DNA from: Candidatus Nomurabacteria bacterium
GTDB lineage: Bacteria > Patescibacteriota > Minisyncoccia > Phycocordibacterales > UBA2100
Assembly: GCA_943359395.1 (NCBI GenBank)
Contig: CALRHH010000004.1
Coordinates: 1,699-65,698 of the forward strand
Direction: 5' to 3'
Length of the DNA stretch: 64,000 nucleotides
In this document: in pieces, positions 1 through 64,000 of the stretch
How the letters are laid out: each line of letters begins with the position of its first letter
How positions within the stretch are numbered: the first letter of the stretch is position 1
The notes under the pieces: generated by a model
What the model was told of the DNA's origin: nothing
Database searches by the model: none
Seen by the model: only the letters and a program-made list of their open reading frames with translations
Program-made: the position numbers and the translations under genes

Positions 1-100
1 GAGCTCCGTCTTGGGGACCGGATATGCTTTTTTCAGGTAGGAAACGAGTTTCAATGCGCGCTCACGACGCTGCCTTTGCTTGACTCTTTTCACGGCCATA
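1..100 (-). CDS. nth: Endonuclease III (Nth)-like protein, N-terminal fragment only; the gene continues beyond the window start.
   Basis: Translating the reverse complement of 1..100 gives MAVKRVKQRQRRERALKLVSYLKKAYPVPKTEL, which resembles an EndoIII N-terminus. The ATG at 100..98 sits directly after the TAA stop of the upstream gene. Confidence 0.4.
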
Positions 101-463
101 TTACTCTTCGTCAACCACTCCCTCAGCTTCGGCGAGAGCCATAGACAAACGGTACGCCGACGCTTTTGCAAACCCGAACACTTCTAGAGAATACGGCTGT
201 CCCTCGGCGGCGTTAAAAGCGTTTTCAGTCTCCGCAAGTGCCGTTTCAAGAGCACTGAGTGCAGCGTGAATTTCTTCTCTGCGCGCGCTCGAAATCTCCC
301 CTAGGTCCGACGCAACGAGGTTGTTTTCATTCCGCCTCCGTTTTATCCAATCTCTAACCTCTCTGATGATTGCACTGGAGTTTTCTAACTCCCTCCTTCT
401 CTGTTGCAAACGGTCTCCCGGAGAAAAATTATCGTTGGCGGCTTTCCGAACCTCAAATGCCAT
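101..463 (-). CDS. Hypothetical protein, 120 aa.
   Basis: ORF in the supplied track with no recognisable motif; it is translationally coupled to the downstream nth-like gene. Confidence 0.4.
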   Translation of the reverse strand: MAFEVRKAANDNFSPGDRLQQRRRELENSSAIIREVRDWIKRRRNENNLVASDLGEISSARREEIHAALSALETALAETENAFNAAEGQPYSLEVFGFAKASAYRLSMALAEAEGVVDEE

Positions 464-467
464 ACGT

Positions 468-932
468 CTATTGAACCACTATCGGCACCGAAATAGAATC
501 GTCGTTTTCCGGCATGCCGGACGGATTGTCTCTCAAGAGAACTATTGTTGCCGGACCCGTGTAACCCGTCACCGTGACGGTAGCGATGAAATCGACTGAA
601 TCCACCGTCATCCAGTCACCCTGCGCTTGGGCGATACCTTGCCCTATGAAATTGTTGTCTGCATCAACCACCTTAATGGGAAATGACGCCTCAAAGTACC
701 ACGGTCCCGGGGCACTGCCGGCAACCGTGAAGACCTTGGGAACTGCACTACCGGAGATGGGTAACTTCACAATCACGCGACCGGAAAGCGGTTGAGTTGA
801 GGTCGCGGCAGGAGACGTAAAGGTCCCGGTGACTGGAGAAGCCGGCGCAGGTATTGCAATAAGTGCCCACGAAAGCCCTAAAATCACGAGGAAAAGTAAT
901 ACTAGTACGATAACCCACGTCCGCGTACCCAT
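468..932 (-). CDS. Secreted Gmad2/GerM-like immunoglobulin-fold protein with an N-terminal membrane anchor.
   Basis: N-terminal hydrophobic helix, then PAPAS linker and a WYFEASFPIKVVDADNNFIGQGIAQAQGDWMT beta-rich domain typical of Gmad2 Ig-like domains. Confidence 0.5.
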   Translation of the reverse strand: MGTRTWVIVLVLLFLVILGLSWALIAIPAPASPVTGTFTSPAATSTQPLSGRVIVKLPISGSAVPKVFTVAGSAPGPWYFEASFPIKVVDADNNFIGQGIAQAQGDWMTVDSVDFIATVTVTGYTGPATIVLLRDNPSGMPENDDSISVPIVVQ

Positions 933-973
933 GCACCCAGTATATGACGTTTCGATGCACTAAACCATTACAC

Positions 974-1924
974 TCAGAGTCCGGAGATTACACGGGCAAT
1001 TTTTCCAGAGTCGTGTCGAGCGATATCGGCCTCGGAGAAGAAATCCCCTCGGATTACCTTCGTCGCATAGGTATCAAGTTTTTCGTCACAAAGTATCGGA
1101 TATTTTTTCTCGTTTTCGTATGCGGTCACGAGGGCCGTATCCATCGGTTCGGTGTTGCAAATGGCATAATCAAATTTCTCAAGACCGCTGTAAGCGAGCA
1201 GTTCACGCGCCATATCTGATGCCGCAAAACCGTGCGTCTCTCCCCACTTACTCATAAGGTTTGTGACCATTATTTTCTTCCCTTTGCTTTCCCGGAGAGC
1301 TTCGGACATTCCTCCGACGAGGAGATTCGGAATGACCGACGTGTACGGGTCCCCCGGACCGATAACGATGAGGTTGGCTTCTTGTATTGCCCGCTTAGCC
1401 TCTTCAAACAAGGACGCGGGCGGGCTGAGAAAAACTTCTTGTATTCGAACCGAGCCGTCATGCTTTGGAATATCGATATTGGTCTCTCCGGTTATCTCTT
1501 CCCCATTTTCAAGAATCGCGTGCAAGTCCGACTTATCGACCGAAACGGGAAGAACTTTCCCCTTGAGGTCGAGGAGCTCGGAAGCTTTTCGTATAGCCTC
1601 AATATCACTTCCGTAGATTGAGGAAAGTGCAACAAGAAAAAGGTTGCCAAAGCTGTGGCCGGAGAGTCCCGTGCCTCCATTGAAACGATAGTTGAATAGC
1701 TCGCGCAATATCTCCGCCCGTTTTCCATCCGAAAGTGCGAGAAGACATCGCCGGACATCGCCGGGCGGTAAGACTCCGAACTCATCGCGAAGAATGCCCG
1801 ATGAGCTGCCAGAATCAAACATCGACACGACGGCGGTAATATCGAGTGGAAATTCTTTCAATCCGCGCAATACAACGTAGCTCCCTGTTCCTCCACCTAT
1901 GGTGACAACTTTCTTCATGCTCAT
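974..1924 (-). CDS. yvcK: YvcK/CofD-family protein (gluconeogenesis factor, UPF0052).
   Basis: KKVVTIGGGTGSYVVLRGLK N-terminal motif, SMFDSGSSSGILRDEFGVLPPGDVRRCL, and NLIVIGPGDPYTSVIPNLLV. Confidence 0.8.
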   Translation of the reverse strand: MSMKKVVTIGGGTGSYVVLRGLKEFPLDITAVVSMFDSGSSSGILRDEFGVLPPGDVRRCLLALSDGKRAEILRELFNYRFNGGTGLSGHSFGNLFLVALSSIYGSDIEAIRKASELLDLKGKVLPVSVDKSDLHAILENGEEITGETNIDIPKHDGSVRIQEVFLSPPASLFEEAKRAIQEANLIVIGPGDPYTSVIPNLLVGGMSEALRESKGKKIMVTNLMSKWGETHGFAASDMARELLAYSGLEKFDYAICNTEPMDTALVTAYENEKKYPILCDEKLDTYATKVIRGDFFSEADIARHDSGKIARVISGL

Positions 1925-1936
1925 GATTGAGAAACT

Positions 1937-2530
1937 CTATACTGCTACGCCGAATTTTACCAGCTCTTCGAGCAGCACCTGAAGAGGGAGCCCGACGACG
2001 TTGTCCATATCTCCTTCAATCTTTTCGACAAACCGTGCGCCCCCGCCTTGGATAGCATAACCGCCCGCCTTCCCTAGGGACTCACCCGTTGCTATATACA
2101 AGATTATTGCTTCTTCGGTCAAAGCACGAAAACTCACTTTAGTTTCGACTGTGCGCGCGATTTTTTCCCCAGTCTTTGTATCAATAATGGCAAACCCCGT
2201 AAGGATGCTATGCGTTTTTCCGCTCAACACGCGAAGCATCTCGCGCGCCTGCTCGAGAGTTACTGGTTTTCCAATTACCCTGCCATCGCATACGACAACT
2301 GTGTCAGCTCCGACGATGAGCGCGTCTGGATGTCGAGCGGCAATCGCCGACGCTTTGCCTTCTGCCAAGTGCTGGACTAAGTCATTCGGCGCAAACGGGA
2401 GCGTCAAATCTTCTTCATATCCGCTGTCCTCCACCGCGAACGGGATTCCAGCCCTTTTCAGGATTTCATAACGCTGTTTTGAGGTGGAGGCGAGAATTAC
2501 CTGCTTCATGTGATGTTGTAAAATTACCAA
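1937..2530 (-). CDS. maf: Maf-family nucleoside triphosphate pyrophosphatase (septum formation protein).
   Basis: VILASTSKQRYEILKRAGIPF, GADTVVVCDGRVIGKP, GKAGGYAIQG. Confidence 0.85.
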   Translation of the reverse strand: MVILQHHMKQVILASTSKQRYEILKRAGIPFAVEDSGYEEDLTLPFAPNDLVQHLAEGKASAIAARHPDALIVGADTVVVCDGRVIGKPVTLEQAREMLRVLSGKTHSILTGFAIIDTKTGEKIARTVETKVSFRALTEEAIILYIATGESLGKAGGYAIQGGGARFVEKIEGDMDNVVGLPLQVLLEELVKFGVAV

Positions 2531-2689
2531 GTCTCGAATCTGCTGATTCGCATGTCGCGTGATCGATTCTGCAGATGATTCAGCAGAATCACCTACGTGG
2601 CTCGTGTCGCGTACTGTCCATTATAACGCGACCTTCAACGCGATCTATTGCATATCTCAAATAAGGCTGCTACTATGCACGCACACACC

Positions 2690-2829
2690 CCATACGTATC
2701 AAGAGCGTGGCGAGAGTTCCGGCTCAACGAACCACCAGCAGCGTGCTCGAAAGAGTAACGTGCTCCATCCGGCCCTTTACGGGAAGATGCTTCATCGAAT
2801 GTAGTCTCCCGACAGGGAGACGTTTTGTT
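2690..2829 (+). promoter_or_regulatory. Candidate riboswitch-like 5' leader of metK with an intrinsic terminator.
   Basis: A GTATCAAGAG segment resembling the SAM-I P1/J1-2 motif, a structured GC-rich core, and a terminator GTCTCCC-GACA-GGGAGAC + TTTTGTT at 2804..2829, which lies 33 nt upstream of the metK ATG. Confidence 0.4.
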
Positions 2830-2862
2830 ACTAACCAACAACTAGCAACTAATACTTAGTTT

Positions 2863-3918
2863 ATGTTCCACTCACTTGAGCGATACACGACAGAGAGCGT
2901 TACCTCAGGACATCCCGATAAAGTGTGTGACCAAATATCAGACGCTATTCTCGATGCGTGCCTCGCGCAGGACCCTTCGAGCCGCGTCGCTGTAGAATCT
3001 TTCGGCAGCCACGGTACGCTCATGCTCGGCGGAGAAGTAAAAACGAAGGCAAAAGTAAATTTTGAAAAAATCGCACGCAAGGTATACCGCGAAATTGGAT
3101 ACACGGATACCCTCAAGGTACTCAACACAATCGCCGTACAATCCCCCGACATCGCGATGGGAGTTGATACGGGCGGCGCGGGAGACCAAGGCATCATGTA
3201 CGGCTATGCGACGAACGAAACGAAAGAGATGCTTCCGCTCGGCGTCGTTCTCTCACATGCACTTGCCCATCGACTCGAGAAGCTCCGCCGTGACGGCACA
3301 CTGAAGTGGCTCAAACCTGACGGTAAAACACAGGTAACGATAAGCAATGGCAAGGTCATCACTGCGCTTTGCTCGACGCAGCACGACAAGAAAGTCTCAC
3401 AAGAAGAAATACGGAAGCAGCTCATCAAACACCTTTTCACTCCCGTACTCGGTTCTGTGAAAAACATCGAAATACTCGTGAATCCGACAGGACAATTTAT
3501 CATCGGTGGATTTACTGCCGATGCAGGTCTCACCGGCCGCAAGATAATGGTGGATACGTATGGCGGTGTCATGCCGCACGGAGGCGGGGCGTTCTCAGGA
3601 AAAGATTCAACAAAAGTAGACCGATCAGCCGCCTACATGTGCCGCTTCGTTGCCAAGAATCTTGTTGCAAATGGATATGCAAAGAAAGCTCTCGTCTCTG
3701 TCGCCTATGCTATCGGACGCATCGAGCCGGTCATGATTGAGGCATTTGATGAGAAAGGAAAGAACCTCACGAAGGTTGTGAACGAAAACTTCGATTTCCG
3801 TCCGCAGGCAATTATCGAACGCCTCGGCCTCCGTAAGCCAATATTCCGCGAAACAGCTGCATACGGACACTTCGGAGTAAGCGGCCGCCCGTGGGAAAAA
3901 ATAATCAAACTGAAGTAG
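2863..3918 (+). CDS. metK: S-adenosylmethionine synthetase.
   Basis: GHPDKVCDQISDAILDA, GGGAFSGKDSTKVDRSAAY, and a C-terminal ETAAYGHFG motif. Confidence 0.9.
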   Translation: MFHSLERYTTESVTSGHPDKVCDQISDAILDACLAQDPSSRVAVESFGSHGTLMLGGEVKTKAKVNFEKIARKVYREIGYTDTLKVLNTIAVQSPDIAMGVDTGGAGDQGIMYGYATNETKEMLPLGVVLSHALAHRLEKLRRDGTLKWLKPDGKTQVTISNGKVITALCSTQHDKKVSQEEIRKQLIKHLFTPVLGSVKNIEILVNPTGQFIIGGFTADAGLTGRKIMVDTYGGVMPHGGGAFSGKDSTKVDRSAAYMCRFVAKNLVANGYAKKALVSVAYAIGRIEPVMIEAFDEKGKNLTKVVNENFDFRPQAIIERLGLRKPIFRETAAYGHFGVSGRPWEKIIKLK

Positions 3919-3927
3919 AATGCTGGG

Positions 3928-4578
3928 ATGAATAAGGCTTTCATCTTTGACATGGATGGTGTCCTCGTTGATAGCGAGCGTATCTGGGCTGCGGAAGAGT
4001 ACGATTTCATGGCCGATTTTTTTGGAAAAAACATCGCGGATAAAATGGGCAGCACGATGGGAGTCAGCGTTAATGAGGTCTATCAAAGAGCCGTCAGCTT
4101 CGGGACGTCAATAAAAAAGGAAACGTATGTGAAAACGTTCGACGAAAAGGCACGCTCAATCTATTCACGCGCGTCCTTGATAGAAGGGACGGATGAGTTG
4201 GTTACATATCTAGTATCCCAAGGATTCAAACTTGCCCTCGTCTCGGCGTCCCGACTTAACGGAATTGAACAAGTTTTGCAACAACTCTCGTTCAAAGAAA
4301 AATTTGAGACTGTTATATCAATCAATGATGCCCGTCTTCCTTCGAAACCTGCACCTGATGGTTTTCTTGAGGCACTTCGACGGCTCGACGCCGAGCCGAA
4401 AGAATCTATCGTCCTCGAAGATTCCAATAGAGGCATCGCTTCAGGCAAAGCGGCAGGTTGTTATGTCATAGGCTACAACGGACACCTCACCGAGGGCTAC
4501 GAACAAATCGGAGCCGATGCATATGCCGACACAATGGATGATGTAATCAAGCTCGTTGGGTCATTCGACGGTAACTGA
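3928..4578 (+). CDS. HAD-superfamily hydrolase (beta-phosphoglucomutase-like).
   Basis: FIFDMDGVLVDSE motif I and a later EDSNRGIASGKAAG motif. Confidence 0.75.
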   Translation: MNKAFIFDMDGVLVDSERIWAAEEYDFMADFFGKNIADKMGSTMGVSVNEVYQRAVSFGTSIKKETYVKTFDEKARSIYSRASLIEGTDELVTYLVSQGFKLALVSASRLNGIEQVLQQLSFKEKFETVISINDARLPSKPAPDGFLEALRRLDAEPKESIVLEDSNRGIASGKAAGCYVIGYNGHLTEGYEQIGADAYADTMDDVIKLVGSFDGN

Positions 4579-6387
4579 CTTCGCAAGATTTCTCGGCCTG
4601 TCGGGGTTGTACCCATTCGCTTTCGAGAAGTAGTACGAGAAGAGATGGAGGGGTACAGCGTTCAAAATCGGGGAGAGCATTTCGCTCGTTTCTGGTACAA
4701 AAAATACATCACCTGCTACGCTTGCAACTTCTGTGTCTCCCTCTGTTGTAAGCGCAATCACTGGTCCTTTCCGCGCTTTTATCTGCTGAATGTTGGAGAG
4801 CATTTTCTCATACACGCTGTCCTTCGGTACAATCGCAAATGTGGGAAATTCCTCATCAATCATCGCGATGGGGCCGTGCTTCATCTCACCTGCTCCACAT
4901 CCCTCCGCATGAATGTAAGAGAGTTCTTTGAGCTTAAGTGCTCCTTCGTACGCGATAGGTAGATTATATTTCCTTCCAATGTAAAGAAAGTCTCGAACGG
5001 AGGCATACTTCTTCGCGAGCTCCTCGATCTCCCCTTTACGGTCGAGAATACTCTGGATCTTTTGTGGAAGCGACTTCAGCTCTTGGGCAATTTTCTCGCC
5101 CTCTGATTGAGACATCCCACGCTGCCGACCGAGAAAAACCGTGAGGAGGGCGAGTGCGACGAGTTGGGACACAAATGCTTTCGTAGAGGCAACACCGATT
5201 TCTGGGCCTGCGTGGTTGTAAACACCAGCGTCTGTTTCGCGCGCAATAGTGCTCCCCACCGTATTCACAATGCCGAGAGTAAGAGCACCATGTCGCTTTC
5301 CCTCTCTAAGAGCTTCAAGCGTGTCGGCTGTTTCGCCTGACTGAGAGATGCCGAGAACGATGGTGCGCTCGTTAATAACGGGTTTTCTGTATCGAAACTC
5401 TGAACCAAGCTCTACTTCAACGGGAATACCCGCGTACTCCTCAAGCATGTATTCTCCCACGAGCCCCGCGTAGTAGGCGGTGCCGCAGGCGACGATAATA
5501 ATCCTATCAATCTTCTCAAGCTGCTCCGCAACACTTTCGAGCCCCCCTAACTTTGCAAGACCTTTCTCAGGAATAAGTCTTCCACGTAAAGTATTCACAA
5601 CAACCTCGGGTGCCTCTAATATTTCTTTTATCATGAAATGCTCGTGCCCCCCTTTTTGCGCGGCCTCAGCGCTCCAGTCAATATCCGTAGTGGCCCGATG
5701 TACGTTTGACGCGTCGAGTTTGAAGATTTTATGACCATCAGAAGAAATCACCGCCACATCCCCGTCTTCGAGAAAGACGACCTTACGAGTGTGCGGCAAG
5801 ATAGGTGACGGGTCTGACGCAACGAAGTGCTCGCCGTCCCCAAGCCCGAGCACGATGGGTGAGCCCATGCGCGCAGCAATTATTTTGTCTGGTTCCATTT
5901 TGTACTGAAGCGCAATACCGTACGTACCTCGTACCTCGTTGAGTGCTGCAAGCGCGGCCTTTTCAAAACTCTTTTCCGTCTTCAAGTGCTCTTCTACGAG
6001 ATGCGCCAGTACTTCAGTATCGGTTGCAGACTTGAACTCATGTCCGGCCACCTCAAGCTTCTTTTTCAATTCCTTAAAGTTCTCGATGATGCCATTGTGC
6101 ACAACCCATATTTCCCCGCTCCCATCACTGTGCGGGTGTGCGTTTTGCTCAGTAGGTTCTCCATGTGTCGCCCAGCGTAAATGCGCGATACCGCTCTTCC
6201 CTTTAAAATCTTTTGGTATCTTTTTTCGTAACTCCGCGACAGCGCCTGGGGCTCGTACAACACCTGCTTCTGGCATGAAGATACCAGCCGAATCGTACCC
6301 TCGGTATTCGAGAGAAAGAAGCCCGTCGAGCAGGACTCCGCCAGCTTCTTTTCCCTTCTTACCCGTATAAGCAAAAATCCCACACAT
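4561..6387 (-). CDS. glmS: Glutamine--fructose-6-phosphate aminotransferase.
   Basis: MCGIFAY N-terminal nucleophile, two SIS domains, and a C-terminal DRPRNLAKSVTVE. Confidence 0.95.
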   Translation of the reverse strand: MCGIFAYTGKKGKEAGGVLLDGLLSLEYRGYDSAGIFMPEAGVVRAPGAVAELRKKIPKDFKGKSGIAHLRWATHGEPTEQNAHPHSDGSGEIWVVHNGIIENFKELKKKLEVAGHEFKSATDTEVLAHLVEEHLKTEKSFEKAALAALNEVRGTYGIALQYKMEPDKIIAARMGSPIVLGLGDGEHFVASDPSPILPHTRKVVFLEDGDVAVISSDGHKIFKLDASNVHRATTDIDWSAEAAQKGGHEHFMIKEILEAPEVVVNTLRGRLIPEKGLAKLGGLESVAEQLEKIDRIIIVACGTAYYAGLVGEYMLEEYAGIPVEVELGSEFRYRKPVINERTIVLGISQSGETADTLEALREGKRHGALTLGIVNTVGSTIARETDAGVYNHAGPEIGVASTKAFVSQLVALALLTVFLGRQRGMSQSEGEKIAQELKSLPQKIQSILDRKGEIEELAKKYASVRDFLYIGRKYNLPIAYEGALKLKELSYIHAEGCGAGEMKHGPIAMIDEEFPTFAIVPKDSVYEKMLSNIQQIKARKGPVIALTTEGDTEVASVAGDVFFVPETSEMLSPILNAVPLHLFSYYFSKANGYNPDRPRNLAKSVTVE

Positions 6388-6493
6388 CGCGCCACTCTAT
6401 CACGCCAAGTGAGGATTCGAAATTCAAGCTTGCTTGGATTTCGTCCGAGCGATGGCGGGTTACGCTATCTAGTACCATGTTTGGCATTAAAAA

Positions 6494-7477
6494 TTAACGC
6501 AGAATGAGGTCAGCAGTATCCGCTCGAAAATTATTGATGGCTGAGTGTATTGAGGCGGCATCTGCTGGACGTTGAGGATACGTACGGTTGGATAGGATGA
6601 CGAGCGCGATACCACGACGAAAATCGACAGCCACAGAGGTGCCTGTAAAACCTGTTTTCCCAAATGCCCCCTCGCTCCAACGTTCTCCCATGAACCACGC
6701 TTCTGCCTTTTGCCAGCCCAAGCCCCTTTGTCCCCCTTCGACGATAGCGGGGTGCACCCCTTGCAACAAACTCTCTAAAAAATGCAGGATGTCGGGAGCG
6801 GTGCTGAAAAGTCCTGCGTGGCCGACAGTTCGGCGCGCGCGCGAGAATACGCGCGCACTTTCATCGTGGACCACTCCGCAAATCTCTTCCCCTTCGATTA
6901 TTTCGGTCGGTGCACAATCAGAAGGCGACGGAAAGAAAGTCGTGCTTTCCATCTTAAGTGGTTCAAAAAAGTATCGGTGAGAAAGCTCCGCAAGAGAGCC
7001 GCCTCCTACTCGCTCCAGAACGAGGCCAAGAACATACGCCGGTAGATTCGTGTAGACTCTTTCTCCGGCAGGTCCGTCAAAACCATGCTCGAGGATATGC
7101 ATTCGTACCTCCTCACATGTTCGGTGCGACAATTCAGAGAGCCGTGTCCCACGGACTCGGTAAGTCAGGATGTCCTGGATAGTCGCTCCGTAGTCGTTTT
7201 GTAGTTCAGGTATGTAGTTCGTCACCTTGTCGGTAAGTTGCAACTTTTCTTCGGCAATGAAAGTCAGTGCAAGCGAGGCGACAGGAATGGATTTCGTGAC
7301 AGATGCAAGGTCGTAGACAGTATCTCCCACAACCTTCGGTGAATCCGGCTCGTAGGTAAGCTTTCCAAACGGAAACATCTCTCGGTCACCACTTTTCTTG
7401 ACGAAACCAATGACGCAACCTGGAAACACTTTTTCTCGTATCGCCTGCTCCGTACGACTTTGAATCTCGTTACGCAT
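6494..7477 (-). CDS. Serine hydrolase of the beta-lactamase / penicillin-binding-protein family.
   Basis: SVTKS (SxxK) motif and a YDLASVTK context typical of class C/DD-peptidase fold. Confidence 0.7.
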   Translation of the reverse strand: MRNEIQSRTEQAIREKVFPGCVIGFVKKSGDREMFPFGKLTYEPDSPKVVGDTVYDLASVTKSIPVASLALTFIAEEKLQLTDKVTNYIPELQNDYGATIQDILTYRVRGTRLSELSHRTCEEVRMHILEHGFDGPAGERVYTNLPAYVLGLVLERVGGGSLAELSHRYFFEPLKMESTTFFPSPSDCAPTEIIEGEEICGVVHDESARVFSRARRTVGHAGLFSTAPDILHFLESLLQGVHPAIVEGGQRGLGWQKAEAWFMGERWSEGAFGKTGFTGTSVAVDFRRGIALVILSNRTYPQRPADAASIHSAINNFRADTADLILR

Positions 7478-8594
7478 TCGGATACATCGCCTTTATTTCT
7501 TTTGCGAGATAGGGGTTCCACATTGCTCCCGTTGCGGTCATGACAACATCTGCCCCCGCTTCGCGGTATTCCTTGAAGTCCTGCGGAACGGTAACTCCGC
7601 CGCATCCGACTATCGCAAACTTCCCGCCCATCTTTTCGCGCGCTGCTTTCAGACGATGCGTCATGTCGAGACCTGCCCACTTTATCGCCGCACCACACAC
7701 GCCGCTCCGCTCGCGTTTCGGTCCCGGAAGCGCTTGATTTCCCTTCTCATCTAGGATGACCGCGGAAATCGTATTAATAGCGGATATCGCGTGTCCATAT
7801 TTTTCGGCGATGTGTGCGAGTCGTTCAATATCCGCATCGTCCTTGTAGTAGCCAACTTTTAGTATGAGGGGAAGCTTCTTTATCTTGGCGCGTACAGCCT
7901 CGCACACACGCTCGGTCATGTACAGATTGTAACAAACTAAACCTTCATTGCCGATATTTGGGCATGAAAGGTTTGCCTCCAGTATCGGGGCACTCGTCCG
8001 AGCGGCGAGCGCGGCTGCCTGTGCAAAGTCCGCAACGAATTCATCTTCTGTCTGCTTCTCTTTCACCGTGCCCATAAAACTCATGACCATGACTTGCCAC
8101 TTGTGAGCGTACACCACCGCCTTCTTCGCGTCTTCAAGCCATGTCTCGGAGGGACGTGATGGAACTCCGAAAGAATTTGTAATCGAGAGCGGTTCTGAAT
8201 ACACGGGAACAGCGGTAACGGGCCTGCTTGCTTTCTCGAGAGGCAAATCACCTTCGACCTTGACGCCGAGTACGTTTGGAAAAGGGTGGCACGGGAATTC
8301 ATTTGCACGGACCGTCTTGTACACCGCGATATCGAATCCTTTATCGAACGCTCCTTTCACGTAGCCGCTGTTCAATAGAGGGCCAGCGGGAATGCCGAGT
8401 GGATACGCGATTTTCTGACCGAGAAAATCGAAGCGCGGTCTACCGTCTGGCACCACCACCCCATCGGCAAAGCCGCCGAAGGGACCTTGCTTATAGTTGT
8501 CTTCATAGGACTTGAGAGGGTCGTAGAAAGGAGTCTGCAACATAGCTTCAGAATACCACAATCTCATTTTCCGGCACTTGGTATTTTCTTCCAC
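7470..8594 (-). CDS. Dihydroorotate dehydrogenase / dihydropyrimidine dehydrogenase family FMN TIM-barrel oxidoreductase.
   Basis: FAIVGCGGVTVPQDFKEYREAGADVVMTATG C-terminus and a LKVGYY flavin-binding region. Confidence 0.6.
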   Translation of the reverse strand: MEENTKCRKMRLWYSEAMLQTPFYDPLKSYEDNYKQGPFGGFADGVVVPDGRPRFDFLGQKIAYPLGIPAGPLLNSGYVKGAFDKGFDIAVYKTVRANEFPCHPFPNVLGVKVEGDLPLEKASRPVTAVPVYSEPLSITNSFGVPSRPSETWLEDAKKAVVYAHKWQVMVMSFMGTVKEKQTEDEFVADFAQAAALAARTSAPILEANLSCPNIGNEGLVCYNLYMTERVCEAVRAKIKKLPLILKVGYYKDDADIERLAHIAEKYGHAISAINTISAVILDEKGNQALPGPKRERSGVCGAAIKWAGLDMTHRLKAAREKMGGKFAIVGCGGVTVPQDFKEYREAGADVVMTATGAMWNPYLAKEIKAMYPNA

Positions 8595-9169
8595 TTATTC
8601 GCGTCCATATGCCATTGCGCTACATTTGCCTTCTGCAGCCTGTCCCAGAGCGTCTTCGCGGTCTTAGTATACAATTTCTCATCACGCACGAATTTCCGCA
8701 TTTTTCTCCATTTTTTTGGGAGTTTGTGCCCTTGCTCCTCAAACTCCTTGAGCTCGAGGTCAATATCAAGGTTGTCGGCATCTTTCACTATCTTTGCTTC
8801 TATCGTGTCTCGCCTCTCGTACTGAGCATGGATATCTTCAAAGTCGGGAAACGAAGTACCTACAAAAAGGTCACGTGCTGCGTGAGCGTCATCTGTATTC
8901 GAATATACCTTGTGCACATATGCGAGGTCGGCGGTGCGCGTTTCGGGGAGGTCGTGCGCGAGCGCCATCTTGATGATGATAGCCTCGTCTCCTTTCTTTT
9001 CTTTACGCGCAATAAGAAGAGCGAGAAAAATGACGCGCATCGTGTGCTCAAGGTTACTTGCGCAGGAAACCCCCAAGTGCTGAATCCAGGCACGCGGGAT
9101 ATTTCGGAGCGAGCCTATCTCAAAGAGGAATTCGGTGTCCCTATCCTTCATGTGATTTTGCGAAATCAT
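8564..9169 (-). CDS. HD-domain phosphohydrolase (YfbR-like 5'-deoxynucleotidase).
   Basis: HTMRV...HDLPE...DADNLD HD motifs. Confidence 0.7.
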   Translation of the reverse strand: MISQNHMKDRDTEFLFEIGSLRNIPRAWIQHLGVSCASNLEHTMRVIFLALLIARKEKKGDEAIIIKMALAHDLPETRTADLAYVHKVYSNTDDAHAARDLFVGTSFPDFEDIHAQYERRDTIEAKIVKDADNLDIDLELKEFEEQGHKLPKKWRKMRKFVRDEKLYTKTAKTLWDRLQKANVAQWHMDANKWKKIPSAGK

Positions 9170-9233
9170 GCCGCGTAATCGTCAATTTAGACGCGGCTCA
9201 GTATACCCCCACAGCTCGTTGAGCGCGAAGCGA

Positions 9234-9650
9234 TTACCGCGACACCTTTTTCAAGACCGCCTTTCCTCTCTTGCTGGCCTTTTTTGCTTGTTTGACTACG
9301 GACGCACCACCCCTCCTCAATTCGACGGCTATCTTCTTCCAGTTGCTCTTGAGTTCCTTAGCAGCGCGTTCTATTTCCCCACGGTCAAGGTTGCGAACGC
9401 CCTTGTAAGCACGCGTGGATTGCTCAACGATAGCAGCGACTGCAGTGCGGTCGATTTTCTTGAGCGCCTTCGCACGCTTCACCACATCCTTCTTTAACTC
9501 TCTTGCCCACCGTGCCGCTATCCGACGATTTTTCTTTGCGTCTTTGCTTGCGTAGAAGTAGTACCCTGCGGCAGCCAACGCGGCTGCTGCAATCACCCCT
9601 GATCCCACCTTTCCAACCTTGCCCGATTTTTTCTTTTTTGTAGTAGCCAT
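9234..9650 (-). CDS. Lysine-rich, membrane-anchored hypothetical protein.
   Basis: MATTKKKKSGKVGK, then one transmembrane helix and a highly basic K/R-rich tail. Confidence 0.4.
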   Translation of the reverse strand: MATTKKKKSGKVGKVGSGVIAAAALAAAGYYFYASKDAKKNRRIAARWARELKKDVVKRAKALKKIDRTAVAAIVEQSTRAYKGVRNLDRGEIERAAKELKSNWKKIAVELRRGGASVVKQAKKASKRGKAVLKKVSR

Positions 9651-9680
9651 ATATTTTTTAAAGCCTATAAATTGCCCACT

Positions 9681-9968
9681 CTACTTGCCTTTCCCCCTCT
9701 CTTTTTTCTCCCAAAAGCGAGCAACCCTGCTCGAGAAGAGACTCGCGATGTGGGCAAATTTGAAACCCTCGCTTTTGATGCGCGCACGCATGAGGGCAAC
9801 ATCATTTCGGAATAAAGTGCTCTCTTCCGAAAACTCACGCGATATATCTTCAACGTGCCCAAGAATGCGCCAGACGCGAAAAAGAATGAGTGTAACAAAT
9901 ATTCCAAGCGCCAAGACTACTAGCGTGGTTACGACGAAGAATATATCCATTTTGAGAAAATCGTTCAT
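9681..9968 (-). CDS. Small hypothetical membrane protein.
   Basis: One predicted TM helix (FFVVTTLVVLALGIFVTLILF). Confidence 0.35.
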   Translation of the reverse strand: MNDFLKMDIFFVVTTLVVLALGIFVTLILFRVWRILGHVEDISREFSEESTLFRNDVALMRARIKSEGFKFAHIASLFSSRVARFWEKKERGKGK

Positions 9969-10061
9969 ACTAACGGCAATTGCCTATGCACTTCGTAAGC
10001 GCACACCCCCCAGGAGCATCCTATTTGTATTGTACTCGAAAATAACCTCTTCGCACACTTA

Positions 10062-10229
10062 CTTCATTTTGACACCCTTGAACGCCCGGCCTTTCTTTGC
10101 CATCTGGTCGATGAAACGTCCCGTTTTTACATCTACCTTGGTCCAGCGTTGGTTACGTCCGCTCAATACCTGTGAGCGTTTTTTTACGACCCCTTTGCGA
10201 CCATGCCCCTTAGGCCCGTTCTTTGCCAT
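10062..10229 (-). CDS. Small basic protein of 56 aa, possibly a ribosomal-protein-like gene; it is below the ORF-track length cutoff.
   Basis: Manual translation of the minus strand gives MAKNGPKGHGRKGVVKKRSQVLSGRNQRWTKVDVKTGRFIDQMAKKGRAFKGVKMK, which is very basic and compact. Confidence 0.3.
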
Positions 10230-10266
10230 GCCTCAATTGTACAATTCCAGAAAGAAAAGCAACAAG

Positions 10267-10827
10267 CTATCCCCCTTCTTGCCATGTGGCTATAGACGGA
10301 AACTGATGAATGAGGTTTAGCACGTTGAGCACAAGGTTGTCCCGAATCATGTAGAGGACGAAGAGTTCGAGTGTGAGGCCACACAAGATAACCATCCACA
10401 CGGGGAGCCTCCGCGCGAGGAAAAAACCAAGTACCATCGCGACCGTATCCGAGATGGAGTTAACGATGCTATCCCCCGTATATCCTTGCGCGAGTGCTTG
10501 CTCGCGATAGTGATTAATCACCGTTGGTGTATTTTCGACGATCTCCCAAGCGGCTTCTATACCAACCGCGAAAAGGAGGCGTTTCCACACCGACGTGCGG
10601 GGAAAGAAATACCAAAGACCTAAGTAAAAAAGGAAGCCGTGGATAAGGTGCGAAAAAGTATACCAATCGGTCAAGTGTTGGGAATTTCCACTGCTCAAGA
10701 CCACTCCTTCCCAAAGTTTTACATCCCCACACACACAAAGAGGAGGCTGACCGAATAGATACAAAACTACACCCTGAATCACTATCAATCCAAACACAAG
10801 AAAGATATATTTCCGCGGCTCCGTCAT
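10267..10827 (-). CDS. Membrane protein, DUF2585/UPF0314-like.
   Basis: Multi-TM protein with a conserved AWEIVENTP motif. Confidence 0.5.
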   Translation of the reverse strand: MTEPRKYIFLVFGLIVIQGVVLYLFGQPPLCVCGDVKLWEGVVLSSGNSQHLTDWYTFSHLIHGFLFYLGLWYFFPRTSVWKRLLFAVGIEAAWEIVENTPTVINHYREQALAQGYTGDSIVNSISDTVAMVLGFFLARRLPVWMVILCGLTLELFVLYMIRDNLVLNVLNLIHQFPSIATWQEGG

Positions 10828-10839
10828 ATTCCCATGGTA

Positions 10840-11373
10840 TCAGGAAAAAGAAACGATTATATTACGTAATTCTTTACGAACTCTTTTGTGGTCTGGAACC
10901 GCTCTCGCGACAAGCGTCCAGAATCTTCCCGAGTGATTCATTTCGGCAAGATGACAGAGCTCGTGGACAACGACATAATCTGCAATCTGCGGCGGGAGTA
11001 CTGCTATTCTGTAATTGAAACTTAAATTGCCCGCGCTTGAGCAACTACCCCAGCGCAACTTTTGTGCGCGGATGCTTATTCTATTGTATGAGAATCCATA
11101 GTACTTTGCAAAATGCATGCAACGTCCCTGCGCAAGCGCTAGCGCATTCCTTTTGAGGCGTGTAATGTCGTTTCTTGGTATTCGTATCACACTCTTACTC
11201 ATCGTTCGGCGGAGGTGTTTATGTATCCACGCGGTGTGCCTTTCTACAAAATTCTCAACGGCGCCCGTGCCAAGAAATATGGGCGCTGTCACAATAACTC
11301 TTGAGTCGGGAAAAACCGAGAGCCGCATTGCCCGCGCCCGTGCGCTTCGTTTGAGCATGTAGGAGATAGCCAT
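10840..11373 (-). CDS. YgjP/DUF45 (M48-like) zinc metallohydrolase.
   Basis: HELCHLAEMNHS HExxH motif in the YgjP context. Confidence 0.75.
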   Translation of the reverse strand: MAISYMLKRSARARAMRLSVFPDSRVIVTAPIFLGTGAVENFVERHTAWIHKHLRRTMSKSVIRIPRNDITRLKRNALALAQGRCMHFAKYYGFSYNRISIRAQKLRWGSCSSAGNLSFNYRIAVLPPQIADYVVVHELCHLAEMNHSGRFWTLVARAVPDHKRVRKELRNIIVSFS

Positions 11374-11376
11374 GTG

Positions 11377-12330
11377 TTAAAAAAGACTCGAAGCGCAACG
11401 CGCATTTAACGCGACCGAATCATCCTTCGTAAGAGAAAGTCTCTTCCCTTGATTGACTTTATACATGATTGCTTCCACATCCTCGACATGTCCCAAGCCC
11501 AGCGCGTGCCCAAGCTCATGCGCAAGGACACGCACAAGCTCCGTGCGGTTTGAGTACTCAAAGATATCAATACGCTGAGAGCCACCCTCACTCACATACT
11601 CACCCTCTTCAAATTCTCTCCCCGTCGAGGCACCGGCCTGATTATATCTCTCGACGTTGAGATTGAGTTCCACTATGAGCTTGTTGAGTGATGTTCCCAC
11701 CGCGTTTAGAATTTCGATATCGGCATTTAATGCACTTTCCGCTGTTTTAATCCCCTCGGCCTCTACACTAAGCGCAGCCTTCTCAGTCTGCAAACGGTCA
11801 TATTCGGGCGGTGGAGCTCCTCCCTGCCGATTCCATTTCGCAACCTGCATATTGTATGTTTTTTGTCTCGATTCGTATGCGGCGACGCCCGCATCGAGAG
11901 CCTTCTTCGCAGAGGCAATGCGTGCAGCACGGCTGTCATATTGAGATTTCAGGGCATCGAAAGAAGATGTACTCTTGTCAATCTGTATTCCAGAGGCCGC
12001 CATTGTATCACTCGCCTTTTGGCGATAATCGTAGACAAAATTAATCACAACATCTCCCCCTTCGTCCTTATACTCGAAAAGGTCGTTGCCCGGTGACGTC
12101 TCCCAGATTGACTCCGCCTCTTTAAGGTCGGCCACGGCTATTGTTTTCGATATGCCAAATCGTGTATCCACAGAGCCGAGCGAATAGGTAATCGGGCTTC
12201 GGCACGGCAGAAATCGTGCTTCTACCTGTCTCGTTACCTGCATCACCTCATCGCGATGCGCGAAAACAGCGTAAGTGACACTTCCTATTATCCCAATCAA
12301 GACAAGAACATCGAATGTGCGTCGTATCAT
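11377..12330 (-). CDS. Membrane-anchored metzincin-type zinc metalloprotease with a coiled-coil region.
   Basis: N-terminal TM helix, then LAHELGHALGLGHVED (HExxHxxGxxH). Confidence 0.65.
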   Translation of the reverse strand: MIRRTFDVLVLIGIIGSVTYAVFAHRDEVMQVTRQVEARFLPCRSPITYSLGSVDTRFGISKTIAVADLKEAESIWETSPGNDLFEYKDEGGDVVINFVYDYRQKASDTMAASGIQIDKSTSSFDALKSQYDSRAARIASAKKALDAGVAAYESRQKTYNMQVAKWNRQGGAPPPEYDRLQTEKAALSVEAEGIKTAESALNADIEILNAVGTSLNKLIVELNLNVERYNQAGASTGREFEEGEYVSEGGSQRIDIFEYSNRTELVRVLAHELGHALGLGHVEDVEAIMYKVNQGKRLSLTKDDSVALNARCASSLF

Positions 12331-12403
12331 TACATCACTATATCAAATGAAGCCTTTTGCTTCGGTGTGATTGTGCGAATGTGCTTTGATGGCACACCCC
12401 CTC

Positions 12404-12664
12404 TTAGCGTACGAGCACAGCTCCCGCATCAAATGCCGAACGAACCCAGGAAATCTTTGCGAACCACGGCCCGAGTACACCAAGCGCAATCGTGGCGATT
12501 ATGGCAGACCCTACAAAAAATCCAATTCCATAAAAGATGCCTACCACAAACATGCGTCCGAGTGAATTTTGCCGAGCGATCTGCCTATTAAGCAGGTCTA
12601 AATGTTCGACTATTTTATCGCTCTGATTTTCCATGGTTAGATACTTACTACTCCAGTGTACCAC
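12404..12664 (-). CDS. Small hypothetical membrane protein.
   Basis: Hydrophobic core VVGIFYGIGFFVGSAIIATIALGVLGPWF. Confidence 0.35.
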   Translation of the reverse strand: MVHWSSKYLTMENQSDKIVEHLDLLNRQIARQNSLGRMFVVGIFYGIGFFVGSAIIATIALGVLGPWFAKISWVRSAFDAGAVLVR

Positions 12665-12749
12665 TTTTTCTGTCCGACGACCTCATCATAAAGCGGTTAA
12701 AAATCCCTCAGACGAGGTCTCGGATTCAAACATCGTTTAGCGCACAGAA

Positions 12750-13463
12750 CTAGGCTATTTGAGGAAAGTCCAGCGGAATCGGAGCGGTGAACGTCGTTTT
12801 CGTACTTTTGAGATTAAGGGAGATGCTGTAGGCGTGTAGCGCTGGCCTTTGGAATCCCAATAACAGTTCCTTATCGGAAGCATACAGGTGGTCCGCTACG
12901 ATTGGATTCCCAATAGAGGCAAAATGAACACGTATTTGGTGCGTACGTCCTGTCTTCGGGTATATCTCGATGTACGAGGCCGCCTCACCCGTAACTGGAT
13001 CCGAGAAGCTTCGTAAGAGCTTCCATTCAGTGATAGCCGCTCTTTTTTCATCCTCTTCGCAAGGTCGTGCAAACCAGCGTTTAGGAGGTACAGAGCTACG
13101 CACTATTTCCGCGACGATCTCGCCTTTTTCTGATTCCATGTGTCCGTATACAAAAGCCCGATACACCTTCGCAATCCGCCGTTCTTTAAATTCATTCTTC
13201 AGGAATGCATAAGCACTCTGAGTCTTCGCTATGAGCATGACACCACTCGTTGTCCTGTCGAGCCGATGCACAATACCGGGCAAGAGCACACGCTCCCCCT
13301 GCGGAGAAATCCACGGCTCTCCCACGAACTCAAGTGCGGGAAATTCTTTCAGTATCCAATCGGCGAGCGTGGGCTCCTGGGTGCGGCCATCACTGTGCAC
13401 GACGAGCCCCTCTGGCTTATCGATAGCGAGAACTTCTTCTGTCTCTGCGATTACTTTTGGCAC
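12750..13463 (-). CDS. RluA-family pseudouridine synthase.
   Basis: GIVHRLDRTTSGVMLIAK catalytic-aspartate motif. Confidence 0.85.
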   Translation of the reverse strand: MPKVIAETEEVLAIDKPEGLVVHSDGRTQEPTLADWILKEFPALEFVGEPWISPQGERVLLPGIVHRLDRTTSGVMLIAKTQSAYAFLKNEFKERRIAKVYRAFVYGHMESEKGEIVAEIVRSSVPPKRWFARPCEEDEKRAAITEWKLLRSFSDPVTGEAASYIEIYPKTGRTHQIRVHFASIGNPIVADHLYASDKELLLGFQRPALHAYSISLNLKSTKTTFTAPIPLDFPQIA

Positions 13464-13469
13464 ACGTGT

Positions 13470-13763
13470 CTACTTAAGCATTTGCTGGCTTTGCTCCGTA
13501 ATCATTTTCTCGATTTTTCGTTCAAACATCCGCATCATAAGCGGCAGCTTAGCGTTGAGCTCGTATTCCCTATCTTTGACCTCAAGCCGCCCTGAGATGT
13601 TTTGGCCCTGCATCATGAATGCGAAATGGAGCACATCACCCTCCCAGCGCTCTTCTCCCACTGTCACCTTGTCTGCAAATTTGGGCTTGGCTTCGATGAG
13701 TAATCTCTGGGCTCTCGCGACCGCTTCATGCCGCGAAAACGAATGCGGAATCTTCAACTGCAT
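13470..13763 (-). CDS. Small hypothetical protein, possibly of the polyhydroxyalkanoate-granule-associated (PHA_gran_rgn) family.
   Basis: 97-aa ORF with only weak resemblance, so the call is tentative. Confidence 0.35.
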   Translation of the reverse strand: MQLKIPHSFSRHEAVARAQRLLIEAKPKFADKVTVGEERWEGDVLHFAFMMQGQNISGRLEVKDREYELNAKLPLMMRMFERKIEKMITEQSQQMLK

Positions 13764-13765
13764 AC

Positions 13766-14032
13766 TTATGTCTTTCCGTTCTCACCCATGATGTCCTTGG
13801 TCTGTATAGGGCTCTGAATACCCGGCTTCCACTCCGCATGTATTTCGCCGAATTGCTTTTCGTAATCAGCTATCTGGTGCGCGAGATACTGCGCGAGGCG
13901 CTTCATGTGCTGCGGCGAGAGCGCGTACGCAATACCATTCTCTCCCGTTATCATTCCCATAACGAAAAACTCCTGCGAGAAGGCGGCTGAAATATTTTCG
14001 CAAAATTGTTTTGGTACTTTGCTGAGGTCCAT
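13766..14032 (-). CDS. Small hypothetical protein.
   Basis: 88-aa ORF coupled to the downstream gene with a 2-nt gap. Confidence 0.35.
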   Translation of the reverse strand: MDLSKVPKQFCENISAAFSQEFFVMGMITGENGIAYALSPQHMKRLAQYLAHQIADYEKQFGEIHAEWKPGIQSPIQTKDIMGENGKT

Positions 14033-14086
14033 TTGGCAATTATATCACTTCTCTTTCCCTTGGGCTTCGCTCAGGGCAAGCAACCG

Positions 14087-14527
14087 TTATTTTTCTTCCA
14101 AATCTAAACACACAGAGTTAATACAGTAGCGTTTGCCGGTCGGCGTCGGGCCGTCATCAAAGACGTGGCCGAGATGCGAACCGCAACGCGCACATGTAAT
14201 TTCCGTCCTCTCCACATCCAACGTCCCATCGCGATGCGTCTCTATCGCCCCCGGCAGTGCGGTATCAAAAGACGGCCAGCCAGTGCCGGAATCGAATTTT
14301 GCGTCGGACGAGAACAGCTGATTGCCGCATGCTTTGCACTCATAAACTCCTTGCGCGTTTGCATGAACATACTCGCCCGAAAAGGGCGCCTCTGTTCCCT
14401 TCTCCCGCAACACCGCATACTCTTCGGGCGAGAGCATCTCTTTAAATCCTTCTTCGTTTTCTGGCATATGCGACCTGCTGGCCTTAGTACTGCCTCGCTT
14501 GTCGCTCGGGAACATTGGTTTCTTCAC
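14087..14527 (-). CDS. msrB: Peptide-methionine (R)-S-oxide reductase.
   Basis: CARCGSHLGHVFDDGP and CxxC zinc motifs. Confidence 0.85.
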   Translation of the reverse strand: MKKPMFPSDKRGSTKASRSHMPENEEGFKEMLSPEEYAVLREKGTEAPFSGEYVHANAQGVYECKACGNQLFSSDAKFDSGTGWPSFDTALPGAIETHRDGTLDVERTEITCARCGSHLGHVFDDGPTPTGKRYCINSVCLDLEEK

Positions 14528-14544
14528 CCACCCAGTATACCAAA

Positions 14545-16335
14545 TTACGCTTGTCGACGAGAGCGGGAACGGTCTATTTCAGAAAGGGCTTGCTTCCGGA
14601 GACGCACAGAGGTTGGTGCAATCTCCAAATATTCATCTTCCGTCATCACTTCAAGTCCGCGTTCAATAGTAAGTTCGAACGGAGGAATAAGATTAATCGC
14701 TTCATCAGCACCGCTCGAACGCATATTGCTGAGTTGCTTTCCTTTTGTTGGATTTACCATCATTTCCTCCCCCTTTGAAGTATTCCCGATAACCATCCCC
14801 TCATACACCAGGGCGGCGGGGCCGATGTACAAAACTCCACGATCCTGCAAATTCCAAAGTGAGAAGCCGAGAGCTTTCCCGCTTGCCATCGATATCATCG
14901 AGCCCACTTGGCGGCTCTTGATTTCACCCGCATAAGGCTTAAATGCGACAAAACGGGAAGAGAGGATGCCCTCGCCCTTAGTATCGAGAATGAATTGGCT
15001 GCGATATCCGAGAAGCCCGCGCGTTGGGCCTTCAAATGTGAGACGCACCTGATTCTCGTGAATCTTGAGATCGCTCATAACGAACTTGCGCGTGCCGAGG
15101 CGTTCGATGACGGCTCCCTGGTACACGCTCGGCGTATCAATGATGACCTCTTCGAATGGCTCAAATTTCTTCCCGCCTTCTTCGTGAAAGATAACCTGCG
15201 GCTGGGAAACCTGCATCTCGAAACCCTCGCGACGCATGTTCTCAAGCAAAATCGCGATGTGAAGCTCCCCTCGACCGGAGACCTTGAAGAGATCGCCTGA
15301 CGGAAACTCCACGCGGAGACCAACGTTTACCTCAAGCTCTCGCTCAAGTCTGTCGCGTATTTGGCGCGAGGTGACAAACTTTCCCTCACGCCCGGCGAAA
15401 GGAGAATTATTGACAAGAAAGTTGAGTGTAATGGTCGGCTCGTCGATTGCAATTGCCGGAAGCGGCTCTGCACTGGCATCGATTGTAATCGTCTCCCCGA
15501 TGAAAATCTCGGGAATTCCCGCAATCATGGCGATATCGCCTGCTACGACCTCGGTTGACTCTACCTTCTTCAGCCCGCGAAACGTAAACATCTTGGTTAT
15601 TTTTCCGGTATGTGTCTCCCCGCCGACTTTTTTCACAAACACAGCATCGCCCGTCTTCAGTACTCCCTCATACGCACGCACAATCGCCAAACGGCCCAAG
15701 AAATTATCGTAGCCGAGGTTGAACGGTTGAAGTCGCGCCGTCTTTTCCAGAGCTTCCGGACTCGAAGCGGGCGGAACATGCGAAAGGATTGTTTCCAGGA
15801 GAGGCGTGAGGTCGGTGGACTCGTCCTCCAATTTCAGTTTTGCGACTCCCTGTTTTCCGATAGCGTACACGACGGGAAAATCCGCCTGCGCATCGGATGC
15901 CCCGAGCTCTAGAAAAAGCTCGAGAACTTGCTCCTCGCAACGCGCAGGGTCTGCGGCGGATTTGTCTATCTTGTTTATGATAACGATTGGTTTGAGACCG
16001 AGCTCGAGCGACTTTTTGAGAACGAAGCGCGTCTGAGGCATTGGTCCTTCTTGTGCGTCGACGACCAGCAAAACCGAATCAATGCTGCGCAATACGCGCT
16101 CGACCTCGGATCCAAAATCGGCGTGCCCAGGAGTATCAACAATATTTATCTTGGTATCCTTGTAAAAGACTGCCGCGTTTTTGGAATAAATCGTGATGCC
16201 CCGCTCAAGCTCAAGCGCATTGCTATCCATCGAAACTCCCTCTTCAGCAACACCCGTTTGCCGTAGAAGAGCATCGGTCAAAGTAGTCTTGCCGTGGTCC
16301 ACATGCGCGATTATGGCTATATTTCTTATCTCCAT
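14545..16335 (-). CDS. typA: Translational GTPase TypA/BipA.
   Basis: [16 protein letters not shown]1 motif, [13 protein letters not shown]. Confidence 0.95.
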
Positions 16336-16420
16336 ATTGTCTTTGTTGACTACTTAGCGATGCCTGCCCCGTAGCCAATGCGAAGCATTGTGGTACTGGG
16401 GTTTCGAGTTTCCATACTGT

Positions 16421-16448
16421 TTAAAGCAAAATGCCTCGTTGCCGAGGC
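16421..16448 (-). terminator. Intrinsic terminator downstream of the dsbA-like gene.
   Basis: GCCTCG-TTGC-CGAGGC hairpin followed on the minus strand by ATTTTGCTTTAAAC. Confidence 0.5.
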
Positions 16449-16498
16449 ACCGAGGCTCCATTGTGCCTTATTTCAAGCTTCACGTCAAGAAACCGAGA

Positions 16499-17221
16499 TT
16501 ATAATTGAGGATCAATCGCGCTCCTGAAGCTTGCTATTTCAGCGGCGCCCGGGATTGAAGTTTTTCCTGTGATAAATCCGGGCGTTCCGTTGATGCCAAA
16601 TTTCCCGCCCTCAGCGCGGTCAGCATCTATGGCGCTCTGGTACTTCTCGCGATTCGCCGCAACGTTTGCCTTCACCTTCGCAGCGTCCATTCCGGAGATT
16701 CTTTTTATAAGTGCGACTATACTGGTCTCGTCACCGAACCCTCCATTCTCTTCGTCCTGAGACTTGAACATCTCCTCTCGCCACTCATAGTATTTGTCGG
16801 GATAAAGTGCCCATACAGCCCGACCATAGAGCGCCGCGGTAGTCGAATCTTCGCCCAAAAATGCGAAATCTTTGAAAATGACTCTTATCTTGCCCGTATT
16901 CACATAGTCTTTGATAAGAACGGGAAACGCTGGTTCGATTGGTATTTGTGGTATGCCGCCTATGTCGACGGCTTTACAGAATGGACATTGAAAATCAGAC
17001 CAATATGCAAGCACGACCTTCGCATTTGCGTTGCCGATATATGGCGAGCCATCGGTTTTCACGTCTTTGATATCTACGGCCACGGTTGGCTGCGTACCGC
17101 CCTGTGCTGCGGAGCCGCTCTTGGAAAGTCCATAATAAAGCCCTCCACCAATGAGGACTCCCGCAATAACAATAGCCGCTGGAAGGAAAAGAGCGGAATT
17201 GTCTTTTGGTGTTGTAGGCAT
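16499..17221 (-). CDS. DsbA-like thiol:disulfide oxidoreductase, membrane-anchored.
   Basis: N-terminal TM helix and WSDFQCPFCK (CPFC thioredoxin motif). Confidence 0.75.
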   Translation of the reverse strand: MPTTPKDNSALFLPAAIVIAGVLIGGGLYYGLSKSGSAAQGGTQPTVAVDIKDVKTDGSPYIGNANAKVVLAYWSDFQCPFCKAVDIGGIPQIPIEPAFPVLIKDYVNTGKIRVIFKDFAFLGEDSTTAALYGRAVWALYPDKYYEWREEMFKSQDEENGGFGDETSIVALIKRISGMDAAKVKANVAANREKYQSAIDADRAEGGKFGINGTPGFITGKTSIPGAAEIASFRSAIDPQL

Positions 17222-17373
17222 AATCCGTACATTCTACACTATTATAGAAGTTTGCAAGTGCGGATCCACAGATTCTACATATTGAATCTGTGGATTCGCG
17301 GACGAATGAGAACATTCGTGTCTTGGACCATCCGTTTCCAAAGCGCTCTCCGTAACGATTACTTTCCTTATCC

Positions 17374-18888
17374 CTAGAGTCCTCCGAGCAACGCGTTCAG
17401 CTTCGCTCGTGTATTCGGACCAACGTAGCCGTATCCCGAGTCTCCTTTTTTCGCGATGCTGTATTTCACTTGGAATTTCTGTACGGCACGCGCAGTCGCC
17501 GGCCCGAAGTAGATCGTCTCACGTCCCAGAGAACCTACGCCGCTTGCCGCGACTTGCGTGCCCGCATCGGAATTGAGGATTTTCTGGAGCACCCGGACAT
17601 CTTCGCCGATTGTTCCCAAAGTAAGACCCCGTGCGAGCGGACGAGAAGAAAATTCCGACTCTACAATCGTTCCTTGCTCAGCCACCTTTTTGAGTACGTC
17701 CCAGATGGCGGGGTCCTGTCCGCCGTCGAGCTTGAATATCGAGACGCCGCGCACCCCGAGCTTCTTCGCGAGATCAATCTTCTGCTGGACCGATTGCGCA
17801 TCTGGCCAATCAAGGAGACGAAACCCGAGATGCGAATTGTACGTATCAGCGTACGCCGTGGCAGCAAGGGCAGCGAAAAGTGCCGATGTAGGACCGAGAG
17901 AGACGGGCGTGGTGCTCGTTGCAGCATTTGCAACATACGTGAAGTACATTTCCCCTGCCGTGTTACGTTGCGGTGTAATACCATACTGTGCGGCGATATC
18001 TGTCGCATACCGAGGATTGAATACCCAGAGGATACCGTACGAATATTCTTTGCCTTCATACGCCGTGACGTCATATTCGTAACCGTATGTCGGAACGCCG
18101 ATAAGTATTTTGCTTTTAGAAATATCTTTCATCATAAACCGGATGCTTTTTTCTACCCAAGCGGGGTCAGCAACCGGGGCGTAGAGTTGCGTAGAAGAAG
18201 CCGCTGTGGCCACAAGCTTGCGGTCGATGCCTTGCTGGTCGTAGGTCATAATACGTACTCTGTCACAGTACTTGTTGATTTCTTTCAGATCATTGGCGTA
18301 AACACCGGCATTCTCCGGAAGAGATGTCCCCCAATACTGATCTTCGAGCGGTGTACGAGACTCGACGGAACACATAATCATTTTGGAGCCCATGCGCATA
18401 TCCAGGCCCTTCAAAAAAGTGGAGAAGTGATCCTTGTCTTTTGCATACTTGCCCTCAAAGTCGATATCGATACCATCGTAGCCGCCCTCCTTCACAAGTG
18501 CGACGATACGGTCCTCAAGTGCAATACGTGACTTCTGATTGCTCAATAATTGGTGTAGGGTTTCTCCCCCACTCGACATAACGGTTGGAATGACACGAAC
18601 ATTTTTTGCCCTGGCAGTGGCGATAAACGAGAGCCAAGGCTCAGCCTCAAGCGCACCGTTGTCACGCAAGGTCCCGTCGTTGCGAATTGTGTAGACGAAC
18701 GGATTCACTTCTGTGAGCGTATCTAAATGGGGCAAGGTATCAGCCGTCCCCGTAGCGACGCGCCAGTATGGTATCCAGCCTGTCACTTCGAACGGTGCTT
18801 CCGTCGCGGCTGACGCCGTCAGAGGAACGGTAAAAACGAGTGCGCACAGAAAAACAAAAGAATTTCTCATACCCCGTGAGAGAAACAC
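17374..18888 (-). CDS. Secreted glycoside hydrolase family 18 (chitinase / peptidoglycan-hydrolase-like) with a C-terminal peptidoglycan-binding domain.
   Basis: GGYDGIDIDFE (DxxDxDxE) GH18 catalytic motif and a C-terminal VRVLQKILNSDAGTQV..ARAVQKFQ PG_binding_1-like repeat. The true start is more likely the ATG at 18871, which gives the signal peptide MRNSFVFLCALVFTVPLTASAA. A repeat element overlaps the region just upstream. Confidence 0.8.
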   Translation of the reverse strand: MFLSRGMRNSFVFLCALVFTVPLTASAATEAPFEVTGWIPYWRVATGTADTLPHLDTLTEVNPFVYTIRNDGTLRDNGALEAEPWLSFIATARAKNVRVIPTVMSSGGETLHQLLSNQKSRIALEDRIVALVKEGGYDGIDIDFEGKYAKDKDHFSTFLKGLDMRMGSKMIMCSVESRTPLEDQYWGTSLPENAGVYANDLKEINKYCDRVRIMTYDQQGIDRKLVATAASSTQLYAPVADPAWVEKSIRFMMKDISKSKILIGVPTYGYEYDVTAYEGKEYSYGILWVFNPRYATDIAAQYGITPQRNTAGEMYFTYVANAATSTTPVSLGPTSALFAALAATAYADTYNSHLGFRLLDWPDAQSVQQKIDLAKKLGVRGVSIFKLDGGQDPAIWDVLKKVAEQGTIVESEFSSRPLARGLTLGTIGEDVRVLQKILNSDAGTQVAASGVGSLGRETIYFGPATARAVQKFQVKYSIAKKGDSGYGYVGPNTRAKLNALLGGL

Positions 18889-18970
18889 GCCGAACGATTC
18901 AGCCGAAAACTTGGTGTATTCAACAGTATATGTGTATCAAGCATATAAATTTGATTCTCTCATGGGGTCA
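18870..18970. repeat. Inverted pair of the family-1 motif at and upstream of the GH18 start.
   Basis: ATACCCCGTGAGAGA at 18870..18884 and TCTCTCATGGGGT at 18956..18968. Confidence 0.7.
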
Positions 18971-19113
18971 CACCCCTTTGACGTATCAGTGTAACAAAAG
19001 TTACGGGCAACGTAGAACGGACGAGGTGAGAGTGCGAAGTATTTGTACTTCCGGACCGGAGAGCACGCGGAAATCGAAGATTCTTTGCCGGCTATGAAGA
19101 AATATTCCGGTCT

Positions 19114-19785
19114 TCAGTACCACGTCTCTTCGCCGTTCCCTGAGAGCGGGAGTGCGGGCCCGAGATATTTCGGCTGTCGGTGCGTGAATACATTGAAAAT
19201 CGCTTTTATGGATGCGGGTATCTCGCGCAAGTAATCATACGGGGAACGCTCTCCTCCTTTTGCGACAATGCCGTACGCGTCGATACCAAGATTCTGCGCT
19301 ATCCAGAGCGCACGAGGCATATGAAAGTCCTGCGTGACGATAGTGAGAGAGTGCACGAGGAAGACTTCGCGCGCGCGATACATACTGCTGTAAGTATCAA
19401 ATCCCGCGTGGTCGAGAAATATATCTTGCGGAGCGACTCCCGCGTCAACGAGGTACTTGCGCACGGGAGTTACCTCATCGTGCGTGAGTGCGCTGTTGTC
19501 CCCCGTCACAAGTATTTTGGAAACCTTGCCCGACTTGTACAACACTATCGCCGCATTTGCCCGCTCCGCTAGTATCGGCGAGGGACTACCGCGGAAGACC
19601 GATGCGCCCAGGACAAGCGCAGCTTCCGTGACCGGCACATCGTCGATACTGGAAGCAATGTGCGAATCAACTGCAACGCGCACGAATATTGGTACCATCA
19701 TCGCAAGAGCAATACCACCCAAAACTATGATTAGGGCGATGCGGCCAAAACGGAGGATGGGAGGCATAGAGAGTACAGTATGCAC
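19114..19785 (-). CDS. SanA/YdcF (DUF218) family membrane protein.
   Basis: N-terminal TM helix and the AALVLGASVFRGSPSPILAERANAAIVLYKSGKVSKILVTGDN DUF218 core. Confidence 0.7.
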   Translation of the reverse strand: MHTVLSMPPILRFGRIALIIVLGGIALAMMVPIFVRVAVDSHIASSIDDVPVTEAALVLGASVFRGSPSPILAERANAAIVLYKSGKVSKILVTGDNSALTHDEVTPVRKYLVDAGVAPQDIFLDHAGFDTYSSMYRAREVFLVHSLTIVTQDFHMPRALWIAQNLGIDAYGIVAKGGERSPYDYLREIPASIKAIFNVFTHRQPKYLGPALPLSGNGEETWY

Positions 19786-19815
19786 TCTTTCTGGGTTTTG
19801 GGTTGGGAGGGATTA

Positions 19816-21564
19816 TTACTGCACTTGGAACATCAGTGTCTGGCTTGTGCCTTGACCGTTTGTTACGTAGAGCGGATACGAACCCGGTGTAACCTGCTGC
19901 GCGACGAGGGTGCAGTACGTGCCTGGCATCGTGTCACACGGAGAACTATACGCGGGAATGGTGTAGTACATGGTTGTGCCATTGTTGAAGGAAGGCACAT
20001 GGAGTGTGCCGCCCTGACCGAAGTGTACGGTGTTGTCGAGTGCGTTGAATCCTGTTCCCTGTAACATCACCTGTGTGCCGACACGACCTGATGTTGGCGT
20101 GAGATACGAGAGCGAGACGTTGCCGTAAGTACCCGAGCCCGAAACAAAAACGGTGGCGCTCGAAGTATTCTGCTGGCCCGCGCTGTTAGCCACCCTGAAT
20201 GTCACCGTATAGGTGCCCGCCGCATTGTACGTGTGGGTGAAGGTTAATGTGTTTGTGCCTTGCGCGTATGTGGTTTGCGGAGCAGATAGTCCCAAGTACC
20301 CCTCGTCGCCCCACGTCACGGATGTCGTCATGTACGCGTTGCCCTGGTTGTTGACCGTGATGGTCCAAGTGCCGAGAGTGCCGAGAGTGAGAGATGTCGG
20401 ACCATTCACGCTCGTGATAGTCGGAGCTCCGTAGGAACCTATAGATGTCACGTTGAACGGAACAGCATTACTTGTCTGGCCGCTGAACGACGAGACCGAT
20501 ACGTTGTATGAACCGATTGTGACGACCTGAGAAGAATACCCGGAGAGTGACGACGGGACGATGAATGACAAGGTACGACCGTCGGTAGAGTTCAAACCAG
20601 TGATAACACCGCCACCGAAGTGGACGGTATTGCCGGTCGGGCTGAATCCGGAACCATACACCGTTACCATAGAACCAACTGCGCCAGAAGTAGGATTGAG
20701 ATACGCGATGTACGGAGCATTTACGTTTGGCGGGCAATACGAAGTCGCGTTGTACGTGCCATAGGTGTACGGGTAGTTACATGCCGAGTAGCTTGCAATG
20801 ACAGTGAACGTAAGTGTGTTGCTCGTACCGCGCGAATTGGTGACGTAGACGCCAACTCCACCGGGGAGAACGCCTCCTGGGATTGTGACGGTGAGCGACG
20901 ATCCGTTGGATGATGGAACGCTCGCCACTGGTTGGCTACCGAAGTACACCGTGTTGTTTAAATAATCGAGATTCGTTCCGTAAATGGTGATGTTTGTACC
21001 CGGCTCACCGGAGACTGGGGAAATAGAGCTCAGCGAAACGCCATACCCGTAGTTGTACGTGTTACAGGTGTACGGATACGTGTTGTAACAATTTGAGTTG
21101 CCGTAGTTGTTATAATTATAATTATTTCCGTAGGCGTACGCTGGGAGAGCCGAGTACGTGAACGGATTGGTGTTGTAATTGTAGTTGTTGTACCCGATAG
21201 AACCACCGCATGTCACCCGCGAAATAGCGGCACGAGTCGCGGCATCAACAACCCCGGTAACCGGGAGGTTTTGCTCTGTCTGGAAATTCCTAACAGCCGT
21301 AAGGGTTGCCGTTCTGTAATTTCCCGTAATCATCCAACTGCCGCCACCTGGGTAATTGCGGCTGACGAGGAAGGTCTGAAGCTGACGCACTTGACTTCCA
21401 TTTGAACCATACAAGAGGTCACTCAGGAGGTTAACGCAGGCACCCACGTAGGGCTGTGTGTAAGTTGAGCCATATGAATAGGTCGGATAATAGCTCTGAG
21501 CAGAGGCTACATTGGCCCCAAGGGCTACGACGGCCACGAGTGAGGAAACAATGACTTTGTTCAT
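19816..21564 (-). CDS. Secreted surface protein with an N-terminal peptidoglycan-binding domain, an N/Y-rich linker and at least four IPT/TIG-like Ig-fold repeats.
   Basis: Signal peptide; QVRQLQTFLVSRNYPGG...TGNYRTATLTAVRNFQ (PG_binding_1); an NYNYN low-complexity stretch; and repeated SISPVSGEPGTNITIYGTNL / LNPTSGAVGSMVTVYGSGF / LTPTSGRVGTQVMLQGTGFN motifs. Confidence 0.6.
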   Translation of the reverse strand: MNKVIVSSLVAVVALGANVASAQSYYPTYSYGSTYTQPYVGACVNLLSDLLYGSNGSQVRQLQTFLVSRNYPGGGSWMITGNYRTATLTAVRNFQTEQNLPVTGVVDAATRAAISRVTCGGSIGYNNYNYNTNPFTYSALPAYAYGNNYNYNNYGNSNCYNTYPYTCNTYNYGYGVSLSSISPVSGEPGTNITIYGTNLDYLNNTVYFGSQPVASVPSSNGSSLTVTIPGGVLPGGVGVYVTNSRGTSNTLTFTVIASYSACNYPYTYGTYNATSYCPPNVNAPYIAYLNPTSGAVGSMVTVYGSGFSPTGNTVHFGGGVITGLNSTDGRTLSFIVPSSLSGYSSQVVTIGSYNVSVSSFSGQTSNAVPFNVTSIGSYGAPTITSVNGPTSLTLGTLGTWTITVNNQGNAYMTTSVTWGDEGYLGLSAPQTTYAQGTNTLTFTHTYNAAGTYTVTFRVANSAGQQNTSSATVFVSGSGTYGNVSLSYLTPTSGRVGTQVMLQGTGFNALDNTVHFGQGGTLHVPSFNNGTTMYYTIPAYSSPCDTMPGTYCTLVAQQVTPGSYPLYVTNGQGTSQTLMFQVQ

Positions 21565-21779
21565 AAATATGTTAAAAATATGGCTTAAAGCCTTGACTAT
21601 CTACTAATATCAGGGGCTAATACAGCCACTATGCAACAAGATGCTTTTTTATGCAAGCTCCCGCTTTTCTTACGGTTTTACTGTTAGAAATAGCGCAGTC
21701 CCTTGGGGATTCCCTGTTTGTCCGCGTGTTGCGCGGTTACAAACAGCAATCCTGTATGGGCTCTCTTCTTTTTCGAGTT

Positions 21780-22664
21780 TTATGACCGAGAAAGCTTCGA
21801 ATTATCGGTCAGGAGCAAAACGCCAAGAAGAAACGGGGGCAGAGAGGCAAGCTGCCAAATGTTTGGAAGCTGATGTAGGATAATCCATGCCAGTACCAAG
21901 GTCACTAGAGGCGTAATGCTCACGAGTGCGCTCGCTTTTGTCACAGATACTCGGTGAATGCCCTCAATCCAGAGCATCTTTTCAAATCCAAGAAAAACTA
22001 CCCCGTTCAAGAGAAGGAGCGGCAACGCCGCCGATACACCACCCACCGTACCACTGACGTTAAAAAAATACAAAAATGCAAATAAAACTATCGCGGACAG
22101 CGCGCTGCGTAAAAACATGATGCTATCGCTTGAAGCAATTTTGCGAGCCTTCTGTTGGAAATAATTCCCGAACGGTGCGATAAAGGTCGCACAAAGAATA
22201 AATACATCTCCCGCGTTTATACCTCCGAAGTCACGTCCGAGAATGATGAGAGCGCCGGCAATCATGAGAGCGGCCCCCAGTATATGTGCCGGTAAGATGC
22301 CCTCCTTGCGATAGATATTAAAAAAGACGAAGGATGTGCATATTTGAAAGAGAATAATGATGGAAACATTGCCCGGCGTCGAATATTTGAGACCGGAAAA
22401 ATAGAGGCCGTAAAAGAGTATCCCGATAAAAAAAGTGATGAGGGCACCGTATTTCCACAAGAGTGGATTCCGAAGCTCCATCCAGTGTTTACGATATGTG
22501 ATCAAGCATGCGAAAAAGGTAGCCGCAAACAACGTACTCCACGCAAGTGAAACGAAATTAGAGACCTGCGTATAGGTAAGGGTAACCCCGATGGGGAGAA
22601 AACCTCCGAGTGTCGCGGCTGAAAGTACGTAGAGATCCCCCTTCCGCGTCTCGGACCAGGTCAT
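21780..22664 (-). CDS. EamA/DMT-family transporter.
   Basis: About ten TM helices with two-lobed EamA-like organisation. Confidence 0.55.
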   Translation of the reverse strand: MTWSETRKGDLYVLSAATLGGFLPIGVTLTYTQVSNFVSLAWSTLFAATFFACLITYRKHWMELRNPLLWKYGALITFFIGILFYGLYFSGLKYSTPGNVSIIILFQICTSFVFFNIYRKEGILPAHILGAALMIAGALIILGRDFGGINAGDVFILCATFIAPFGNYFQQKARKIASSDSIMFLRSALSAIVLFAFLYFFNVSGTVGGVSAALPLLLLNGVVFLGFEKMLWIEGIHRVSVTKASALVSITPLVTLVLAWIILHQLPNIWQLASLPPFLLGVLLLTDNSKLSRS

Positions 22665-22671
22665 CGGGCAA

Positions 22672-22775
22672 GTATACCCCGTGAGATATGGACGATTTCA
22701 CGGCGAGGGAACCATGAACGCTCTGCAATTCAAGAAAGTCTACCAAAAGATAGCGTGTCTATCTCATGGGGTATA
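22672..22775. repeat. Inverted pair of the family-1 motif upstream of the EamA transporter start.
   Basis: GTATACCCCGTGAGATA at 22672..22688 and TATCTCATGGGGTATA at 22760..22775. Confidence 0.8.
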
Positions 22776-22781
22776 TCAACG

Positions 22782-24101
22782 CTAACGTGAGAAGCGGCGT
22801 GGGCCTCGTGATGGGCCGCGAGACGATGGACGCGATGATGAAGAGCGGCGTGGGCGACTTCCGAAGCCGGAACCTCCTCTTGGAGTAAAACCTCCCGGTT
22901 GCGGACGAGAAAATCTTCGTGGTCGGTCGTCATTGACATACGGCTGAGCTGCGCGAGCAGGCGGAAGTGCGGGCAGTACTGAGATGGGAACGGTTTTCCG
23001 GATAAGGTATTCAATATCGCGTATCTCGCGTTTCTGATGCGGTTCGGCAAAGGATATTGCGTGGCCTTCGGCACCTGCGCGCGCGGTGCGGCCGATACGG
23101 TGGACGTAATCGGAGGTGTCCATCGGCAGGTCGTAATTGATGACAAGTTCTATTCCCTTCACGTCGATACCGCGCGAAGCGATATCGGTCGCGACCAGCA
23201 CACGATATTTTCCATTCTTAAATCCTTCCAATGCTTCGCGCCGCTGCGAGAGAGAGCGATTTCCGTGAATCTCTGCGGCAGTGTGCCCCATCGATGCGAC
23301 AGTGCGCATGATGCGCTTCGCGCCGTGCTTGGTTCGGGAGAAGACGAGCGTCGAACCCGCGTAATCGCCGAGAACCTTTTCTAACAAACGTGCCTTGTCT
23401 TCCTTGCGCACGATGAAAAATTCCTGAGTGACTTTTGCCACCGTCGTGCCCGCAGGTGCGACCTCGATGCGCAACGGCAGCGTCATGTGCTGCGTCGCGA
23501 GTTGCATAATTTCTTTTGAGAGCGTTGCCGAGAATAGCATCGTCTGGCGCTTTGTGGGGGCTGCCGCGATTATTTTCTTCACTTGCGGCCAGAAGCCCAT
23601 GTCGAGCATACGGTCTGCTTCGTCGAGAATGAGGACCTCTACCATGTCGAGCTTAAGAGTCTTTTGGGCAAGGTGGTCGAGCAAACGGCCGGGAGTTGCA
23701 ATAATGACGTGTGGGTCACGACGGAGCGAAGAAATCTGCATACCCATTGAAGCGCCTCCGATGAATACGGTGGTGCGAAGACCGAGCGGTCGCGCAAGTT
23801 TTGAGAGTGTCTCATCTACTTGCAGTGCAAGCTCGCGCGTAGGCACGAGAATGAGTCCCCGACCGGTTCCTGCCGCCAGTCGCTGGAGGAGCGGGATGCC
23901 AAACGCAAGTGTTTTGCCCGTACCTGTCTGGGCAACGCCGACAACATCCTTACCTGCGACTCCCTCGGGAATGGCACGGTATTGGATGGGTGTCGGTGTA
24001 GTGAAATTGAGCTTCCCGAGTATATCTAAAATGTTCGGTGAAATGCCGAGACCATTGAACGTATGCTCCGACATAGGCGGAGTGGAAGGTGTTGGAGTCA
24101 T
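22782..24101 (-). CDS. DEAD-box ATP-dependent RNA helicase with a C-terminal RGG/S-rich tail.
   Basis: Q-motif, AQTGTGKT, DEAD, SAT and HRIGRTARAG motifs. Confidence 0.9.
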   Translation of the reverse strand: MTPTPSTPPMSEHTFNGLGISPNILDILGKLNFTTPTPIQYRAIPEGVAGKDVVGVAQTGTGKTLAFGIPLLQRLAAGTGRGLILVPTRELALQVDETLSKLARPLGLRTTVFIGGASMGMQISSLRRDPHVIIATPGRLLDHLAQKTLKLDMVEVLILDEADRMLDMGFWPQVKKIIAAAPTKRQTMLFSATLSKEIMQLATQHMTLPLRIEVAPAGTTVAKVTQEFFIVRKEDKARLLEKVLGDYAGSTLVFSRTKHGAKRIMRTVASMGHTAAEIHGNRSLSQRREALEGFKNGKYRVLVATDIASRGIDVKGIELVINYDLPMDTSDYVHRIGRTARAGAEGHAISFAEPHQKREIRDIEYLIRKTVPISVLPALPPARAAQPYVNDDRPRRFSRPQPGGFTPRGGSGFGSRPRRSSSSRPSSRGPSRGPRRFSR

Positions 24102-24210
24102 TGAAATATAGCTAGAAACGTGAACTAATGTCTGATGGTACCATGAAAATCACATAAACGCAAACCTGCCTTGGGACGAGGAGACACACTTAAAGAAAAG
24201 CTCATTCTCT

Positions 24211-24420
24211 CTATCTATTGTGCCTCATATTGTCGAGCGCCCATGTGTACTCAATAATCAGCACCGCTATCCACTGCGGTTCATTGTGGAGAAGAAAGAA
24301 AATCGCCCCAAAGATAACTGCCGAGGTATTGACAATAAAAAAGGCAATATCAAAAACTTCTTCGTGTCGAGATATCTTCTCATTATTGGTAACGTACAGC
24401 AGCCATTCTTTTAGATTCAT
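24211..24420 (-). CDS. Small hypothetical membrane protein in an AT-rich stretch.
   Basis: ORF 24211..24510 trimmed to the internal Met (MNLKEW) so it does not overlap the cupin gene. One TM helix. Confidence 0.3.
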   Translation of the reverse strand: MNLKEWLLYVTNNEKISRHEEVFDIAFFIVNTSAVIFGAIFFLLHNEPQWIAVLIIEYTWALDNMRHNR

Positions 24421-24436
24421 ATCGTAGTTAGGGACG

Positions 24437-24832
24437 CTACTCGGTAGTTTTTCCATCGAATTCTTCTTCATCACCTTCTGCCTCCGCCTTAGTCGCGTGA
24501 ATGATTCCATCGCGGTGATTAGGCGGAGAATAGACCGTATAAAGCTTCATCGCCCTATCCGAGGATGTATTGACGATGTTGTGGAGCGCTCCCGCGGGAA
24601 CGACGATTGAAAACCCGTCGCCGATAGAGTGCTCAACGCCGTCCAAAATTGCCTTCCCCTCGCCCACTTCGCAACGGATAAACTGATCAAGCTGGTGAAC
24701 CTCTTCACCGATGTCCTCACCTGGTCGGAGACTCATCAATACAAGCTGACTATTTTTAGCGGTGTAGAGTACCTTACGGAAGTCCTCATTCTCAAGTGAC
24801 GCTTTTTCTATGTTGGCTACGTAACCCTTCAT
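24437..24832 (-). CDS. Cupin-domain protein.
   Basis: GEDIGEEVHQLDQFIRCEVGEGKAILDGVEH...PAGALHNIVN, the cupin two-motif pattern. Confidence 0.6.
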   Translation of the reverse strand: MKGYVANIEKASLENEDFRKVLYTAKNSQLVLMSLRPGEDIGEEVHQLDQFIRCEVGEGKAILDGVEHSIGDGFSIVVPAGALHNIVNTSSDRAMKLYTVYSPPNHRDGIIHATKAEAEGDEEEFDGKTTE

Positions 24833-25005
24833 ATCCGCTTCGGCTTTTTTACCTTTTTTATTCCGAGATTCTTAACCTTTCCCTCAAGCCGGTGCGCCTG
24901 CCAACGCTTCGTGGTTTCTCCCTTCATTACCTTATGATGCGGTTTTTTCATAGCACTGCAATTAGGAGCACGCGAATAATATCTTCAGTATACGCCTGAA
25001 AGAGA

Positions 25006-25386
25006 CTACTGGAACTCTATGCGAAAATTGTACATCCCCATCGAGCACAGGCCTTGCATCGTGCCCTGTGCCTGCTCGCTTGAGATACTGATTTCTTCCG
25101 TACCCGACGATTGCAGGAATTTTTGATATGAAAGCTTCGGAATGACCAAACTGGACGAACAATCGAATGTCCCACTCGTCTTGACACGCAGTACAGTCGG
25201 CATGCCTGCCGTCGCGATAATGATACGCGGCTTATATCCGCCCTTAGCGGTAATATCGACGAACTGTGTTCCACCCACGACGGTTGCGACACCAGACGCA
25301 CCTGTGAAGGATTGGCTCCCCAGCCAGAGGCCTCCTCCGATAACGAGGAGACTGATGCCGACAGAGAGAATAATTGATTTGTTCAT
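25006..25386 (-). CDS. Secreted, membrane-anchored cupredoxin-like putative copper-binding protein.
   Basis: Signal/TM anchor; a C-terminal ...DCSSS...GLCSMGMYNF motif resembling blue-copper ligands; last gene of the copper operon. Confidence 0.45.
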   Translation of the reverse strand: MNKSIILSVGISLLVIGGGLWLGSQSFTGASGVATVVGGTQFVDITAKGGYKPRIIIATAGMPTVLRVKTSGTFDCSSSLVIPKLSYQKFLQSSGTEEISISSEQAQGTMQGLCSMGMYNFRIEFQ

Positions 25387-25391
25387 ATTGA

Positions 25392-26414
25392 TTAGACGTT
25401 CAAAACCGGACTAATAATCCCCGCCGTAGCAAGGGCATTTGTAAGATTGAGAAGCGCCAACATAATAACGATGATTCCTGCCGTCTTGAAAAATATCCCC
25501 TTCCACGGCTTGTGCGCGATATTGAGTGAGCCGAATGAAAGGAGCGCGAGCATCGGAAATGTGCCGAGTGCAAAAACAGACATCGTCATGGCACCTTGCA
25601 TGAAGCTTCCTGTCGAGAGTGCGTAGAGTTGCATGGATTGGGTAAATCCGCAGGGGAGGAAGAACGTCCCGATGCCGACGAGAACTGGTGCGAGGTAATG
25701 GTCGTGCCTGCTCCCCCGCACGACGTGTCGCGAGAGCCCTGCGGGCATCGTAATTTGGAGTCGTTTTGTGAAATGAAATATATCGAGCAGATTGATGCCG
25801 AGAACGAACATTACGAGAGCGACTACGATGCCGAGTACCACATTGGCGGTGAGCCCGAGATGGAAGGAGCTTCCAATCAATCCAATAACACCGCCGAGTA
25901 CGAAGAAACCACCGAGTCTGCCCACATGGAAGAGCGTCTGCGTCCGCCACGTACCCCCTTCTTTTGCAGAGCTTGCAGAGAGTGACAACACAAGTCCGCC
26001 AACGATGGCGAGACACGAGGAAACCGAGGCAATGAGTCCGATGACGAATGCCGTCCCATAGCTCACATTCGAACTCGTAATGAGATTCGCGAGCCCCGCT
26101 TTTTGCAGCGCGATAAATCCCGCAATAAGTACGAGCGCGATAGGAAGCGCATACACGAAATCCCCCCATCCGGCATTTTTTTGCTGTTTTTCAACAGAGA
26201 TAGTGTACCCGTGACTTTTAACAAGCGCCGTCAGCTGTTCGGCTATTGCCTCGGGTGCGTCAGCCAAATCTCCCGTAATGCTCACCTGGTGGTTCGCGAG
26301 AGACGCTCTCACATCGGAGACGTGCGGCAACTCTTTGAATGTTTCTTCTATAAGAAGGGTGCACGCTTTGCAGTGCATGCCGCTCACGTGGAACATGTAT
26401 CTCTCATTGTTCAT
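25392..26414 (-). CDS. Heavy-metal-associated (HMA) domain fused to a DsbD_2/CcdA-like polytopic membrane domain.
   Basis: MFHVSGMHCKACTLLIEE (GMxCxxC), then TM helices containing SVSSCLAIVGG and FFLPCGFTQS cysteine motifs. Confidence 0.6.
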   Translation of the reverse strand: MNNERYMFHVSGMHCKACTLLIEETFKELPHVSDVRASLANHQVSITGDLADAPEAIAEQLTALVKSHGYTISVEKQQKNAGWGDFVYALPIALVLIAGFIALQKAGLANLITSSNVSYGTAFVIGLIASVSSCLAIVGGLVLSLSASSAKEGGTWRTQTLFHVGRLGGFFVLGGVIGLIGSSFHLGLTANVVLGIVVALVMFVLGINLLDIFHFTKRLQITMPAGLSRHVVRGSRHDHYLAPVLVGIGTFFLPCGFTQSMQLYALSTGSFMQGAMTMSVFALGTFPMLALLSFGSLNIAHKPWKGIFFKTAGIIVIMLALLNLTNALATAGIISPVLNV

Positions 26415-28705
26415 ATCTTTTTTGTTTTAATCCGTAATGAGTTTCCGACGACTGACACGCTTGAAAACGCCATGGCAAATCCCGCGAATACCGGCGAGAG
26501 AAGCCAGCCGACGACGGGAAAGAAAATCCCACTGGCAAGCGGAATGCCGACGATATTGTAGAAGAATGCCCAGAAGAGGTTCTGTTTGATGCCGCGCATC
26601 GTCATTTTTGACAAACGCACAGCCATGACCAGTTTTGAAATATCGCCGTGCAATAAGGTAATACCTGCAGTTTCTATTGCCACATCGGTGCCCGTCGCCA
26701 TCGCAATGCCCACGTCTGCTTGTGCGAGCGCGGGGGCATCGTTCACGCCGTCGCCCGCCATTGCAACCACACTGCCTGCCGCTTGGAGATCCTTAATCTT
26801 ATTGAGTTTGTCCTCGGGCAATACTTCGGCGACGACTTCGTCAATGCCGACCGAGTCAGCAATAAATCGCGCCGTATTTTTATCGTCACCCGTAAGCATA
26901 ACGACCGAGATACCGAGCGCGTGCAAATCCCTCACGGCAACAACTGCTTCAGGCTTCACCTGATCGGCAACCATGATGACAGCGAGCGCTTTCCCGCTCG
27001 CGGCAAGAATGACGGGCGTCTTGCCTTCGGACGTGTCTTTTTCGAGTGAAGCGAATTCTGCTCCCAGCTCCCGCGCGAGCTTCTCGCTCCCGACGCGATA
27101 TTCCACACCGCCCACCTTACCGCCGAGCCCTTTTCCTTTTATTATCTCAAATTGTTCCACGGGCAGGAGCGCGACACTTTTCTCTTTCGCATAATTCACG
27201 ACCGCGTGCGCTATTGGGTGTTCGGACTTACTTTCCAGAGATGCGAGTATCGCAATAATGTCTGAGTCACGCTTGTCGGACAGGTTCTGTATGGATACGA
27301 GTTCCGGCTTGCCCCGCGTGATGGTGCCTGTCTTATCAACGAGAATGATGTTCACTTTGTGCAATTTTTCCAGTGTCGCCGCGTCTTTGACGAGGATTCC
27401 CTCTTTCGCTCCTTTGCCAACTCCTACGATTATCGCGGTTGGTGTCGCGAGCCCGAGCGCGCACGGGCACGCAATGACGAGCACGCCGACGAATGAGGTG
27501 AGGCCAAATGCAAACGCCTGCGCGAAGCCGAGATACTGCGAACCGATGACGAGCCACGCACCCAGCGCAAGAAACGCAATAACGAGTACGATGGGTACGA
27601 AAATACCGGAAATTTTGTCCGCAAGCGCCTGAATGGGCGCACGAGAGCCTTGAGCCTCCTCAACCATCTTCACGATGCGCGCGAGCATTGTTTCGGAGCC
27701 GACCTTCGTCGCCTTGAAGGTGAACGAACCGCTTGTATTAATAGTCCCTGCTACTACCGTATCCCCCGCCGACTTTTTTATCGGCATGGGCTCCCCCGTG
27801 ATCATCGATTCATCGACGTACGACGAGCCTTCGGTGAGCACTCCGTCCACTGGAATTCTCCCCGCAGGCTTAACGATGATAAGCTCCCCGTGAACGACCT
27901 TCTCAACGGGAATCTCTACTTCTTTGCCGTCGCGCACGACGAGCGCCGTCTTTGCCTGCAGATTCAAAAGCTTTTCTATCGCGTCGCCGGTCTTCACTTT
28001 TGCCTGCGCCTCGAGGTACTTGCCGAGCGCGATGAACGTAATGACGATAATGGTCACGTCAAAATAGACGCTGTCAACGTTGATGAACGTCCGCAGTGCG
28101 TCTTCAAATGATATAACGACGACGCTGTATATGAATGCCGCGAGCGTACCCATGCCGATAAGCGTGTCCATATTCGCCGCGCCGTAGCGCAAGAACCGGT
28201 AGAATCCGAGCAGATACGGCTTGCCGACGACGAAGAGCATGTAGGTCGCCATCAAGGGAAGCAAATGATGAAAAAATCCCTTCCACACATACGGGACAGT
28301 GGGAAGAATATTGAATTGGGCGAGGATTTCCCAACCCATCACGAATACACTGAAAACCGCCAAGGGAATGGCGGATGCCACCATGCGTTTCATCGCAGCT
28401 ATTTCGGCAAGCTTCTCGTCTTTTGATTGATTGAGGCCGAGGTGCGCCGCGTGTTCGCCCTCACTCATACCCATTGAGGCGGCAGTCGGCTGCGCCAGAG
28501 CCACGAGTGTATATCCAAGCGGTTCTACCTTTTGAGAGAGGTGGTTATGACCTGTCTTTGATTCATCAAAAGTGACCTTGGCGGTTTCCGTCCCGTAGTT
28601 CACCTGAATATCCTGCACGCCATCCACTTTCTTGAGCGTTTTCTCAATAATGCTTGCGCACGACGCACAGTGCATACCTTTTACCCTGTACGTGTGGTGT
28701 GCCAT
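26411..28705 (-). CDS. copA: Copper-translocating P1B-type ATPase.
   Basis: MHCASCASIIE metal-binding domain, CPCALGLATP, DKTGTIT, and GDGVNDAPAL. Confidence 0.95.
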   Translation of the reverse strand: MAHHTYRVKGMHCASCASIIEKTLKKVDGVQDIQVNYGTETAKVTFDESKTGHNHLSQKVEPLGYTLVALAQPTAASMGMSEGEHAAHLGLNQSKDEKLAEIAAMKRMVASAIPLAVFSVFVMGWEILAQFNILPTVPYVWKGFFHHLLPLMATYMLFVVGKPYLLGFYRFLRYGAANMDTLIGMGTLAAFIYSVVVISFEDALRTFINVDSVYFDVTIIVITFIALGKYLEAQAKVKTGDAIEKLLNLQAKTALVVRDGKEVEIPVEKVVHGELIIVKPAGRIPVDGVLTEGSSYVDESMITGEPMPIKKSAGDTVVAGTINTSGSFTFKATKVGSETMLARIVKMVEEAQGSRAPIQALADKISGIFVPIVLVIAFLALGAWLVIGSQYLGFAQAFAFGLTSFVGVLVIACPCALGLATPTAIIVGVGKGAKEGILVKDAATLEKLHKVNIILVDKTGTITRGKPELVSIQNLSDKRDSDIIAILASLESKSEHPIAHAVVNYAKEKSVALLPVEQFEIIKGKGLGGKVGGVEYRVGSEKLARELGAEFASLEKDTSEGKTPVILAASGKALAVIMVADQVKPEAVVAVRDLHALGISVVMLTGDDKNTARFIADSVGIDEVVAEVLPEDKLNKIKDLQAAGSVVAMAGDGVNDAPALAQADVGIAMATGTDVAIETAGITLLHGDISKLVMAVRLSKMTMRGIKQNLFWAFFYNIVGIPLASGIFFPVVGWLLSPVFAGFAMAFSSVSVVGNSLRIKTKKI

Positions 28706-28706
28706 A

Positions 28707-29021
28707 TTACTTGCGCTTGAGCTTGTAGACCGTTAGTACTTCACCGATAGCCTTTTTTGCGTCCCCGCTTTGTATCTGCTTCACGACGCACGTCGAGAGA
28801 TGGTTCTCCAGTATCATATTTTCCACATTTGATAGCCCCTGCTTCACCGCCGACGTTTGTGTAATGACATCCACACAATATGTGTCTTTCGCTATCATGT
28901 CCTGAAGTCCCCGGATCTGCCCTTCGATTATTTTGAGCCGACGGACAATCTTTCCCGTAGCAGCACCATGTGCGTGTCCCATATGCGCAGGAGTATATAC
29001 CCCCCTGGGGGTATCTGTCAA
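28707..29021 (-). CDS. csoR: CsoR/RcnR-family metal-sensing transcriptional repressor.
   Basis: DUF156 fold with a KIVRRLKIIEGQIRGLQDMI helix and conserved C/H/C ligands (YCVDV..H..STC). Confidence 0.8.
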   Translation of the reverse strand: MTDTPRGVYTPAHMGHAHGAATGKIVRRLKIIEGQIRGLQDMIAKDTYCVDVITQTSAVKQGLSNVENMILENHLSTCVVKQIQSGDAKKAIGEVLTVYKLKRK

Positions 29022-29053
29022 ACGGTGTGGAAAACTCCTGCGGCCGGAAACGA

Positions 29054-29569
29054 CTACCGGGTCTTGATGACCGTTGAGGAAGGTAAGCTCGCCCGTATCT
29101 TCGCGAGATCCGCTTCCGAGTACGCGTTGCCCGACAGGTCGAGCAGTTTCAGCTTGGACAAATTACCCAGCTCGTACGGAAGCCCTGTGAGTCGGTTGTT
29201 TGAGAGATTCAAAACTTCCAGATTTTTGAGCTGCCCTATCTCCGCCGGTACTCCGGTAAATTTGTTGTTGCTGAGGTTCAAGATTTTGAGATTTTGCAGA
29301 TGACGGATCTCGGCCTGCAATGAACCATCGAGTTCGTTGTTGGAGAGATTGAGTTCTTCTACATCAGTCCGGGTAAAAATGTAGCCAGGTGCTTTGGTAA
29401 GTCCTTGCCCGCTCAGATTCAATACACCACGCACGGTAGTCGTGGTGGTACCTCCGGGCTCGACACTTATTGTATCTGCCGGCTTGTCGCCGGTACTATT
29501 TTCTTTAACAACGTAGACGGCTGTGGCCACCGCAAGGACGACGAAGATGACAATGAGTATATATTTCAT
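29054..29569 (-). CDS. Secreted leucine-rich-repeat protein.
   Basis: Signal anchor plus LxxLxLxxNxL repeats (LNLSNNELDGSL, LNLSNNKFTGVP, LNLSNNRLTGLP, LDLSGNAY). Confidence 0.7.
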   Translation of the reverse strand: MKYILIVIFVVLAVATAVYVVKENSTGDKPADTISVEPGGTTTTTVRGVLNLSGQGLTKAPGYIFTRTDVEELNLSNNELDGSLQAEIRHLQNLKILNLSNNKFTGVPAEIGQLKNLEVLNLSNNRLTGLPYELGNLSKLKLLDLSGNAYSEADLAKIRASLPSSTVIKTR

Positions 29570-29620
29570 ACCTTAAAGACGTGCAGATACCTCTTCTATT
29601 ACATCTGCGGACGCGGTGCT

Positions 29621-30664
29621 TTAAGCTCCCCGAGAGACATTGGCGTATATCGAGAGCAGCGCAAACAGAAGGCTGAGCGACAGCGGTCCAAGGAAGATAC
29701 CGATGGGACCGAAGAACATGATACCGCCGAGAACCGCGAGGAGAACGAGGAGTGGGTGGAGGTGCATCCCGCTGCCGATGAGTTTGGGCGAAAGAAAGTT
29801 GTCGATGAGACCTACGGCGAGCGTTCCCCACGCGAGGAGTCCGATTGCCTGCGGCGTCGCTCCGGTAAAAAAGAGAAACGCGACTGCAGGAATAAAGACG
29901 AGCGAGGTGCCGACACCTGGAATGAGCGCCGCGAGGGCGGCCACAGTTCCCCACAGAACAGCGCTCGGCACCCTAAAAAGAGTGAGGCCAACTATTGAAA
30001 GGCCCCCCTGCACGAGCGCAATGGTGAGATTCCCCTTGATAACGGAGTTGACCGCGTGCTCAAGCCTGTCGAAAACACCCTCATCGTCCCTATCATTCAG
30101 AGGAGAAAGCTCGATGAGTATTTGTCGCACGCGCTTTCCGTCGCGCAAGAGGTAGTAGAGTGCGATAAAGAAAACAAAGAACGAGAGGAGGAGGGACGAG
30201 ATGCTTGAGAAAATATCGCCGGCATTTCCAGTAATCCACTGCAGTGCTTCCTTTGTATAGGTATCAATATTCGCCGAGACGTCCCGGGAAAATTCCCCGA
30301 TTCCGGGAACAACCCCGCCGAACGAGGCGTCAATTCGAAGGAAGAGTTCTGCGATGGTGCTCCGCCCGCCCGCCTCTTCAAGTGAGAAGTATACTTCACG
30401 CGCTTCATTTCCGACGAGCACTCCAACGAGAGCGAGCGGAAGAAGTATGAGAACGACACTTATGACAACCGTAAGCAGCGCGGCGATGCTTGGCCAACCG
30501 CCAAGAAGCTGGGACATTTTTCTATACAGTCCTTGAAGAACGACGGCAAACACCGCGGCGAGAATGAGAGGCTTCAAAAACGGCGAGAATATCAGCGCTA
30601 CAAGAACAATCGCCACTGCGAGTAGAACCATCAAGAAATACGGTCGCAGGCGCTCACCTTGCAT
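29621..30664 (-). CDS. AI-2E family transporter (PerM/UPF0118).
   Basis: Eight-TM topology with characteristic AI-2E spacing and a conserved G-rich C-terminal region. Confidence 0.8.
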   Translation of the reverse strand: MQGERLRPYFLMVLLAVAIVLVALIFSPFLKPLILAAVFAVVLQGLYRKMSQLLGGWPSIAALLTVVISVVLILLPLALVGVLVGNEAREVYFSLEEAGGRSTIAELFLRIDASFGGVVPGIGEFSRDVSANIDTYTKEALQWITGNAGDIFSSISSLLLSFFVFFIALYYLLRDGKRVRQILIELSPLNDRDDEGVFDRLEHAVNSVIKGNLTIALVQGGLSIVGLTLFRVPSAVLWGTVAALAALIPGVGTSLVFIPAVAFLFFTGATPQAIGLLAWGTLAVGLIDNFLSPKLIGSGMHLHPLLVLLAVLGGIMFFGPIGIFLGPLSLSLLFALLSIYANVSRGA

Positions 30665-30673
30665 ATAGGAGGA

Positions 30674-30741
30674 GTATACCCCGTGAGATAAACACTTCCA
30701 CCTTTTACTGTGGTTCGGACATTCCTATCTCACGGGGTATA
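30674..30741. repeat. Inverted pair of the family-1 motif GTATACCCCGTGAGATA with a 35-nt spacer, upstream of the AI-2E transporter start.
   Basis: GTATACCCCGTGAGATA at 30674..30690 and its exact reverse complement TATCTCACGGGGTATA at 30726..30741. Confidence 0.8.
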
Positions 30742-30780
30742 GCAAAAAGGAGCCCCCTCTGCCTTCCGGGTAATAAACAC

Positions 30781-31191
30781 TTACAAGAAGAAAACGAGAT
30801 AGAGACCAATTGCCGTTATGAGAGCCCCGACGAGCGGCATCGTCGAGACGGGAAACTTCTTCACCATGGCGTGAAGTTGTTCAGGAGCAAAAATGTAGAC
30901 GATTCCCTTGATAAGAATCGCCCAAGACATGACCATCACAAACAGCGACAGATAATCTGTTCCCGTGTTTCCCCGCAGAACGAGGGTTGCCCCACCAAAA
31001 ACAAGCGCTATGCCAGCGAGGAACGAAATAGCTCGATGCTCAAATAAATCCTTGAGCACGAGCATGAGCGTCTTCTTATGCGTAATGACAAATATCCCAC
31101 TTACCGCAAAATACACCCCCAACACCTTTGCAATGAGAACTGTCGTTTCCATAATTATATGACTGATTACGTAATAAACACACGCCACCAC
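30781..31191 (-). CDS. Hypothetical membrane protein; probable start at the internal Met at 31152.
   Basis: Three or four TM helices with no recognisable motif. Confidence 0.4.
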   Translation of the reverse strand: MVACVYYVISHIIMETTVLIAKVLGVYFAVSGIFVITHKKTLMLVLKDLFEHRAISFLAGIALVFGGATLVLRGNTGTDYLSLFVMVMSWAILIKGIVYIFAPEQLHAMVKKFPVSTMPLVGALITAIGLYLVFFL

Positions 31192-31301
31192 CTACTATCA
31201 GTTAAATATACACCCGCCCCGCACGCAGATATTATGAAAAGTGGATAGGTCGAATGGGAGCGATTTTGGAACTTTCTTAAGAGTGATGTATGTAGATAAA
31301 A

Positions 31302-31340
31302 AATTGCCGGCAGTAATGCCGGCAATTTTCTTTATGCAGT
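31302..31340. terminator. Bidirectional intrinsic terminator.
   Basis: Perfect hairpin AAAATTGCCGGCA-GTAA-TGCCGGCAATTTT, with an A-run on one side and a T-run on the other. Confidence 0.7.
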
Positions 31341-31513
31341 TGGATTTTCTGCGGGAGTCGCTGGCTCTGCGGGAGTCGCAGGAGCCGCTGGCGTTTCCGA
31401 CATAGGAGCGGGCGTTGGAACTTCCGCTGCTGGGTTTGTTTCATCAACCATATCAAGGATTTTATCCTAGTAAACGCGAGGCGACGACCTTTAGGTGATC
31501 ATATCATACATTT

Positions 31514-31587
31514 TGGCTGCGGGACTTGGATTCGAACCAAGATACTCTCCTCCAGAGGGAGAAGTCCTACCATTAGACGATCCCGCA
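31514..31587 (-). tRNA. tRNA-Gln (CUG).
   Basis: Manual fold: U1:A72 acceptor, anticodon stem TCTCC/GGAGA with loop CTCTGGA, T-arm CTTGG-TTCGAAT-CCAAG, CCA encoded. Confidence 0.8.
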
Positions 31588-31604
31588 ATGTTCACACTCT
31601 TCGC

Positions 31605-31636
31605 AACTCGCAAAAAGTGTGCGCCGTGAGGCGCAC
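31605..31636 (-). terminator. Intrinsic terminator downstream of the VKOR gene.
   Basis: GTGCGCC-GTGA-GGCGCAC hairpin followed on the minus strand by ACTTTTTGCG. Confidence 0.55.
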
Positions 31637-31668
31637 GCTCATCATACACGATTCTCGTTTCGCCTCAA

Positions 31669-32085
31669 TTATTCGCGGTGAGCCGCAAATGCGATGCTGA
31701 AAATCGCGATGTAGACGAGGAGTCCGTAGGCACACGTCGGGAGTCCGAGAACGTACGAGGAGAAGCCTTCAGCAAAGAGCCGCGGCAACTCTTGAAGCGT
31801 GAAGTATCCTGAAAAGAGGATGCCTGCGCCTGAAACGACCTTCAACGCATTGAGGGCCATCGAACGCGTCAACGCCCCCCAGAAGTACTGAGTAAGGAGT
31901 ATCGTCATGACGGCGTACATCGCGAACCCATAATAGCACGCGGGATAGCCGAGGAAGTACGGGCACGGCTCGTTGAGCGCGCAAACTTCCGAGAAAAGCT
32001 TAACTCCACTCAAGTAGCCTGCAAAGAGAAGCCCCGCGATGGAGAGTGCGAAGAGGAGGCGGAAGCGTCCCGTAATGAGATGCAT
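31669..32085 (-). CDS. Vitamin K epoxide reductase (VKOR)-family membrane protein.
   Basis: Four TM helices with cysteine pairs (CALNEPCPYFLGYPAC), typical of VKOR partners of DsbA. Confidence 0.65.
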   Translation of the reverse strand: MHLITGRFRLLFALSIAGLLFAGYLSGVKLFSEVCALNEPCPYFLGYPACYYGFAMYAVMTILLTQYFWGALTRSMALNALKVVSGAGILFSGYFTLQELPRLFAEGFSSYVLGLPTCAYGLLVYIAIFSIAFAAHRE

Positions 32086-32091
32086 AGTGTT

Positions 32092-33162
32092 TTACCCGGT
32101 GATGCCCGAGAGGGAGTGTGGTTTGCCTTCGGCAATAGCCGCGTGTGTGATGCGGATGAATTGTGCTTTCTTTTCAAATTCTGGAATGGTCTTCGCACCG
32201 ACATAGCCCATGCCTACCTGCACGCCGGATGCGAGTGTCGCAATTATCTCCCCCACTGGTCCTTTGTACGGCACGAGAGCTTCTACCCCCTCAGGCACTG
32301 CCTTGCGTCCGTGAGTGAAGTACCGCTCCGAGCCCGACGCGCTTTTGATGACCGCCTGAGAACCCATGCCACGGTATTCTTTGAACTTTTTGCCGTCTTT
32401 CTCGACGATTTTGCCCGGCGATTCATCGGTGCCTGCGAAGAGATTGCCGAGCATGACCGCCGAGGCTCCTGCAGCGAGCGCCTTGGCGATGTCGCCAGAG
32501 GTGCGAATGCCGCCATCTGCAATGACGGGTACTTTGTACTTGCGAGCAACAGAGACAACATCGAGCACGGCCGAGAGCTGTGGCACGCCTACGCCTGAAA
32601 TAAGTCGTGTCGTACAAATGCTTCCAGGGCCGACGCCGACCTTGACGGCGTCTGCAAATGCGCATACGGCCTTGGCGGCTTCTCCGGTCGCGATGTTGCC
32701 AAATATCATCTTGGAGTGTTTCAGGTTTTTCTTTATTTTGCGTGCGCTCTCTACAACATTCAGATTGTGTCCGTGTGCGCAATCGATAACGACGACGTCA
32801 CATCCCGCTTCATCAAGCGCCTTCGCGCGGTCGGCGGCAAACGGACCGCATGCTGCGGCAACTTTCACCCCAGCCTCTTTTACGTGTTTTACTATCTTGA
32901 CCTGCACCTCTATCGAACAGTTGCGATGAATGACGCCAAGGCCTCCGAGTTTGCCGAGGGCTATCGCCATTTCCTCTTCCGTCACGCGATCCATCGCGGC
33001 GGAGAGGAAGGGCACCGAGAGCTCGATGCCTGCTATTTTTGTTTTGAGAGACGCGTCCGCAGGCTCCATCTGTGAAGCACCCGGTCGGATGAGGACGTCA
33101 TCGAATGTAAAACCCTCCTTGAGAATCTTAGCTGCCACTTGTGGTGAGCTACGTCGAATCAT
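32092..33162 (-). CDS. guaB: IMP dehydrogenase / GMP reductase family protein, a GuaB-like enzyme lacking the CBS pair.
   Basis: FTFDDVLIRPG N-terminus, catalytic GVGPGSICTTRLISGVGVPQLSAV, and ADGGIRTSGDIAKALAAGAS. At 356 aa the CBS subdomain is replaced by a short loop. Confidence 0.8.
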   Translation of the reverse strand: MIRRSSPQVAAKILKEGFTFDDVLIRPGASQMEPADASLKTKIAGIELSVPFLSAAMDRVTEEEMAIALGKLGGLGVIHRNCSIEVQVKIVKHVKEAGVKVAAACGPFAADRAKALDEAGCDVVVIDCAHGHNLNVVESARKIKKNLKHSKMIFGNIATGEAAKAVCAFADAVKVGVGPGSICTTRLISGVGVPQLSAVLDVVSVARKYKVPVIADGGIRTSGDIAKALAAGASAVMLGNLFAGTDESPGKIVEKDGKKFKEYRGMGSQAVIKSASGSERYFTHGRKAVPEGVEALVPYKGPVGEIIATLASGVQVGMGYVGAKTIPEFEKKAQFIRITHAAIAEGKPHSLSGITG

Positions 33163-33191
33163 GGTCCATTATACTCTCTCGCGTCGAAAAG

Positions 33192-34874
33192 TCAATCTCT
33201 TTTTCCTATCGCAGCCTTGATAAACGCGCTAAAGAGCGGGTGCGGTGTAAGAGGTCGAGCCTTGAGTTCAGGATGGAACTGTGTGCCGAGCATAAACGGA
33301 TGCACACTTTTGGGCAGTTCCGCTATTTCCATAAGATGTCCGCTTGGCGATTTACCCGAGAATACGAGCCCCGCTTGTTCTAGACGCTCAATATACTCAG
33401 GATTTACTTCAAAGCGATGGCGATGACGTTCCGAGATGGCGTCTTTTCCGTCCGCCTTCGCCAAGGCTCCGGCGGACAAGTATGCTTCATGTGCAAGCGT
33501 CCCTTTCACAAGGTCGCACGGGTAGGCACCCAAACGCATTGAGCCGCCGTAATTCTTCTTCGCGAGCTTCTCTATCTGCTCGGGCAAAATGGCGATGACG
33601 GGATGCGGACTCTTCGGGTCTATTTCGGTCGTGTGTGCTCCTTCGAGGCCGGCCACGTTGCGTGTATATTCGACAATCATCAATTGCATTCCGTAGCAGA
33701 GGCCGAAGTATGGAATCTTGTTCTCACGCGCAAAACGAATCGCGTTAATTTTTCCTTCGATGCCGGTCTCGCCGAATCCACCGGGCACAATGATGCCATC
33801 ATAATTCTTGAGCTCTGCTACAGACTTTGGGTCGGTCTCGTAATTCTTTGCATTGAGCCATGCGATTTCGGGCTTCACGCCGTGCGCGAAAGCGGAAAAT
33901 TTTATAGCCTCAATGACTGAGATATAGGCATCAGAGAGAACAAACTCCCCTGTATCAAAATACTTACCCACTACCCCAATCTTTACCGTGCCATTGCCGT
34001 TGTGTGCGTGTTCTGCGAACGACTTCCACTCGGAAAAATCAGGCGTCTGCTTCGGACGCTTGCCCAAAAGACTCATGAGAGTCTCTGAGAGTTTGTCACG
34101 TTCGAAATTGAGAGGAACATCGTAAATAGAATCGACGTCGGGTGCGGAGATGATGTGCTCTGCTTGCACATTGCACCAGATTGCGAGTTTTTCTTTTCTC
34201 TTCTTGTCGAGCGTATGCGTAGAACGAGCAATGATGATGTCGGGCTGGACGCCGTACGCGTTGAGCTGACGCACCGCATTTTGTGTCGGCTTTGTTTTCA
34301 TTTCACCGACGGTGCTGGGCACCGGCAAGTAGGAAACCATCACAAAGAGCACGTCGGAAGAATGCTTGAGATGCATGACGCGCGCAGCGTCAATGAAAAG
34401 CGCATTGGAGAAATCGCCAAGCGTGCCCCCAATCTCCACGACAGTCACGTCTGACTTTGCCATGCGAGCGGACTTCTCAAGGCGTCCGACAATTTCATCT
34501 CGCACGTGCGGAATCGCTTCAACGCACTTTCCACCATACGCGAGGTTTCGTTCTTTTTCGATTACTGTCTTATAGACCATGCCGCTCGTCATGTAGTCCT
34601 CCGGTCCAAGGTCACGCCCCAAGAAGCGCTCGTAATTTCCCATGTCTTGGTCGGTCTCCAAGCCACTATCGAGGACAAACACCTCTCCGTGTTCTATCGG
34701 ATTCATCGTTCCCGCGTCCACGTTTAAGTAGGGGTCGATTTTCACAAGGTTGACGCTCAGTCCGCGTGCGGTCAGAAGCTTACCGATAGAGGCTGCGGCG
34801 ATACCCTTGCCGACCGCAGACATAACACCGCCCACGACGAAAATATACTTGTGTCCTGCGCGCGCACGCTTCAT
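33192..34874 (-). CDS. pyrG: CTP synthase.
   Basis: KYIFVVGGVMSAVGKGI N-terminus and a glutamine amidotransferase domain with the GLCYGMQ cysteine. Confidence 0.95.
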   Translation of the reverse strand: MKRARAGHKYIFVVGGVMSAVGKGIAAASIGKLLTARGLSVNLVKIDPYLNVDAGTMNPIEHGEVFVLDSGLETDQDMGNYERFLGRDLGPEDYMTSGMVYKTVIEKERNLAYGGKCVEAIPHVRDEIVGRLEKSARMAKSDVTVVEIGGTLGDFSNALFIDAARVMHLKHSSDVLFVMVSYLPVPSTVGEMKTKPTQNAVRQLNAYGVQPDIIIARSTHTLDKKRKEKLAIWCNVQAEHIISAPDVDSIYDVPLNFERDKLSETLMSLLGKRPKQTPDFSEWKSFAEHAHNGNGTVKIGVVGKYFDTGEFVLSDAYISVIEAIKFSAFAHGVKPEIAWLNAKNYETDPKSVAELKNYDGIIVPGGFGETGIEGKINAIRFARENKIPYFGLCYGMQLMIVEYTRNVAGLEGAHTTEIDPKSPHPVIAILPEQIEKLAKKNYGGSMRLGAYPCDLVKGTLAHEAYLSAGALAKADGKDAISERHRHRFEVNPEYIERLEQAGLVFSGKSPSGHLMEIAELPKSVHPFMLGTQFHPELKARPLTPHPLFSAFIKAAIGKRD

Positions 34875-34887
34875 AGACCTAAGAGTA

Positions 34888-35841
34888 TCACGTCTTGAGA
34901 TACCGTCGGACGGCCAAATAACTGGACAGGGCGCCGAGCGCGATACTTGTACCCATCAAAACTCCGAAGAAGAGTAGGAAATGGGCCGTGTAATACCCAA
35001 AGGAGTTGAAGGAGCCGAATAGAAGCTCGGTTGTCGGGTCGAGACCTATTAAGACAGGATGGTAGAGCAGTATTGGGTAGAGCAGTATGAGGACAACAAC
35101 GCTCGATACGACGCCGTAGAGAACGCCGGCGACCATAAAGGGACCGCGCACGTACCACCTGCTCGCTCCTACCAGATTCATGACACCTATTTCATCGCGA
35201 GATGTATAGATGGCGAGACGTATTGTATTGAGGACAATGAGAAGCGCTGAGATGGCAAGAAATACTGTCTTTGCGACACCGTTCCTTTCGGAGGTGTCGA
35301 TTATCTTGGTCAAACGGTCAATCGCGGTCTTGTTCTGGTAGAAATTTATTTTGTCTATCGCGGCACCTGCACCTGTTTGGGAATCCTGCTGAGCTTGAAG
35401 GTACTTTGCGATGCCTTCGTACTGGCTTGTTTGTTTTGCGCGAACCTCAATCGACGCACCGAGAGGATTCTCCCCAAGCTCATCGAGCGCCTGAATCGTG
35501 AGCTGGTCATTCTTGTGACGTTCGCGGAAATCGGCGAGCGCCTGTTCTCGACTGAGGTACGCGATAGAAGCAACTTCGGGTAGCGCCTGGAGTGATTTTT
35601 GGATTTGCTCAATCTGCTCCTGTGCGGCATTCGTTTGGAAGTAGACAGTAACGTCGACTTTGTTGGTGAGATCCTGGAGCGTCGCCGTCATCGCTGCATT
35701 GGATATCATAATGTTTACAAGCATGAACAGCATGATGGTCATCATGAGTATCGCGGAAAGCGAGACGAACCCGTTGCGAACGAATCCTACGAAGCCGTAT
35801 CGCGCTACTCGCTTCGTTGTGGTCCAAAGTGACATATACAA
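34888..35841 (-). CDS. ftsX: FtsX-like permease.
   Basis: Four-TM FtsX topology with a periplasmic loop; the gene lies downstream of ftsE. Confidence 0.8.
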   Translation of the reverse strand: MYMSLWTTTKRVARYGFVGFVRNGFVSLSAILMMTIMLFMLVNIMISNAAMTATLQDLTNKVDVTVYFQTNAAQEQIEQIQKSLQALPEVASIAYLSREQALADFRERHKNDQLTIQALDELGENPLGASIEVRAKQTSQYEGIAKYLQAQQDSQTGAGAAIDKINFYQNKTAIDRLTKIIDTSERNGVAKTVFLAISALLIVLNTIRLAIYTSRDEIGVMNLVGASRWYVRGPFMVAGVLYGVVSSVVVLILLYPILLYHPVLIGLDPTTELLFGSFNSFGYYTAHFLLFFGVLMGTSIALGALSSYLAVRRYLKT

Positions 35842-35856
35842 TCAAGTGTACTACGT

Positions 35857-36588
35857 TTATAGGGAGTACTTCCCGTCCTTGTCGTCCCGGACGATGCGCC
35901 CTTGATCCATCGTGACGACGCGCCTCCCTATAGAGTCCACGACTGATTTATTGTGTGTCGTAAGCAGAATAGTCGTACCGAGGTCATTTATTTTCTTCAA
36001 GATGCCGACGATGTCGTGCGTGTTGATAGGGTCGAGATTTCCCGTCGGCTCATCCGCAATGAGTACATCGGGTTGATTCACGATAGCCCTCGCGATTGCT
36101 ACGCGCTGTTGTTCACCGCCCGAGAGCTCGTGGGGAAAACTCCAAATCTTGTCCGAAAGACCTACGAGGTCCAATACGTGCGGTACATCCCCTGCAATAT
36201 CTTCATCGCTGCGACCGGCCACTTCGAGGGCAAACGCGATATTCTCATACACATTTTTAGTAGGCAGGAGACGATAATCTTGAAATATGGTCCCGATATT
36301 GCGGCGAAGCTTCAAAAGTTCGCCATTTGAGAGTTTGCTCACTTCCCGCGTACCGAAAAAGACCGTCCCTTCGGTCGGAATGACTTCCGCAAAAAGCATT
36401 TTGAGTAACGTGGTCTTTCCAGCCCCTGAATGACCTACGATGGAGACGAATTCCCCCGGTTCGACACTTAGAGTGATATCTGAGACAGCGGCGGCAGAAC
36501 CATCAAAATAAGTTTTCGTGACCTTGTCGAAAAATATCATAACAACGAGATTCATTATAACGCCTAGCGAGGAAATCGCGAAAGCCAA
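35857..36588 (-). CDS. ftsE: FtsE ABC transporter ATP-binding protein.
   Basis: GHSGAGKTTLLK Walker A, LSGGEQQRVAIARA signature, and ILIADEPTGNLD Walker B. Confidence 0.9.
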   Translation of the reverse strand: MAFAISSLGVIMNLVVMIFFDKVTKTYFDGSAAAVSDITLSVEPGEFVSIVGHSGAGKTTLLKMLFAEVIPTEGTVFFGTREVSKLSNGELLKLRRNIGTIFQDYRLLPTKNVYENIAFALEVAGRSDEDIAGDVPHVLDLVGLSDKIWSFPHELSGGEQQRVAIARAIVNQPDVLIADEPTGNLDPINTHDIVGILKKINDLGTTILLTTHNKSVVDSIGRRVVTMDQGRIVRDDKDGKYSL

Positions 36589-36627
36589 GCTTTCGCGATT
36601 TCCGAGTGACGGCGGTATATGCTTCGC

Positions 36628-37527
36628 CTATACCTTCTCTCCGAGACTATCCAAATTCCTCTCCGCGTCGACAAAGGGTTGGATGTCTCCCGCAAGTACT
36701 TTCTCGACATTCCGCTCCTCGTGCCCGGTGCGGTGATCCTTTACGAGCTGGTACGGGTGCAGAACGTACGAGCGAATCTGACTCCCCCACTCTATTTTTG
36801 TCGAAGCTCCCGCAGAAAGCCCTCGCGATTCCTGCATCTGCGCGGCTTCGCGCAACTGGTAGAGTTTACCGCGCAACATTTCAAGTGCCTTCTCTCTGTT
36901 TTGTAGTTGGCTGCGTTCAGAAGTGACCTGCACACTCATGCCCGTCGGGATATGCGTCATGCGTACCGCCGTGTCGCGCTTGTTTACGTTCTGCCCGCCG
37001 GGACCGCCCGAGCGCGCGACCGATATATCGAGATCTTTTTCTGGAATGTGTGTCTCGGGCACATCTTCGAGCTTAGGGAGTACCTCAACGAGCGAAAATG
37101 AAGTTTGTCGCTTCCCTGCGGAATTGAACGGCGACATACGTATGAGACGATGTACGCCCGCTTCGTGCTTGAGTGCGCCGTACGCACCCGAGCCGTCGAC
37201 CTCAAATGAGATACTTCGAAAACCTCCCATTGAATTTTCGTTGGATGAGAGTAGTCCTGTGTTCCAACCTTTCGTTGCTGAATATTTTTTGTACATCTCA
37301 AAAAGAATACGCGAGAAGTCTTCGGCATCGTCGCCGCCCGCCCCAGACACGATTGAGACTATTGCGTCACTTTTATCGTACTCACCTCCACCAGCGAGCT
37401 TTGCCTTCAAATCTTGGTATTCCTTGAGGACTGCCTGCGCTTTCACTTTGTCAGTCCAAAAATCCGCTGCTCCCATCGCGGTTTCTATCTCAACAATTTT
37501 GGCTTCTATAATCTCTTTAGATTGCAT
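36628..37527 (-). CDS. prfB: Peptide chain release factor 2, a short form.
   Basis: SPF tripeptide (RMSPFNS) and a GGQ motif (SGGPGGQNVNK). At 299 aa the N-terminus is truncated relative to canonical RF2, and a tRNA gene sits directly upstream. Confidence 0.85.
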   Translation of the reverse strand: MQSKEIIEAKIVEIETAMGAADFWTDKVKAQAVLKEYQDLKAKLAGGGEYDKSDAIVSIVSGAGGDDAEDFSRILFEMYKKYSATKGWNTGLLSSNENSMGGFRSISFEVDGSGAYGALKHEAGVHRLIRMSPFNSAGKRQTSFSLVEVLPKLEDVPETHIPEKDLDISVARSGGPGGQNVNKRDTAVRMTHIPTGMSVQVTSERSQLQNREKALEMLRGKLYQLREAAQMQESRGLSAGASTKIEWGSQIRSYVLHPYQLVKDHRTGHEERNVEKVLAGDIQPFVDAERNLDSLGEKV

Positions 37528-37549
37528 CCGAGCAGTATAACAATTTCGG

Positions 37550-37622
37550 AGCCGCCTCGCGGGATCGAACCGCGGACCTTATCTTTACGAAAGATATGCT
37601 CTACCAACTGAGCTAAGGCGGC
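37550..37622 (-). tRNA. tRNA-Thr (CGU).
   Basis: Manual fold of GCCGCCTTAGCTCAGTTGGTAGAGCATATCTTTCGTAAAGATAAGGTCCGCGGTTCGATCCCGCGAGGCGGCT with anticodon loop TTCGTAA. Confidence 0.85.
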
Positions 37623-37784
37623 ACTACTGCGCTCCGGCTACACCGGAGCTTCGAAGTGCAAGTCGTAGTGAAAAGTACTACTGCTTGCCCTGCGAAGCTC
37701 ATGCACTGCTTGAGCGAAGAAGGCAGCTGAGGCGGCAAACAGGGATATCCTACGCTAAAAATGCTCGATTTCCAATTTATTTTG

Positions 37785-37856
37785 AGCCAGAGGAGAGAAT
37801 CGGACTCTCGACCTCCATCTTACCAAGATGGCGTTCTACCACTGAACTACTCTGGC
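37785..37856 (-). tRNA. tRNA-Thr (GGU) with an unusual T-loop.
   Basis: GCCAGAGTAGTTCAGTGGTAGAACGCCATCTTGGTAAGATGGAGGTCGAGAGTCCGATTCTCTCCTCTGGCT has anticodon loop TTGGTAA. The T-loop reads UCCGAUU rather than UUCRANY. Confidence 0.7.
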
Positions 37857-37872
37857 AATACGAGCGATACTA

Positions 37873-38538
37873 TCACGCGAGAGGATACTCCCACAATTCT
37901 TCAACGAGCGGGGCGACTGATGCATCATGTATGTCATTCGAGGTAATGGAAGTTTCGGAGAGAATCTTCCGCTCTATCTCAAGACCTATTTTTTTATATC
38001 CTGCGTACGCGGCACTCGCGTCTTCCACAGTTTGGTATCGATGGGTATAACGACCAATTGCCTCATCAAATCGATCCTCGAGACTGACGACGCCATGTGT
38101 AGCCACTCGGCAATCGGCGTACGCAACAACCTGCAACTCTCGTGAATCTCCTTGCGCGGTCCGCTCCATCTCAGAAAAACCGACTCGGTCGATAATTGAA
38201 ACAACGGAATCCGAAAGCCCAATTTCCTGCGCAATCGCGACACTTGCCGCATGAGCACTCGTTCCGTACTTTTGAACAAACTCCCTCTGCTTTCCCCTCC
38301 AATACTCCAAGCCCTCGGGCTCCAGCAAGTCTGGGTACAGGGTGAGGTCAAATTTTACAATGTTGCCCATGTCATGAAAGAGACACGCAAGGATGACGTC
38401 GTGCGCGTTGACAGGATTCTCAAAATTATCACAAATCAATTTTCCTACCGCAGCGACGCGCAGCTGATGCAGCTGCAAGCTCGGCATGATGGTATATGCC
38501 GCATAGACTTCGCGAGGAGTCTTCATGAGAGATGACAC
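37873..38538 (-). CDS. HD-domain phosphohydrolase.
   Basis: H..LFHDMGNIVKF HD motif and a later conserved D. Confidence 0.6.
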   Translation of the reverse strand: MSSLMKTPREVYAAYTIMPSLQLHQLRVAAVGKLICDNFENPVNAHDVILACLFHDMGNIVKFDLTLYPDLLEPEGLEYWRGKQREFVQKYGTSAHAASVAIAQEIGLSDSVVSIIDRVGFSEMERTAQGDSRELQVVAYADCRVATHGVVSLEDRFDEAIGRYTHRYQTVEDASAAYAGYKKIGLEIERKILSETSITSNDIHDASVAPLVEELWEYPLA

Positions 38539-39152
38539 TACGCCGCTTTCTCCATGTTGTGACGAAGAGGCTTCTCAGGTGAATTGTCGTTGGACGCCGC
38601 AGACGGGGCAGCATCTTTAATTCGTACAAAATTATACGTGGGATTCCCGGCCAAATGCTTGAAATGCTTCGTAAGCTCCGATCCCTCGACATCTAGGTGA
38701 GGATACCGCTCATCGGGCAAGTCTTTCTTTGCTGCATCAAGAAACGTCCGTATCATCTCGAGCTGGGAATTCTCTGGTACCGACGACCATGCCTCCTTGA
38801 GACGTGCCTGACGACCACCCGGATCTAGCTCGATGTACATAAACCCAACCACTTTATCGTTCTTTTTTGCAAGATAAATTGCTTCACGCTCGGCACCACC
38901 GCGCAGCTCCGCATGAATCGGGCTCAGAGCCCCCCTTCGCTCCGTCGCGGTATTCTTTTCATAAAGATTGTCGTTCGCGGCGCCCTGCACGTTGTACCGT
39001 AGCTGCCTAATTTGCGACTGGTGCTCAAGGAACTCAGCAAGCTCCACCCGCTCGACTGTAATCCCTGACATCGGCTCAGCACTCTCCGTCTTTTCCGCCT
39101 TCTTAAGCGGCCCTTCCATATCACCCCCCCTGTTGCGCAAAGACATATACAT
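38538..39152 (-). CDS. Hypothetical protein, possibly a GNAT-like fold.
   Basis: 204-aa ORF whose start overlaps the stop of the HD gene; motifs are weak. Confidence 0.35.
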   Translation of the reverse strand: MYMSLRNRGGDMEGPLKKAEKTESAEPMSGITVERVELAEFLEHQSQIRQLRYNVQGAANDNLYEKNTATERRGALSPIHAELRGGAEREAIYLAKKNDKVVGFMYIELDPGGRQARLKEAWSSVPENSQLEMIRTFLDAAKKDLPDERYPHLDVEGSELTKHFKHLAGNPTYNFVRIKDAAPSAASNDNSPEKPLRHNMEKAA

Positions 39153-39232
39153 TCATGGTATCACGCAAATTCTGGCGTAATGTGGATAAGATGGAAGGCT
39201 GTTGCCCCACAGCGCTATTGTGCGTATAAATA

Positions 39233-40174
39233 ATGAATATGGCTGTCTCCAAGCGCTATTTTCAGAATTACATAGCTCTATTCCCTGCAAAATTCCGTCC
39301 TTCACTCACGGCAAAGCTTGACTACAAAAAGGTGCTGGACGCCGAGAAACGACTAAAGATTCCGACCCAGGTCTGGCTGGCGTTCCTGACACCGCCGGTT
39401 CAGGAAGCTGAGGAATATGTGCCGGAAAAATATAAACGCGTCTGGAAACTAAAAACAGAAATGCTAAGCAAACTTCCTCACCCGAAGGAGTTCTTGGACG
39501 TGCGCAACCCCCTCCACCACTCGAGTGAATGTGTGACACTTGCCCTTCTGGAAACCCTCTACGACCTTAATGAGAAAAAAGTATTGCTCGCCGAGGCTCG
39601 CTATCATGAGTGGCTTGACGTCGCCAATCATTTTGGCCTCTGGGCACTTCGATACATGCTCGAAGACGCAATCTTCAAGACATTCGACTCTGATAATTTC
39701 TCTCTTTTTGAGAGCGTCGTCGATAAGCAAATGTTTATTGAACAACATCTCGTCCTCGCTATCAGCGGAATTGTCAAAGACGCACTTGCTCAAGCGGGCC
39801 TCGATAATTTCTCACTGGAGAATAGACGCAAGAATATATACGGTGTCTACAAAAAGGTCGCACTCAAACAAAAAAATATAAATGAAATCTACGATATTCA
39901 CGGCTTTCGCATACTCACCTCATCAGAAAGTGACTGCCGAAAAGCCATAGAGGTCTTGCACCAACTATGGCGGCACTTCCCCGAGCGGTACAAAGACTAC
40001 ATCGCGGAGCCGAAGGCAAACGGATACCGCAGTATTCACACCGTTCTCTATAGCCTCGAAGGCAAACTTGTGGAATTCCAGGTGAGAACTCATGAAATGG
40101 ACCACATCGCCGCCTCAGGTCCCGCCAACCACGCGGAGTACAAGAAAAATCTCGGCAAAACTATTTCTTCTTAG
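39233..40174 (+). CDS. RelA/SpoT-family (p)ppGpp synthetase-like protein lacking the C-terminal regulatory domains and carrying a degenerate HD region.
   Basis: NRRKNIYGVYKKV, EIYDIHGFRILT, YKDYIAEPKANGYRSIHTVL and EFQVRTHEMDHIAASGPANHAEYK match the Rel synthetase core. There are no TGS or ACT domains (313 aa), and the HD motif is not conserved. Confidence 0.8.
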   Translation: MNMAVSKRYFQNYIALFPAKFRPSLTAKLDYKKVLDAEKRLKIPTQVWLAFLTPPVQEAEEYVPEKYKRVWKLKTEMLSKLPHPKEFLDVRNPLHHSSECVTLALLETLYDLNEKKVLLAEARYHEWLDVANHFGLWALRYMLEDAIFKTFDSDNFSLFESVVDKQMFIEQHLVLAISGIVKDALAQAGLDNFSLENRRKNIYGVYKKVALKQKNINEIYDIHGFRILTSSESDCRKAIEVLHQLWRHFPERYKDYIAEPKANGYRSIHTVLYSLEGKLVEFQVRTHEMDHIAASGPANHAEYKKNLGKTISS

Positions 40175-40955
40175 CTTTCCGTGTTTTGTTTACTTTGATT
40201 TCTTCGGAAGAGTACGCGTCCGCCATCTTCCAGCACAAGCCGAACATCTCGCGCATACTCGCAGCTATAAGTTTGCTCTTTACGATAATCGCAAGCTTCT
40301 CCGGAATCGAGAAGTACGCGACCTTGTCATCATAGACATTTATCTCAATCTCTATATTCAGTACCGATTTCGGCAACAGACGGCTCTCACGCAACTCTTC
40401 GAAATCCTTCTTCTGACGTGCGCGCGCCATCTTGGTATCAGGAAAAATCGCTCTAATCGGAATCTTCGCCGCTTTCCGGCGCTTGTAGTATTTCGATACA
40501 TACTCCGGCAAAATCGACTCGGTGTCGTCGATAGAGGCGAGGGCGAGGATTTCCGTCTTGCTGGAAAGCGTATCTTCGTATGCGGCGACTATTCCCTCCG
40601 CCCCTTCGTAAAACGCAATTTCCGGCTTCGTGAAAGAGGGATTCATGTAGTCCTCGAAGTGCTTCAGGTGCTTCTTGAAATTCGAGATATTGGACTCAAG
40701 CTTCATCTTGCCGTTCTCGAGGATGTTGACGAGGGTTCCAGGCTCTTGAGGCGTGAAAAAATCCTTCTCACGGGAGAATTTGCTCACGAATCCCCGGTCG
40801 AGGAGGTTGGTCAAAACGATGCTCACATCGAAAGCAGGAAGCTTTGTGTCCTTGCTTAAAGTGGCAATATCCTGCGTCCCCAGCTTAAGACAAGCCAAGT
40901 AGACCTCTGCCTCTTTGACATTGAGCCCTATATCCTGCAGTAACTTGCGAAGCAT
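40161..40955 (-). CDS. TrmB-family transcriptional regulator.
   Basis: N-terminal wHTH (IGLNVKEAEVYLACLKLG) plus a TrmB C-terminal domain. Confidence 0.7.
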   Translation of the reverse strand: MLRKLLQDIGLNVKEAEVYLACLKLGTQDIATLSKDTKLPAFDVSIVLTNLLDRGFVSKFSREKDFFTPQEPGTLVNILENGKMKLESNISNFKKHLKHFEDYMNPSFTKPEIAFYEGAEGIVAAYEDTLSSKTEILALASIDDTESILPEYVSKYYKRRKAAKIPIRAIFPDTKMARARQKKDFEELRESRLLPKSVLNIEIEINVYDDKVAYFSIPEKLAIIVKSKLIAASMREMFGLCWKMADAYSSEEIKVNKTRKAKKK

Positions 40956-40995
40956 GGGATTACTCTACGCCTCCCATAAAAAAACGCAAAATTCA

Positions 40996-43900
40996 TTAGC
41001 TTTCCATCCACGTGTCGGGGGTATTAGGCGTGCGCTCCACCACGCGCGAGAAACTGTCTATACTCGGATTTTTCTGTATCTCTTTTTTAAGAAATGCGAT
41101 GTGTATTTTTGCAATTGCCTCAAAAAGTTCATCAATATCCCTCTCTTCGTGCAGATAGTGGAAGGAAATGCGTACGGCGTTCTTACCTGGAAGGCATTGC
41201 TCAACAAGATATCCTTCCCGCTGGAGTGCGGTTTTGATGTACTCATCACGGATGATACCCGCTTTCACCCCTTCTTTATGTCGGACAATGCCGAGATTGG
41301 GAAATGTGACAGTGAGAATCCCGTTATAATCAAAACCTTTTCTGTGAACAGGGTAAACCACCTGGCATCCGAATTGTTTCTGAATCACGGGCTCATGGAT
41401 TACTGAATCCGTTATTTGTGTCCCAAATGGAAATTCAGGATTCGTGAGGAGTATTTCTGGATATTCATTTGTCTTCGAAATGGCATACCTGGTTAACTCT
41501 TGCATGCGATTCGCAATGCGTTCCCGTTGCGTCTGTACCTGCTCTCCGTCGTAAGGATTCCAGCTATCCACGCGGGAATTCTGAATCTGGAAAGCAATCG
41601 CAAGTGCAGCGACACGGCGGATGTCGACCGAGCTTTTGCCGGGGCTCAATTTTGCAATTGGATTATTGAGTATCTCGGAGTCAGTAATGTGCGCCAGCCA
41701 GTGATCCGGCCTACCGCTGATTCCCTGTACGTCGTGAACAGCGAACTGGCCATCAATGTATTCTGGGGGATATTCATCCTGTGCCGGGGTCGGGTCGAGT
41801 GACTTGCGCATCGCGAGCATCGCCACATTTTCTATACCGAGAGCTTTGGCCCCACTATTCAGATATATATCACAACCGAGTCGCGCTAGGTCGTTCTCCC
41901 CTCGGTCATTTCTACCAGCGCTTTGGCACCCATCGACAATAACCGGTACTCCGGGATAGCGTTCCTTGAACTTGTCGATGAGATCTCCCAATCCGTAGAT
42001 GCTCGGTGTCTTATTGCCCTCAATGACTCCCAGCGCATCTCCGAAACGGGTCTTACTACTCAACAACACTGCAGCGGGAAAACGTTGTTTTGCCTCAATA
42101 CGCTCTACCATCTCTCTGAAAATGGTGTCGACGTCTTTTGCTTTTCCGCGCCTCCTATCGTTACAATAAACGGCCTCGACTCCCGCCCCATGATTTGTGA
42201 AGGCGTCCGTCATTCCGTCAAACTCCTGATTAGAGACGAGAATGTAGTCTTCTTTTGAGATACGCGGGAAAAGTCGACTTACCACGTCGTTCATCGCCGA
42301 CGTCGCGCTCGGATAGAATACGAAACCATATTTGCCCTGCGTGCTGTAAAGTCTCTCGGCCTGCCGGAGAGCAAATTTGGTGATTGTGCTGTAGCTATTG
42401 GGGATACCATTCCAAATTGCGCACGCGCGGGATATCCATTCTCTTTTGGAATTCGTATCGACACCCGCGGCTGTATCAAAATTCTTCTTCAAGTTCTGTA
42501 TCTGTTCTTTTGACATATCGGACAGATCACGCGGCTTTATGAGGGGTTCGTTGGGATGCTTCCGCTTATCTTGCATATATGTATACGGGCCATTCTCGAG
42601 TACCTCTTCGTCGAACCACGTTTGACGTGATCGTGCAGTCAGCAACATTCTTATTGACTGATCCTCGAGCCCGAGGAGCGGTATGTCCATGTGTGGGTCG
42701 GTGTTGTCTAAAAACTCCTTAACGGAAGAAGCTATGATAGCGACTTTCTTTGGAAAGCTTTCATCCACCTTCTCCAGTTTATCCTCGGAAACTTGCATGC
42801 TGGGCATGTAAGACAGAAAAGAATAGAACTCCTGCCTGAGTGCGTCTTGCGTCACAACTCTTTTCGCGTCCACCGTACGGAGCAACACTGTAAAAGGATG
42901 AATGCCCCCCCTGTCTTCAGAGTGGACGAGGTTGTCTGTGACAAAGTCAGAAAGTCTTTCAATGGACGATCGAGTCTTCTTGGGATCGTCCTCTTTTCGT
43001 GTGCCCAAGCGTTCACTATTCGTAATTGCATCCTGAACTTTTTTAGCAATACTTTCGGGGAGTGTGCCGTCAGGACTCTTCGTACTTTTCTGTACAGATT
43101 TCAGCAACTCATCTACCCGTTCGGCATACAGTGCAGCATGATGGTTATTGAGAAACTGGGCGGCCTCAGCGACAAGTCCCCTCGGGACATCTTCGGACAT
43201 GAGGAGACCAAATTTGCCGACATCAAAGGGCGTATCGCTGCAATCATTCGTGAGCCATGCGTTCGTACCCCCTTCCTCCAAGAGCATCTGACGAAATACT
43301 CCAAATGGACTTGGGGGATCTTGCTCTGTATCCCATTGAGGTCTCTGGAATTCTTCCCGTTGTAAAAAGCGCGAAAGGGCTTTCTTCGACGCTTTGTCGA
43401 TTTGAGTCTTGGTTTCGCTATTGCCGGCTTTTCTCATTACGTTTGCTGTAATATCCGCGTACACGCCGAAGAAGCGGGACATGCTCTTGAAGAAATTACT
43501 TTCTGAGCCATCTTTCGTCTGACTCTCGATATTACGTGCTGTCACGAGTCTTCCCAATTTTGCATCCGTGTCGAGGGGGCGGCTAGTAGAGGCTCCTTCG
43601 GTACTAGCCGTGCTACACATGAACATGAGACGGATAATTGCCGCTGCCTCCTGACCGTACTTTAGGGCAGTCTCGCGAGCGAGCAACTGTACTCGGTGTG
43701 CTGTATTGATATTAAAGTTCTTTCGTGAGACCTGTTCACTCACAAAATCACTGAGCCACTCCTTTCCACCCTTCTCCCCTTCCTTCTTGACCTCTTCCTT
43801 AAATCCCAAGTCAACCTCTGACACAACTTCTTCCCCGAAAAACCTCCCTTTTATGTAAGACTCCAGGCCTTGGTTGGGGAGGCTCAGATTCAATGCGCCG

Positions 43901-44259
43901 CCCAGTCGTTCGATTACTCCGGGAGAAACCCCTTCCTGAAATAAGACATCGTATAGACCCGCAACATTTCTCACACTCGACAGGTGTTCCTGCACGTTCC
44001 GCAATATTCTTGAATAGTCAAACCCTTTTTCTCCCGTCCGCCTTTCTTTATGCGCTTCCATTTCATGCAGCTCGGTCAAAACCCTGAGAGCCTCCCTTTT
44101 TGCATCTTCAATATTCCCTTCCGAGGACGAAATCCTTTCCTTCGGCTTTATGCTATTTCTCCGTGGCTCCAACCCTTTCACCATACGTTGGATGGTACCA
44201 TCCACATGGTTGAGCCCTCTTCCTCCCTGTGCGTATTTCAGCCTGTATACGCAAACCAA
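40996..44259 (-). CDS. Large cytoplasmic protein (1087 aa). The N-terminal ~600 aa have no recognised domain; the C-terminal ~450 aa form an aminotransferase class-V-fold PLP-dependent enzyme-like domain.
   Basis: C-terminal VPVIVDGCQSAGRND (D/Q PLP-pyridine pair) and DIYLNSGAKALG (Schiff-base lysine context), matching cysteine desulfurase / class-V fold architecture. No TM helices and no known N-terminal motifs. Confidence 0.6.
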   Translation of the reverse strand: MVCVYRLKYAQGGRGLNHVDGTIQRMVKGLEPRRNSIKPKERISSSEGNIEDAKREALRVLTELHEMEAHKERRTGEKGFDYSRILRNVQEHLSSVRNVAGLYDVLFQEGVSPGVIERLGGALNLSLPNQGLESYIKGRFFGEEVVSEVDLGFKEEVKKEGEKGGKEWLSDFVSEQVSRKNFNINTAHRVQLLARETALKYGQEAAAIIRLMFMCSTASTEGASTSRPLDTDAKLGRLVTARNIESQTKDGSESNFFKSMSRFFGVYADITANVMRKAGNSETKTQIDKASKKALSRFLQREEFQRPQWDTEQDPPSPFGVFRQMLLEEGGTNAWLTNDCSDTPFDVGKFGLLMSEDVPRGLVAEAAQFLNNHHAALYAERVDELLKSVQKSTKSPDGTLPESIAKKVQDAITNSERLGTRKEDDPKKTRSSIERLSDFVTDNLVHSEDRGGIHPFTVLLRTVDAKRVVTQDALRQEFYSFLSYMPSMQVSEDKLEKVDESFPKKVAIIASSVKEFLDNTDPHMDIPLLGLEDQSIRMLLTARSRQTWFDEEVLENGPYTYMQDKRKHPNEPLIKPRDLSDMSKEQIQNLKKNFDTAAGVDTNSKREWISRACAIWNGIPNSYSTITKFALRQAERLYSTQGKYGFVFYPSATSAMNDVVSRLFPRISKEDYILVSNQEFDGMTDAFTNHGAGVEAVYCNDRRRGKAKDVDTIFREMVERIEAKQRFPAAVLLSSKTRFGDALGVIEGNKTPSIYGLGDLIDKFKERYPGVPVIVDGCQSAGRNDRGENDLARLGCDIYLNSGAKALGIENVAMLAMRKSLDPTPAQDEYPPEYIDGQFAVHDVQGISGRPDHWLAHITDSEILNNPIAKLSPGKSSVDIRRVAALAIAFQIQNSRVDSWNPYDGEQVQTQRERIANRMQELTRYAISKTNEYPEILLTNPEFPFGTQITDSVIHEPVIQKQFGCQVVYPVHRKGFDYNGILTVTFPNLGIVRHKEGVKAGIIRDEYIKTALQREGYLVEQCLPGKNAVRISFHYLHEERDIDELFEAIAKIHIAFLKKEIQKNPSIDSFSRVVERTPNTPDTWMES

Positions 44260-44295
44260 AAAGCCACCTTAACGGGTGACTTTTTGGTTCGCTAG

Positions 44296-44369
44296 CGCGA
44301 GTGACGGGGCTCGAACCCGCAGCCTCTCCCGTGACAGGGGAGTGCTCTAACCAATTGAGCTACACCCGC
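44296..44369 (-). tRNA. tRNA-Asp (GUC).
   Basis: GCGGGTGTAGCTCAATTGGTTAGAGCACTCCCCTGTCACGGGAGAGGCTGCGGGTTCGAGCCCCGTCACTCGCG with anticodon loop CTGTCAC and discriminator G73. Confidence 0.8.
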
Positions 44370-44411
44370 ATTCGACGCGTCATTCTAGCAGAAACTTATG
44401 ACTGCGTCGTG

Positions 44412-44485
44412 TGTCGGGGGAGAGACTCGAACTCTCGACCTAGCGCTTATGAAACGCTCGCTCTAACCGGCTGAGCTACCCCGAC
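44412..44485 (-). tRNA. tRNA-Met (CAU), elongator type or tRNA-Ile2-like.
   Basis: GTCGGGGTAGCTCAGCCGGTTAGAGCGAGCGTTTCATAAGCGCTAGGTCGAGAGTTCGAGTCTCTCCCCCGACA with a fully paired 1:72. Confidence 0.8.
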
Positions 44486-44705
44486 CTGATGTGCAAAATG
44501 AGAATATCGCATATTTCCCTTTCATGCTATACCTACGAATATGTGGAACACAATCTTACAGGTAAACTCCGTACTGTGGGTTTTGTCAGCTTTTTTCCTC
44601 GTCTATTCTTTCGGTACTGCCATTCTCCACTGGTCATGGAAACAATTCTGGCTTGCACTTCTGCTCTTCGTCTTCCTATCGGTAATTGAAATAGTTATCG
44701 CCGCA

Positions 44706-45119
44706 CTACAAGAGCCCTAAATTCAGGCTCCTCCAAAATTCCTTATCTTTCGGATGCGTGAGCATCTCACCCACGAGTTCCGGCACTACCCACCGCGCTT
44801 CAGGGTTCGACGAATCTTTTGGCGCGAGTTTCTCCTCCTCCGTCCGGAAAAGAAACATGTGTATGGTTTTGTGTTCGCTCGTATCGTCCCCTCCCAAGGG
44901 TGTCCCCTTGTATCGCCCGTACGAACCGAGCTCTTTCACCAACGTGATATTTTGCAATCCTGTTTCCTCTTCTATTTCACGCTTCGCCGCTCCGAGCGCA
45001 TCCTCGCCCTCATCGATGTGCCCTTTGGGGAACCCCCAAAAATCCGGACCATTGCGCACGAGCGCCACTCCCCCGCTCGAGTTGGTGATAATCCCTCCAG
45101 CGACTTCTGTCTTTTCCAT
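44706..45119 (-). CDS. NUDIX hydrolase.
   Basis: GHIDEGEDALGAAKREIEEETGL Nudix box. Confidence 0.8.
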   Translation of the reverse strand: MEKTEVAGGIITNSSGGVALVRNGPDFWGFPKGHIDEGEDALGAAKREIEEETGLQNITLVKELGSYGRYKGTPLGGDDTSEHKTIHMFLFRTEEEKLAPKDSSNPEARWVVPELVGEMLTHPKDKEFWRSLNLGLL

Positions 45120-45317
45120 CGCATAGTTTTAGCACGAGGGTGTGAATTGGTCACGGATGATTTTATGTTTAATTGTTTCGTTACTTAGGGAATTGGCCAC
45201 GAATATATCCCCGCCGTCGCTCGGAAATTTCGCGACCCCGCCTCGCGGTCGCACAAGCTTGTGCGACATCGCTGCGGCCTGCAATTCCCGGCACGAAGTG
45301 TGCAGACACTTCGCTCC

Positions 45318-45350
45318 CCAACGCAAAAGCACAAAACCAAAACGCCCCGT
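45318..45350 (-). terminator. Intrinsic terminator downstream of the initiator-like tRNA.
   Basis: CGCCCC-GTG-GGGGCG hairpin followed on the minus strand by TTTTGGTTTTGTGCTTTTG. Confidence 0.6.
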
Positions 45351-45374
45351 GGGGGCGCTTTGGTTTCTGGCTTG

Positions 45375-45446
45375 TTGCGGGGGCGGGAATTGCACCCGCG
45401 ACCTCAAGGTTATGAGCCTTGCGAGCTACTACTGCTCCACCCCGCT
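45375..45446 (-). tRNA. tRNA-Met (CAU), initiator-like, with an atypical T-loop.
   Basis: GCGGGGTGGAGCAGTAGTAGCTCGCAAGGCTCATAACCTTGAGGTCGCGGGTGCAATTCCCGCCCCCGCA: anticodon stem CAAGG/CCTTG with loop CTCATAA, an A11:U24 pair, and an unpaired 1:72, all initiator features. The T-loop TGCAATT is non-canonical, so this could be a pseudo-tRNA. Confidence 0.45.
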
Positions 45447-45497
45447 TTCGTCAATGTACTACAAGCGAGATAAGGAAGCAATAAATTCGAGAAATAT

Positions 45498-46241
45498 TTA
45501 TTCGATGTAGCGCGCGTCTTTCAGGACTTTCTCATAAAGCGTGACGACGCGGCGGGCTTCGCGCAGCGTTAGCTGGTGCGCACTTCCATCATGTGCGATT
45601 TTGTTGCGAATCTTGTGCGCCTCCCATGCAAGGTCTATAGAATTAAAACTTGCACGGTCGATAGTGCGCATTTTATCCGCCATGGTTTCCCCTTTGTAGC
45701 CCATGACATCAAGCAGCTCGTTGAGCATGATGTCGGCCTCGAGGATTGCGAGTCGCCATGATTGTTCGGAGTCCGAGCCTATTTGGTCGAGTATCCTATT
45801 CCAACGCAATTGTGTCTTCGGGATATCTTGCGCGATGACAGAGTGCCGAGCTTGATAAAATCTTCGCCGCTCTGTTTGACGTATCTGAAATACACGAATC
45901 GAACAGTAAATGACGAGAGCGCTCAGACACAATGTGACGAGGAGCGAGAACGCTACAAACGTACTCCACTGCTGGAAGAACTTGTCATACGTGCCTGGCG
46001 CTGACGCCAGTTGTAGATACTGAACGACCTGTGGAGCCGATACGGCGGTCGTAATAGGAGTGGCAAGCGGCGACACAGGCTCCCCTGCCGCGGTTGGAAC
46101 ACCCGTTCCTGCGACAGTCATCACTGTTCCAGGAATCCACTTAAAAGCAACCTCGCTGAGAAACCATAGAGCCGAACCGAGGGTACTTCCGGACGAAGGA
46201 TCTGGATTCATGGACAGATTATAACTCACCGTTAGAAGCAC
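45498..46241 (-). CDS. Membrane-anchored protein with a C-terminal HEPN-like (DUF4145-like) domain.
   Basis: One TM helix (FVAFSLLVTLCLSALVIYC), then a C-terminal DLAWEAHKIRNKIAHDG region with an R-x4-H HEPN-type motif. Confidence 0.45.
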   Translation of the reverse strand: MLLTVSYNLSMNPDPSSGSTLGSALWFLSEVAFKWIPGTVMTVAGTGVPTAAGEPVSPLATPITTAVSAPQVVQYLQLASAPGTYDKFFQQWSTFVAFSLLVTLCLSALVIYCSIRVFQIRQTERRRFYQARHSVIAQDIPKTQLRWNRILDQIGSDSEQSWRLAILEADIMLNELLDVMGYKGETMADKMRTIDRASFNSIDLAWEAHKIRNKIAHDGSAHQLTLREARRVVTLYEKVLKDARYIE

Positions 46242-46281
46242 TATCGGCCCGCACCTGCTGGCGCGTGCCCGAAACTCCTCA

Positions 46282-46330
46282 TGTCGACATTAGCCGACAT
46301 TCGGCCCCTTCGGGCGCCTCACGGCGGTTT
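46282..46330. repeat. Family-2 small repeat element, intergenic, downstream of gatA.
   Basis: TAGCCGACATTCGGCCCCTTCGGGCGCCTCACGGCGG. Near-identical copies lie at 54978..55025 and, inverted, at 52505..52550. Confidence 0.7.
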
Positions 46331-46346
46331 CGCCTTTGGGCGGGGA

Positions 46347-47750
46347 TCAGACATCTTTGCCGATGGCAAAGAGCGTCTGTTCCCCGCCCCACGCGCCGAT
46401 TATCTGGAAACCTACCGGCAACTTTTTTCCATCACGCTCGACAGTGCCCCCTGGCACCGATATGGCCGGTACTCCCGCAAGATTCACTGGAACCGTGAAA
46501 ATATCTTCAAGGTAGAGCGCCACTGGATCGGAGTTCTTTTCTCCCAACTTAAACGCGGGCGAAGGAGTTGTCGGCATAACAATAGCATCGACCGTCTCGA
46601 ATGCTTTTGCAAAATCCGCTCGGATGAGCTCACGCACCGAACGCGCTTTTCGGTAGTACGCATCGGCGTAGCCTGAGGAGAGTACGAATGTACCTACGAG
46701 AATTCTGCGCCGTGTTTCCTTACCAAATCCTGCAGCCCGAGACTTTGAGTAAACCTCACCGATGTCGTCGGCGGAAACCGAGAGCCCGTATCGGATACCA
46801 TCGAGACGCGCGAGATTGGTCGAGACCTCCGCCGGATTAATGATGTAGTACACGGCAAGTGCGTACCGCAAAGAGGGTAACGCGACATCAACAATCGAGT
46901 ATCCAGCATTTTTCAATGTCTCCAACGTGTTTTCAAATTGTGTATGAATCTCAGGACTAAGGTCTTTCAAAAATTCTCTCGGCACTCCTATCACCTTCCG
47001 TTCAGCCACGGGCAAATCTTTTGTGTCGGGCAGAGATGTACTATCCATCGGGTCATGACCACGAATTGCATCAAAAAGGATTTTTGCATCACCGACACTC
47101 TTTCCGAGCGTCCCTATTTGGTCGAGAGAGGATGCCGCAGCGATGAGACCTGAGCGAGAAACAGCGCCGTACGTAGGCTTCATTCCTGCGATACCGCAGA
47201 AAGCTGCAGGCTGACGAATAGAACCACCTGTGTCGCTTCCAAGAGCGGCAAGCGCCATTCCCGCAGCCACGGCTGCGGCAGAGCCGCCCGAAGTACCACC
47301 AGGAACGCGTGAGGTATCGTGAGGGTTTTTCGTCGGTCCGTATGCCGAATTCTCCGTCGAGCTGCCAAGTGCGAACTCATCCATATTTGTCCGACCGAGA
47401 AATACCACACCCTGTGCTTTGAGTTTTGAAATAACAGTAGCGTCATACGAAGCCTTATAGTTTTCCAACATTTTCGACGCCGCGCTCGTAATGCGCCCCT
47501 CTATCAGGATGTTATCTTTGACCGCGATAGGAATTCCTGTAAGCGGCTGTGACTCCGCTCGCGCAATTATCGCATCCGCCGCCCTTGCCTCTTCCCGCGC
47601 AGAATCCGCCCATACTTCGAGGTATGCATGGATCTCTCCATCTTTTTTCTCTATCGCATCAAGATACGCATTCGTGAGGTCGAGCGCAGAATATTCCTTG
47701 GCATCCAATGCCCGCCGCGCCTCTGTGATGGTGAGTGTCGAGAGGTCCAT
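46347..47750 (-). CDS. gatA: Glu-tRNA(Gln)/Asp-tRNA(Asn) amidotransferase subunit A.
   Basis: Amidase signature GGSSGGSAAAVAAG and the Ser-cisSer-Lys triad context. Confidence 0.95.
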   Translation of the reverse strand: MDLSTLTITEARRALDAKEYSALDLTNAYLDAIEKKDGEIHAYLEVWADSAREEARAADAIIARAESQPLTGIPIAVKDNILIEGRITSAASKMLENYKASYDATVISKLKAQGVVFLGRTNMDEFALGSSTENSAYGPTKNPHDTSRVPGGTSGGSAAAVAAGMALAALGSDTGGSIRQPAAFCGIAGMKPTYGAVSRSGLIAAASSLDQIGTLGKSVGDAKILFDAIRGHDPMDSTSLPDTKDLPVAERKVIGVPREFLKDLSPEIHTQFENTLETLKNAGYSIVDVALPSLRYALAVYYIINPAEVSTNLARLDGIRYGLSVSADDIGEVYSKSRAAGFGKETRRRILVGTFVLSSGYADAYYRKARSVRELIRADFAKAFETVDAIVMPTTPSPAFKLGEKNSDPVALYLEDIFTVPVNLAGVPAISVPGGTVERDGKKLPVGFQIIGAWGGEQTLFAIGKDV

Positions 47751-47751
47751 G

Positions 47752-48036
47752 CTATTTTTTGCGCGAGATTACTTGCTTTACGGCAATTCTGTCCCCCTCT
47801 CGTGCGGGTGCAGCATCTAAAAGGGCTTTTGTATGCTTGCCGCTTTCGATAGGGTTTTCGTCCTTGCGCATGATGTTGCGATGCGCAGGTGACTTCTCTT
47901 CCTCCGGAGCGTTTGCACTCTGCATCGTCTCCACAAAATGCAAAATCGCTGGAATTTCTTTTTCCAACTGGACCATCTCATCCGTCTGAATCTCCAACCG
48001 CGCAAGCTTGGCAAGTGCGGCAATGTCTACAGTCAT
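47752..48036 (-). CDS. gatC: Amidotransferase subunit C, placed at the internal Met of ORF 47752..48198.
   Basis: MTVDIAALAKLARLEIQTDE...FVETMQ is a GatC-like 94-aa protein directly upstream of gatA. The upstream ORF extension has no support. Confidence 0.75.
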   Translation of the reverse strand: MTVDIAALAKLARLEIQTDEMVQLEKEIPAILHFVETMQSANAPEEEKSPAHRNIMRKDENPIESGKHTKALLDAAPAREGDRIAVKQVISRKK

Positions 48037-48080
48037 GGCGGAATAATACAAGAAAAAAAGGTATGGAGCGAGGTCACCAT

Positions 48081-48112
48081 AAAAAACTAAGCCGGTGGTT
48101 GCCCACCGGCTT
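48081..48112 (-). terminator. Intrinsic terminator of the GC-rich module.
   Basis: Perfect 10-bp hairpin AAGCCGGTGG-TTGC-CCACCGGCTT followed on the minus strand by AGTTTTTTAT. Confidence 0.7.
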
Positions 48113-48163
48113 GAATGTTGTATGAGCCAGACTGCCGACTCAAATTTTGAACTTGTTGGCGCG

Positions 48164-48481
48164 TCAGTCGCCGCCGGCAGTGGCCTCGGCGGCCGCACAA
48201 GCCTTCAGGTCGGCGATGACCGCATCGGCCTCGGGCGACCAGTGGTGCATCGGCACCTTCTGGGCGGCCGGATTCACGACGCAGGCATTGAACATCAGCA
48301 GATGCAGGAAGGTTCGGGTTTCATCGGTGCCCTGCTTCGCGGTCTCGACAGCTTCGTCGAATTTCGCCCCCGCGACACCGTCAGCCTTGATACCGGCCGG
48401 ATCAATGCCCATCGTGCGCATGCCCCTGATGATGCCGTTAATCGCCGTCCCGTTCGGTCCGTATTTCTTCGCCTTTGCCAT
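48164..48481 (-). CDS. Hypothetical protein (105 aa) encoded in a GC-rich (~63%) stretch.
   Basis: ORF with a GGGAGA Shine-Dalgarno upstream, its own promoter-like and terminator elements, and no recognisable motif. Confidence 0.5.
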   Translation of the reverse strand: MAKAKKYGPNGTAINGIIRGMRTMGIDPAGIKADGVAGAKFDEAVETAKQGTDETRTFLHLLMFNACVVNPAAQKVPMHHWSPEADAVIADLKACAAAEATAGGD

Positions 48482-48556
48482 GATTGATCTCCCGATCGTT
48501 TGGCACGCTTTAGCGCATCGCTTCCCCTACGAGACAACGACCGCAAAGCAGCTGCG

Positions 48557-48584
48557 TTTATAGCACTTTCTATAAAAAAGTCAA
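48557..48584 (-). promoter_or_regulatory. Sigma70-like promoter for the GC-rich ORF.
   Basis: On the minus strand TTGACT, then 16 nt, then TATAAA, about 75 nt upstream of the ATG at 48481. Confidence 0.5.
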
Positions 48585-48600
48585 GAATACCCACAGATGC

Positions 48601-50625
<2,025 letters not shown>

Positions 50626-50631
50626 CTAGAC

Positions 50632-51291
50632 CTAGTAGTGAAGTTCCACGGAACGCTGCAATGCCCGCGCACTCGTCAATATTGACGCGCAATTCGTACT
50701 ATACCCGTCCGCACGGATAATGGTGCGTATTGAGTCTGTCGGCGCTCCCGTAACGCACACCCCGTCTGCGTTAAACGTCCCCTGACACTTTGTGACAGAT
50801 ACCTGCGCGCAGAGATTGCCGGAAATCGTAGCGTCCTCAAAAAGATCCATCTTTTGGGACGTCATCGTATACGGATAGTACGGAGGTGCCGTCGGTCGAC
50901 CTTCTGCCGCTAAGAGTTTTGTGTCACACGTTGGGTTGGGGTTATTACACGACGCATTTATCAAATCCGTCGAACTTGCAAAATAGTTGCAGCGGAAATC
51001 CCAATAGAGGGCACACTCAGCTGCGGTGTCAGCAGCATAAAACGCGAATTGCGAGTCCCGTCCGATGGCTGAAAGTAAAACCTGTTTCTGTGCGATGCCG
51101 AAAATCGCAGCACCGACCGCGAGAACAATAGACGAAACGAGCGCGGCCAGAAGCAGCGTAAAGCCTGAATTCGCCGCGCGGCGCCGCCCTAGGCGGTTTG
51201 ACTGTCGGCCTGCGGCCGATGGGAGAAGATTCACGTCGGAACGAACACGTTCCGACGAGATAAGCTGTGTCATCCGGTGTATAAATTTCAT
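50632..51291 (-). CDS. Type IV pilin-like protein (pseudopilin / minor pilin) with a long leader.
   Basis: RRRAANSG|FTLLLAALV prepilin cleavage/methylation motif preceded by a ~40-aa arginine-rich leader. Confidence 0.7.
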   Translation of the reverse strand: MKFIHRMTQLISSERVRSDVNLLPSAAGRQSNRLGRRRAANSGFTLLLAALVSSIVLAVGAAIFGIAQKQVLLSAIGRDSQFAFYAADTAAECALYWDFRCNYFASSTDLINASCNNPNPTCDTKLLAAEGRPTAPPYYPYTMTSQKMDLFEDATISGNLCAQVSVTKCQGTFNADGVCVTGAPTDSIRTIIRADGYSTNCASILTSARALQRSVELHY

Positions 51292-51292
51292 A

Positions 51293-51943
51293 CTATTGCT
51301 GTCCTACGCCGTCATCGACCCAGCGATACATATTCTCCGAAATGGTGAATGAACGCTCTTGAATAGGTCCGGTCTGCCATGTGACGGTCACCGTAACACG
51401 TATCTCGTCCATGCTCCCCGTCACCTGGTAGGCGTGTAGAGTCCGCGTGAAATATGTCGGTGTCCACGCACCCAGGTCATCGCCAAGCCCCGGATAGCCG
51501 TACAGAGTCAGGTTTGTCTGAAGTGGCGGACATGTTCCATTGCACCGAACGATGGCGGTCGACGCGTCTCCCTTGCGACCATCGATTGTAAACGGCTCAT
51601 TGAGTCGAGGAATGAGTCCGAAGATGTCCGGTGCCCCTTCAGCACTTCCCGCGATAACGAGAATTTGGGAATCTCGAATACTGCGCACAGCCTCGATTGC
51701 CTCCTGTGCAAGGTAGAAAGCCGTTATTTGGTCTCGCGCATAGTACGCAGAACCGAGACTTTTCGACGCGAGAGCCATCGGAGACACCACCGCGACAGAC
51801 AAGAGCATCACCGCGACAAGCGTCTCGATGAGAGTAAAACCAGCTTGTAGCTTGTAGCTTGTAGCTGACAGAGGCCAGAATCTTCTGAATTTTTTGCTTA
51901 CTACAAGCTGTAAGCTGTAAGCTGTAAGCTTGAATTCCATCAT
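51293..51943 (-). CDS. Type IV pilin-like protein (pseudopilin) with a long leader.
   Basis: KLQAG|FTLIETLVAV prepilin motif. The leader contains a heptamer inverted repeat. Confidence 0.7.
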   Translation of the reverse strand: MMEFKLTAYSLQLVVSKKFRRFWPLSATSYKLQAGFTLIETLVAVMLLSVAVVSPMALASKSLGSAYYARDQITAFYLAQEAIEAVRSIRDSQILVIAGSAEGAPDIFGLIPRLNEPFTIDGRKGDASTAIVRCNGTCPPLQTNLTLYGYPGLGDDLGAWTPTYFTRTLHAYQVTGSMDEIRVTVTVTWQTGPIQERSFTISENMYRWVDDGVGQQ

Positions 51944-52647
51944 AGATCAAGTACTCGTTGGACTGCCGCGGCTTGAAGATGGAAAGTCGTACGGCTGGAG
52001 GATCCCGGAGCCCCGGCGCTCCCCTTTATAACAATAACGACTTTAGGCTGTACCGTGTCGCCACGCGTCGTACCTACTACGTAAAAAAGCATTTCATCGA
52101 TAGTGACTTCGGGAGCGGTGATGGGTGCGGCACCTGAAATCGAACCGCTCGTTGACCTCTCCAGCCGGTGGGTTACGGTATTGAAATTATATATCCAGTG
52201 CGGGTCTGACGTACTGCCGAAAGACTGGAACTCGAACGTGGTACTCCCTCCCGTGCAATCATTCGGACCGCCCGTATTACCCGTGCATCCAGTTGAGCCG
52301 TCGAAATCATTGCCCATGCGGATAGAGCGCGCCATACCGTCGAGCGCGATGTTGAGGTTATTCATGACGGATTGTAGCGCCTGCGCTTTCCTATTTGCAC
52401 TCACGAGAGCGAGAAGCGCCCCGACACAAACCACCATGACGATTGAGAATAATGCAATCGCCACAACCATTTCAACGAGTGTAAATCCTGAATTCGCCGT
52501 GAGGCGCCTGACCCCGCCGTGAGGCGCCCGAAGGGGTCGCAGGTCAGCTTTGCTGGCCGGAGACGGGTCACGTCGGAATGAGAACATTCCGACGAATCTA
52601 TATTCCGACGTCAAAAATCTTGCGAGCTTGTGTTTGATCTTATCCAT
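51940..52647 (-). CDS. Type IV pilin-like protein (pseudopilin) with a long leader.
   Basis: RRLTANSG|FTLVEMVVAIALFS. The leader MDKIKHKLARFLTSE is homologous to MKFIHRMTQLISSE of the pseudopilin at 50632..51291. Confidence 0.7.
   Translation of the reverse strand: MDKIKHKLARFLTSEYRFVGMFSFRRDPSPASKADLRPLRAPHGGVRRLTANSGFTLVEMVVAIALFSIVMVVCVGALLALVSANRKAQALQSVMNNLNIALDGMARSIRMGNDFDGSTGCTGNTGGPNDCTGGSTTFEFQSFGSTSDPHWIYNFNTVTHRLERSTSGSISGAAPITAPEVTIDEMLFYVVGTTRGDTVQPKVVIVIKGSAGAPGSSSRTTFHLQAAAVQRVLDL
52505..52550. repeat. Family-2 repeat in inverted orientation plus a partial tandem copy, lying in frame inside a pseudopilin leader.
   Basis: CCGCCGTGAGGCGCCTGAC then CCCGCCGTGAGGCGCCCGAAGGGGTC. 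It encodes RPLRAPHGGVRRL of the leader of the pseudopilin at 51940..52647. Confidence 0.65.
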
Positions 52648-52648
52648 A

Positions 52649-53344
52649 CTATTGTGAAGTCTCCCTTTGTACTGATATCTGACCGTTTGCCCCGACTATC
52701 ACACTCATGACATCGCCGCGGGGGGAGAGGAGAATAATTCGAGCGCTTTCAGCGCAAATGCCAGCGCCATAGACACATCCCACTCCGTTTGCACTTATCC
52801 ACGCGTCCGCCTCGGGACGTTTAAAAACAATGTCGAGCTCTGAGGCCGGGCTCACTCCCACGCAGGTAGCGGCGTCAGCTCCCTCAGGAGCGCAGAGACC
52901 GGATATTCTGTAACCATTACGAATAGTATACGGTGACGGAGAAACGTTCTCGTCGGGTGAATCGAAGAAGCCGTCCTTGTCGACATCCGCAAAAAGTTCG
53001 TAATGCAATGGGTCGTCGATATTGAAGTGCATACCGTACCCGGAGGAAAAATTTCCCGCCCCGTATCTCTGAACAGAGATGCCGAATACCTGCGCTTGCC
53101 GGACTGAAAGCGCCACATCGTAGGCCAGATTTTCAAGTTGTACAATTCCACCAAAGCGATTGTTGTTGACCAGCACTACGGACGTCACGACGATAATAAT
53201 CCCCGTCACGACTACGAGCTCGACCAAAGTAAACCCCGTTAGAGAGGCCCTTCGGGGTGCACGAGAAACCAAACCGTTTTTCTCTAACGGGGTAAAAGCC
53301 CGAAGACGTGAGAGGTGTCTATGCCGTAGAGTGATACGAACCAT
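52649..53344 (-). CDS. Type IV pilin-like protein (pseudopilin). The start is uncertain: the ORF extends to 53557, candidate starts are the ATG at 53344 and a TTG at 53252.
   Basis: RRASLTG|FTLVELVVVTG prepilin motif. The long ORF extension overlaps pilD and is unlikely to be translated. Confidence 0.6.
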   Translation of the reverse strand: MVRITLRHRHLSRLRAFTPLEKNGLVSRAPRRASLTGFTLVELVVVTGIIIVVTSVVLVNNNRFGGIVQLENLAYDVALSVRQAQVFGISVQRYGAGNFSSGYGMHFNIDDPLHYELFADVDKDGFFDSPDENVSPSPYTIRNGYRISGLCAPEGADAATCVGVSPASELDIVFKRPEADAWISANGVGCVYGAGICAESARIILLSPRGDVMSVIVGANGQISVQRETSQ

Positions 53345-54189
53345 ATGATGATGCAACTTAGAATGAGAAACGGACCAAATGGAATCTCGCTTTTCATTGT
53401 AAACCCTCCGCGGGGCTTTCCGCGCGAAGTTATCCCAAGTGTGTACAGCGCTTCTGCAATGTGCGGCAAAGGTAGAAGTATGAGTATGGACACGATGGCA
53501 CCCACGACAAATGCTCCGAAGACGGCAAGCAAGCCGAGAGCGGGACCGAGTAACCACCCGATGCCGAGGGCAAGCTTAGCATCCCCCAATCCCATCCATC
53601 TCCCACGGGAGAACAGCCACAAAGCAAAAAGTGGTGCGGCGACAACAGGTCCCGCAAAGATGAACCACAACAATGTGTACTCGTCCGAGAACGGCTGTAA
53701 AAATTGAGAAACGAATGCGAGTCCGGCGAACGCGTACACCCACTCGTCGGGGATTATCGTGTGTAATATATCGTAAGTGGTAATACATACGAAAACGGCA
53801 AGAACGCAAAGGTGTATGAGGATGAGCGCAACTCCGGGCAATGATAGACCGAGGGATGAGGAGCCAACCCAGAAACCCAAGAGTCCGAAAAGGAGTCCTG
53901 TCGCGGCCTCGACAAGCGGATACTGAACAGAGACGCGGCCTCGACACGCCCGGCATCTTCCTCCGAGCTCCAACCACGAGAAAACGGGTATCATGTCGTA
54001 CCATCGAAGTTGCGTGCCACAGCTCATACATCCACTTCGGCCGTTGAGAGAGCGAGCCCCGTGGCGCAGAATGACGACGTTGAGAAAACTCCCGACGATA
54101 AGGCCAAGAAGTCCGAAGAGAAGTCCGAAGCTCATTGGCTCACAGTATACCCCGTGGGATAAACGCATCAGCGAGACGAAGAGAATCAT
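53284..54189 (-). CDS. pilD: Prepilin peptidase (A24 family); the true start is probably the ATG at 54135.
   Basis: CMSCGTQLRWYDMIPVFSWLELGGRCRACRG zinc motif and a polytopic peptidase domain with catalytic aspartates. The N-terminal ORF extension overlaps a repeat element. Confidence 0.85.
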   Translation of the reverse strand: MILFVSLMRLSHGVYCEPMSFGLLFGLLGLIVGSFLNVVILRHGARSLNGRSGCMSCGTQLRWYDMIPVFSWLELGGRCRACRGRVSVQYPLVEAATGLLFGLLGFWVGSSSLGLSLPGVALILIHLCVLAVFVCITTYDILHTIIPDEWVYAFAGLAFVSQFLQPFSDEYTLLWFIFAGPVVAAPLFALWLFSRGRWMGLGDAKLALGIGWLLGPALGLLAVFGAFVVGAIVSILILLPLPHIAEALYTLGITSRGKPRGGFTMKSEIPFGPFLILSCIIIWFVSLYGIDTSHVFGLLPR

Positions 54190-54251
54190 ATCCTCATGAC
54201 GAACCTGGTGCGTCTAAGATACATCCACATTTCCTATCCCATGGGGTATAC
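54145..54251. repeat. Inverted pair of the family-1 motif upstream of pilD.
   Basis: GTATACCCCGTGGGATA at 54145..54161 and TATCCCATGGGGTATAC at 54235..54251. Confidence 0.75.
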
Positions 54252-54303
54252 AAGCAAAACACCGCGTCAGACACGGTGTTTTGCTTTCCGTACAGAAGCT
54301 AGA

Positions 54304-54807
54304 CTACGGTCTTACGTCGTAGACAACACCATCGGCGGACCCGTTGAATCCTCCGTTGACTGCGGTGAAGTCAGCGTTGGTCGTCCATGTACCACCGGTA
54401 CATTGGCTGTTTAGGACCGCATCGTAGTCGATGTCCGAGCTCAAAGCACTGTGACCAACCGTCTCAAGCTTGGCGCCCAAGTGATAGCTTGTGCAATTCG
54501 TGCCGCTCCCGATCGCCTCGTAAGCGTAGCTGAGGAGACTCAAAGGGTCTCTCGGTAGTGCGGAGATGAAACCATCAGCCACCAAGTCTGTTGCATATTG
54601 CGCCGACGTTGGATATTTGCTGTTCGCATCATAATAGAGCTCAAGAGCAAGCTGAATTTGCTTGATGTCGGAAACGCGGCGTGCATCTCGGCCCTTTTTA
54701 CGTGCACTATTCAACGAGGCAAGAACTATTGAGGAAAGGATACCGATAATGGCGATGACCACGAGGAGCTCTATCAAAGTGAAACCCTTCTTATAAGATG
54801 TCTTCAT
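54304..54807 (-). CDS. Type IV major pilin (PilA-like).
   Basis: MKTSYKKG|FTLIELLVVIAIIGILSS, a canonical short leader and N-methyl-Phe site. Confidence 0.85.
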   Translation of the reverse strand: MKTSYKKGFTLIELLVVIAIIGILSSIVLASLNSARKKGRDARRVSDIKQIQLALELYYDANSKYPTSAQYATDLVADGFISALPRDPLSLLSYAYEAIGSGTNCTSYHLGAKLETVGHSALSSDIDYDAVLNSQCTGGTWTTNADFTAVNGGFNGSADGVVYDVRP

Positions 54808-54977
54808 AATATCGTAAAGTTTACTTGCTAAATTACCCTAGTAACGAGGATGACTACCATTGTATACCTATACGCCCCCCATCTAAAGGCGCCTGTGGAT
54901 AATGAATCTTCACCCTTCTAGGGTTTGTGGTTAATTTACGACGCACGAACGTACTCGTTCGTGCGTGACACTCCTCG

Positions 54978-55025
54978 TATCGGCTTTTAGCCGACACTCG
55001 GCCCCCATGGGCGCCTCACGGCGGT
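54978..55025. repeat. Family-2 small repeat element, intergenic, between pilC and the major pilin.
   Basis: TTTTAGCCGACACTCGGCCCCCATGGGCGCCTCACGGCGG. Confidence 0.7.
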
Positions 55026-55026
55026 G

Positions 55027-56235
55027 TCAAAACGCCGAAGCAATATTGTAGATTGGCAACAGTACGGACGCGAGAAGTATCGCGACGCCGAGAGCCAAAA
55101 TCACAATCATCAAAGGCTCAATGAGGCTGACGAGCGTATCCACGGCGTTGTTTACTTCGCGCCGGTAAAACCGCGCCATAGTTTCGAGTATCTTTCCCAT
55201 ATTTCCTGTCTCTTCTCCAATTTTGACCATGGCCACGACGATACCGGGAATTTCTGGATGTTTGCGCAGAGCCTCGGAAAGGGGCATGCCGCCTTTGACG
55301 TCGACGGCCGCATCGGCGAGCACTTTCTCGTAGACCGCATCCCCCACCACGAGTCCCGTGATCTCCAGGCCGCGCAATACCTGAATACCGCTGCGAAGCA
55401 TCGTCGAGAGGTTATCCGCGATGCGCGAAAGAAATATCTTGCGGTAAATATTGCCGATAGCCGGCGTTTCGAGGCGCGCGCGAGAGAGTACTTCTCTTCC
55501 CCGCGCCGTGCGCGAGAACCGATACAGAAAAATACCGCTCACCACGAGAAGTATGAGGACGAGGAAAATGTAGTGGGTAAAGAATTGCGACATCCCTATG
55601 ACCACTTTGGTATAAAGCGGCAGATCTTGCCCGACTTCCGAAAGCATTCCTGCGAGCTGCGGAATGACGAGGGTCATCATGAGGACCATGACCACGACGA
55701 ACGTAAGCATGATGAAAGCCGGATAAACCAAAGCGTTGCGAGCTTTCTGAGTAAGTTCAAAATTCCTGTCCAAATACTCGGCGAGGAAGGAAAATGTTTC
55801 GTCGAGCTTTCCGCTCTCTTCACCCGCGCGGACCATATTTACGTAAAACGAGGAAAAGATTTCCGGATGTCGCGCGAGGGCTGCGGAAATACTGCTTCCG
55901 CTTTGGAGATCGTTGCCGATTATTGTGAGCTTCTCTCCCAAAGCCGGCGTCCGTGCTTCGGCCGCGAGGAGCCTAAAGGCACGGAGAGCAGATACCTGAG
56001 CCTCAAAGAGTGTCGTTATCTGGCGGGAGAGCATCACGACGTCCGCATTCGTCACTCGGTCAAAAAGCGCGAGGCGTTTCGAGAGAAGAGACGCGCCCTC
56101 GGCCGGGTCGATGCCTGATATTACGAGTCCGCGCCGCTGTAAAGCCGCAATTGCGATATCCATGTTGACCGCATCGATAGTGCCTTGCCGCTCATTGCCT
56201 TCCGCATCGAGGGCAGTGTAGGTAAAAATAGCCAT
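55027..56235 (-). CDS. pilC: Type IV pilus assembly platform protein PilC (GspF family).
   Basis: Two T2SS_F repeats. Confidence 0.9.
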   Translation of the reverse strand: MAIFTYTALDAEGNERQGTIDAVNMDIAIAALQRRGLVISGIDPAEGASLLSKRLALFDRVTNADVVMLSRQITTLFEAQVSALRAFRLLAAEARTPALGEKLTIIGNDLQSGSSISAALARHPEIFSSFYVNMVRAGEESGKLDETFSFLAEYLDRNFELTQKARNALVYPAFIMLTFVVVMVLMMTLVIPQLAGMLSEVGQDLPLYTKVVIGMSQFFTHYIFLVLILLVVSGIFLYRFSRTARGREVLSRARLETPAIGNIYRKIFLSRIADNLSTMLRSGIQVLRGLEITGLVVGDAVYEKVLADAAVDVKGGMPLSEALRKHPEIPGIVVAMVKIGEETGNMGKILETMARFYRREVNNAVDTLVSLIEPLMIVILALGVAILLASVLLPIYNIASAF

Positions 56236-56241
56236 ACAAAA

Positions 56242-57306
56242 TCAGAGAAGCTTCTGCAGCACGTTCGGGTTAAGGGAGTGCTGGTACGCGCTTTCGGGAG
56301 TAATCTCGCCGCGAGCAACCAGTTCGGCAAGAGAACGGTTCATATCTATCATGCCTTCGGTCGAGCCGGTTTCTATCACGGTGTTTATTTCGTGAGAGCG
56401 CTTTTCGCGTATGAGGTTCGCAACTGCCTTGTTATTAATGAGCAGCTCATAGCATGGAATGCGGCCACCGGAGATACGTGGTATGAGTCGCTGAGAGAAG
56501 ATTCCGGCGAGACTAGCCGCAAGCTGCAGGCGTATTTGGTCCTGCTGGCCCGGAGGGAATGTATCAATGATGCGGTCAATGGTCTGCGCGGCGTTGTTGG
56601 TATGCAAGGTCGATAGGACGAGGTGCCCAGTTTCTGCGGCTGTTACCGCTGCCGCCATGGTCTCTTGCCCGCGCATTTCACCGACTAAAAGGACATCGAC
56701 ATCTTCGCGAAATGCCGACAGGAGTGCCGAGGCGAAGTCCTTTGTATCGATGCCAACCTCACGCTGGTCTATGAGCGATTGTTTTGGTTCGAAAATGTAT
56801 TCGATAGGGTCCTCAATGGTTATGATGTGCTCCATTCGTTCGCTATTGATGAGTTCAACGAGAGACGCGAGTGTTGTCGTTTTCCCCTGCCCCACGGGAC
56901 CCACAACCAAAAAGAACCCCTGCTCTTTTCGCGCGAAGGAGGTGAGTATGTCGGGCAAGTTGAGGTCTTTGATACTGAGAATCTGTCTCGGTATGAGCCG
57001 GAGTACGACGCCGACTGAACCACGCTGTACGAAAGCATTCCCTCGAAAGCGATACCTGTCAGGGCTTTCGTATGCGAAATCCAACTCCTGATGTTCTTTG
57101 AATTTCGCTTCGAGCCCAGGGGAAACGAGGGCCTGCAGAAGCCCTCTTGTATCCTCTGGAGTTAAAATGGGTTCTTTGAGCATCGGAGAGAGCTCACCCG
57201 ATACGCGTATGGTCGGGTGCGCCCCAGTAGACAAATGCAAGTCAGAGCCCCCCTCGTGCACAAGCACGTTGAAATATTTTTTTAGAAGTCCAGGATAATC
57301 ATTCAT
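56242..57306 (-). CDS. pilT: Twitching-motility retraction ATPase PilT.
   Basis: GPVGQGKTTT Walker A, an Asp box, and the AIRNLIRE-like PilT motif (ANLIRE). Confidence 0.9.
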   Translation of the reverse strand: MNDYPGLLKKYFNVLVHEGGSDLHLSTGAHPTIRVSGELSPMLKEPILTPEDTRGLLQALVSPGLEAKFKEHQELDFAYESPDRYRFRGNAFVQRGSVGVVLRLIPRQILSIKDLNLPDILTSFARKEQGFFLVVGPVGQGKTTTLASLVELINSERMEHIITIEDPIEYIFEPKQSLIDQREVGIDTKDFASALLSAFREDVDVLLVGEMRGQETMAAAVTAAETGHLVLSTLHTNNAAQTIDRIIDTFPPGQQDQIRLQLAASLAGIFSQRLIPRISGGRIPCYELLINNKAVANLIREKRSHEINTVIETGSTEGMIDMNRSLAELVARGEITPESAYQHSLNPNVLQKLL

Positions 57307-57333
57307 AACCGTTATAAAGAAATGATACCAGTA

Positions 57334-57735
57334 CTATGCTCTATGTTTTACGAGCGCGTCACTCACCATGTTGACAACTTCGGACGGAATCATGCTCGCC
57401 TTGACGACGTAGCCCGTAGCACCGAGTTCTGCGGCTTTTGTTCTCTCTGACTCGTCGCTTTGGTTCGTAAGCGTTATCTTGAGAACTCCGTCCGCGAGAT
57501 GTTCGTCGGAGAGCGCCTTCAAAAATGCGAATCCGTCGAGTTCGGGCATCGTGAGGTCAAAGAGGATAACCTCCGGCTTGTACCCTCCCCGCAAAATACC
57601 GAGGGCTTGCTTCGCGGATAGACATGTCTCGACGGTGTAACCGTTTTGAGAAAATTTCATTCCGTACATATCCAAAAGAAATTTGTCGTCGTCGACGAGA
57701 AGTATGGGGCCTTTTTGCACGGGAGTATCGTTCAT
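57334..57735 (-). CDS. Stand-alone CheY-like response regulator receiver domain.
   Basis: LLVDDDKFLL ... ILFDLTMPELDGF ... K. Confidence 0.8.
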   Translation of the reverse strand: MNDTPVQKGPILLVDDDKFLLDMYGMKFSQNGYTVETCLSAKQALGILRGGYKPEVILFDLTMPELDGFAFLKALSDEHLADGVLKITLTNQSDESERTKAAELGATGYVVKASMIPSEVVNMVSDALVKHRA

Positions 57736-59468
57736 ATATGAGTGGCATCAGGTGCCGGTGCTTCGAGCGAAACGTCCGATTGTGTCTGTGGCGTGGGTAC
57801 GTCGTGTTCCCGGTCCCCCGCAAGAAGAAGTGTACTCAAGCTGTTCACTTCAGAAAAGGGAATGTGTTTATCGAACGCTTTAATCATAGCGTCCTCCTGC
57901 ATCGTGAGCATGCCCTCCGCACGCGCGACTGACCAGATTCTTGAGTCTACGGGATTGTCGAGAACGATTCGTTCGATGTCGGGAGACATTTCAAGCACTT
58001 CGAATACCGCCATGCGCCCGCGCAGGCCCGTCGGGCACGTGGGGGTACGCATCGGCTCGTACACCTTCTCGGGGATTTTAAAACGATATTTCTCCGGAAG
58101 AGATTCGAGCTGTTTTTCGATGCTTTTACGCTGCGATGCGCCGAGCGGCGTTTCTTGCGCGGCATCTTCGCAAAAGGTGCGGACCAAACGCTGGGCAATC
58201 GAGAGAATGAGGACGGGCGGGATGAGATACGGGTCGACGCCCATGTCGATGAGGCGCGGGATCGTCCCGACCGCGTCGTTGGTGTGTATCGTCGAGAGCA
58301 CGAGGTGGCCCGTGAGCGCCGCCTGGATAGCGAGCTTCGCCGTTTCGCCGTCGCGGATTTCACCCACCATGATGACGTCGGGGTCTTGCCGCAAGGTCGT
58401 GCGCAGGCCGTTGGCGAACGTGTATCCGATGTCGGGTCGGATTTGTGATTGGATAACGCCCTCGACGTAGTATTCGATTGGGTCTTCGAGAGAAAGCACG
58501 TTTTTGTGTTCGCGGTCGACCTCAGTGAGCATCGAGTAGAGCGTGGTCGACTTTCCCGAACCGGTTGGCCCCGATATGAGAACGAGCCCGTGCGGAGCAT
58601 TGACCGCTTTGCGCATCAACTCGAGGTTGCGTGGGGTGAGGCCGATTTGGTCGAGAGGGATGAATCCCTGCTCGCGGTCGAGAATACGAATAACTACTTT
58701 CTCGCCGTTATACGAAGGGAACGTAGAAACGCGGAAGTCGATCTGGCGCGTGTCGATTGACGCCGAAAAACGGCCGTCTTGCGGCTTGCGCATTTCGTCG
58801 AGTCTCATTGAGGCGAGGACTTTTACTCGCGCGATGAGCGCACGGTGTGTGGAAAGAGGCAATATCACGCTCGTATGGAGTTCCCCGTCGACGCGATACC
58901 GTACGCGTACGCCGGAGGGCTGCGGCTCGATGTGCACGTCAGAAGCCTTGCCGTCCACCGCATACCGCAATATCGTGGAAACTATCTTGATGGTCGGAGC
59001 ATCTTCGCGAATCTTTGCGAGCCCCTCTCCCGGTCCTCGACCAATTGACGGGTCTTCGAGGTCCAACGAGGAATTCTCACGTTCACTCATCTTTCCCTTC
59101 TCAGGAGCCCTCTCCACTGCGAGATCAGATACAGCCCGTTCGACCTCGCCGCCAAGTCCACGATACATGCCCAAGACCTTATCAAAATCTTCGCGATTTA
59201 TCTGAAATATCTTGAATGGCATCCCCGTTGTGCGTGCGATGAAGTTCAAGGCATCGACACCTTCGATATTGTCCGGCTCTATCATGCCCACCTCAAGCAC
59301 ACCTTCTGAGATGCCAAGAGGTACCAGACCGTAGTGACTGGCCGACTCTTCAGGAATATATTTAAGAATCTCGTATGCAACCTTTGCATCTCCAATCGTG
59401 CGTACGGGCACATCACCGACAGACTGGGTGGTGTTTGCAGATGCCGATGTGGTTACCTCTCCCGGCAT
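57732..59468 (-). CDS. pilB: Type IV pilus assembly ATPase PilB (GspE family).
   Basis: N-terminal GSPII_E_N domain, GPTGSGKSTT Walker A, and a tetracysteine motif. Confidence 0.9.
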   Translation of the reverse strand: MPGEVTTSASANTTQSVGDVPVRTIGDAKVAYEILKYIPEESASHYGLVPLGISEGVLEVGMIEPDNIEGVDALNFIARTTGMPFKIFQINREDFDKVLGMYRGLGGEVERAVSDLAVERAPEKGKMSERENSSLDLEDPSIGRGPGEGLAKIREDAPTIKIVSTILRYAVDGKASDVHIEPQPSGVRVRYRVDGELHTSVILPLSTHRALIARVKVLASMRLDEMRKPQDGRFSASIDTRQIDFRVSTFPSYNGEKVVIRILDREQGFIPLDQIGLTPRNLELMRKAVNAPHGLVLISGPTGSGKSTTLYSMLTEVDREHKNVLSLEDPIEYYVEGVIQSQIRPDIGYTFANGLRTTLRQDPDVIMVGEIRDGETAKLAIQAALTGHLVLSTIHTNDAVGTIPRLIDMGVDPYLIPPVLILSIAQRLVRTFCEDAAQETPLGASQRKSIEKQLESLPEKYRFKIPEKVYEPMRTPTCPTGLRGRMAVFEVLEMSPDIERIVLDNPVDSRIWSVARAEGMLTMQEDAMIKAFDKHIPFSEVNSLSTLLLAGDREHDVPTPQTQSDVSLEAPAPDATHI

Positions 59469-59474
59469 AGTATG

Positions 59475-59816
59475 TTAGCGGTTTGCGGGCGTCTGGGTTT
59501 GCGTATTGCTAGTGCTTGGAGAAGTAAGCGGGGCAAAAGGATTCGGGCGGCCGACAGGCTCCGACACGATGTCAGTCGAGAAGTCTTTCAATTGAGTGAA
59601 TGTGGTTTGTGAGAAAATCGTGGCGTCCAATTTGACAGCGCGTAGGGTGAGTAGTGTCGCGACTATTCCCGGGCTTGCCTTACTGCTTCCTTCTGCCGTC
59701 GGCGTCGAGTCGAGATTGGGCAGTTCCGAGGAAGGAGCCAAACCGTACCAAACGAGGCCGGCAACGACGAGGCCAGAGAAGACGAGAAGAAGCTTGTGCC
59801 GAAGGAATGTTTGCAT
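59475..59816 (-). CDS. Hypothetical membrane-anchored protein in the pilus cluster (PilP-like position).
   Basis: One TM helix plus an S/T/P-rich tail. Confidence 0.4.
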   Translation of the reverse strand: MQTFLRHKLLLVFSGLVVAGLVWYGLAPSSELPNLDSTPTAEGSSKASPGIVATLLTLRAVKLDATIFSQTTFTQLKDFSTDIVSEPVGRPNPFAPLTSPSTSNTQTQTPANR

Positions 59817-59817
59817 A

Positions 59818-60495
59818 TTATTTGAGCCAGTACGTTCGAAGAGTCATGTTGTAAGTGTAAAACGGCTCAGACGGTCTCGTTGCGACTGCATTGGCCGTAT
59901 TCGAGGTCGGAAATGCATTCGTTGCGCTTGAGACGACGGCTGCATTTCCTGCGGCAGGAGCGACAGTGAGTGAGACTAAGTCCACGATGCGTAAACTCGA
60001 TTCAAGATTGGAAAGAAATTTCACGAAATCGGCGTACGTAGCGGTTGTACTGAATGTCAGTGTAAGCGAATCAAATTTTTGACTCGAGGCGCCAATAGCG
60101 CCGAGAGCGGTCTGATTTTTTACGGTTTGATTTTGCGCACTTGAAACATCGACATTTTGGAGTGCAATTCCGTGACGCTCCGCGAGTTTGTCTAGGTCGA
60201 GAATGAGACGCACGTTGTCGACATGGTCGGGAAGCAATTTCTGCAAACGATCGAGGTCTGTTGTATTAAACGTATTGAAGCGGGAGAGCAGTGTTTGTCT
60301 TAATTTTTGTAATTCCGCTGCTTTGTCGAGGGCCGCATCATTCTGCGCAATCTCGGCCCGCAGGGTCTGAGAATCATCATACGTCGGCTTTGTGTACCAG
60401 AAGAATACGCCTCCGGCGAGTACTACACCAACAATTGCAAAGATAGGTTTCATATAATTAGTTAGTGGGTTCTGTTGCTCCCTGCTGAGGGGCAT
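59818..60495 (-). CDS. pilO: PilO-like pilus assembly protein.
   Basis: N-terminal TM helix, coiled-coil and periplasmic domain; gene order pilM-pilN-pilO. Confidence 0.5.
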   Translation of the reverse strand: MPLSREQQNPLTNYMKPIFAIVGVVLAGGVFFWYTKPTYDDSQTLRAEIAQNDAALDKAAELQKLRQTLLSRFNTFNTTDLDRLQKLLPDHVDNVRLILDLDKLAERHGIALQNVDVSSAQNQTVKNQTALGAIGASSQKFDSLTLTFSTTATYADFVKFLSNLESSLRIVDLVSLTVAPAAGNAAVVSSATNAFPTSNTANAVATRPSEPFYTYNMTLRTYWLK

Positions 60496-61138
60496 CGAAG
60501 GGTGAAGGGTTCACGGGAGGGGCTGCGGTCTCTTGCACTCTTCCTGCCGCAGAACTGGCCGCTCCCGCATAATTTATTGCCGATGGATTCACGGCTGCAG
60601 AAAGATTGAAATGTACGCCGTCTATTTGCCGGGCAATATTCGAAAAAATCGGACTTGTTATGACTCCGTTCTTGCTAAAGAGGTCTGCCTGAAGAGCTAT
60701 TGAGTTGACACTCTCCGCGACACCGACCAGTTTAATCGTCAAATTCTGATTATCGGCGACTTGGAAATCGAGAGACTGAAACGAAATTGTCTGAAGTGTT
60801 GCTTGTTCAAGTGCTTGAAAAAAGAGCGACGGAGCAATGTGTGCCGAGAGGACACGCTCTGCGGCATGCATACGGTCATCGAGGCGTGTGAGTTGTTGGA
60901 TAAGAGCAGGTTGGAATCCCTCTTGCGCACGTTCGAGCTGAGAGATTTTTGCGGTATTTTCGGTCACGAGATACCGCCCGTACAAAAAAACGCCGGCGGC
61001 AAGTGCAAGAGACGCGACGAAGAGTACGATTGAACAAAGGAGGAGGAGGTCGTTGAGTCCCCCTCCACGACGAGACGCAGAAGGAGAGACCGACGTATCC
61101 CGCGGTATGAATGAGGAGGTTATGCCTGTATCAACCAT
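60458..61138 (-). CDS. pilN: PilN-like pilus assembly protein.
   Basis: N-terminal TM helix, coiled-coil and periplasmic domain directly downstream of pilM. Confidence 0.55.
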   Translation of the reverse strand: MVDTGITSSFIPRDTSVSPSASRRGGGLNDLLLLCSIVLFVASLALAAGVFLYGRYLVTENTAKISQLERAQEGFQPALIQQLTRLDDRMHAAERVLSAHIAPSLFFQALEQATLQTISFQSLDFQVADNQNLTIKLVGVAESVNSIALQADLFSKNGVITSPIFSNIARQIDGVHFNLSAAVNPSAINYAGAASSAAGRVQETAAPPVNPSPFDAPQQGATEPTN

Positions 61139-61141
61139 ACA

Positions 61142-62290
61142 TTAACTTCTTTTGAGCTTTCTCAATGCGACTCCAACGGCGACCACGAACCCTGGGCCTA
61201 TTTCACGCAGCACAGCCTCGAGAAATGCCGGCGCCTCAGTATGCGAAAAAGGATTGGCAATCTCGACTTCCGCAGATAGATTGCTATGCGCCACATCCGC
61301 AAGTCCCGGAAGCGACGCCCCACCGCCTGCGAGGACTACGCGCGATACGTTCTTGTTGTATCGCTGCCCGTAGCTCAATAGTACCCGATTCACTTCCGAA
61401 AACACACGCGTAAGTGTTGATAACAGAGCGTTCTTTATTTTGTCATTCTCGTCGGGACTGTACGCATTCGAATCCAGCAGCCCGCGTTCGCGTTTGATGC
61501 GTTCCGCCTTCTCAAATTCCCACCCAAGTGAACGTGCGAGGTTCTCTGTCATGTGCTGACCGCCCGCGGAGATAAGGTGCGATGACCGTACAACGCCACG
61601 CTCTATGATATATATCTTCGTTGTCGCAGCGCCGAGATCGACAACCAGCACCGGCGCTATCCCATGAGAAACCGCCGAGCGAATCGCGCTAAATATTTCT
61701 ATCTCATAGAAATTGATTTTGAGTGCGGCAGTTGTAGCGACGGTCTGATAATTTTTGAGCACATCGTTATGTATGGCGACGAGGAGGACTTCATCTCCTC
61801 TCGTCTGTGGAGTCTTCTTCGTCTCAAGGCGATCGAACGCGCTGTCCTCCCCTTCTTCGCCGGGGATGACAAACCAGTCGAGCGTCACCTCGGATACAGG
61901 TATCGGGATGTATTTTCGAGCCTCAATGGGTATCATGCGCTTCAGCTGTTCGGGCTGAGTGTGCGGCAGATTTATTACGTTGACGAGGCTTGAGGAAAAT
62001 GGAATGGAGAGTCCGCCCGTGCGAGCGGTCACGTTTGCCTCGCGCATGAGGTCAGTAAGCGCTTCGGCGAGTTTTTCCGGAGAAAGCTTGACGGCTTTCC
62101 CTATCGCCTGTTGCGTATACGGACCGAGAGCGATTTCGCCGTACGTCTCAAGAATTGCGGCACCGCGCGATGTGCGGAGCTGAACAATCTTCGCGCTTGA
62201 TGCACCGATATCAATTCCCAACACGCTTCCATCGGCTGACTTGCCGATTGATGCAAAGGTTTTGAGAACGTTTCCCAGAGAGAACGCCAT
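61142..62290 (-). CDS. pilM: Type IV pilus assembly protein PilM (actin-like ATPase).
   Basis: LGIDIGASSAKIVQL phosphate-1 motif and a VVDLGAATTKIY second ASKHA motif. Confidence 0.85.
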   Translation of the reverse strand: MAFSLGNVLKTFASIGKSADGSVLGIDIGASSAKIVQLRTSRGAAILETYGEIALGPYTQQAIGKAVKLSPEKLAEALTDLMREANVTARTGGLSIPFSSSLVNVINLPHTQPEQLKRMIPIEARKYIPIPVSEVTLDWFVIPGEEGEDSAFDRLETKKTPQTRGDEVLLVAIHNDVLKNYQTVATTAALKINFYEIEIFSAIRSAVSHGIAPVLVVDLGAATTKIYIIERGVVRSSHLISAGGQHMTENLARSLGWEFEKAERIKRERGLLDSNAYSPDENDKIKNALLSTLTRVFSEVNRVLLSYGQRYNKNVSRVVLAGGGASLPGLADVAHSNLSAEVEIANPFSHTEAPAFLEAVLREIGPGFVVAVGVALRKLKRS

Positions 62291-62311
62291 CGCAAAATTA
62301 TATCATGTATA

Positions 62312-62638
62312 TCAAATGATTTTGTCTATCTTTGCCGCCAAAATGAAGTCATTTTCAGATAATCCGCCGATAGCATGTGTGGTGAGTTCGACTTCAATTC
62401 TTCCCCAGCCTAAGGAAAGGTCAGGATGATGCCCTTCCGACTCCGCTATCGGTGTGATTTTGTTTGCAAACGCCATTACCTCCACAAAATTCCTGAATGT
62501 AAATTTCTTCGAGATATTTTTCGCCCCCCTCGCGACGATCCAGCCATCTACATGCTTCGACATTGCTTCTGCCTCCATTGGTGTCATCGGCTGCGCTCCC
62601 CCTTCGCACGCAACACACTTCTTCTGGGCCAAATCCAT
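62312..62638 (-). CDS. Pterin-4a-carbinolamine dehydratase (PCD/DCoH).
   Basis: SEGHHPDLSLGWGRIEV motif. Confidence 0.8.
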   Translation of the reverse strand: MDLAQKKCVACEGGAQPMTPMEAEAMSKHVDGWIVARGAKNISKKFTFRNFVEVMAFANKITPIAESEGHHPDLSLGWGRIEVELTTHAIGGLSENDFILAAKIDKII

Positions 62639-62652
62639 GGGAAAATCATAGC

Positions 62653-63306
62653 ATGCGACACCTACTCGCCGTACTCGAAGTCATCTTCGACACTCTCCTT
62701 CCCCTGCCTGGGCGGGCAACGCGGACGAAATCCCGAACAGCGGAAGACATACCGCTCACCCTGACAGTTCACACGCTTCTTAAGACACAGATAACGACTC
62801 TGACGGATTACCAACAGGGTGCGGTGCAGGACCTCATTCGCTCACTCAAGTATGATGGCTCCGGACACGCCGCACGGCTCGCGGCACAGCTGCTCGCAGA
62901 TTATTTGCGTGAAGAGATTTCCTCGCATCGGACATTTAGCCAACGAAAAATCCTTATTGTGCCCGTGCCGTTGCATAGTTCACGCGCGCGCGAGCGCGGG
63001 TTTAATCAAATCGAGCTTGTGCTGAAAGCGCTTCCCCAAGAATTCCGCGATGGCTCACTCTCGATCTTGATGCCGGGGGCATTGGTCCGTATTCGCGAAA
63101 CACAGCAACAAACCCGTCTCTCCCGTATAGAACGACTAAGCAACATCGCGGGAGCGTTTGCGGTATTCGAGGAGAAGTTTGTAAACAAAACGCACGTATT
63201 TCTTATCGACGACGTCACAACGACAGGAGCAACGCTCGTAAACGCGGCGACGCCGCTGCACCGCGCGGGAGCGGAGGTGACGCTACTCGCGCTCGCGCGT
63301 GCGTGA
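62653..63306 (+). CDS. comF: ComF-family competence protein (phosphoribosyltransferase domain).
   Basis: The ORF is trimmed to the internal Met to avoid overlap with the PCD gene. It has an N-terminal Cys-rich region and a C-terminal PRT motif VFLIDDVTTTGATL. Confidence 0.7.
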   Translation: MRHLLAVLEVIFDTLLPLPGRATRTKSRTAEDIPLTLTVHTLLKTQITTLTDYQQGAVQDLIRSLKYDGSGHAARLAAQLLADYLREEISSHRTFSQRKILIVPVPLHSSRARERGFNQIELVLKALPQEFRDGSLSILMPGALVRIRETQQQTRLSRIERLSNIAGAFAVFEEKFVNKTHVFLIDDVTTTGATLVNAATPLHRAGAEVTLLALARA

Positions 63307-63340
63307 TTCACTTCGCGGGGCGTGGTATGGTAGAGCGCAC

Positions 63341-63431
63341 GGAGAGGTGCCAGAGCGGTCGAATGGAGCACACTGCTAATGTGTTGAGCCTCTAAAGGGT
63401 TCCGAGGGTTCGAATCCCTCCCTCTCCGCCA
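63341..63431 (+). tRNA. tRNA-Ser (GCU).
   Basis: GGAGAGGTGCCAGAGCGGTCGAATGGAGCACACTGCTAATGTGTTGAGCCTCTAAAGGGTTCCGAGGGTTCGAATCCCTCCCTCTCCGCCA with a long variable arm; CCA encoded. Confidence 0.9.
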
Positions 63432-63436
63432 ATCGT

Positions 63437-64000
63437 ATGACCATAACCTGTGCGACATACAATATACTGCACGGCTATCACCGAGAGATGGTGCTCAATA
63501 ACATACGCTTCCTTATAGACGAAGGAGCTGATGTGATATGCCTACAAGAAGCGGAGATACGGTTCAAAGGAGCGCTACGCAAATTCCTCGGCCAGAAGGA
63601 GTTGGTTGGCTGGGACATACATTCGGAACATGGGGGGTTCGGCGGCAATGTCGCGATACTATGGAGAAGCGACAAGCTGAAACTCGCGCGAACAAAGATT
63701 ATCGAACTCCCGAAATTGCGAATTTCCCCCACGCTGCAGCGCTTAAAAGTTCCTCAGTTAAAAAGATTCGATACCAACAGGTTAGCACTTGTCGGTTTTT
63801 TTGAGTTTGGAGGACAGACGGTTCAGGTAACGAGCGCTCACATCGCCTGGGAAGGCGGCAATCGCCATCGCATGCGGCAGATACGGCACTTGCGTGAAGC
63901 TCTCGAAGAAGAGTATGCCGACGTACGCATTCTCGCCGGTGACTTCAATACGCTCGCGCCGCGCGCGCTTCGACGCATCCACGAACGAAGGGTGGAACAA
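63437..64000 (+). CDS. Endonuclease/exonuclease/phosphatase (EEP) family protein, 5' part only; it continues beyond the window end.
   Basis: Manual translation is open to the window end: MTITCATYNILHGYHREMVLNNIRFLIDEGADVICLQEAE... shows the NIL..GADVICLQE EEP signature. It is absent from the ORF track because there is no stop within the window. Confidence 0.55.
   Translation, partial: MTITCATYNILHGYHREMVLNNIRFLIDEGADVICLQEAEIRFKGALRKFLGQKELVGWDIHSEHGGFGGNVAILWRSDKLKLARTKIIELPKLRISPTLQRLKVPQLKRFDTNRLALVGFFEFGGQTVQVTSAHIAWEGGNRHRMRQIRHLREALEEEYADVRILAGDFNTLAPRALRRIHERRVEQ

What the first reader, a model, noticed from the sequence alone, without database searches (positions are those of the whole stretch)
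22672..22775. Second locus of the family-1 inverted pair, upstream of the EamA transporter
GTATACCCCGTGAGATA at 22672..22688 and TATCTCATGGGGTATA at 22760..22775 flank 71 nt of unrelated sequence between the helicase stop and the EamA start. The proximal copy ends 7 nt before the ATG. It carries the same G/A asymmetry as the other loci.
Basis: seen in the sequence. Interest (0 to 1): 0.6.

Follow-up and report, generated by a model that had tools for sequence, protein, structure and literature searches.

The report
Tiny foldback transposon in a promoter
The inverted pair upstream of the EamA gene is the two ends of a 95-bp gene-less mobile element inserted into the TATA of that gene's promoter; the same ends flank a tiny GIY-YIG nuclease gene in related ultra-small (Patescibacteria) bacteria, suggesting a transposon family not found described in the library searched.

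Summary

**What the pair is.** It is not a locus-specific regulatory hairpin. It is TATA + 12-nt terminal inverted repeat (CCCCRTGAGATA) + 71 nt of unique DNA + inverted repeat + TATA.

**Evidence for insertion.**
- The closest EamA orthologues (74-77% aa) keep the helicase-EamA junction but have only 'TGaTATACT-6 nt-ATG' there. The window carries a 99-bp insertion in the -10 box, with TATA duplicated.
- Loci A and D are also empty in relatives.
- Non-palindromic flanks elsewhere are direct repeats (6 against 1).
- The extended -10 'TGn' remnant sits exactly outside the distal arm in 20 of 55 elements.

**Distribution.** The family occurs across many Paceibacteria genomes. It lies mostly in -10 boxes of leaderless genes of unrelated function, with interiors of 8-13, about 35 or about 72 nt that share no sequence.

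**Partner gene.** All eight related ~80-aa GIY-YIG nuclease genes examined are bounded by these same repeats.

**Closest known.** MITEs/REPINs and the Ssn (GIY-YIG)/NTS system. The published Ssn repeat motif is absent.

**Open points.** The nuclease's role in mobility is inferred. So is the reason the arms stay intact while neutral sites saturate.

The parts
22673..22676 (.). Proximal copy of the duplicated target TATA. It forms the first four bases of the EamA -10 hexamer.
   Evidence: orthologues have a single TATA here; the outer 4 nt of arms behave as direct repeats (target-site duplication).
22677..22688 (-). Gene-proximal 12-nt terminal inverted repeat (minus strand TATCTCACGGGG, C-form).
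22689..22759 (.). 71-nt interior, unique to this copy, with no coding capacity and no conserved structure.
   Evidence: 77 interiors compared all against all show no similarity above shuffles; no other copy in the window or fetched loci; only the arms form a strong stem.
22760..22771 (+). Gene-distal 12-nt terminal inverted repeat (TATCTCATGGGG, T-form).
22772..22775 (.). Distal copy of the duplicated target TATA.
22776..22778 (-). Stranded 'TGa' of the original extended -10 motif (minus strand TGA directly 5' of the distal TATA).
   Evidence: orthologue L134 has tgTTGATATACT. TG sits at exactly this offset in 20 of 55 elements, against 1-6 at other offsets.
22671..22676 (-). Rebuilt -10 hexamer TATACT of the EamA gene, 6 nt upstream of the ATG (leaderless arrangement).
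   Evidence: gene starts peak 8 nt after the 16-mer; ordinary promoters of this genome are TGnTAnnnT + 6-7 nt + ATG. T at position -7 in 47 of 55 proximal arms.
21780..22664 (-). EamA-family transporter gene downstream of the element.
   Evidence: (PF00892, E 6e-31).
22782..24101 (-). DEAD-box helicase gene. Its stop codon lies 6 nt from the distal TATA, with no separate terminator between.
18868..18971 (.). Sister copy A. A variant (TCTCTCAYGGGG) with a 72-nt interior, inserted at T[G/A]TGA overlapping the GH18 start codon.
   Evidence: L146 and L147 are empty at this site.
30675..30741 (.). Sister copy C. 35-nt interior, symmetric ends, in the -10 of the AI-2E transporter gene.
   Evidence: L147 keeps both arms, L146 and L148 keep decayed arms..
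54146..54250 (.). Sister copy D. 73-nt interior with both arms carrying the same T-to-C change, in the -10 of the prepilin peptidase gene.
   Evidence: L149 and L150 are empty, showing terminator + TATACT + 6 nt + ATG.
53230..53296 (.). Divergent copy E (TCTCTAACGGGG arms, 35-nt interior, TTTA/TAAA direct-repeat flanks). It overlaps the peptidase stop codon and the leader of the next pilin-like gene.

Best explanation
**What it is.** Window 22673-22775 is one copy of a family of very small, non-autonomous foldback transposable elements (MITE/REPIN-like).
- The element proper is 95 bp: a 12-nt terminal inverted repeat CCCC[G/A]TGAGATA, 71 nt of copy-specific DNA, and the inverted repeat.
- It is flanked by a 4-bp duplication of its target, TATA.

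**Where it landed.** It inserted into the TATA of the -10 box of the leaderless EamA promoter, ancestrally ...TAG cgTTGA TATACT tgcccg ATG.
- Because the target is duplicated, a complete TATACT hexamer at the correct 6-nt distance from the ATG is rebuilt next to the gene, now preceded by the element's terminal GGGG.
- The original 'TGn' extension is stranded 99 bp upstream.
- So the insertion is tolerated, and probably retunes rather than kills the promoter.

**Likely partner.** The same inverted repeats bound an ~80-aa single-domain GIY-YIG nuclease gene in related genomes, forming units of about 280-300 bp.
- That gene is the only protein these units encode.
- Different repeat variants accompany different nuclease lineages.
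- I therefore infer that this nuclease recognises the repeats, most likely as a hairpin in single-stranded or melted DNA. The inference rests on analogy with the Ssn GIY-YIG ssDNA nucleases and on a weak sequence match to SLX1.
- I also infer that it drives or maintains the gene-less copies.

**Shown:** insertion polymorphism, target duplication, -10 targeting, and the nuclease-repeat association.

**Inferred:**
- that the nuclease is the mobilising enzyme;
- that hairpin or ssDNA is the recognised form;
- that promoter melting explains the TATA preference;
- the effect on EamA expression.
For: **Not chance.** 7 hits against 0.01 expected.

**Empty orthologous sites.**
- Locus B: L134, L135 and L136 (74-77% aa identity) have TAG + 18 nt including TG[a/t/g]TATACT + 6 nt + ATG. 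Removing CCCC..GGGG plus one TATA from the window gives the same 18-nt spacing.
- Locus A: L146 and L147 are empty.
- Locus D: L149 and L150 are empty.
- An IMPDH-like gene promoter shows the converse. It is empty in the window (start at 33162) but filled in L089 and half-decayed in L036.

**Target-site duplication.**
- The outer 4 nt are TATA/TATA in 54 pairs.
- When non-palindromic, they are direct repeats in 6 cases (TGAA, TTCA, TCTA, TAAA x2, TTTA) and an inverted repeat in 1.
- TATGA|CCCC...GGGG|TATGA is found in L085.

**Promoter context.**
- 83 of 225 arms are followed by an ORF start 4-15 nt away. The mode is 8 nt, and 74 of those 83 starts are ATG.
- The -7 T is kept only in gene-proximal arms.
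- 'TGn' lies exactly 5' of the distal TATA in 20 of 55 elements, against 1-6 at other offsets.
- The genome's normal promoters are TGnTAnnnT + 6-7 nt + ATG.

**Geometry.** 104 outward-facing pairs against 8 of the opposite orientation. Spacers cluster at 8-13, 33-39 and 66-77 nt.

**Not a regulon.** The 85 downstream proteins hit 96 Pfam families.

**Subfamilies.** Size class correlates with end symmetry, and T/T ends occur in 0 of 95 elements.

**Arrays.** Arrays sharing the 4-nt junction occur in L025, L067, L085 and L111.

**Nuclease link.**
- The three largest pairs (260-291 nt interiors) each hold a GIY-YIG ORF.
- Five further homologues chosen by protein similarity alone are all bounded by the same repeats, making 8 of 8.
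- A CTAAC-variant repeat and a 'family-X' repeat accompany more distant homologues.
- Residues at the positions of the GIY-YIG signature motif (Y3, Y5, Y14-x-G16, R24, E48) are invariant in 28 homologues.
Against: - Interiors of the 35- and 72-nt classes share no sequence, even within one genome. This is atypical for a MITE family expanded by copying.
- No known transposase fold is present. GIY-YIG enzymes hydrolyse DNA and are not known to perform strand transfer, so how a 4-bp duplication arises is unexplained.
- Arms are intact at an orthologous site although four-fold sites are saturated. At locus C, window against L147, four-fold identity is 0.42. Simple selfish decay does not predict this, and it suggests an added host-level or nuclease-dependent constraint.
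- Two nuclease copies (L152, L157) lack a target duplication and sit at a conserved position next to RNase P RNA. They look resident rather than mobile.
- The window itself contains no nuclease gene.
- The direction of the event (gain or precise loss) rests on parsimony.
Confidence: 0.75

Rival explanations
1. The two 16-mers are operators for a DNA-binding regulator. One operator overlaps the -10 box and an auxiliary one lies upstream, and the pair represses or activates a large regulon by looping.
For: - The proximal arm covers positions -24 to -9 of the promoter.
- Arms are kept intact at the orthologous AI-2E promoter while neutral sites are saturated.
- Arms are identical upstream of orthologous genes in different genomes.
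- When only one arm survives in Patescibacteria, it is usually the gene-proximal one, about 13 against 3. This count carries an ascertainment caveat.
Against: - The site is empty in the nearest relatives at loci A, B and D.
- Flanks are direct repeats.
- Downstream genes have no common function.
- The arms form arrays and occur inside coding DNA.
- The arms bound a nuclease gene.
- Spacings of 51 and 88 bp centre to centre are out of helical phase with each other.
- This reading can be true only as a secondary use of a mobile sequence.
Confidence: 0.12
2. The pair forms a functional RNA hairpin, such as a terminator or stabiliser of the helicase mRNA, or a translational regulator of EamA. The G/A asymmetry would then reflect G-U pairing on one strand.
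For: - A 16-bp stem is predicted on both strands, with z-scores of -2.5 to -5.6.
- Both arms carry the same changes at loci A, D and E.
- At locus B there is no separate terminator after the helicase gene.
Against: - With a -10 box 6 nt from the ATG, the EamA transcript should start at the ATG, so the pair lies outside it.
- In many loci the upstream gene's own terminator precedes the distal arm.
- At the variable position the Watson-Crick A-U state never occurs, while the A.C mismatch is the commonest state.
- The orientation of the asymmetry relative to the gene is mixed.
- No Rfam family matches.
- Loops are unrelated in sequence and unstructured.
Confidence: 0.05
3. This rival concerns present-day function, not origin. 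The hairpins would serve the host as recognition sites for a single-strand-specific GIY-YIG nuclease that filters incoming DNA during natural transformation, as shown for NTS/SsnA in Neisseria. The elements would be kept for that reason, not because they still transpose.
For: - The architecture repeat-GIY-YIG-repeat plus many gene-less hairpins matches the Ssn/NTS description (PMC11893778).
- The window encodes a type IV pilus machinery: pilins, PilC-like protein and prepilin peptidase.
- DprA and DNA-transfer genes are among the downstream genes.
- Arms are conserved in place.
- Two nuclease copies sit at a conserved chromosomal position.
Against: - The published SRM motif has no hit in the window or at any of the eight nuclease loci.
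- The arms are not self-contained hairpins; only the pair folds.
- This reading does not explain the preference for -10 boxes or the target duplications.
- No biochemical data exist for these proteins.
Confidence: 0.2

Closest known systems
MITEs with promoter-bearing ends, e.g. Neisseria Correia elements (review PMC10969869)
   Same: - Short, gene-less units bounded by terminal inverted repeats and flanked by a target duplication.
- Mostly found just upstream of genes.
- The element end contributes to a sigma-70-type promoter for the neighbouring gene.
- Presence and absence differ between related genomes.
   Different: - The repeats here are only 12 nt.
- The duplication is 4 bp (TATA preferred). 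That Correia elements duplicate TA is my recollection, not a tested point.
- Interiors are unrelated between copies.
- The insertion rebuilds an existing -10 box instead of bringing a new promoter.
- The likely partner gene is a GIY-YIG nuclease, not a DDE transposase.
REPIN-RAYT systems (PMC3116915; bioRxiv 10.1101/2021.07.10.451892)
   Same: - Two inverted short repeats form a hairpin of about 60-110 nt with a less conserved loop.
- Many gene-less copies accompany one small partner gene flanked by the same repeats.
- There are signs of long vertical persistence, and clusters or arrays occur.
   Different: - Each arm here is not itself a palindrome.
- A 4-bp target duplication is present, whereas Y1/IS200-type transposition makes none.
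- The partner gene is GIY-YIG, not a Y1 tyrosine transposase. A Y1_Tnp gene was seen next to one copy only (L157).
Ssn family GIY-YIG single-strand nucleases with NTS/SRM hairpin repeats (Chenal et al. 2025, PMC11893778)
   Same: - A single-domain GIY-YIG protein of about 80-95 aa.
- Its gene is flanked on both sides by a repeat that also occurs in many gene-less copies.
- Repeat variants go with nuclease variants.
- The authors themselves note the IS-like layout.
   Different: - The SRM consensus is absent here.
- In Ssn systems whole hairpins flank the gene. Here the gene lies inside one hairpin, between two 12-nt arms.
- Neither target duplications nor Patescibacteria appear in the text of that paper.
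- No promoter targeting was seen in the sections of that paper I read.
- Membership of cd10448 could not be tested.
- The nearest solved relative by sequence is UPF0213 BH0048.
piggyBac / IS1380-type elements (recalled from memory, not tested)
   Same: - Ends begin with a run of C.
- There is a 4-5-bp duplication of an AT-rich target of TNNA type.
- Precise excision is known for piggyBac.
   Different: No DDE transposase was found with these repeats. The resemblance of the repeat to the piggyBac end is only a lead.

Membership tests
MITE (non-autonomous TIR element) | Terminal inverted repeats at both ends | tested here: met
   12-nt CCCCRTGAGATA / TATCTCAYGGGG, with conservation stopping sharply at the repeat.
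MITE (non-autonomous TIR element) | Target-site duplication flanking the repeats | tested here: met
   TATA/TATA in 54 pairs. Six non-palindromic direct repeats against one inverted. TATGA x2 in L085.
MITE (non-autonomous TIR element) | Filled and empty orthologous sites | tested here: met
   Locus B is empty in L134-L136. Locus A is empty in L146/L147. Locus D is empty in L149/L150. The IMPDH site is empty in the window and filled in L089.
MITE (non-autonomous TIR element) | Copies of one family share internal sequence | tested here: not met
   77 interiors compared all against all show nothing above shuffles except in tandem arrays. Only some short-class loops look alike.
MITE (non-autonomous TIR element) | A longer element with the same ends that encodes the mobilising enzyme | tested here: inconclusive
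   8 of 8 GIY-YIG genes are bounded by the same repeats. GIY-YIG is not an established transposase, and no DDE or Y1 gene lies between such repeats.
REPIN-RAYT | Two inverted repeat units forming one hairpin, present in many copies | tested here: met
REPIN-RAYT | Partner is a Y1 (RAYT) transposase flanked by the repeats; no target duplication | tested here: not met
   The partner is PF01541 GIY-YIG, and duplications are present.
Ssn nuclease / SRM repeat system | Single-domain GIY-YIG protein of about 90 aa whose gene is flanked on both sides by the repeat | tested here: met
Ssn nuclease / SRM repeat system | Repeat fits the SRM pattern HGTCWYN(0-2)YYVSBRHN(0-5)WNVSBRGN(0-2)RNCYNB | tested here: not met
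   0 hits in the window and in all eight nuclease loci.
Ssn nuclease / SRM repeat system | Protein belongs to CDD family cd10448 | not testable with these tools
   No CDD search is available and the SsnA sequence is not held. The nearest solved sequence is UPF0213 BH0048, E 3e-7.
Ssn nuclease / SRM repeat system | Site-specific cleavage of single-stranded DNA only | not testable with these tools
   Needs biochemistry.
Transcription-factor operator pair / regulon | Sites conserved at orthologous promoters and upstream of functionally related genes | tested here: not met
   Absent from orthologous EamA, GH18 and peptidase promoters. The 85 downstream proteins hit 96 Pfam families. Conserved only at the AI-2E promoter.
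Curated RNA families (Rfam 15) | Match to a covariance model | tested here: not met
   Only tRNAs in the window at gathering score. Nothing relevant at E<=1 in 21540-22800.

The most novel reading that the evidence does not exclude
The ~80-aa GIY-YIG protein would itself be the mobilising enzyme of a roughly 280-300-bp autonomous element, made of 12-nt inverted repeats plus one leaderless gene driven by the repeat itself. To my knowledge that would be among the smallest self-contained DNA transposons, and a class of prokaryotic transposition that uses a GIY-YIG nuclease. It would act on hairpins in melted or single-stranded DNA and home to the melted TATA of -10 boxes. Its gene-less derivatives would have become fixed promoter modules across an order-level clade of Patescibacteria.
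Probability: 0.3. Interest if true: 0.85.

Novelty: new variant of a known kind. Interest (0 to 1): 0.62.

Why it matters
- **Annotation.** It explains a conspicuous, near-invariant 16-mer that recurs across many Paceibacteria genomes and could be mistaken for a regulatory site or an RNA.
- **Mobility evidence.** It supplies direct comparative evidence that a repeat-plus-small-GIY-YIG system behaves as a mobile element: empty sites, target duplications, and repeat types that go with nuclease lineages. For the related Ssn/NTS systems this was only hypothesised.
- **Tolerated insertion.** It shows how an insertion can be tolerated in extremely compact genomes. By duplicating the TATA of a -10 box, it rebuilds the promoter of a leaderless gene.
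- **Testable enzymology.** The proteins are 80 aa with a defined 12-nt recognition sequence, so the nuclease pairs are easy to test and may be useful as sequence- or structure-specific nucleases.

Tried and rejected
- **CsoR-type operator.** The window has a csoR-copA operon whose promoter carries a canonical ATACCCCCAGGGGGGTAT box, and the arm superficially resembles half of it. Rejected: the arms occur upstream of unrelated genes, and the box orientation differs.
- **Mini-ORF (ATG-AGA-TAG) in the distal arm.** Not general. Many copies lack the stop codon or the ATG.
- **Alternative sigma-factor or phage-type promoter.** There is no conserved -35 region. The distal arms lack the -7 T.
- **DNA-uptake sequence.** This does not explain the fixed position relative to the ATG or the target duplications.
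- **Integron attC, IS200/IS605, TA-duplicating (mariner/IS630-type) elements.** Rejected on the 4-bp direct repeats and on the 18-nt spacing of the empty site.
- **Interiors as captured spacers or copies of host DNA.** No match to other interiors, the window or the fetched loci.
- **Virus collection scan.** 14 single hits and no pairs, by my rough estimate no more than chance would give.
- **Autonomous copy with a conventional transposase.** A search for arms 300-4000 nt apart found none. Genes next to arrays are housekeeping genes.
- **Literature.** Searches for the motif sequence, for promoter or leaderless motifs in Patescibacteria, and for MITEs in Patescibacteria returned nothing relevant.
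- **Other.** One protein comparison failed on wrong coordinates. One BLAST listing was needlessly long.

Full report
**1. The observation**

On the + strand, GTATACCCCGTGAGATA lies at 22672-22688 and TATCTCATGGGGTATA at 22760-22775, 71 nt apart.

Both neighbouring genes run on the minus strand. A DEAD-box helicase ends at 22782, and an EamA transporter starts with ATG at 22664-22662.

The 16-mer TATCTCAYGGGGTATA with up to 2 mismatches occurs 7 times in the window, against 0.01 expected. A search that did not presuppose the full motif found five inverted pairs:
- A: 18868/18956
- B: 22673/22760
- C: 30675/30726
- D: 54146/54235
- E: 53230/53281, a divergent copy

In each pair the GGGGTATA ends face outward.

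**2. Context in this genome**

Read in the sense of the genes, the proximal arm is TATCTCACGGGGTATACT followed by 6-8 nt and the ATG.

A crude survey of the window's gene starts shows that ordinary promoters here are an extended -10 box (TGnTAnnnT) 6-7 nt from the ATG. That is the arrangement expected for leaderless mRNAs, with about 15 clear cases. The csoR promoter is TTGACA-18-TATACT-9-ATG. So the outer TATA of the proximal arm plus the next two bases is the -10 hexamer of the downstream gene.

**3. Distribution elsewhere**

- The great majority carry Patescibacteria-type labels such as Kaiser-, Nomura-, Campbell-, Zambryski- and Staskawicz-bacteria and 'Paceibacterota'.
- The hits from unrelated phyla are almost all single, unpaired copies, as expected for chance matches in 596 Gb.

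In these loci:
- There are 104 outward-facing pairs against 8 of the opposite arrangement. Spacers cluster at 8-13, 33-39 and 66-77 nt.
- 83 of 225 arms are followed by an ORF start 4-15 nt away. The mode is 8 nt, and 74 of those 83 starts are ATG.
- Conservation stops sharply at the 16-mer.
- The following 'CT' (giving TATACT) is conserved only when a gene follows. There is no -35 element.
- The 85 downstream proteins hit 96 different Pfam families. This is not a functional regulon.

**4. The decisive comparison: orthologous sites**

*Locus B.* Three metagenome contigs encode EamA at 74-77% identity and keep the helicase-EamA junction.
- They show helicase stop TAG, then 18 nt such as tgTTGATATACTgtcccg, then ATG. 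There is no trace of the pair.
- The window reads TAG cgTTGA TATA [CCCCATGAGATA..71 nt..TATCTCACGGGG] TATA CT tgcccg ATG.
- Deleting the bracketed 95 bp and one TATA restores exactly the 18-nt orthologous structure.
- More distant EamA genes also lack the pair.

*Other loci.* The pattern repeats.
- Locus D is empty in two relatives, which show terminator, TATACT, 6 nt, ATG.
- Locus A is empty in two relatives. There the duplicated target is T[G/A]TGA and includes the start codon.
- An IMPDH-like gene promoter is ordinary in the window but carries a pair in L089 and a half-decayed one in L036.

**5. Target duplication**

TATA is palindromic, so it cannot show whether the outer four bases belong to the inverted repeat or are a direct duplication. 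Copies with other flanks can.
- Six have non-palindromic direct repeats (TGAA, TTCA, TCTA, TAAA twice, TTTA). One has an inverted arrangement, and it lies in an array where partners are ambiguous.
- L085 has a perfect TATGA on both sides.
- The 'TG' of the extended -10 motif sits exactly at the expected offset outside the distal TATA in 20 of 55 oriented elements, against 1-6 at neighbouring offsets.
- Arrays in which consecutive elements share the 4-nt junction (L025, L067, L085, L111) fit insertion next to an existing end.

The element is therefore CCCC...GGGG with 12-nt inverted repeats and a 4-bp (sometimes 5-bp) target duplication, with a strong preference for the TATA of -10 boxes.

**6. 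Subfamilies and the G/A asymmetry**

- At repeat position 5 the two ends are C/C, T/C or C/T, but never T/T: 0 of 55 oriented pairs, Fisher p = 3e-5, and 0 of 95 elements overall.
- Mixed ends dominate the 72-nt and short classes. Symmetric ends are slightly the more frequent type in the 35-nt class.
- The T-form end faces the gene in 16 cases and faces away in 23.

This is what unequal left and right ends of an element inserting in either orientation would give. It is the opposite of selection for base pairing, because the perfectly paired A-T state is the one that is missing.

**7. What does not fit a textbook MITE**

- Interiors are unrelated between copies and have no other copy in the window or loci.
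- At the AI-2E promoter, the window and L147 (85% aa identity) share the insertion.
  - The interiors are about 51% identical by my hand alignment of the sequences shown, close to saturation.
  - Four-fold sites are 42% identical.
  - Both repeats and both TATAs are identical apart from the C/T position.
- In two other relatives the distal arm has decayed and the proximal arm partly survives.
- Orthologous genes in several genome pairs likewise keep exact arms with unalignable interiors.

So the arms, above all the gene-proximal one, are under constraint in place. The cause is open. It could be use as part of the promoter, binding by the partner protein, or nuclease-dependent maintenance.

**8. 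The partner gene**

- The three largest pairs in the sample (260-291 nt between the arms, three different genomes) each enclose one ORF of 80-92 aa.
- That ORF is a GIY-YIG domain protein (PF01541, E 1e-12 to 1e-16).
- At least 1669 homologues of about 80 aa exist; those with source names are labelled as Patescibacteria lineages.
- Five homologues chosen by protein similarity alone (62-78% identity) are all bounded by the same repeats. The layout is CCCCGTGAGATA, 9-13 nt, start codon, then stop codon, 1 nt, TATCTCAYGGGG. That makes eight of eight.
- The inner end of the repeat reads TG-a-GATAAT 7-8 nt before the ATG in four of the eight copies (L151, L152, L153, L157). There it is an inward extended -10 promoter for the nuclease gene.
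- More distant homologues carry other repeats. L047 carries the CTAAC variant seen at window locus E. L149 carries a 'family-X' repeat (CCCCTTACCACT).
- Gene-less family-X foldbacks occur in the same genome as L149 and, with a TATA duplication in a -10 box, in L087.
- Residues at the positions of the GIY-YIG signature motif are invariant in 28 homologues.
- The nearest solved relatives are UPF0213 BH0048 and, weakly, the structure-specific nuclease SLX1.

**9. Comparison with what is known**

- *MITE.* The unit behaves like a MITE in its repeats, duplication, and filled and empty sites. It recalls Correia elements in contributing to promoters (PMC10969869).
- *REPIN-RAYT.* It resembles these systems in being a hairpin of two inverted repeats with a small partner gene flanked by the same repeats (PMC3116915). 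But it makes target duplications, and the partner is not a Y1 transposase.
- *Ssn family.* This is the closest described system: single-domain GIY-YIG nucleases that cut single-stranded DNA next to hairpin repeats (NTS/SRM). Those repeats flank the gene and occur in hundreds of copies. The authors point out the IS-like layout (PMC11893778). Their SRM pattern has no hit here. Their text mentions neither Patescibacteria nor duplications. Membership of their CDD family could not be tested.

I therefore file the finding as working like a MITE/REPIN with an Ssn-like partner, not as a member of any of these named families.

**10. Likely mechanism at this locus**

*Shown:* a 99-bp insertion (95-bp element plus 4-bp duplication) in the -10 TATA of the EamA promoter. 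It rebuilds TATACT at 6 nt from the ATG and strands the TGa 99 bp upstream.

*Inferred:*
- The new context GGGGTATACT keeps a G at position -14 and probably a working but altered promoter.
- Read-through from the helicase gene now carries a long hairpin.
- The nuclease recognises the folded arms. Transient melting of TATA in open promoter complexes may explain the target preference.

**11. Verdict**

The implied locus-specific regulatory or RNA reading is not supported. The best explanation is a new variant of small foldback mobile elements associated with a GIY-YIG nuclease. Confidence is about 0.75 for the mobile-element reading and about 0.3 for the nuclease as the actual transposase.

Noticed in passing
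window 26411-29021 (minus strand); promoter 28992-29021: A csoR-copA copper operon. Its promoter is TTGACA-18-TATACT, with a canonical CsoR-type box ATACCCCCAGGGGGGTAT in the spacer and the ATG 9 nt after the -10 box.
   Followed up: partly
window, e.g. gene starts at 932, 6387, 12330, 14032, 37527, 46211, 62290: Most recognisable promoters are extended -10 boxes (TGnTAnnnT) 6-7 nt from the start codon, with no Shine-Dalgarno sequence. The organism appears to use leaderless mRNAs as its norm.
   Followed up: partly
window 21565-21790 (minus strand), L146 18294-18412, L147 17048-17218: The roughly 100-nt leader of the PG_binding/TIG gene is well conserved in two relatives although four-fold sites are saturated (...gcttgcataaaaaa..cttgttgcat..tggctg.attagcc...). 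In the window and L147 it is preceded by a hairpin (ctgtttgtaaccgcgc..gcggacaaacag). No Rfam match. It may be an undescribed cis-regulatory RNA.
   Followed up: no
window 21780-22664 compared with L146 and L147: The EamA gene itself is missing from the otherwise syntenic helicase - PG_binding - DUF218 - GH18 block of two close relatives. Both the gene and its element are variable.
   Followed up: no
window 53230-53296; L149 2310-2349: Copy E supplies the last codons and stop of the prepilin peptidase and the leader (..LTG|FTLVEL) of the next pilin-like gene. At the same site, L149 has a different 32-bp foldback (CCCCTTACCACTTTTTAAAAAGTGATAAGGGG) with the same TTTA flanks.
   Followed up: partly
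L157 608-1020; L152 about 645-825: In a Zambryskibacteria and a Kaiserbacteria genome, the right repeat of the nuclease element abuts or overlaps the 5' part of the RNase P RNA gene (GGGG|AGGAAAGTCCGAAC). The RF00010 match in L157 scores 86.5 bits, E 2e-26. Neither copy has a target duplication. This looks like a resident copy at a conserved position.
   Followed up: partly
L086 about 6960-7160, L093, inside the GIY-YIG ORF: The nuclease gene contains its own 15-nt inverted repeat, CCCCAAGCAGTTTTA / TAAAACTGCTTGGGG. It encodes the conserved SPKQFY and KTAWGK motifs in reverse-complementary registers.
   Followed up: no
L089 4290-4360 (minus strand): The IMPDH-like gene carries about 66 extra nt near its 5' end, containing a palindrome GATATGAGAAAgaaTTTCTCATATC that interrupts the reading frame. 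This may be another small foldback insertion or an assembly error.
   Followed up: no
L111 2700-3300 (end of a 243-kb contig): A dense array of more than 12 arms with TGAA/TAAA/TTTA flanks and a scaffolding gap. Such clusters probably break assemblies.
   Followed up: partly
L156 317-700: A nuclease-bearing element sits just after the third codon of a TrwB/DUF87 coupling-protein gene and is preceded by a short-class element. TrwB-like genes are the most frequent neighbours of the family (4 of 85).
   Followed up: no
L146 6921-8344: A reverse transcriptase with a bAvd-like accessory gene (diversity-generating retroelement type) lies close to the AI-2E gene in a close relative and is absent from the window.
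   Followed up: no
window 51841-51924: Inverted arrays of a 7-nt unit (CAGCTTGTAGCTTGTAGCTTGTAG / CTACAAGCTGTAAGCTGTAAGCTG) lie between two pilin-like genes.
   Followed up: no

What the first reader, a model, noticed from the sequence alone, without database searches (positions are those of the whole stretch)
30674..30741. Family of inverted 16-17-nt repeat pairs (GTATACCCCGTGAGATA) placed 7-9 nt upstream of start codons at four loci
The same 15-17-mer occurs eight times in this window, always as an inverted pair separated by 35-90 nt. The loci are 30674..30741, 22672..22775, 54145..54251 and 18870..18970. In each case the proximal copy sits 0-9 nt upstream of the ATG of a minus-strand gene (AI-2E transporter, EamA transporter, pilD, GH18), and the pair lies just downstream of the stop of the preceding gene. 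The spacer sequences are unrelated, so these are not copies of one MITE. In three of the four pairs the distal copy carries CATGGGG where the proximal has CACGGGG; this preserves pairing as a G-U wobble in a plus-strand (antisense) RNA but gives an A-C mismatch in the sense mRNA. Possible roles are a paired operator for a global regulator, a stem-loop RNA or terminator element, or a DNA-uptake-sequence-like repeat in an organism with a full pilus/ComF competence set, given that uptake sequences often occur as inverted terminator pairs. The position that overlaps the ribosome-binding region is unusual.
Basis: seen in the sequence. Interest (0 to 1): 0.75.

Follow-up and report, generated by a model that had tools for sequence, protein, structure and literature searches.

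The report
Tiny transposon lodged in promoter boxes
The repeated inverted 16-mers are the two ends of a small non-coding mobile element (a MITE) that has inserted into the TATA of the -10 promoter box just upstream of leaderless genes in a Kaiserbacteria-like (Parcubacteria) genome, which explains their fixed distance from start codons.

Summary
The window holds four inverted pairs of TATACCCCRTGAGATA, where 0.02 hits are expected by chance, plus a fifth pair of a sister motif (ACCCCGTTAGAGA). The pairs are the terminal inverted repeats of about 63-nt and about 100-nt elements. More than 114 further genomic stretches carry them, mostly in Parcubacteria/Paceibacteria MAGs. A TTTA/TAAA-flanked subtype occurs in Planctomycetota and Verrucomicrobiota MAGs. 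This genome uses leaderless mRNAs with extended -10 promoters (TTTGnTAnnnT, then 6-8 nt, then ATG). The elements sit inside that hexamer, as TTTGnTAT[ACCCC...GGGGT]ATACT-N6-8-ATG. Five orthologous AI-2E promoters without the element read TGnTATACT-N7-10-ATG (GGTATACT in L143), so they serve as empty sites. The sister family shows a 2-bp target duplication in a TNNA target (88 of 115 copies), and some copies share an interior while sitting in unrelated flanks. In Planctomycetota, and in this window's prepilin gene, copies are in-frame insertions within genes. The family is therefore a MITE, closest in behaviour to Neisseria Correia elements and Rickettsia RPEs. It was not found in the searchable literature. 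The arms stay intact while the interior drifts, which suggests a secondary host role such as a hairpin or a binding site, but this is unproven. A DNA-uptake sequence is rejected. A dedicated operator or a canonical terminator is not supported.

The parts
30674..30741 (-). Family-1 element, short class. Arms are TATACCCCGTGAGATA at 30675-30690 and 30726-30741, with a 35-nt interior. It lies between a 136-aa ORF (stop at 30781) and the AI-2E transporter gene.
   Evidence: The orthologous element in L141 has identical arms and a 57% identical interior. Empty orthologous sites are seen in L143 and L267-L270.
30662..30678 (-). Proximal junction promoter of the AI-2E gene: -10 box TATACT (30678..30673), 8 nt, then ATG (30664..30662). 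The geometry is leaderless or nearly leaderless.
   Evidence: The proximal flank has T at hexamer position 6 in 94% of one-sided elements.
30738..30748 (-). Distal junction ttttTGcTATA. This is the upstream half of the original extended -10 box, displaced by the insertion.
   Evidence: TGnTATA in 19 of 53 distal flanks against about 3 expected. Empty sites read TGnTATACT.
22672..22775 (-). Family-1 element, long class. Arms are at 22673-22688 (CGTG) and 22760-22775 (CATG), with a 71-nt interior. TATACT, then 6 nt, then the EamA ATG at 22664. The distal flank reads TGaTATA and lies 8 nt after the DEAD-box helicase stop.
   Evidence: The element plus the EamA gene form a 1.08-kb indel relative to L140 and L141.
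54145..54251 (-). Family-1 element, long class, with covarying arm variant GTGGGATA / TATCCCAT (54146-54161 and 54235-54250). TATACT, then 8 nt, then the prepilin peptidase ATG at 54135.
   Evidence: Concerted arm changes are shown.
18869..18970 (-). Degenerate family-1 copy. Arms are ACCCCGTGAGAGAA (18871-18884) and TTCTCTCATGGGGT (18955-18968). It lies between the GH18 gene's own promoter (TTTTGTTACACT, about 18989-19000) and its ATG at 18870, so it is inside the 5' UTR.
   Evidence: The orthologous sites in L140 and L141 lack it.
53231..53295 (-). Family-2 element (ACCCCGTTAGAGA...TCTCTAACGGGGT, 61 nt) with a TT/AA 2-bp duplication in a TTTA target. It is a 63-nt in-frame insertion in the prepilin leader. 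It overlaps the 3' end of the prepilin peptidase gene and supplies that gene's TAG stop.

Best explanation
The inverted 16-mers are the terminal inverted repeats of a miniature, non-coding transposable element. The core is ACCCCRTGAGATA...TATCTCAYGGGGT. The basic unit is about 61 nt, and a second class of about 98 nt exists. The element inserts into a T-NN-A target and duplicates the central 2 bp.

In this Kaiserbacteria-like genome and its Paceibacteria relatives the target used is almost always TATA. Specifically, it is the TATA inside the extended -10 box (TTTGnTATAcT) that sits 6-8 nt upstream of the ATG of leaderless genes. After insertion the element's terminal T plus the duplicated AT rebuild an intact TATACT next to the gene. 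The old upstream half (TTTGnTATA) is pushed about 65 or 100 nt away, where it now ends in a dead hexamer (TATACC). That produces the fixed 7-9 nt distance to start codons and the appearance of a pair sitting between stop and start.

Shown: the family, its ends, its position in the -10 box, filled and empty sites, target duplications in the sister family, and in-frame intragenic copies.

Inferred: that the rebuilt proximal box is the active promoter. Also inferred: that the arms are kept by selection for a host-level role, such as a read-through RNA hairpin that insulates, terminates or stabilises the upstream transcript, or a protein-binding site. Also inferred: that the 98-nt class arose from tandem dimers that lost their central 28-nt perfect palindrome.
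For: 1. Non-random pairs.
2. More than 114 further stretches, mostly in Parcubacteria/Paceibacteria MAGs, with bimodal lengths of 61-67 and 94-105 nt and tandem arrays joined as GGGGTATACCCC.
3. The ATG lies 10-12 nt after GGGGTA in 58 of 255 half-sites, and on both sides when the flanking genes are divergent.
4. The genome-wide promoter rule is TAnnnT, 6 nt, then start: 12 of 66 ORF starts against 5 of 800 internal ATGs, often with TGn upstream. The anti-Shine-Dalgarno sequence is lost in about half of Parcubacteria (PMC9297842).
5. The proximal flank reads TATAC-T (T in 94%). The distal flank reads TATA-n-C (T in 2%). In sense orientation the distal flank is TGnTATA in 19 of 53 cases, against about 3 expected.
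6. Empty orthologous AI-2E promoters read TGaTATACT-7-ATG, TGcTATACT-10, TGgTATACT-8 (twice) and GGTATACT-8. The filled site in the window reads ttttTGcTAT[ACCCC..GGGGT]ATACT-8-ATG. L140 and L142 carry decayed copies.
7. The sister family has more than 120 metagenomic stretches. The flanking NN is identical on both sides in 88 of 115 copies, where chance is 1 in 16. The outer T is present in 108 of 115 and the outer A in 110 of 115. A 12-member cluster shares an interior but has unrelated flanks. Family 1 has TAT|ATA flanks in 91 of 136 copies.
8. Insertion polymorphism. A 23-aa insert in Planctomycetota rhamnulokinases is present in some homologs of 78-88% identity and absent in others, and it splits the Pfam FGGY_N domain. 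A copy splits a Memo-like ORF. In the window's prepilin gene, removing the element plus one TT restores MVRITLRHRHLSRLRA|FTLVEL. Nested copies occur in L078.
9. Arms are conserved in situ. Between the window and L141 the arms match at 31 of 32 positions while the interior is 57% identical. That alignment scores 5, against a random mean of -6.5 with sd 4.3, and 0 of 126 random pairs reach it. Between L032 and L146 the arms show 0 of 32 changes while the interior shows 6 of 41.
10. Concerted arm changes. Both arms deviate from consensus at the same position in 15 cases, against 0.5 expected, and 13 of those 15 are complementary.
Against: - No autonomous element or transposase was found. Unpaired halves flanking a gene are also absent.
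- Family-1 interiors are unrelated even within one genome. Recent copy-and-paste of family 1 is therefore not demonstrated. Mobility is shown directly only for family 2 and for the Planctomycetota copies.
- The family-1 duplication AT is palindromic. It cannot be told apart from part of the inverted repeat.
- The Planctomycetota subtype has TTT...AAA flanks, which are inverted rather than direct. The rhamnulokinase filled and empty sites show no clean duplication.
- The CpG position of the arms is never mutated in both arms (0 of 127 against 12.5 expected). This model does not explain that.
- Promoter activity and transcript ends were not measured.
- Gene calls are crude ORF calls.
Confidence: 0.78

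Rival explanations
1. The pair is a bipartite operator. A conserved dimeric or tetrameric regulator binds both 16-mers and controls many promoters, forming a global regulon. On this view the elements are ordinary regulatory DNA and not mobile DNA.
For: The arms are nearly invariant while the interiors drift. The proximal arm occupies positions -13 to -26 of the promoter. Each arm is a partial dyad (10 of 16). The spacing falls into two discrete classes.
Against: The downstream genes are a broad housekeeping mix: pheS, prfB, ribosomal proteins, dnaE, transporters and pilD. Target duplications, shared-interior copies, nested copies and in-frame intragenic insertions show an insertional origin. 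Four arm variants coexist in one genome, each self-complementary, which fits pairing or copying better than a single protein's specificity. The element is dispensable in close relatives. Binding by a protein, for example a domesticated transposase, as a secondary role is not excluded.
Confidence: 0.12
2. It is primarily an RNA element. The hairpin forms in read-through transcripts and acts as a terminator, an RNase III processing site or a 3' stabiliser that punctuates operons. Sequence conservation would come from a specific RNA-binding factor.
For: Stable predicted hairpins on both strands, with z-scores of -2.4 to -4.6. Concerted complementary changes in the arms. The element often starts 4-13 nt after the upstream stop codon. 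The distal flank prefers the base that would give a G-U pair with the proximal U. That preference is equally explained by the G-14 of a TGn remnant.
Against: Loops are 35-72 nt, no U-tract follows, and the terminator scan gives no call. No Rfam family matches. Copies inside intact ORFs argue against strong termination. At the CpG position the sense RNA more often has an A-C mismatch (23 cases) than a G-U pair (12 cases), and the compensated A-U state never occurs. This view does not explain the target duplications. It is plausible as an exapted role layered on the MITE.
Confidence: 0.07
3. It is a REP/REPIN-type element mobilised by a RAYT or TIR-associated tyrosine (HUH) transposase, not a cut-and-paste MITE.
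For: Copies are paired in inverted orientation with discrete spacings, form tandem clusters, and singlets look like decayed remnants. REP dimers whose spacers differ in sequence but are similar in length, intragenic REPs, and TIR families next to tyrosine transposases are all described (PMC3733652).
Against: A single arm is not itself a palindrome. There is no GTAG or CGTC tag, and the GGGGWSAS motif does not match. HUH/Y1 transposition leaves no target duplication, whereas family 2 has a 2-bp duplication. No Y1 transposase was detected in the loci, although the test was weak.
Confidence: 0.03
4. It is a DNA-uptake sequence for the type IV pilus / ComEC competence system, arranged as inverted terminator pairs.
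For: The window encodes pilins, PilD and related genes. Neisseria uptake sequences often occur as inverted pairs (general knowledge).
Against: There is only about one pair per 13 kb, and single copies are essentially absent (32 of 318 unpaired, mostly chance matches or remnants). Copies have a fixed geometry inside promoters and carry target duplications. The same ends occur in Planctomycetota and Verrucomicrobiota MAGs. In the one Patescibacteria transformation study read here, no uptake sequence is mentioned (PMC10633639).
Confidence: 0.01

Closest known systems
Correia repeat-enclosed elements (Neisseria MITE)
   Same: A short non-coding element with terminal inverted repeats. It duplicates a 2-bp A/T target, comes in two size classes, and mostly sits immediately upstream of genes. 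Its ends take part in sigma-70-type promoters. The transcribed inverted repeats form a hairpin (RNase III substrate in Neisseria), and no cognate transposase is known (review PMC10969869, plus general knowledge).
   Different: Correia interiors are conserved and carry an IHF site; here family-1 interiors are unrelated. Correia elements are confined to Neisseria, whereas these ends are shared by many Paceibacteria lineages and by Planctomycetota/Verrucomicrobiota MAGs. This element splits an existing -10 hexamer and rebuilds it, and it serves leaderless genes. RNase III cleavage and promoter activity are untested here.
Rickettsia palindromic elements (RPE)
   Same: Palindromic repeats found as in-frame insertions in intact protein-coding genes (PMC10969869). 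Here that applies to the prepilin leader, rhamnulokinase and a Memo-like protein.
   Different: RPEs are about 100-150 bp, conserved along their whole length and mostly intragenic. In Paceibacteria these elements are mostly intergenic and promoter-associated.
REP / BIME / REPIN dimers
   Same: Inverted doublets at discrete spacings, tandem clusters, extragenic location after genes, spacers that differ in sequence but not in length, and occasional intragenic copies (PMC3733652).
   Different: A REP unit is itself an imperfect palindrome with a GTAG or CGTC tag and moves through a Y1 transposase without target duplication. Here one arm is not a palindrome, and a 2-bp duplication is present.
Neisseria DUS / Pasteurellaceae USS uptake sequences
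   Same: A short conserved oligomer, sometimes in inverted pairs after genes, in organisms with type IV pili.
   Different: Uptake sequences occur about once per kb, commonly as single copies and inside genes, without target duplications or fixed promoter geometry. None of this matches.

Membership tests
MITE (miniature inverted-repeat transposable element) | Terminal inverted repeats at both ends of a short element (under about 300 bp) | tested here: met
   Arms of 14-18 nt and elements of 61-67 or 94-105 nt.
MITE (miniature inverted-repeat transposable element) | Target-site duplication flanking the element | tested here: met
   Family 2: an identical flanking dinucleotide in 88 of 115 copies, in a TNNA context. 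Family 1: TAT|ATA in 91 of 136. This is consistent, but AT is palindromic, so the family-1 case is ambiguous on its own. The Planctomycetota subtype (TTT...AAA) does not show a direct duplication.
MITE (miniature inverted-repeat transposable element) | Many copies per genome with no coding capacity | tested here: met
   Five copies in 64 kb. Several copies occur per MAG. Interiors of 35-72 nt carry no conserved ORF.
MITE (miniature inverted-repeat transposable element) | Copies at unrelated sites share the internal sequence (the element moves as a unit) | tested here: inconclusive
   Met for family 2: a 12-member cluster and several smaller ones have similar interiors and unrelated flanks. Not met for family 1: interiors are unrelated except for orthologs and tandem duplicates.
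MITE (miniature inverted-repeat transposable element) | Presence/absence polymorphism at orthologous sites (filled versus empty) | tested here: met
   AI-2E promoters, GH18 5' UTR, rhamnulokinase and the prepilin reconstruction.
MITE (miniature inverted-repeat transposable element) | A related autonomous element whose transposase recognises the same inverted repeats | tested here: inconclusive
   None was seen in about 1 Mb of loci. The search was weak, and a long-gap search for inverted-repeat pairs was not possible. Correia elements also lack a known partner.
REP / REPIN (RAYT-mobilised) | Each unit is an imperfect palindrome with a GTAG or CGTC tag | tested here: not met
   The single arm TATCTCACGGGGTATA does not fold on itself and carries no tag.
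REP / REPIN (RAYT-mobilised) | Associated single-copy Y1 (HUH) transposase and no target duplication | tested here: not met
   A 2-bp duplication is present. No Y1 homolog was found, although the test was weak.
Sigma-70 extended -10 promoter of a leaderless gene (for the proximal junction) | A TAnnnT hexamer 6-8 nt upstream of the start codon, with A at position 2 and T at position 6 | tested here: met
   TATACT at 6, 8 and 8 nt in the window. T at position 6 in 94% of proximal flanks. The same geometry holds at genes without the element.
Sigma-70 extended -10 promoter of a leaderless gene (for the proximal junction) | Transcription actually starts there | not testable with these tools
   No transcriptome data are available.
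Intrinsic terminator | A GC-rich stem, a short loop (3-8 nt) and a following U-tract | tested here: not met
   Loops are 35-72 nt and the tail is TATACT-N. The scan does not call them.
DNA uptake sequence | Very high copy number (about 1 per kb) with frequent single copies, including inside genes | tested here: not met
   About 1 pair per 13 kb. Only 32 of 318 halves are unpaired, mostly chance matches or remnants.

The most novel reading that the evidence does not exclude
The arms are not just relics. In Paceibacteria they may have been domesticated into a genome-wide punctuation module for leaderless transcription units. On this reading one conserved factor, perhaps a transposase-derived DNA- or RNA-binding protein or RNase III, recognises the invariant 14-16-nt arms or their hairpin. 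That recognition would end or insulate the upstream transcript and set the activity of the rebuilt -10 box. A single mobile-element family would then wire a large share of housekeeping operons into one control circuit. The unexplained rule that the CpG of the arms is never mutated in both arms (0 of 127) would be part of that recognition.
Probability: 0.25. Interest if true: 0.8.

Novelty: new member of a known kind. Interest (0 to 1): 0.58.

Why it matters
Parcubacteria and Kaiserbacteria are uncultivated, and almost nothing is known about how they start and stop transcription. This finding gives three usable things.

1. A concrete promoter rule for these genomes: an extended -10 box, 6-8 nt, then a leaderless ATG. 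This improves start-codon calling. For example, pilD starts at 54135 and not at 54189.

2. An abundant mobile-element family, absent from the literature I could search, whose ends are shared by distant phyla. It targets the -10 TATA itself and rebuilds it, which is a neat way for a transposon to be tolerated in a very compact genome. It is also a marker for horizontal exchange between Patescibacteria and Planctomycetota/Verrucomicrobiota.

3. A source of in-frame 21-23-residue insertions in proteins, including a new prepilin leader with its own G|FTLVEL cleavage site.

If the arms prove to be bound by a host factor, the element would be a natural handle for engineering expression in these organisms.

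Tried and rejected
- Rfam, at gathering and E-value thresholds: no family at any element.
- Literature searches for the sequence strings and for CPR promoter, leaderless or MITE terms: only a primer coincidence in a Lysobacter paper.
- Viral contigs: 25 single hits, consistent with chance.
- CRISPR-like reading (28-nt palindromic repeat plus 35-nt spacer): rejected, because solitary elements carry only half repeats and the 72-nt interiors cannot hold a repeat.
- Invertible promoter or recombinase sites: rejected, because 35 nt is too short for synapsis.
- Integron attC: rejected, because there is no core-site similarity and the flanking genes are housekeeping genes.
- SigB-type (GGGTAT) or sigma-32-type (CCCCAT) promoter reading of the arm: dropped, because the generic TGnTAnnnT rule explains the geometry.
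- Interior derived from the flanking DNA: no.
- Canonical -35 box: only a weak TTGaaA signal at 17-nt spacing.
- tRNA genes next to elements that have no adjacent ORF: no.
- Remnants of arms in the middle of long-class interiors: none above the shuffled control. The idea that the long class is a dimer minus its central palindrome therefore rests only on arithmetic (2 x 63.5 - 28 = 99).
- Y1 transposase search in the loci: nothing.
- The 'Candidatus Saccharibacteria' labels of several TPA MAGs: judged unreliable. The DnaE of one such MAG is 77-78% identical to Minisyncoccota/Kaiserbacteria proteins. I therefore do not claim the family for true Saccharibacteria.

Full report
**1. The observation**

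ATACCCCGTGAGATA occurs 7 times at up to 2 mismatches, where shuffles give 0.02. The paired pattern TACCCCRTGRGA-N31-91-TCYCAYGGGGTA occurs 3 times, where shuffles give 0. The pairs lie at 30675-30741, 22673-22775 and 54146-54250. A degenerate pair with GAGAGAA arms lies at 18871-18968.

A fifth pair of a related motif, ACCCCGTTAGAGA / TCTCTAACGGGGT, lies at 53233-53293.

Pfam confirms the downstream genes as an AI-2E transporter, an EamA transporter, a prepilin peptidase and a GH18 enzyme. For the peptidase the real start is the ATG at 54135. The longer ORF start at 54189 lies inside the element.

**2. Distribution**

Most hits are MAGs labelled Kaiserbacteria, Campbellbacteria, Nomurabacteria, Paceibacterota or Parcubacteria. 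A subtype flanked by TTTA...TAAA occurs in Planctomycetota and Verrucomicrobiia MAGs and in short contigs binned as Bacteroidales.

Several MAGs are labelled 'uncultured Candidatus Saccharibacteria'. The DnaE of one of them is 77-78% identical to Minisyncoccota and Kaiserbacteria proteins. I treat those labels as unreliable and claim the family only for Paceibacteria/Parcubacteria.

The window itself is Kaiserbacteria-like. Homologs of its AI-2E protein at up to 79% identity are named Kaiserbacteria.

Across 128 pairs the consensus is g-TATACCCCRTGAGATA-[variable]-TATCTCAYGGGGTATA-c. Lengths are bimodal at 61-67 and 94-105 nt. Interiors are unrelated. Tandem arrays share the junction GGGGTATACCCC. 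Halves almost never occur alone: 32 of 318 are unpaired, and most of those are chance matches or remnants.

**3. Why the motif sits 7-9 nt from start codons**

The genome is essentially leaderless. Of 66 long-ORF starts, 12 have a TAnnnT hexamer exactly 6 nt upstream, against 5 of 800 internal ATGs. Many of these hexamers are preceded by TGn and a T-run. No GGAGG-type ribosome-binding sites are seen upstream of the starts listed. A published survey reports loss of the anti-Shine-Dalgarno motif in about half of Parcubacteria (PMC9297842).

In the element-bearing loci the ATG lies 10-12 nt after GGGGTA in 58 of 255 half-sites. It lies on both sides when the flanking genes are divergent. The outer end of the motif therefore occupies the position of the -10 box.

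Separating the two flanks settles the point. In 53 one-sided elements the gene-proximal flank reads TATAC-T, with T at hexamer position 6 in 94%. The distal flank reads TATA-n-C, with T in 2%. Read in the sense direction, the distal flank is TGnTATA in 19 of 53 cases (about 3 expected), often as TTTTGnTATA. That is the upstream half of the genome's generic extended -10 box.

**4. Filled and empty sites**

I retrieved orthologs of the AI-2E gene by protein similarity, independently of the motif. Five of them lack the element. They read TGaTATACT-7-ATG (L267, 84% identity), TGcTATACT-10-ATG (L268), TGgTATACT-8-ATG (L269, L270) and GGTATACT-8-ATG (L143).

The window reads ttttTGcTAT[ACCCC...GGGGT]ATACT-8-ATG. 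L141 (85% identity) carries an orthologous element. L140 and L142 carry decayed copies. The element therefore lies inside the hexamer, with AT (or TATA) present on both sides.

At the GH18 gene the degenerate copy lies between the gene's own promoter (TTTTGTTACACT) and the ATG. It is absent from L140 and L141. The EamA gene plus its upstream element form a 1.08-kb indel relative to those relatives.

**5. Evidence that the family is mobile**

- A metagenome scan for the sister motif gave more than 120 stretches with GC content of 31-62%.
- Their flanks follow T-NN-[ACCCC...GGGGT]-NN-A. The NN is identical on both sides in 88 of 115 copies, where chance is 1 in 16. The outer T is present in 108 and the outer A in 110 of 115. 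This indicates a 2-bp target duplication in a TNNA target.
- A 12-member cluster and several smaller clusters have similar interiors but unrelated flanks. Those copies moved as units.
- Family 1 has TAT|ATA flanks in 91 of 136 copies, which corresponds to a TATA target.
- In a Planctomycetota MAG the family-1 element lies inside a rhamnulokinase gene. It adds 23 residues in frame and splits the FGGY_N domain. The insert is present in some homologs of 78-88% identity and absent in others.
- A family-2 copy splits a Memo-like ORF.
- In the window, removing the 53233-53293 element plus one copy of TT restores a normal prepilin start, MVRITLRHRHLSRLRA|FTLVEL. The element is therefore a 63-nt in-frame insertion in the leader peptide. 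It also supplies the stop codon of the overlapping prepilin peptidase gene.
- Nested copies occur in L078.

**6. What keeps the arms intact**

The interiors in the window and in L141 are recognisably orthologous. Their alignment scores 5, against a random mean of -6.5 with sd 4.3, and 0 of 126 random pairs reach that score. They are only 57% identical, while the arms match at 31 of 32 positions.

The rhamnulokinase copies in L032 and L146 show 0 of 32 arm changes against 6 of 41 interior changes.

When arms are detected independently, both deviate from consensus at the same position in 15 cases, where 0.5 are expected, and 13 of those 15 are complementary.

These results point to a constraint on the arms beyond recent insertion. 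It could be pairing in a read-through RNA (the hairpins are stable) or recognition by a protein. Close relatives tolerate decay or absence, so the role is not essential. Neither a canonical terminator nor a canonical -35/-10 promoter is called at the elements. Only a faint TTGaaA signal appears at the -35 position.

One pattern remains unexplained. At the CpG of the arm the states are G/C in 46 pairs, G/T in 48, A/C in 33 and A/T in 0, where 12.5 A/T pairs are expected.

**7. The two size classes**

Twice the short unit minus the central 28-nt perfect palindrome of a tandem dimer gives about 99 nt. That matches the long-class peak, and tandem dimers are common. No arm remnants remain in the long interiors, so this is an inference from arithmetic only.

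**8. Comparison with known systems**

The closest match in behaviour is the Neisseria Correia element: a MITE with a 2-bp A/T duplication, two size classes, outward promoters, an RNase III hairpin and no known transposase (PMC10969869). The in-frame genic copies resemble Rickettsia RPEs (same review). The paired organisation with length-conserved but sequence-variable spacers resembles REP dimers (PMC3733652). However, a single arm is not a palindrome and a target duplication is present, so membership in REP/REPIN fails.

No autonomous partner was found, although the tests were weak. No paper containing the sequence or describing such an element in Patescibacteria was found.

**9. Verdict**

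The finding is real and is largely explained. It is an apparently undescribed MITE family whose preferred and tolerated landing site in these genomes is the TATA of the extended -10 box of leaderless genes. The DNA-uptake reading is rejected. The operator and RNA-hairpin readings survive only as possible secondary, exapted functions.

Noticed in passing
window 53231-53295 and 53284-54135 / 52649-53350: The prepilin peptidase gene and the downstream prepilin gene overlap. The family-2 element sits in the overlap. It gives the peptidase a new stop (LLPR* instead of LLLWSSS*). It gives the prepilin a 21-residue longer leader, whose G|FTLVEL cleavage site is encoded by the element's arm.
   Followed up: yes
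window, many gene starts (e.g. 932, 6387, 12330, 14527, 33162, 37527, 40955, 50613, 62290): The generic promoter architecture is an extended -10 box (TGnTAnnnT), then 6 nt, then ATG, with no Shine-Dalgarno sequence. Most first genes appear to be leaderless. One canonical TTGACT-17-TATAAT promoter precedes the ATG at 33162.
   Followed up: partly
window 2693-2793 (+): A SAM riboswitch (RF00162) match lies just under the gathering score (43.7 against 44.4 bits, E = 1e-6). It is upstream of the plus-strand ORF 2863-3918.
   Followed up: no
window 51841-51924 (5' end of minus-strand ORF 51293-51943): A heptanucleotide tandem repeat (GCTTGTA / AGCTTAC, three or more units) is arranged as an imperfect inverted pair inside the first codons of a gene. 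This could be a slippage-prone tract.
   Followed up: no
alignment A1 (Planctomycetota rhamnulokinases P0001-P0094); L144 301-1848; L032 3141-4859: The same rhamnulokinase family carries several other, unrelated in-frame inserts at different positions. Examples are WHGLPARENTAKMAVPR, ERLAPALPQGMAKPTVAGVASATGAE and EPAVEPQAKYLAPRFTWGS. Their DNA is palindromic, for example CCCCACGTTTTACGTGGGG. These genomes seem to hold many families of in-frame palindromic insertion elements.
   Followed up: partly
L078 2700-3300 (end of a 243-kb contig of an unclassified MAG): A dense cluster of nested and duplicated family-1 copies and solo arms, next to a run of N. It may be an insertion hot spot or an assembly breakpoint caused by the repeat.
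   Followed up: partly
L140 6921-8344: A close relative of the window's organism carries a reverse transcriptase gene next to a bAvd-like gene, a pairing typical of a diversity-generating retroelement. It lies about 2 kb upstream of the AI-2E gene.
   Followed up: no
L028, L029, L033, L074 and other 'uncultured Candidatus Saccharibacteria' TPA MAG loci: The taxonomic labels look wrong. Proteins from these contigs are 77-78% identical to Minisyncoccota/Kaiserbacteria proteins. One element interior (L061) is about 70% identical to that of a Kaiserbacteria locus (L026).
   Followed up: partly
all family-1 pairs (127 distinct): The CpG position of the arm is G/C, G/T or A/C but never A/T (0 observed, 12.5 expected). 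Elements with no adjacent ORF start are almost always the mismatched type (21 of 23).
   Followed up: partly
window 21780-22775 versus L140 / L141: The EamA transporter gene together with its upstream element is a 1.08-kb insertion or deletion between the DEAD-box helicase gene and the PG_binding/TIG gene, relative to two relatives of about 85% identity.
   Followed up: partly

Follow-up and report, generated by a model that had tools for sequence, protein, structure and literature searches.

A hypervariable, TrmB-linked gene of Patescibacteria encodes a putative two-domain PLP enzyme

Introduction

In the 64-kb stretch of DNA analyzed here (the window), a long open reading frame lies between a tRNA-Thr and a tRNA-Asp gene. 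The first-pass annotation described its product as an unrecognised N-terminal region fused to a class-V PLP-dependent domain, and placed it within a five-gene, tRNA-bounded segment suggested to be an accessory or island-like module. This raises two questions: what such a protein might do, and whether the gene was acquired together with its neighbours. We addressed them by comparing the protein with its family and with solved structures, by modelling its N-terminal domain, and by following the locus through related genomes.

Gene model and domain organization

The open reading frame at 40996..44259 on the minus strand, 1087 aa when read from TTG, was confirmed as the window's longest, the next one reaching 764 aa. 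The start codon implied by that length was not retained: since all full-length homologs begin at residue 26 of the frame (ATG, 44182-44184), the protein most likely has 1062 aa (Table 1). Residue numbers are counted here from this ATG, so that K780, D751 and Q754 correspond to K805, D776 and Q779 in the earlier numbering (+25). The claim that the protein lacks transmembrane helices holds, the highest Kyte-Doolittle mean over 19 residues being 1.03, and a signal peptide is likewise absent. A riboswitch search of the leader upstream of the gene was negative, and no paralog was found in the window; each locus carries a single copy.

Table 1. Features of the locus, in window coordinates.
Feature	Coordinates	Strand	Evidence or remark
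HD-domain phosphohydrolase	37873..38538	minus	Pfam HD, 32.4 bits
Divergent GNAT-like acetyltransferase	38538..39152	minus	Same-position genes match Acetyltransf_1
Small Rel-type alarmone synthetase, 313 aa, without TGS/ACT domains	39233..40174	plus	RelA_SpoT, 118.8 bits; TIGR00691 positions 128-320 of 687
TrmB-family (TrmBL2-like) wHTH protein	40161..40955	minus	Pfam TrmB, 40 bits; full-length TrmBL2 match, E 0.008
CDS of the two-domain protein	40996..44184	minus	1062 aa from ATG at 44182-44184; mechanical ORF reaches TTG at 44259
C-terminal ~505-aa class-V PLP domain, very divergent NifS/SufS-like	40996..42519	minus	Pfam PF00266; family profile against PDB
Segment C997-LPGKNAV-R1005	41170..41196	minus	Candidate catalytic Cys in much shortened active-site loop; invariant Arg
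Predicted PLP Schiff-base lysine K780 (codon), motif SGAKALG	41845..41847	minus	45/45; aligned to SufS 'SGHK'/'SAHK' lysine
Motif DGCQSAGR: D751, predicted pyridine-N partner; Q754, predicted O3' partner; R758, family-specific	41911..41934	minus	Each 45/45
Motif SSKTRFGD with family-specific R713 and G715	42037..42060	minus	45/45; at SufS 'HVSNVLGT' strand position (8ztp alignment)
N-terminal ~555-aa all-alpha domain, fold unrecognised	42520..44184	minus	Structure model; family alignment
Upstream boundary	44185..44485	minus	110-nt leader with hairpin 44265-44278, then tRNA-Asp 44295-44369 and tRNA-Met 44411-44485

The family is small, with 53 representatives among 1.84 billion proteins. Six of these are close homologs of the window protein, and nearly all members are 950-1150 aa long and span both halves. 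Among the genomes that carry the gene, every named one is a MAG of the Patescibacteria (CPR), including two of Candidatus Kaiserbacteria, and viral contigs yielded no family member. Such rarity, together with the strict gene neighbourhood described below, sets the protein apart from common CPR proteins without neighbourhood specificity.

The N-terminal domain measures ~555 aa, less than the two-thirds of the protein (~600 aa) given originally, and its lack of known relatives was borne out. Searches against sequence profiles and PDB sequences returned no match, and even a confident structure model (pLDDT 82.6, pTM 0.84) did not relate it to a known characterised domain. Family members share the motifs VYADIT, NPW...TPFD..KFGLL.S.DVPRGL, IHPF.VLLR..DP.K[IV]V and DP.LD.PLLG...SIR.LL in this part. 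The domain is acidic (pI ~5.3-6.5), which speaks against simple nucleic-acid binding.

A divergent desulfurase-like PLP domain

The PLP domain starts near 'KKNFDTAAG' and makes up ~47% of the protein; its assignment to class V was upheld, while its extent exceeds the C-terminal third first ascribed to it. Pfam PF00266 (Aminotran_5) scores 27.2 bits against the window protein (cut-off 21.5), in a short alignment that covers residues 759-822 alone, and is matched by 30 of 45 family members. When the family profile was searched against the PDB, matches were almost exclusively to cysteine desulfurases and related C-S lyases, the best being 8ztp (E 2.9e-16). Residues R713, G715, D751, Q754, R758, K780 and R1005 are invariant in all 45 members, at identities to the window protein down to 16%. 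The two motifs highlighted in the first-pass annotation, VIVDGCQSAG and NSGAKALG, are thus real and contain the family's most conserved sites.

The invariant positions can be read against enzymes of known structure. D751 and Q754 align with VDGAQ / VDATQ of SufS-type chains, and R1005 with the arginine of NifS/SufS that binds the alpha-carboxylate (R of 'RISL'/'RVSY' in 1ecx and 8ztp). C997, which falls at about the position of the catalytic cysteine, is present in 33 of the 45 members, including the window protein, and is replaced by Asp, Arg, Ser or Thr in the others; types from the same genus-level group are among the latter, for example P0016 with Asp. The surrounding loop is ~21 residues shorter than the NifS catalytic loop in the alignment to 1ecx and 8ztp. 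At the position of the SufS active-site histidine, after a conserved Glu, the window protein has Phe and most members Tyr, His being kept in 1/45. The PLP domain also holds a hypervariable insertion, directly after the strand of the PLP lysine. Scores against the models for SufS (TIGR01979, 21.4 bits against an NCBIfam cut-off of 475.1) and PRK09295 (11.9 against 661) both fall far short. We interpret the C-terminal half as a descendant of NifS/SufS-type cysteine desulfurases.

Type II desulfurases of the SufS/CsdB group (8ztp, 1i29, 5xt5) are the closest relatives by sequence profile, and share with the family the motif order phosphate-binding S-A-T, D..Q, S-G-x-K and C-terminal R-[IA]-S. As in these enzymes, most family members have a cysteine shortly before the arginine, but in the family this residue is not universal. 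Eight residues form the Cys-Arg loop of the family, which is shorter than that of SufS; in E. coli SufS, 15 residues separate Cys and Arg. The family further differs from SufS/CsdB in its 555-aa N-terminal domain, the His to Tyr/Phe replacement, the extra invariant R713 and R758, the absence of SufE or SufU nearby, its hypervariability between close genomes, and its scores far under the cut-off. The type I enzymes of the NifS/IscS group (1ecx, 1p3w) belong to the same fold family, and the C-terminal pattern 'FPN...L...G...RISxxxxxxxxDID.L' aligns well with 1ecx; unlike in NifS, the ~21-residue flexible loop with the catalytic cysteine is deleted, and the N-terminal domain and evolutionary behaviour also differ. 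Class-V C-S lyases that work independently of a cysteine, namely cystine lyase C-DES (1elq/1n2t) and hercynylcysteine sulfoxide lyase EgtE (8iry), matched the family profile with E values from 5.7e-06 to 2e-03. They demonstrate that C-S bonds can be broken by this fold in the absence of a catalytic cysteine, as the Cys-less family types would require. Each of them is, however, a single-domain enzyme of a defined pathway, with neither the N-terminal domain nor TrmB linkage nor reported hypervariability.

Genomic neighbourhood

The TrmB-family gene and the gene for the two-domain protein (hereafter the large gene) share a strand, with TrmB starting 40 nt downstream. TrmB was found downstream of the large gene at each locus with contig sequence beyond the end of the latter, in ~27 different contexts that include members with identity as low as ~20%. 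The neighbourhood is both conserved and specific in related genomes. This linkage is kept even where the outer flanks differ (L005, L006, L017, L053 and L054), and TrmB is the universal partner of the large gene, although part of the conserved adjacency could stem from common descent in a rather narrow clade. In L041, L049, L051 and L053, the two genes are separated by a gene for a class-I SAM methyltransferase. L046 and L047 are without the large gene, and there the gene before TrmB encodes a different PLP enzyme, a class-IV aminotransferase (155 bits). The locus of L005 adjoins an alanine racemase gene and a PdxJ-PNPOx fusion, and LAGLIDADG homing-endonuclease ORFs lie beside the locus in two lineages, L006 and L012.

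The list of other neighbours drawn up previously (TrmB, a Rel-like synthetase without regulatory domains, an HD hydrolase and a hypothetical protein) proved accurate except for the last, which is a divergent GNAT acetyltransferase. The Rel gene is convergent with TrmB, which it overlaps by 14 nt, and this arrangement persists where relatives' contigs reach further. The GNAT copy of the window has no Pfam match of its own; genes at the same position match Acetyltransf_1 (29.0 bits in L039, 24.8 in L006; cut-off 20.7), and the window copy is weakly similar to that of L039 in tblastn (22% identity, E 3e-06). This gene is hypervariable, with identities to its counterparts from undetectable to 67%. 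The HD gene has moved to just upstream of the large gene in L011, L012 and L044, and evolves fast, with 47-59% identity between genomes that match at 98-100% in FtsE.

Hypervariability of the large gene

A tight group of congeneric genomes (L034, L037, L039, L041, L032, L033 and L027) is highly similar in FtsE (98-100% identity), TrmB (94-99%), Rel (85-92%) and RF2 (90-94%). The same genomes carry types of the two-domain protein that are 27-43% identical, whereas the window genome and L040, which are more distant, carry the L034/L037 type (77% in the C-terminal domain). Divergence of the protein is uncorrelated with that of Rel (Spearman 0.15, Mantel p 0.31), which is always present and is 75-92% identical across the group. 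In blastn comparison of L034 and L039, identity of 82-89% extends to ~80 nt before the start codon and resumes ~16 nt after the stop codon, with no match in between. Breakpoints lie at the ends of the ORF, allele types are incongruent with the flanks, and the sample series Ga0209542 alone contains many types. It is the large gene, and not the segment, that forms the variable unit, with GNAT also hypervariable and HD fast-evolving. The large gene is, in other words, a hypervariable cassette exchanged incongruently with the genome.

Variable alleles between conserved flanks point to diversifying or frequency-dependent selection acting around a fixed active site, although the pattern could instead reflect weak constraint and recombination rather than positive selection.

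Discussion

We propose, with moderate confidence, that this hypervariable, TrmB-linked protein is a soluble two-domain enzyme in which a remodelled half derived from NifS/SufS is joined to a helical half without known relatives, and that it likely cleaves C-S bonds. The predicted Schiff-base lysine, the Asp and Gln that would hold the cofactor, and the C-terminal Arg that would bind a carboxylate suggest that binding of PLP and of an alpha-amino acid is kept. The active site itself appears to be remodelled, with a shortened catalytic-Cys loop, Tyr or Phe in place of the SufS His, and two new invariant arginines that would line the site. Judged from remote homology, the chemistry is most likely PLP-dependent C-S cleavage of the desulfurase or C-S-lyase type, or else a different PLP reaction of an alpha-amino acid, and the substrate may be cysteine or an anionic cysteine-like compound. 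Since C997 is absent in 12 of 45 members, persulfide formation cannot be the family-wide mechanism. Genes for sulfur acceptors or scaffolds (SufE, SufU, IscU, SufBCD) were found neither in ~30 loci nor among the scanned large ORFs of the window.

The 555-aa helical domain most probably sets the partner or target specificity of the enzyme. The enzyme might, as suggested in the first-pass annotation, be a transferase of sulfur or amino groups whose macromolecular substrate is held by this domain. Related arrangements exist elsewhere. In the molybdenum cofactor sulfurase MOCOS/ABA3, a PLP domain of the NifS type is joined to a second domain that accepts the sulfur or guides it; in MOCOS this is a C-terminal MOSC domain of a known family. 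The extra domain described here is, in contrast, N-terminal, all-alpha and unmatched. PLP enzymes that act on tRNA-bound amino acids include SelA and SepSecS, in which extra domains hold the macromolecular substrate, and one enzyme of this kind, SepCysS (2e7i), gave a weak family-profile match (E 1.2e-04). Unlike in SepCysS-type enzymes, the N-terminal domain is acidic and of unrelated fold, and the only tie to tRNA is the coincidental presence of neighbouring tRNA genes. As for expression, the large gene and TrmB are probably transcribed together, given the 40-nt gap and common strand, with Rel, GNAT and HD beside them.

The variability raises the possibility of a conflict or host-interaction system, in which the variable enzyme, GNAT and HD would act on, or evade, a fast-evolving phage, host or competitor, with TrmBL2 and Rel as a conserved regulatory backbone. 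The cassette-like variation with its sharp breakpoints and many allele types in the Ga0209542 series is consistent with this explanation, as are the divergence of GNAT and HD far beyond that of housekeeping genes, the match of the Rel neighbour to the PADLOC candidate system PDC-S33 (54 bits, through the synthetase domain) and the homing-endonuclease ORFs beside two of the loci. However, the two-domain protein, TrmB, GNAT and HD match no PADLOC model, the family was not found on viral contigs, and the gene is not sporadic, being located at the same place, directly upstream of TrmB, in every examined contig that carries it. Furthermore, the pace of evolution of Rel and TrmB is slow, as in core genes, Rel in this respect being unlike the sporadic and fast-evolving toxSAS synthetase toxins, and the types of GNAT and HD show no covariation with that of the large gene. 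We consider such a system, on balance, unlikely.

A related scenario, which we put forward as speculative and consider unlikely, is a new kind of diversifying system in episymbiotic CPR bacteria. Exchangeable allele cassettes of the intracellular PLP enzyme would be under balancing or diversifying selection, with an N-terminal domain that recognises a fast-evolving target of the host, a phage or a competitor, and an invariant active site that modifies or depletes something; GNAT and HD could be co-players, and the chromatin-like TrmBL2 and the alarmone synthetase would provide fixed control.

It is rather improbable that the protein is a PLP enzyme of a small-molecule pathway, such as an aminotransferase or lyase acting on an amino-acid-derived metabolite under TrmB control, with optional SAM methyltransferase and GNAT. 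The methyltransferase insertions and nearby GNAT would fit this role, as would the class-IV aminotransferase that precedes TrmB in two loci and the PdxJ-PNPOx fusion and alanine racemase of L005, while the two extra invariant arginines (R713 and R758) suggest an anionic substrate. Nevertheless, a difference of 60-70% between congeneric genomes is not usual for metabolic enzymes, the 555-aa domain would be left unexplained, and the closest solved relatives in sequence are desulfurases rather than aminotransferases.

That the protein is simply the housekeeping SufS/NifS desulfurase of the lineage, serving Fe-S clusters and tRNA thiolation and bearing a lineage-specific extension, is less probable again. 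SufS/CsdB and NifS are indeed its best PDB relatives, the window's own subfamily has a cysteine near the catalytic-loop position, and no other desulfurase or SUF gene was seen among the scanned large ORFs of the window; a canonical SufS may nonetheless be encoded elsewhere in the genome, of which 64 kb are in view. The TIGR01979 score far below its cut-off argues against this assignment, as do the loss of the cysteine in several types, the shortened loop and replaced His, the lack of adjacent acceptor or scaffold genes, and an extreme divergence between close genomes that is unlike that of an essential enzyme.

Horizontal acquisition of the five genes as an accessory island is very improbable despite the tRNA genes at both sides, the slightly low GC (0.490 against 0.515 for the window) and a mildly atypical tetranucleotide profile (a deviation reached by 3 of 58 windows of the same size), because gene order and outer flanks are the same in all close relatives, with NUDIX on one side and RF2-FtsE-FtsX-CTP synthase on the other collinear, TrmB (81-92% identical in the Kaiserbacteria-like relatives) and Rel (59-78%) are syntenic core genes among the most conserved of the region, no relative was seen in which the two tRNA genes enclose an empty site, and matches to integrase or recombinase families are lacking for all five genes. 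The lower GC noted originally is real, and its value falls within the range that 2-kb bins of the window cover (0.487-0.557). The tRNA coordinates agree within one base with those first given (Thr 37784-37856, Asp 44295-44369), and further tRNA genes, at 37548-37622 and 44411-44485, lie beyond the bounding pair.

The large gene encodes a two-domain protein

The long open reading frame singled out in the first-pass annotation is indeed present and is the largest of the window. All five full-length homologs (5/5) begin at residue 26 of that annotation, where an ATG stands at 44182-44184, which makes 1062 aa the most likely length of the protein. An in-frame GTG occurs 21 nt upstream of this ATG. 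The exact start codon is uncertain because of this GTG and of a GGAGG-like site located ~33 nt before the ATG; residue numbers are counted here from the ATG. The protein carries neither a hydrophobic segment nor a signal peptide, and both of its halves are mildly acidic to neutral. A hairpin that lies between tRNA-Asp and the gene looks like a bidirectional terminator. The leader search revealed no riboswitch or known leader RNA ahead of the gene, and the promoter scan identified no sigma-70-like site, while its four terminator-like matches did not rise above the shuffled control.

The sole significant Pfam match of the protein is to Aminotran_5 (PF00266; 27.2 bits, the cut-off being 21.5) and is confined to ORF residues 759-822, in agreement with the class-V PLP domain proposed initially. 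The NCBIfam SufS match is far below threshold (21.4 bits versus a cut-off of 475). When the protein alone was the query, no PDB sequence matched; desulfurases were reached with family profiles only. We aligned 45 full-length members, whose identity to the window protein goes down to 16%, and found that seven columns are invariant besides the starting Met: R713 and G715 (motif SSKTRFGD), D751 and Q754 (DGCQS), R758, K780 (SGAKALG) and R1005 (RISFH). With this 45-member profile, PDB matches were almost exclusively to cysteine desulfurases (SufS/CsdB, NifS-like, IscS, CsdA; best E 2.9e-16), the few others being cystine lyase C-DES, SepCysS and EgtE-type lyases, and every match fell at profile position 525 or beyond. 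In the profile alignments, K780 corresponds to the Schiff-base lysine of desulfurases, D751 and Q754 to the cofactor-binding Asp and Gln, and R1005 to the C-terminal 'R-I-S' arginine, the residue that in this fold binds the substrate alpha-carboxylate.

The two-domain protein thus has a PLP domain of desulfurase type that is remodelled, with an invariant active site. Unlike desulfurases, it carries Phe or Tyr instead of His after the conserved Glu; the long loop that harbors the catalytic Cys in NifS is deleted (alignment to 1ecx), and the invariant R713 and R758 have no counterpart in SufS. A cysteine eight residues before R1005, C997, is found in 33 of the 45 members, including that of the window, but is replaced by Asp or Arg in several types of the same genus-level group, and for the family as a whole a persulfide mechanism is not a safe assumption. 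From these alignments, there is little doubt that the C-terminal domain binds PLP together with an alpha-amino acid; it descends from the desulfurase branch of class V. The reaction that it would most likely catalyze is PLP-dependent C-S cleavage, or another reaction of an alpha-amino acid, on an anionic substrate.

While the catalytic domain falls within a known superfamily, the N-terminal domain has no detectable relative. No Pfam, NCBIfam or PADLOC model matched this half above threshold, and it gave no PDB sequence match in any member. With six sequences as input, AlphaFold2 gave only a poor model (pLDDT 58), but an 18-sequence alignment generated a confident model of a single, all-alpha unit (pLDDT 82.6, pTM 0.84), for which Foldseek yielded nothing at E<=0.001 against viral structures. 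The initial description of this region as unmatched therefore stood, the structure check having identified nothing convincing, and the fold is without a recognizable solved counterpart; the domain is a candidate for a new protein fold family. Its conserved motifs (NPW...TPFD..KFGLL.S.DVPRGL; IHPF.VLLR..DP; DP.LD.PLLG...SIR.LL) include no recognized metal-binding or nucleotide-binding signature. The absence of an invariant Cys argues against a built-in persulfide acceptor. The domain probably confers partner or target specificity.

A rare family

A word search of 5.8 billion clusters yielded only six relatives, and an exhaustive HMM search of 1.84 billion representatives identified 53 proteins at E<=0.001, nearly all of 950-1150 aa and most with a profile match spanning both halves. 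The hits listed were either long two-part proteins or short fragments, and none of them resembled a typical single-domain class-V aminotransferase or desulfurase of ~400 aa. A second homolog search with the 45-sequence profile added at least one further protein. GTDB species representatives scanned with close-subfamily patterns contained no relative, nor was one found in viral contigs. A hand-made, back-translated active-site pattern (DGCQSxGRND) retrieved 14 stretches, and for three of these (L027, L029 and L031) tblastn and the family HMM confirmed membership of the family. The family is thus rare yet real. Our literature search recovered no paper on the family or its locus, and the only paper on hypervariability of a CPR gene that it returned deals with a nucleotide repeat in another sort of protein (PMC6851277). 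The N-terminal domain, the fixed pairing with a TrmBL2-like gene and, most of all, an enzyme with cassette-like hypervariability appear to be undescribed.

A TrmBL2-like gene is the obligatory neighbor

The first-pass annotation had correctly listed the neighbors as a TrmB-family protein, a RelA_SpoT synthetase devoid of regulatory domains, a hypothetical protein and an HD protein, with tRNA genes at both sides. The 'hypothetical' is a divergent GNAT acetyltransferase, recognized by Pfam in two related loci (29.0 bits in L039 and 24.8 bits in L006), the window copy itself having no Pfam match. The Rel gene is convergent with that of TrmB, their 3' ends overlapping by 14 nt, and its product matches the PADLOC candidate defence model PDC-S33 with 54 bits; the HD protein could be the hydrolase partner of this small synthetase.

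Wherever a contig runs past the end of the large gene, the TrmB gene comes next on the same strand (~27 distinct contexts, with identities from 80% to ~20%), which answers positively the earlier question of neighborhood conservation. The gap is usually ~40 nt, and the two genes may well be co-transcribed. The convergent Rel gene then follows in almost every contig reaching that far. We argue that this pairing exceeds mere inherited gene order, because much else around it changes. The outer flanks differ in L005, L006, L017, L053 and L054, and in L011, L012 and L044 the HD gene has moved just upstream of the large gene with the adjacency kept. Several allele types that are unrelated to one another carry, between the large gene and TrmB, an inserted gene for a class-I SAM-dependent methyltransferase (~255-280 aa), and a distant lineage, L054, carries two tandem members ahead of TrmB. 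In addition, L046 and L047, whose TrmB is 74% identical, lack the large gene and have in its place, directly upstream of TrmB, a class-IV PLP aminotransferase (155 bits). This strict pairing offers a simple means to find and type such loci in metagenomes.

TrmBL2 is a chromatin-like global DNA binder. Within the genus-level group described below, TrmB is 94-99% identical, a conservation that is unusually strong for a specific regulator.

Coordinates of features in the window and in related loci
Locus	Coordinates	Strand	Feature	Details
Window	40996..44259	minus	Large ORF	1087 aa from TTG
Window	44265-44278		GC-rich hairpin with flanking A- and T-runs	within 44185-44294
Window	40161-40955	minus	TrmB-family protein	residues 4-245 align full-length with archaeal TrmBL2; weak, E 0.008
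Window	39233-40174	plus	Rel synthetase, 313 aa	matches positions 128-320 of a long RSH model (hydrolase-domain tail and synthetase domain)
Window	38538-39152	minus	GNAT acetyltransferase	position after Rel
Window	37873-38538	minus	HD phosphohydrolase	
Window	50600-62300		Type IV pilus cluster, complete-looking	PilM, two T2SSE ATPases, T2SSF, pseudopilins, prepilin peptidase (synteny with L001)
L039	8806-9369		GNAT	
L006	6503-7051		GNAT	
L041	6122-6943		Methyltransferase insert	
L049	810-1649		Methyltransferase insert	
L051	500-1339		Methyltransferase insert	
L053	8749-9516		Methyltransferase insert	
L054	2539-10566		Two tandem family members	P0043 (1149 aa) and P0042 (1521 aa)
L046	1052-1903		Class-IV aminotransferase	
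L047	117-977		Class-IV aminotransferase	
L005	547-3903		Divergent upstream genes	PdxJ-PNP oxidase fusion, alanine racemase
L006	414-1049		LAGLIDADG-like ORF	free-standing
L012	202-843		LAGLIDADG-like ORF	free-standing
L007	1-1757		Second gene set	HD, GNAT-like, truncated Rel (residues 2-210)

The large gene varies as an allelic cassette

Seven loci (L034, L037, L039, L041, L032, L033 and L027) group tightly when their neighboring genes are compared, with identities of 98-100% for FtsE, 90-94% for RF2, 85-92% for Rel and 84-92% for NUDIX. In this same group, the large protein falls into at least five types that are only 27-43% identical to each other in both domains. Judged by their flanking genes, the window and L040 lie further away (Rel 75-79%; FtsE of the window 93%), but nonetheless carry the type of L034 and L037 (77% identity in the C-terminal domain, 60-66% in the N-terminal one). 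Across nine loci, divergence of the large protein does not track that of Rel (Spearman 0.15, Mantel p 0.31). When L034 and L039 are compared at the nucleotide level, they are 82-89% identical until ~80 nt before the start codon, similarity is undetectable throughout the 3.2-kb ORF, and it resumes ~16 nt after the stop. The gene thus behaves as a hypervariable allele cassette whose types do not follow the genome, and many of these types come from a single sample series, the Ga0209542 contigs. Within a type, the N-terminal domain evolves at ~2x the rate of the C-terminal domain, and far above Rel (L034 versus L037: N 62%, C 82%, Rel 90%); for dN/dS, the allele pairs at our disposal show either no differences or too many.

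Two other explanations of this pattern were rejected. Paralogy does not account for it, as each locus holds one family member, none occurs elsewhere in the window, and the tandem of L054 represents the only paralogs seen (a 1106-aa neighbor in L006 is an unrelated surface protein). DGR-type diversification was discarded from the pattern alone, since divergence covers the whole ORF and not a short variable repeat.

The GNAT is as hypervariable as the large gene (from undetectable to 67% identity, and unalignable between types), and the HD proteins share only 47-59% identity across genomes in which that of FtsE reaches 98-100%. Variants of neither co-vary with the type of the large gene.

Free-standing LAGLIDADG homing-endonuclease-like ORFs, with faint to weak Pfam matches, lie just upstream in L006 and L012, which represent two distinct lineages, and a small GIY-YIG ORF is found downstream in L011 and L012. 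By introducing double-strand breaks, enzymes of this kind could favor cassette exchange. In L007, a second set of neighbors lies upstream of the large gene and the normal set downstream; this reflects either a rearrangement or duplication at the locus or a chimeric assembly of co-existing variants.

Possible roles

The large protein represents a rare case, an enzyme with the kind of variation known from surface or conflict genes: types differ by 60-70% while the active site is fixed and FtsE near-identical. We propose that its variability would be caused by diversifying or frequency-dependent selection. Such variability is usual in surface antigens, toxins and defence genes, and a conflict or host-interaction system can be considered, although we hold it to be rather unlikely. 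Even less probable in our judgment is a small-molecule pathway including the methyltransferase and the GNAT. The large gene of L005, a 46%-identical relative, lies beside divergent genes for a PdxJ-PNP oxidase fusion, involved in PLP synthesis and salvage, and for alanine racemase, a PLP-dependent enzyme.

A housekeeping SufS fits the data poorly. NifS/SufS-class enzymes are normally slow-evolving housekeeping proteins; this one has gained a large domain of unrecognized fold. The accessory island suggested initially for the segment between the tRNA genes fits poorly as well, and was rejected on synteny and composition: GC (0.490) is inside the normal spread of the window, the tetranucleotide profile is only mildly atypical, and the same genes and flanks are present in all close relatives. 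The segment is thus no island; it is the large gene itself that is a hypervariable cassette. Should the variability of this enzyme reflect host or phage interaction, the locus would be a testable entry into how CPR symbionts live, about which little is known.

Genomic context

The window looks like part of a CPR genome, encoding, in addition to the pilus cluster, LigA, GatCA, RF2, FtsEX, CTP synthase, a Cu-ATPase and a GH18 hydrolase. The large ORFs scanned in the 64-kb window include no SUF or ISC genes. L029 and L031 are Candidatus Kaiserbacteria MAGs, Kaiserbacteria being members of the Parcubacteria group of Patescibacteria. L027 (CAZQGK010000046.1) is labeled 'uncultured Candidatus Saccharibacteria', which is probably wrong, because its TrmB and Rel (90% and 76% identical to those of the window) are as near to the window as the copies of the Kaiserbacteria MAGs. 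A TIG/PG-binding surface protein, an M10 metalloprotease and a DsbD-HMA protein accompanying the Cu-ATPase are encoded elsewhere in the window; the set formed by pilus cluster, GH18, surface protein, M10 and Cu-ATPase with its DsbD-HMA protein is typical of episymbiotic CPR bacteria.
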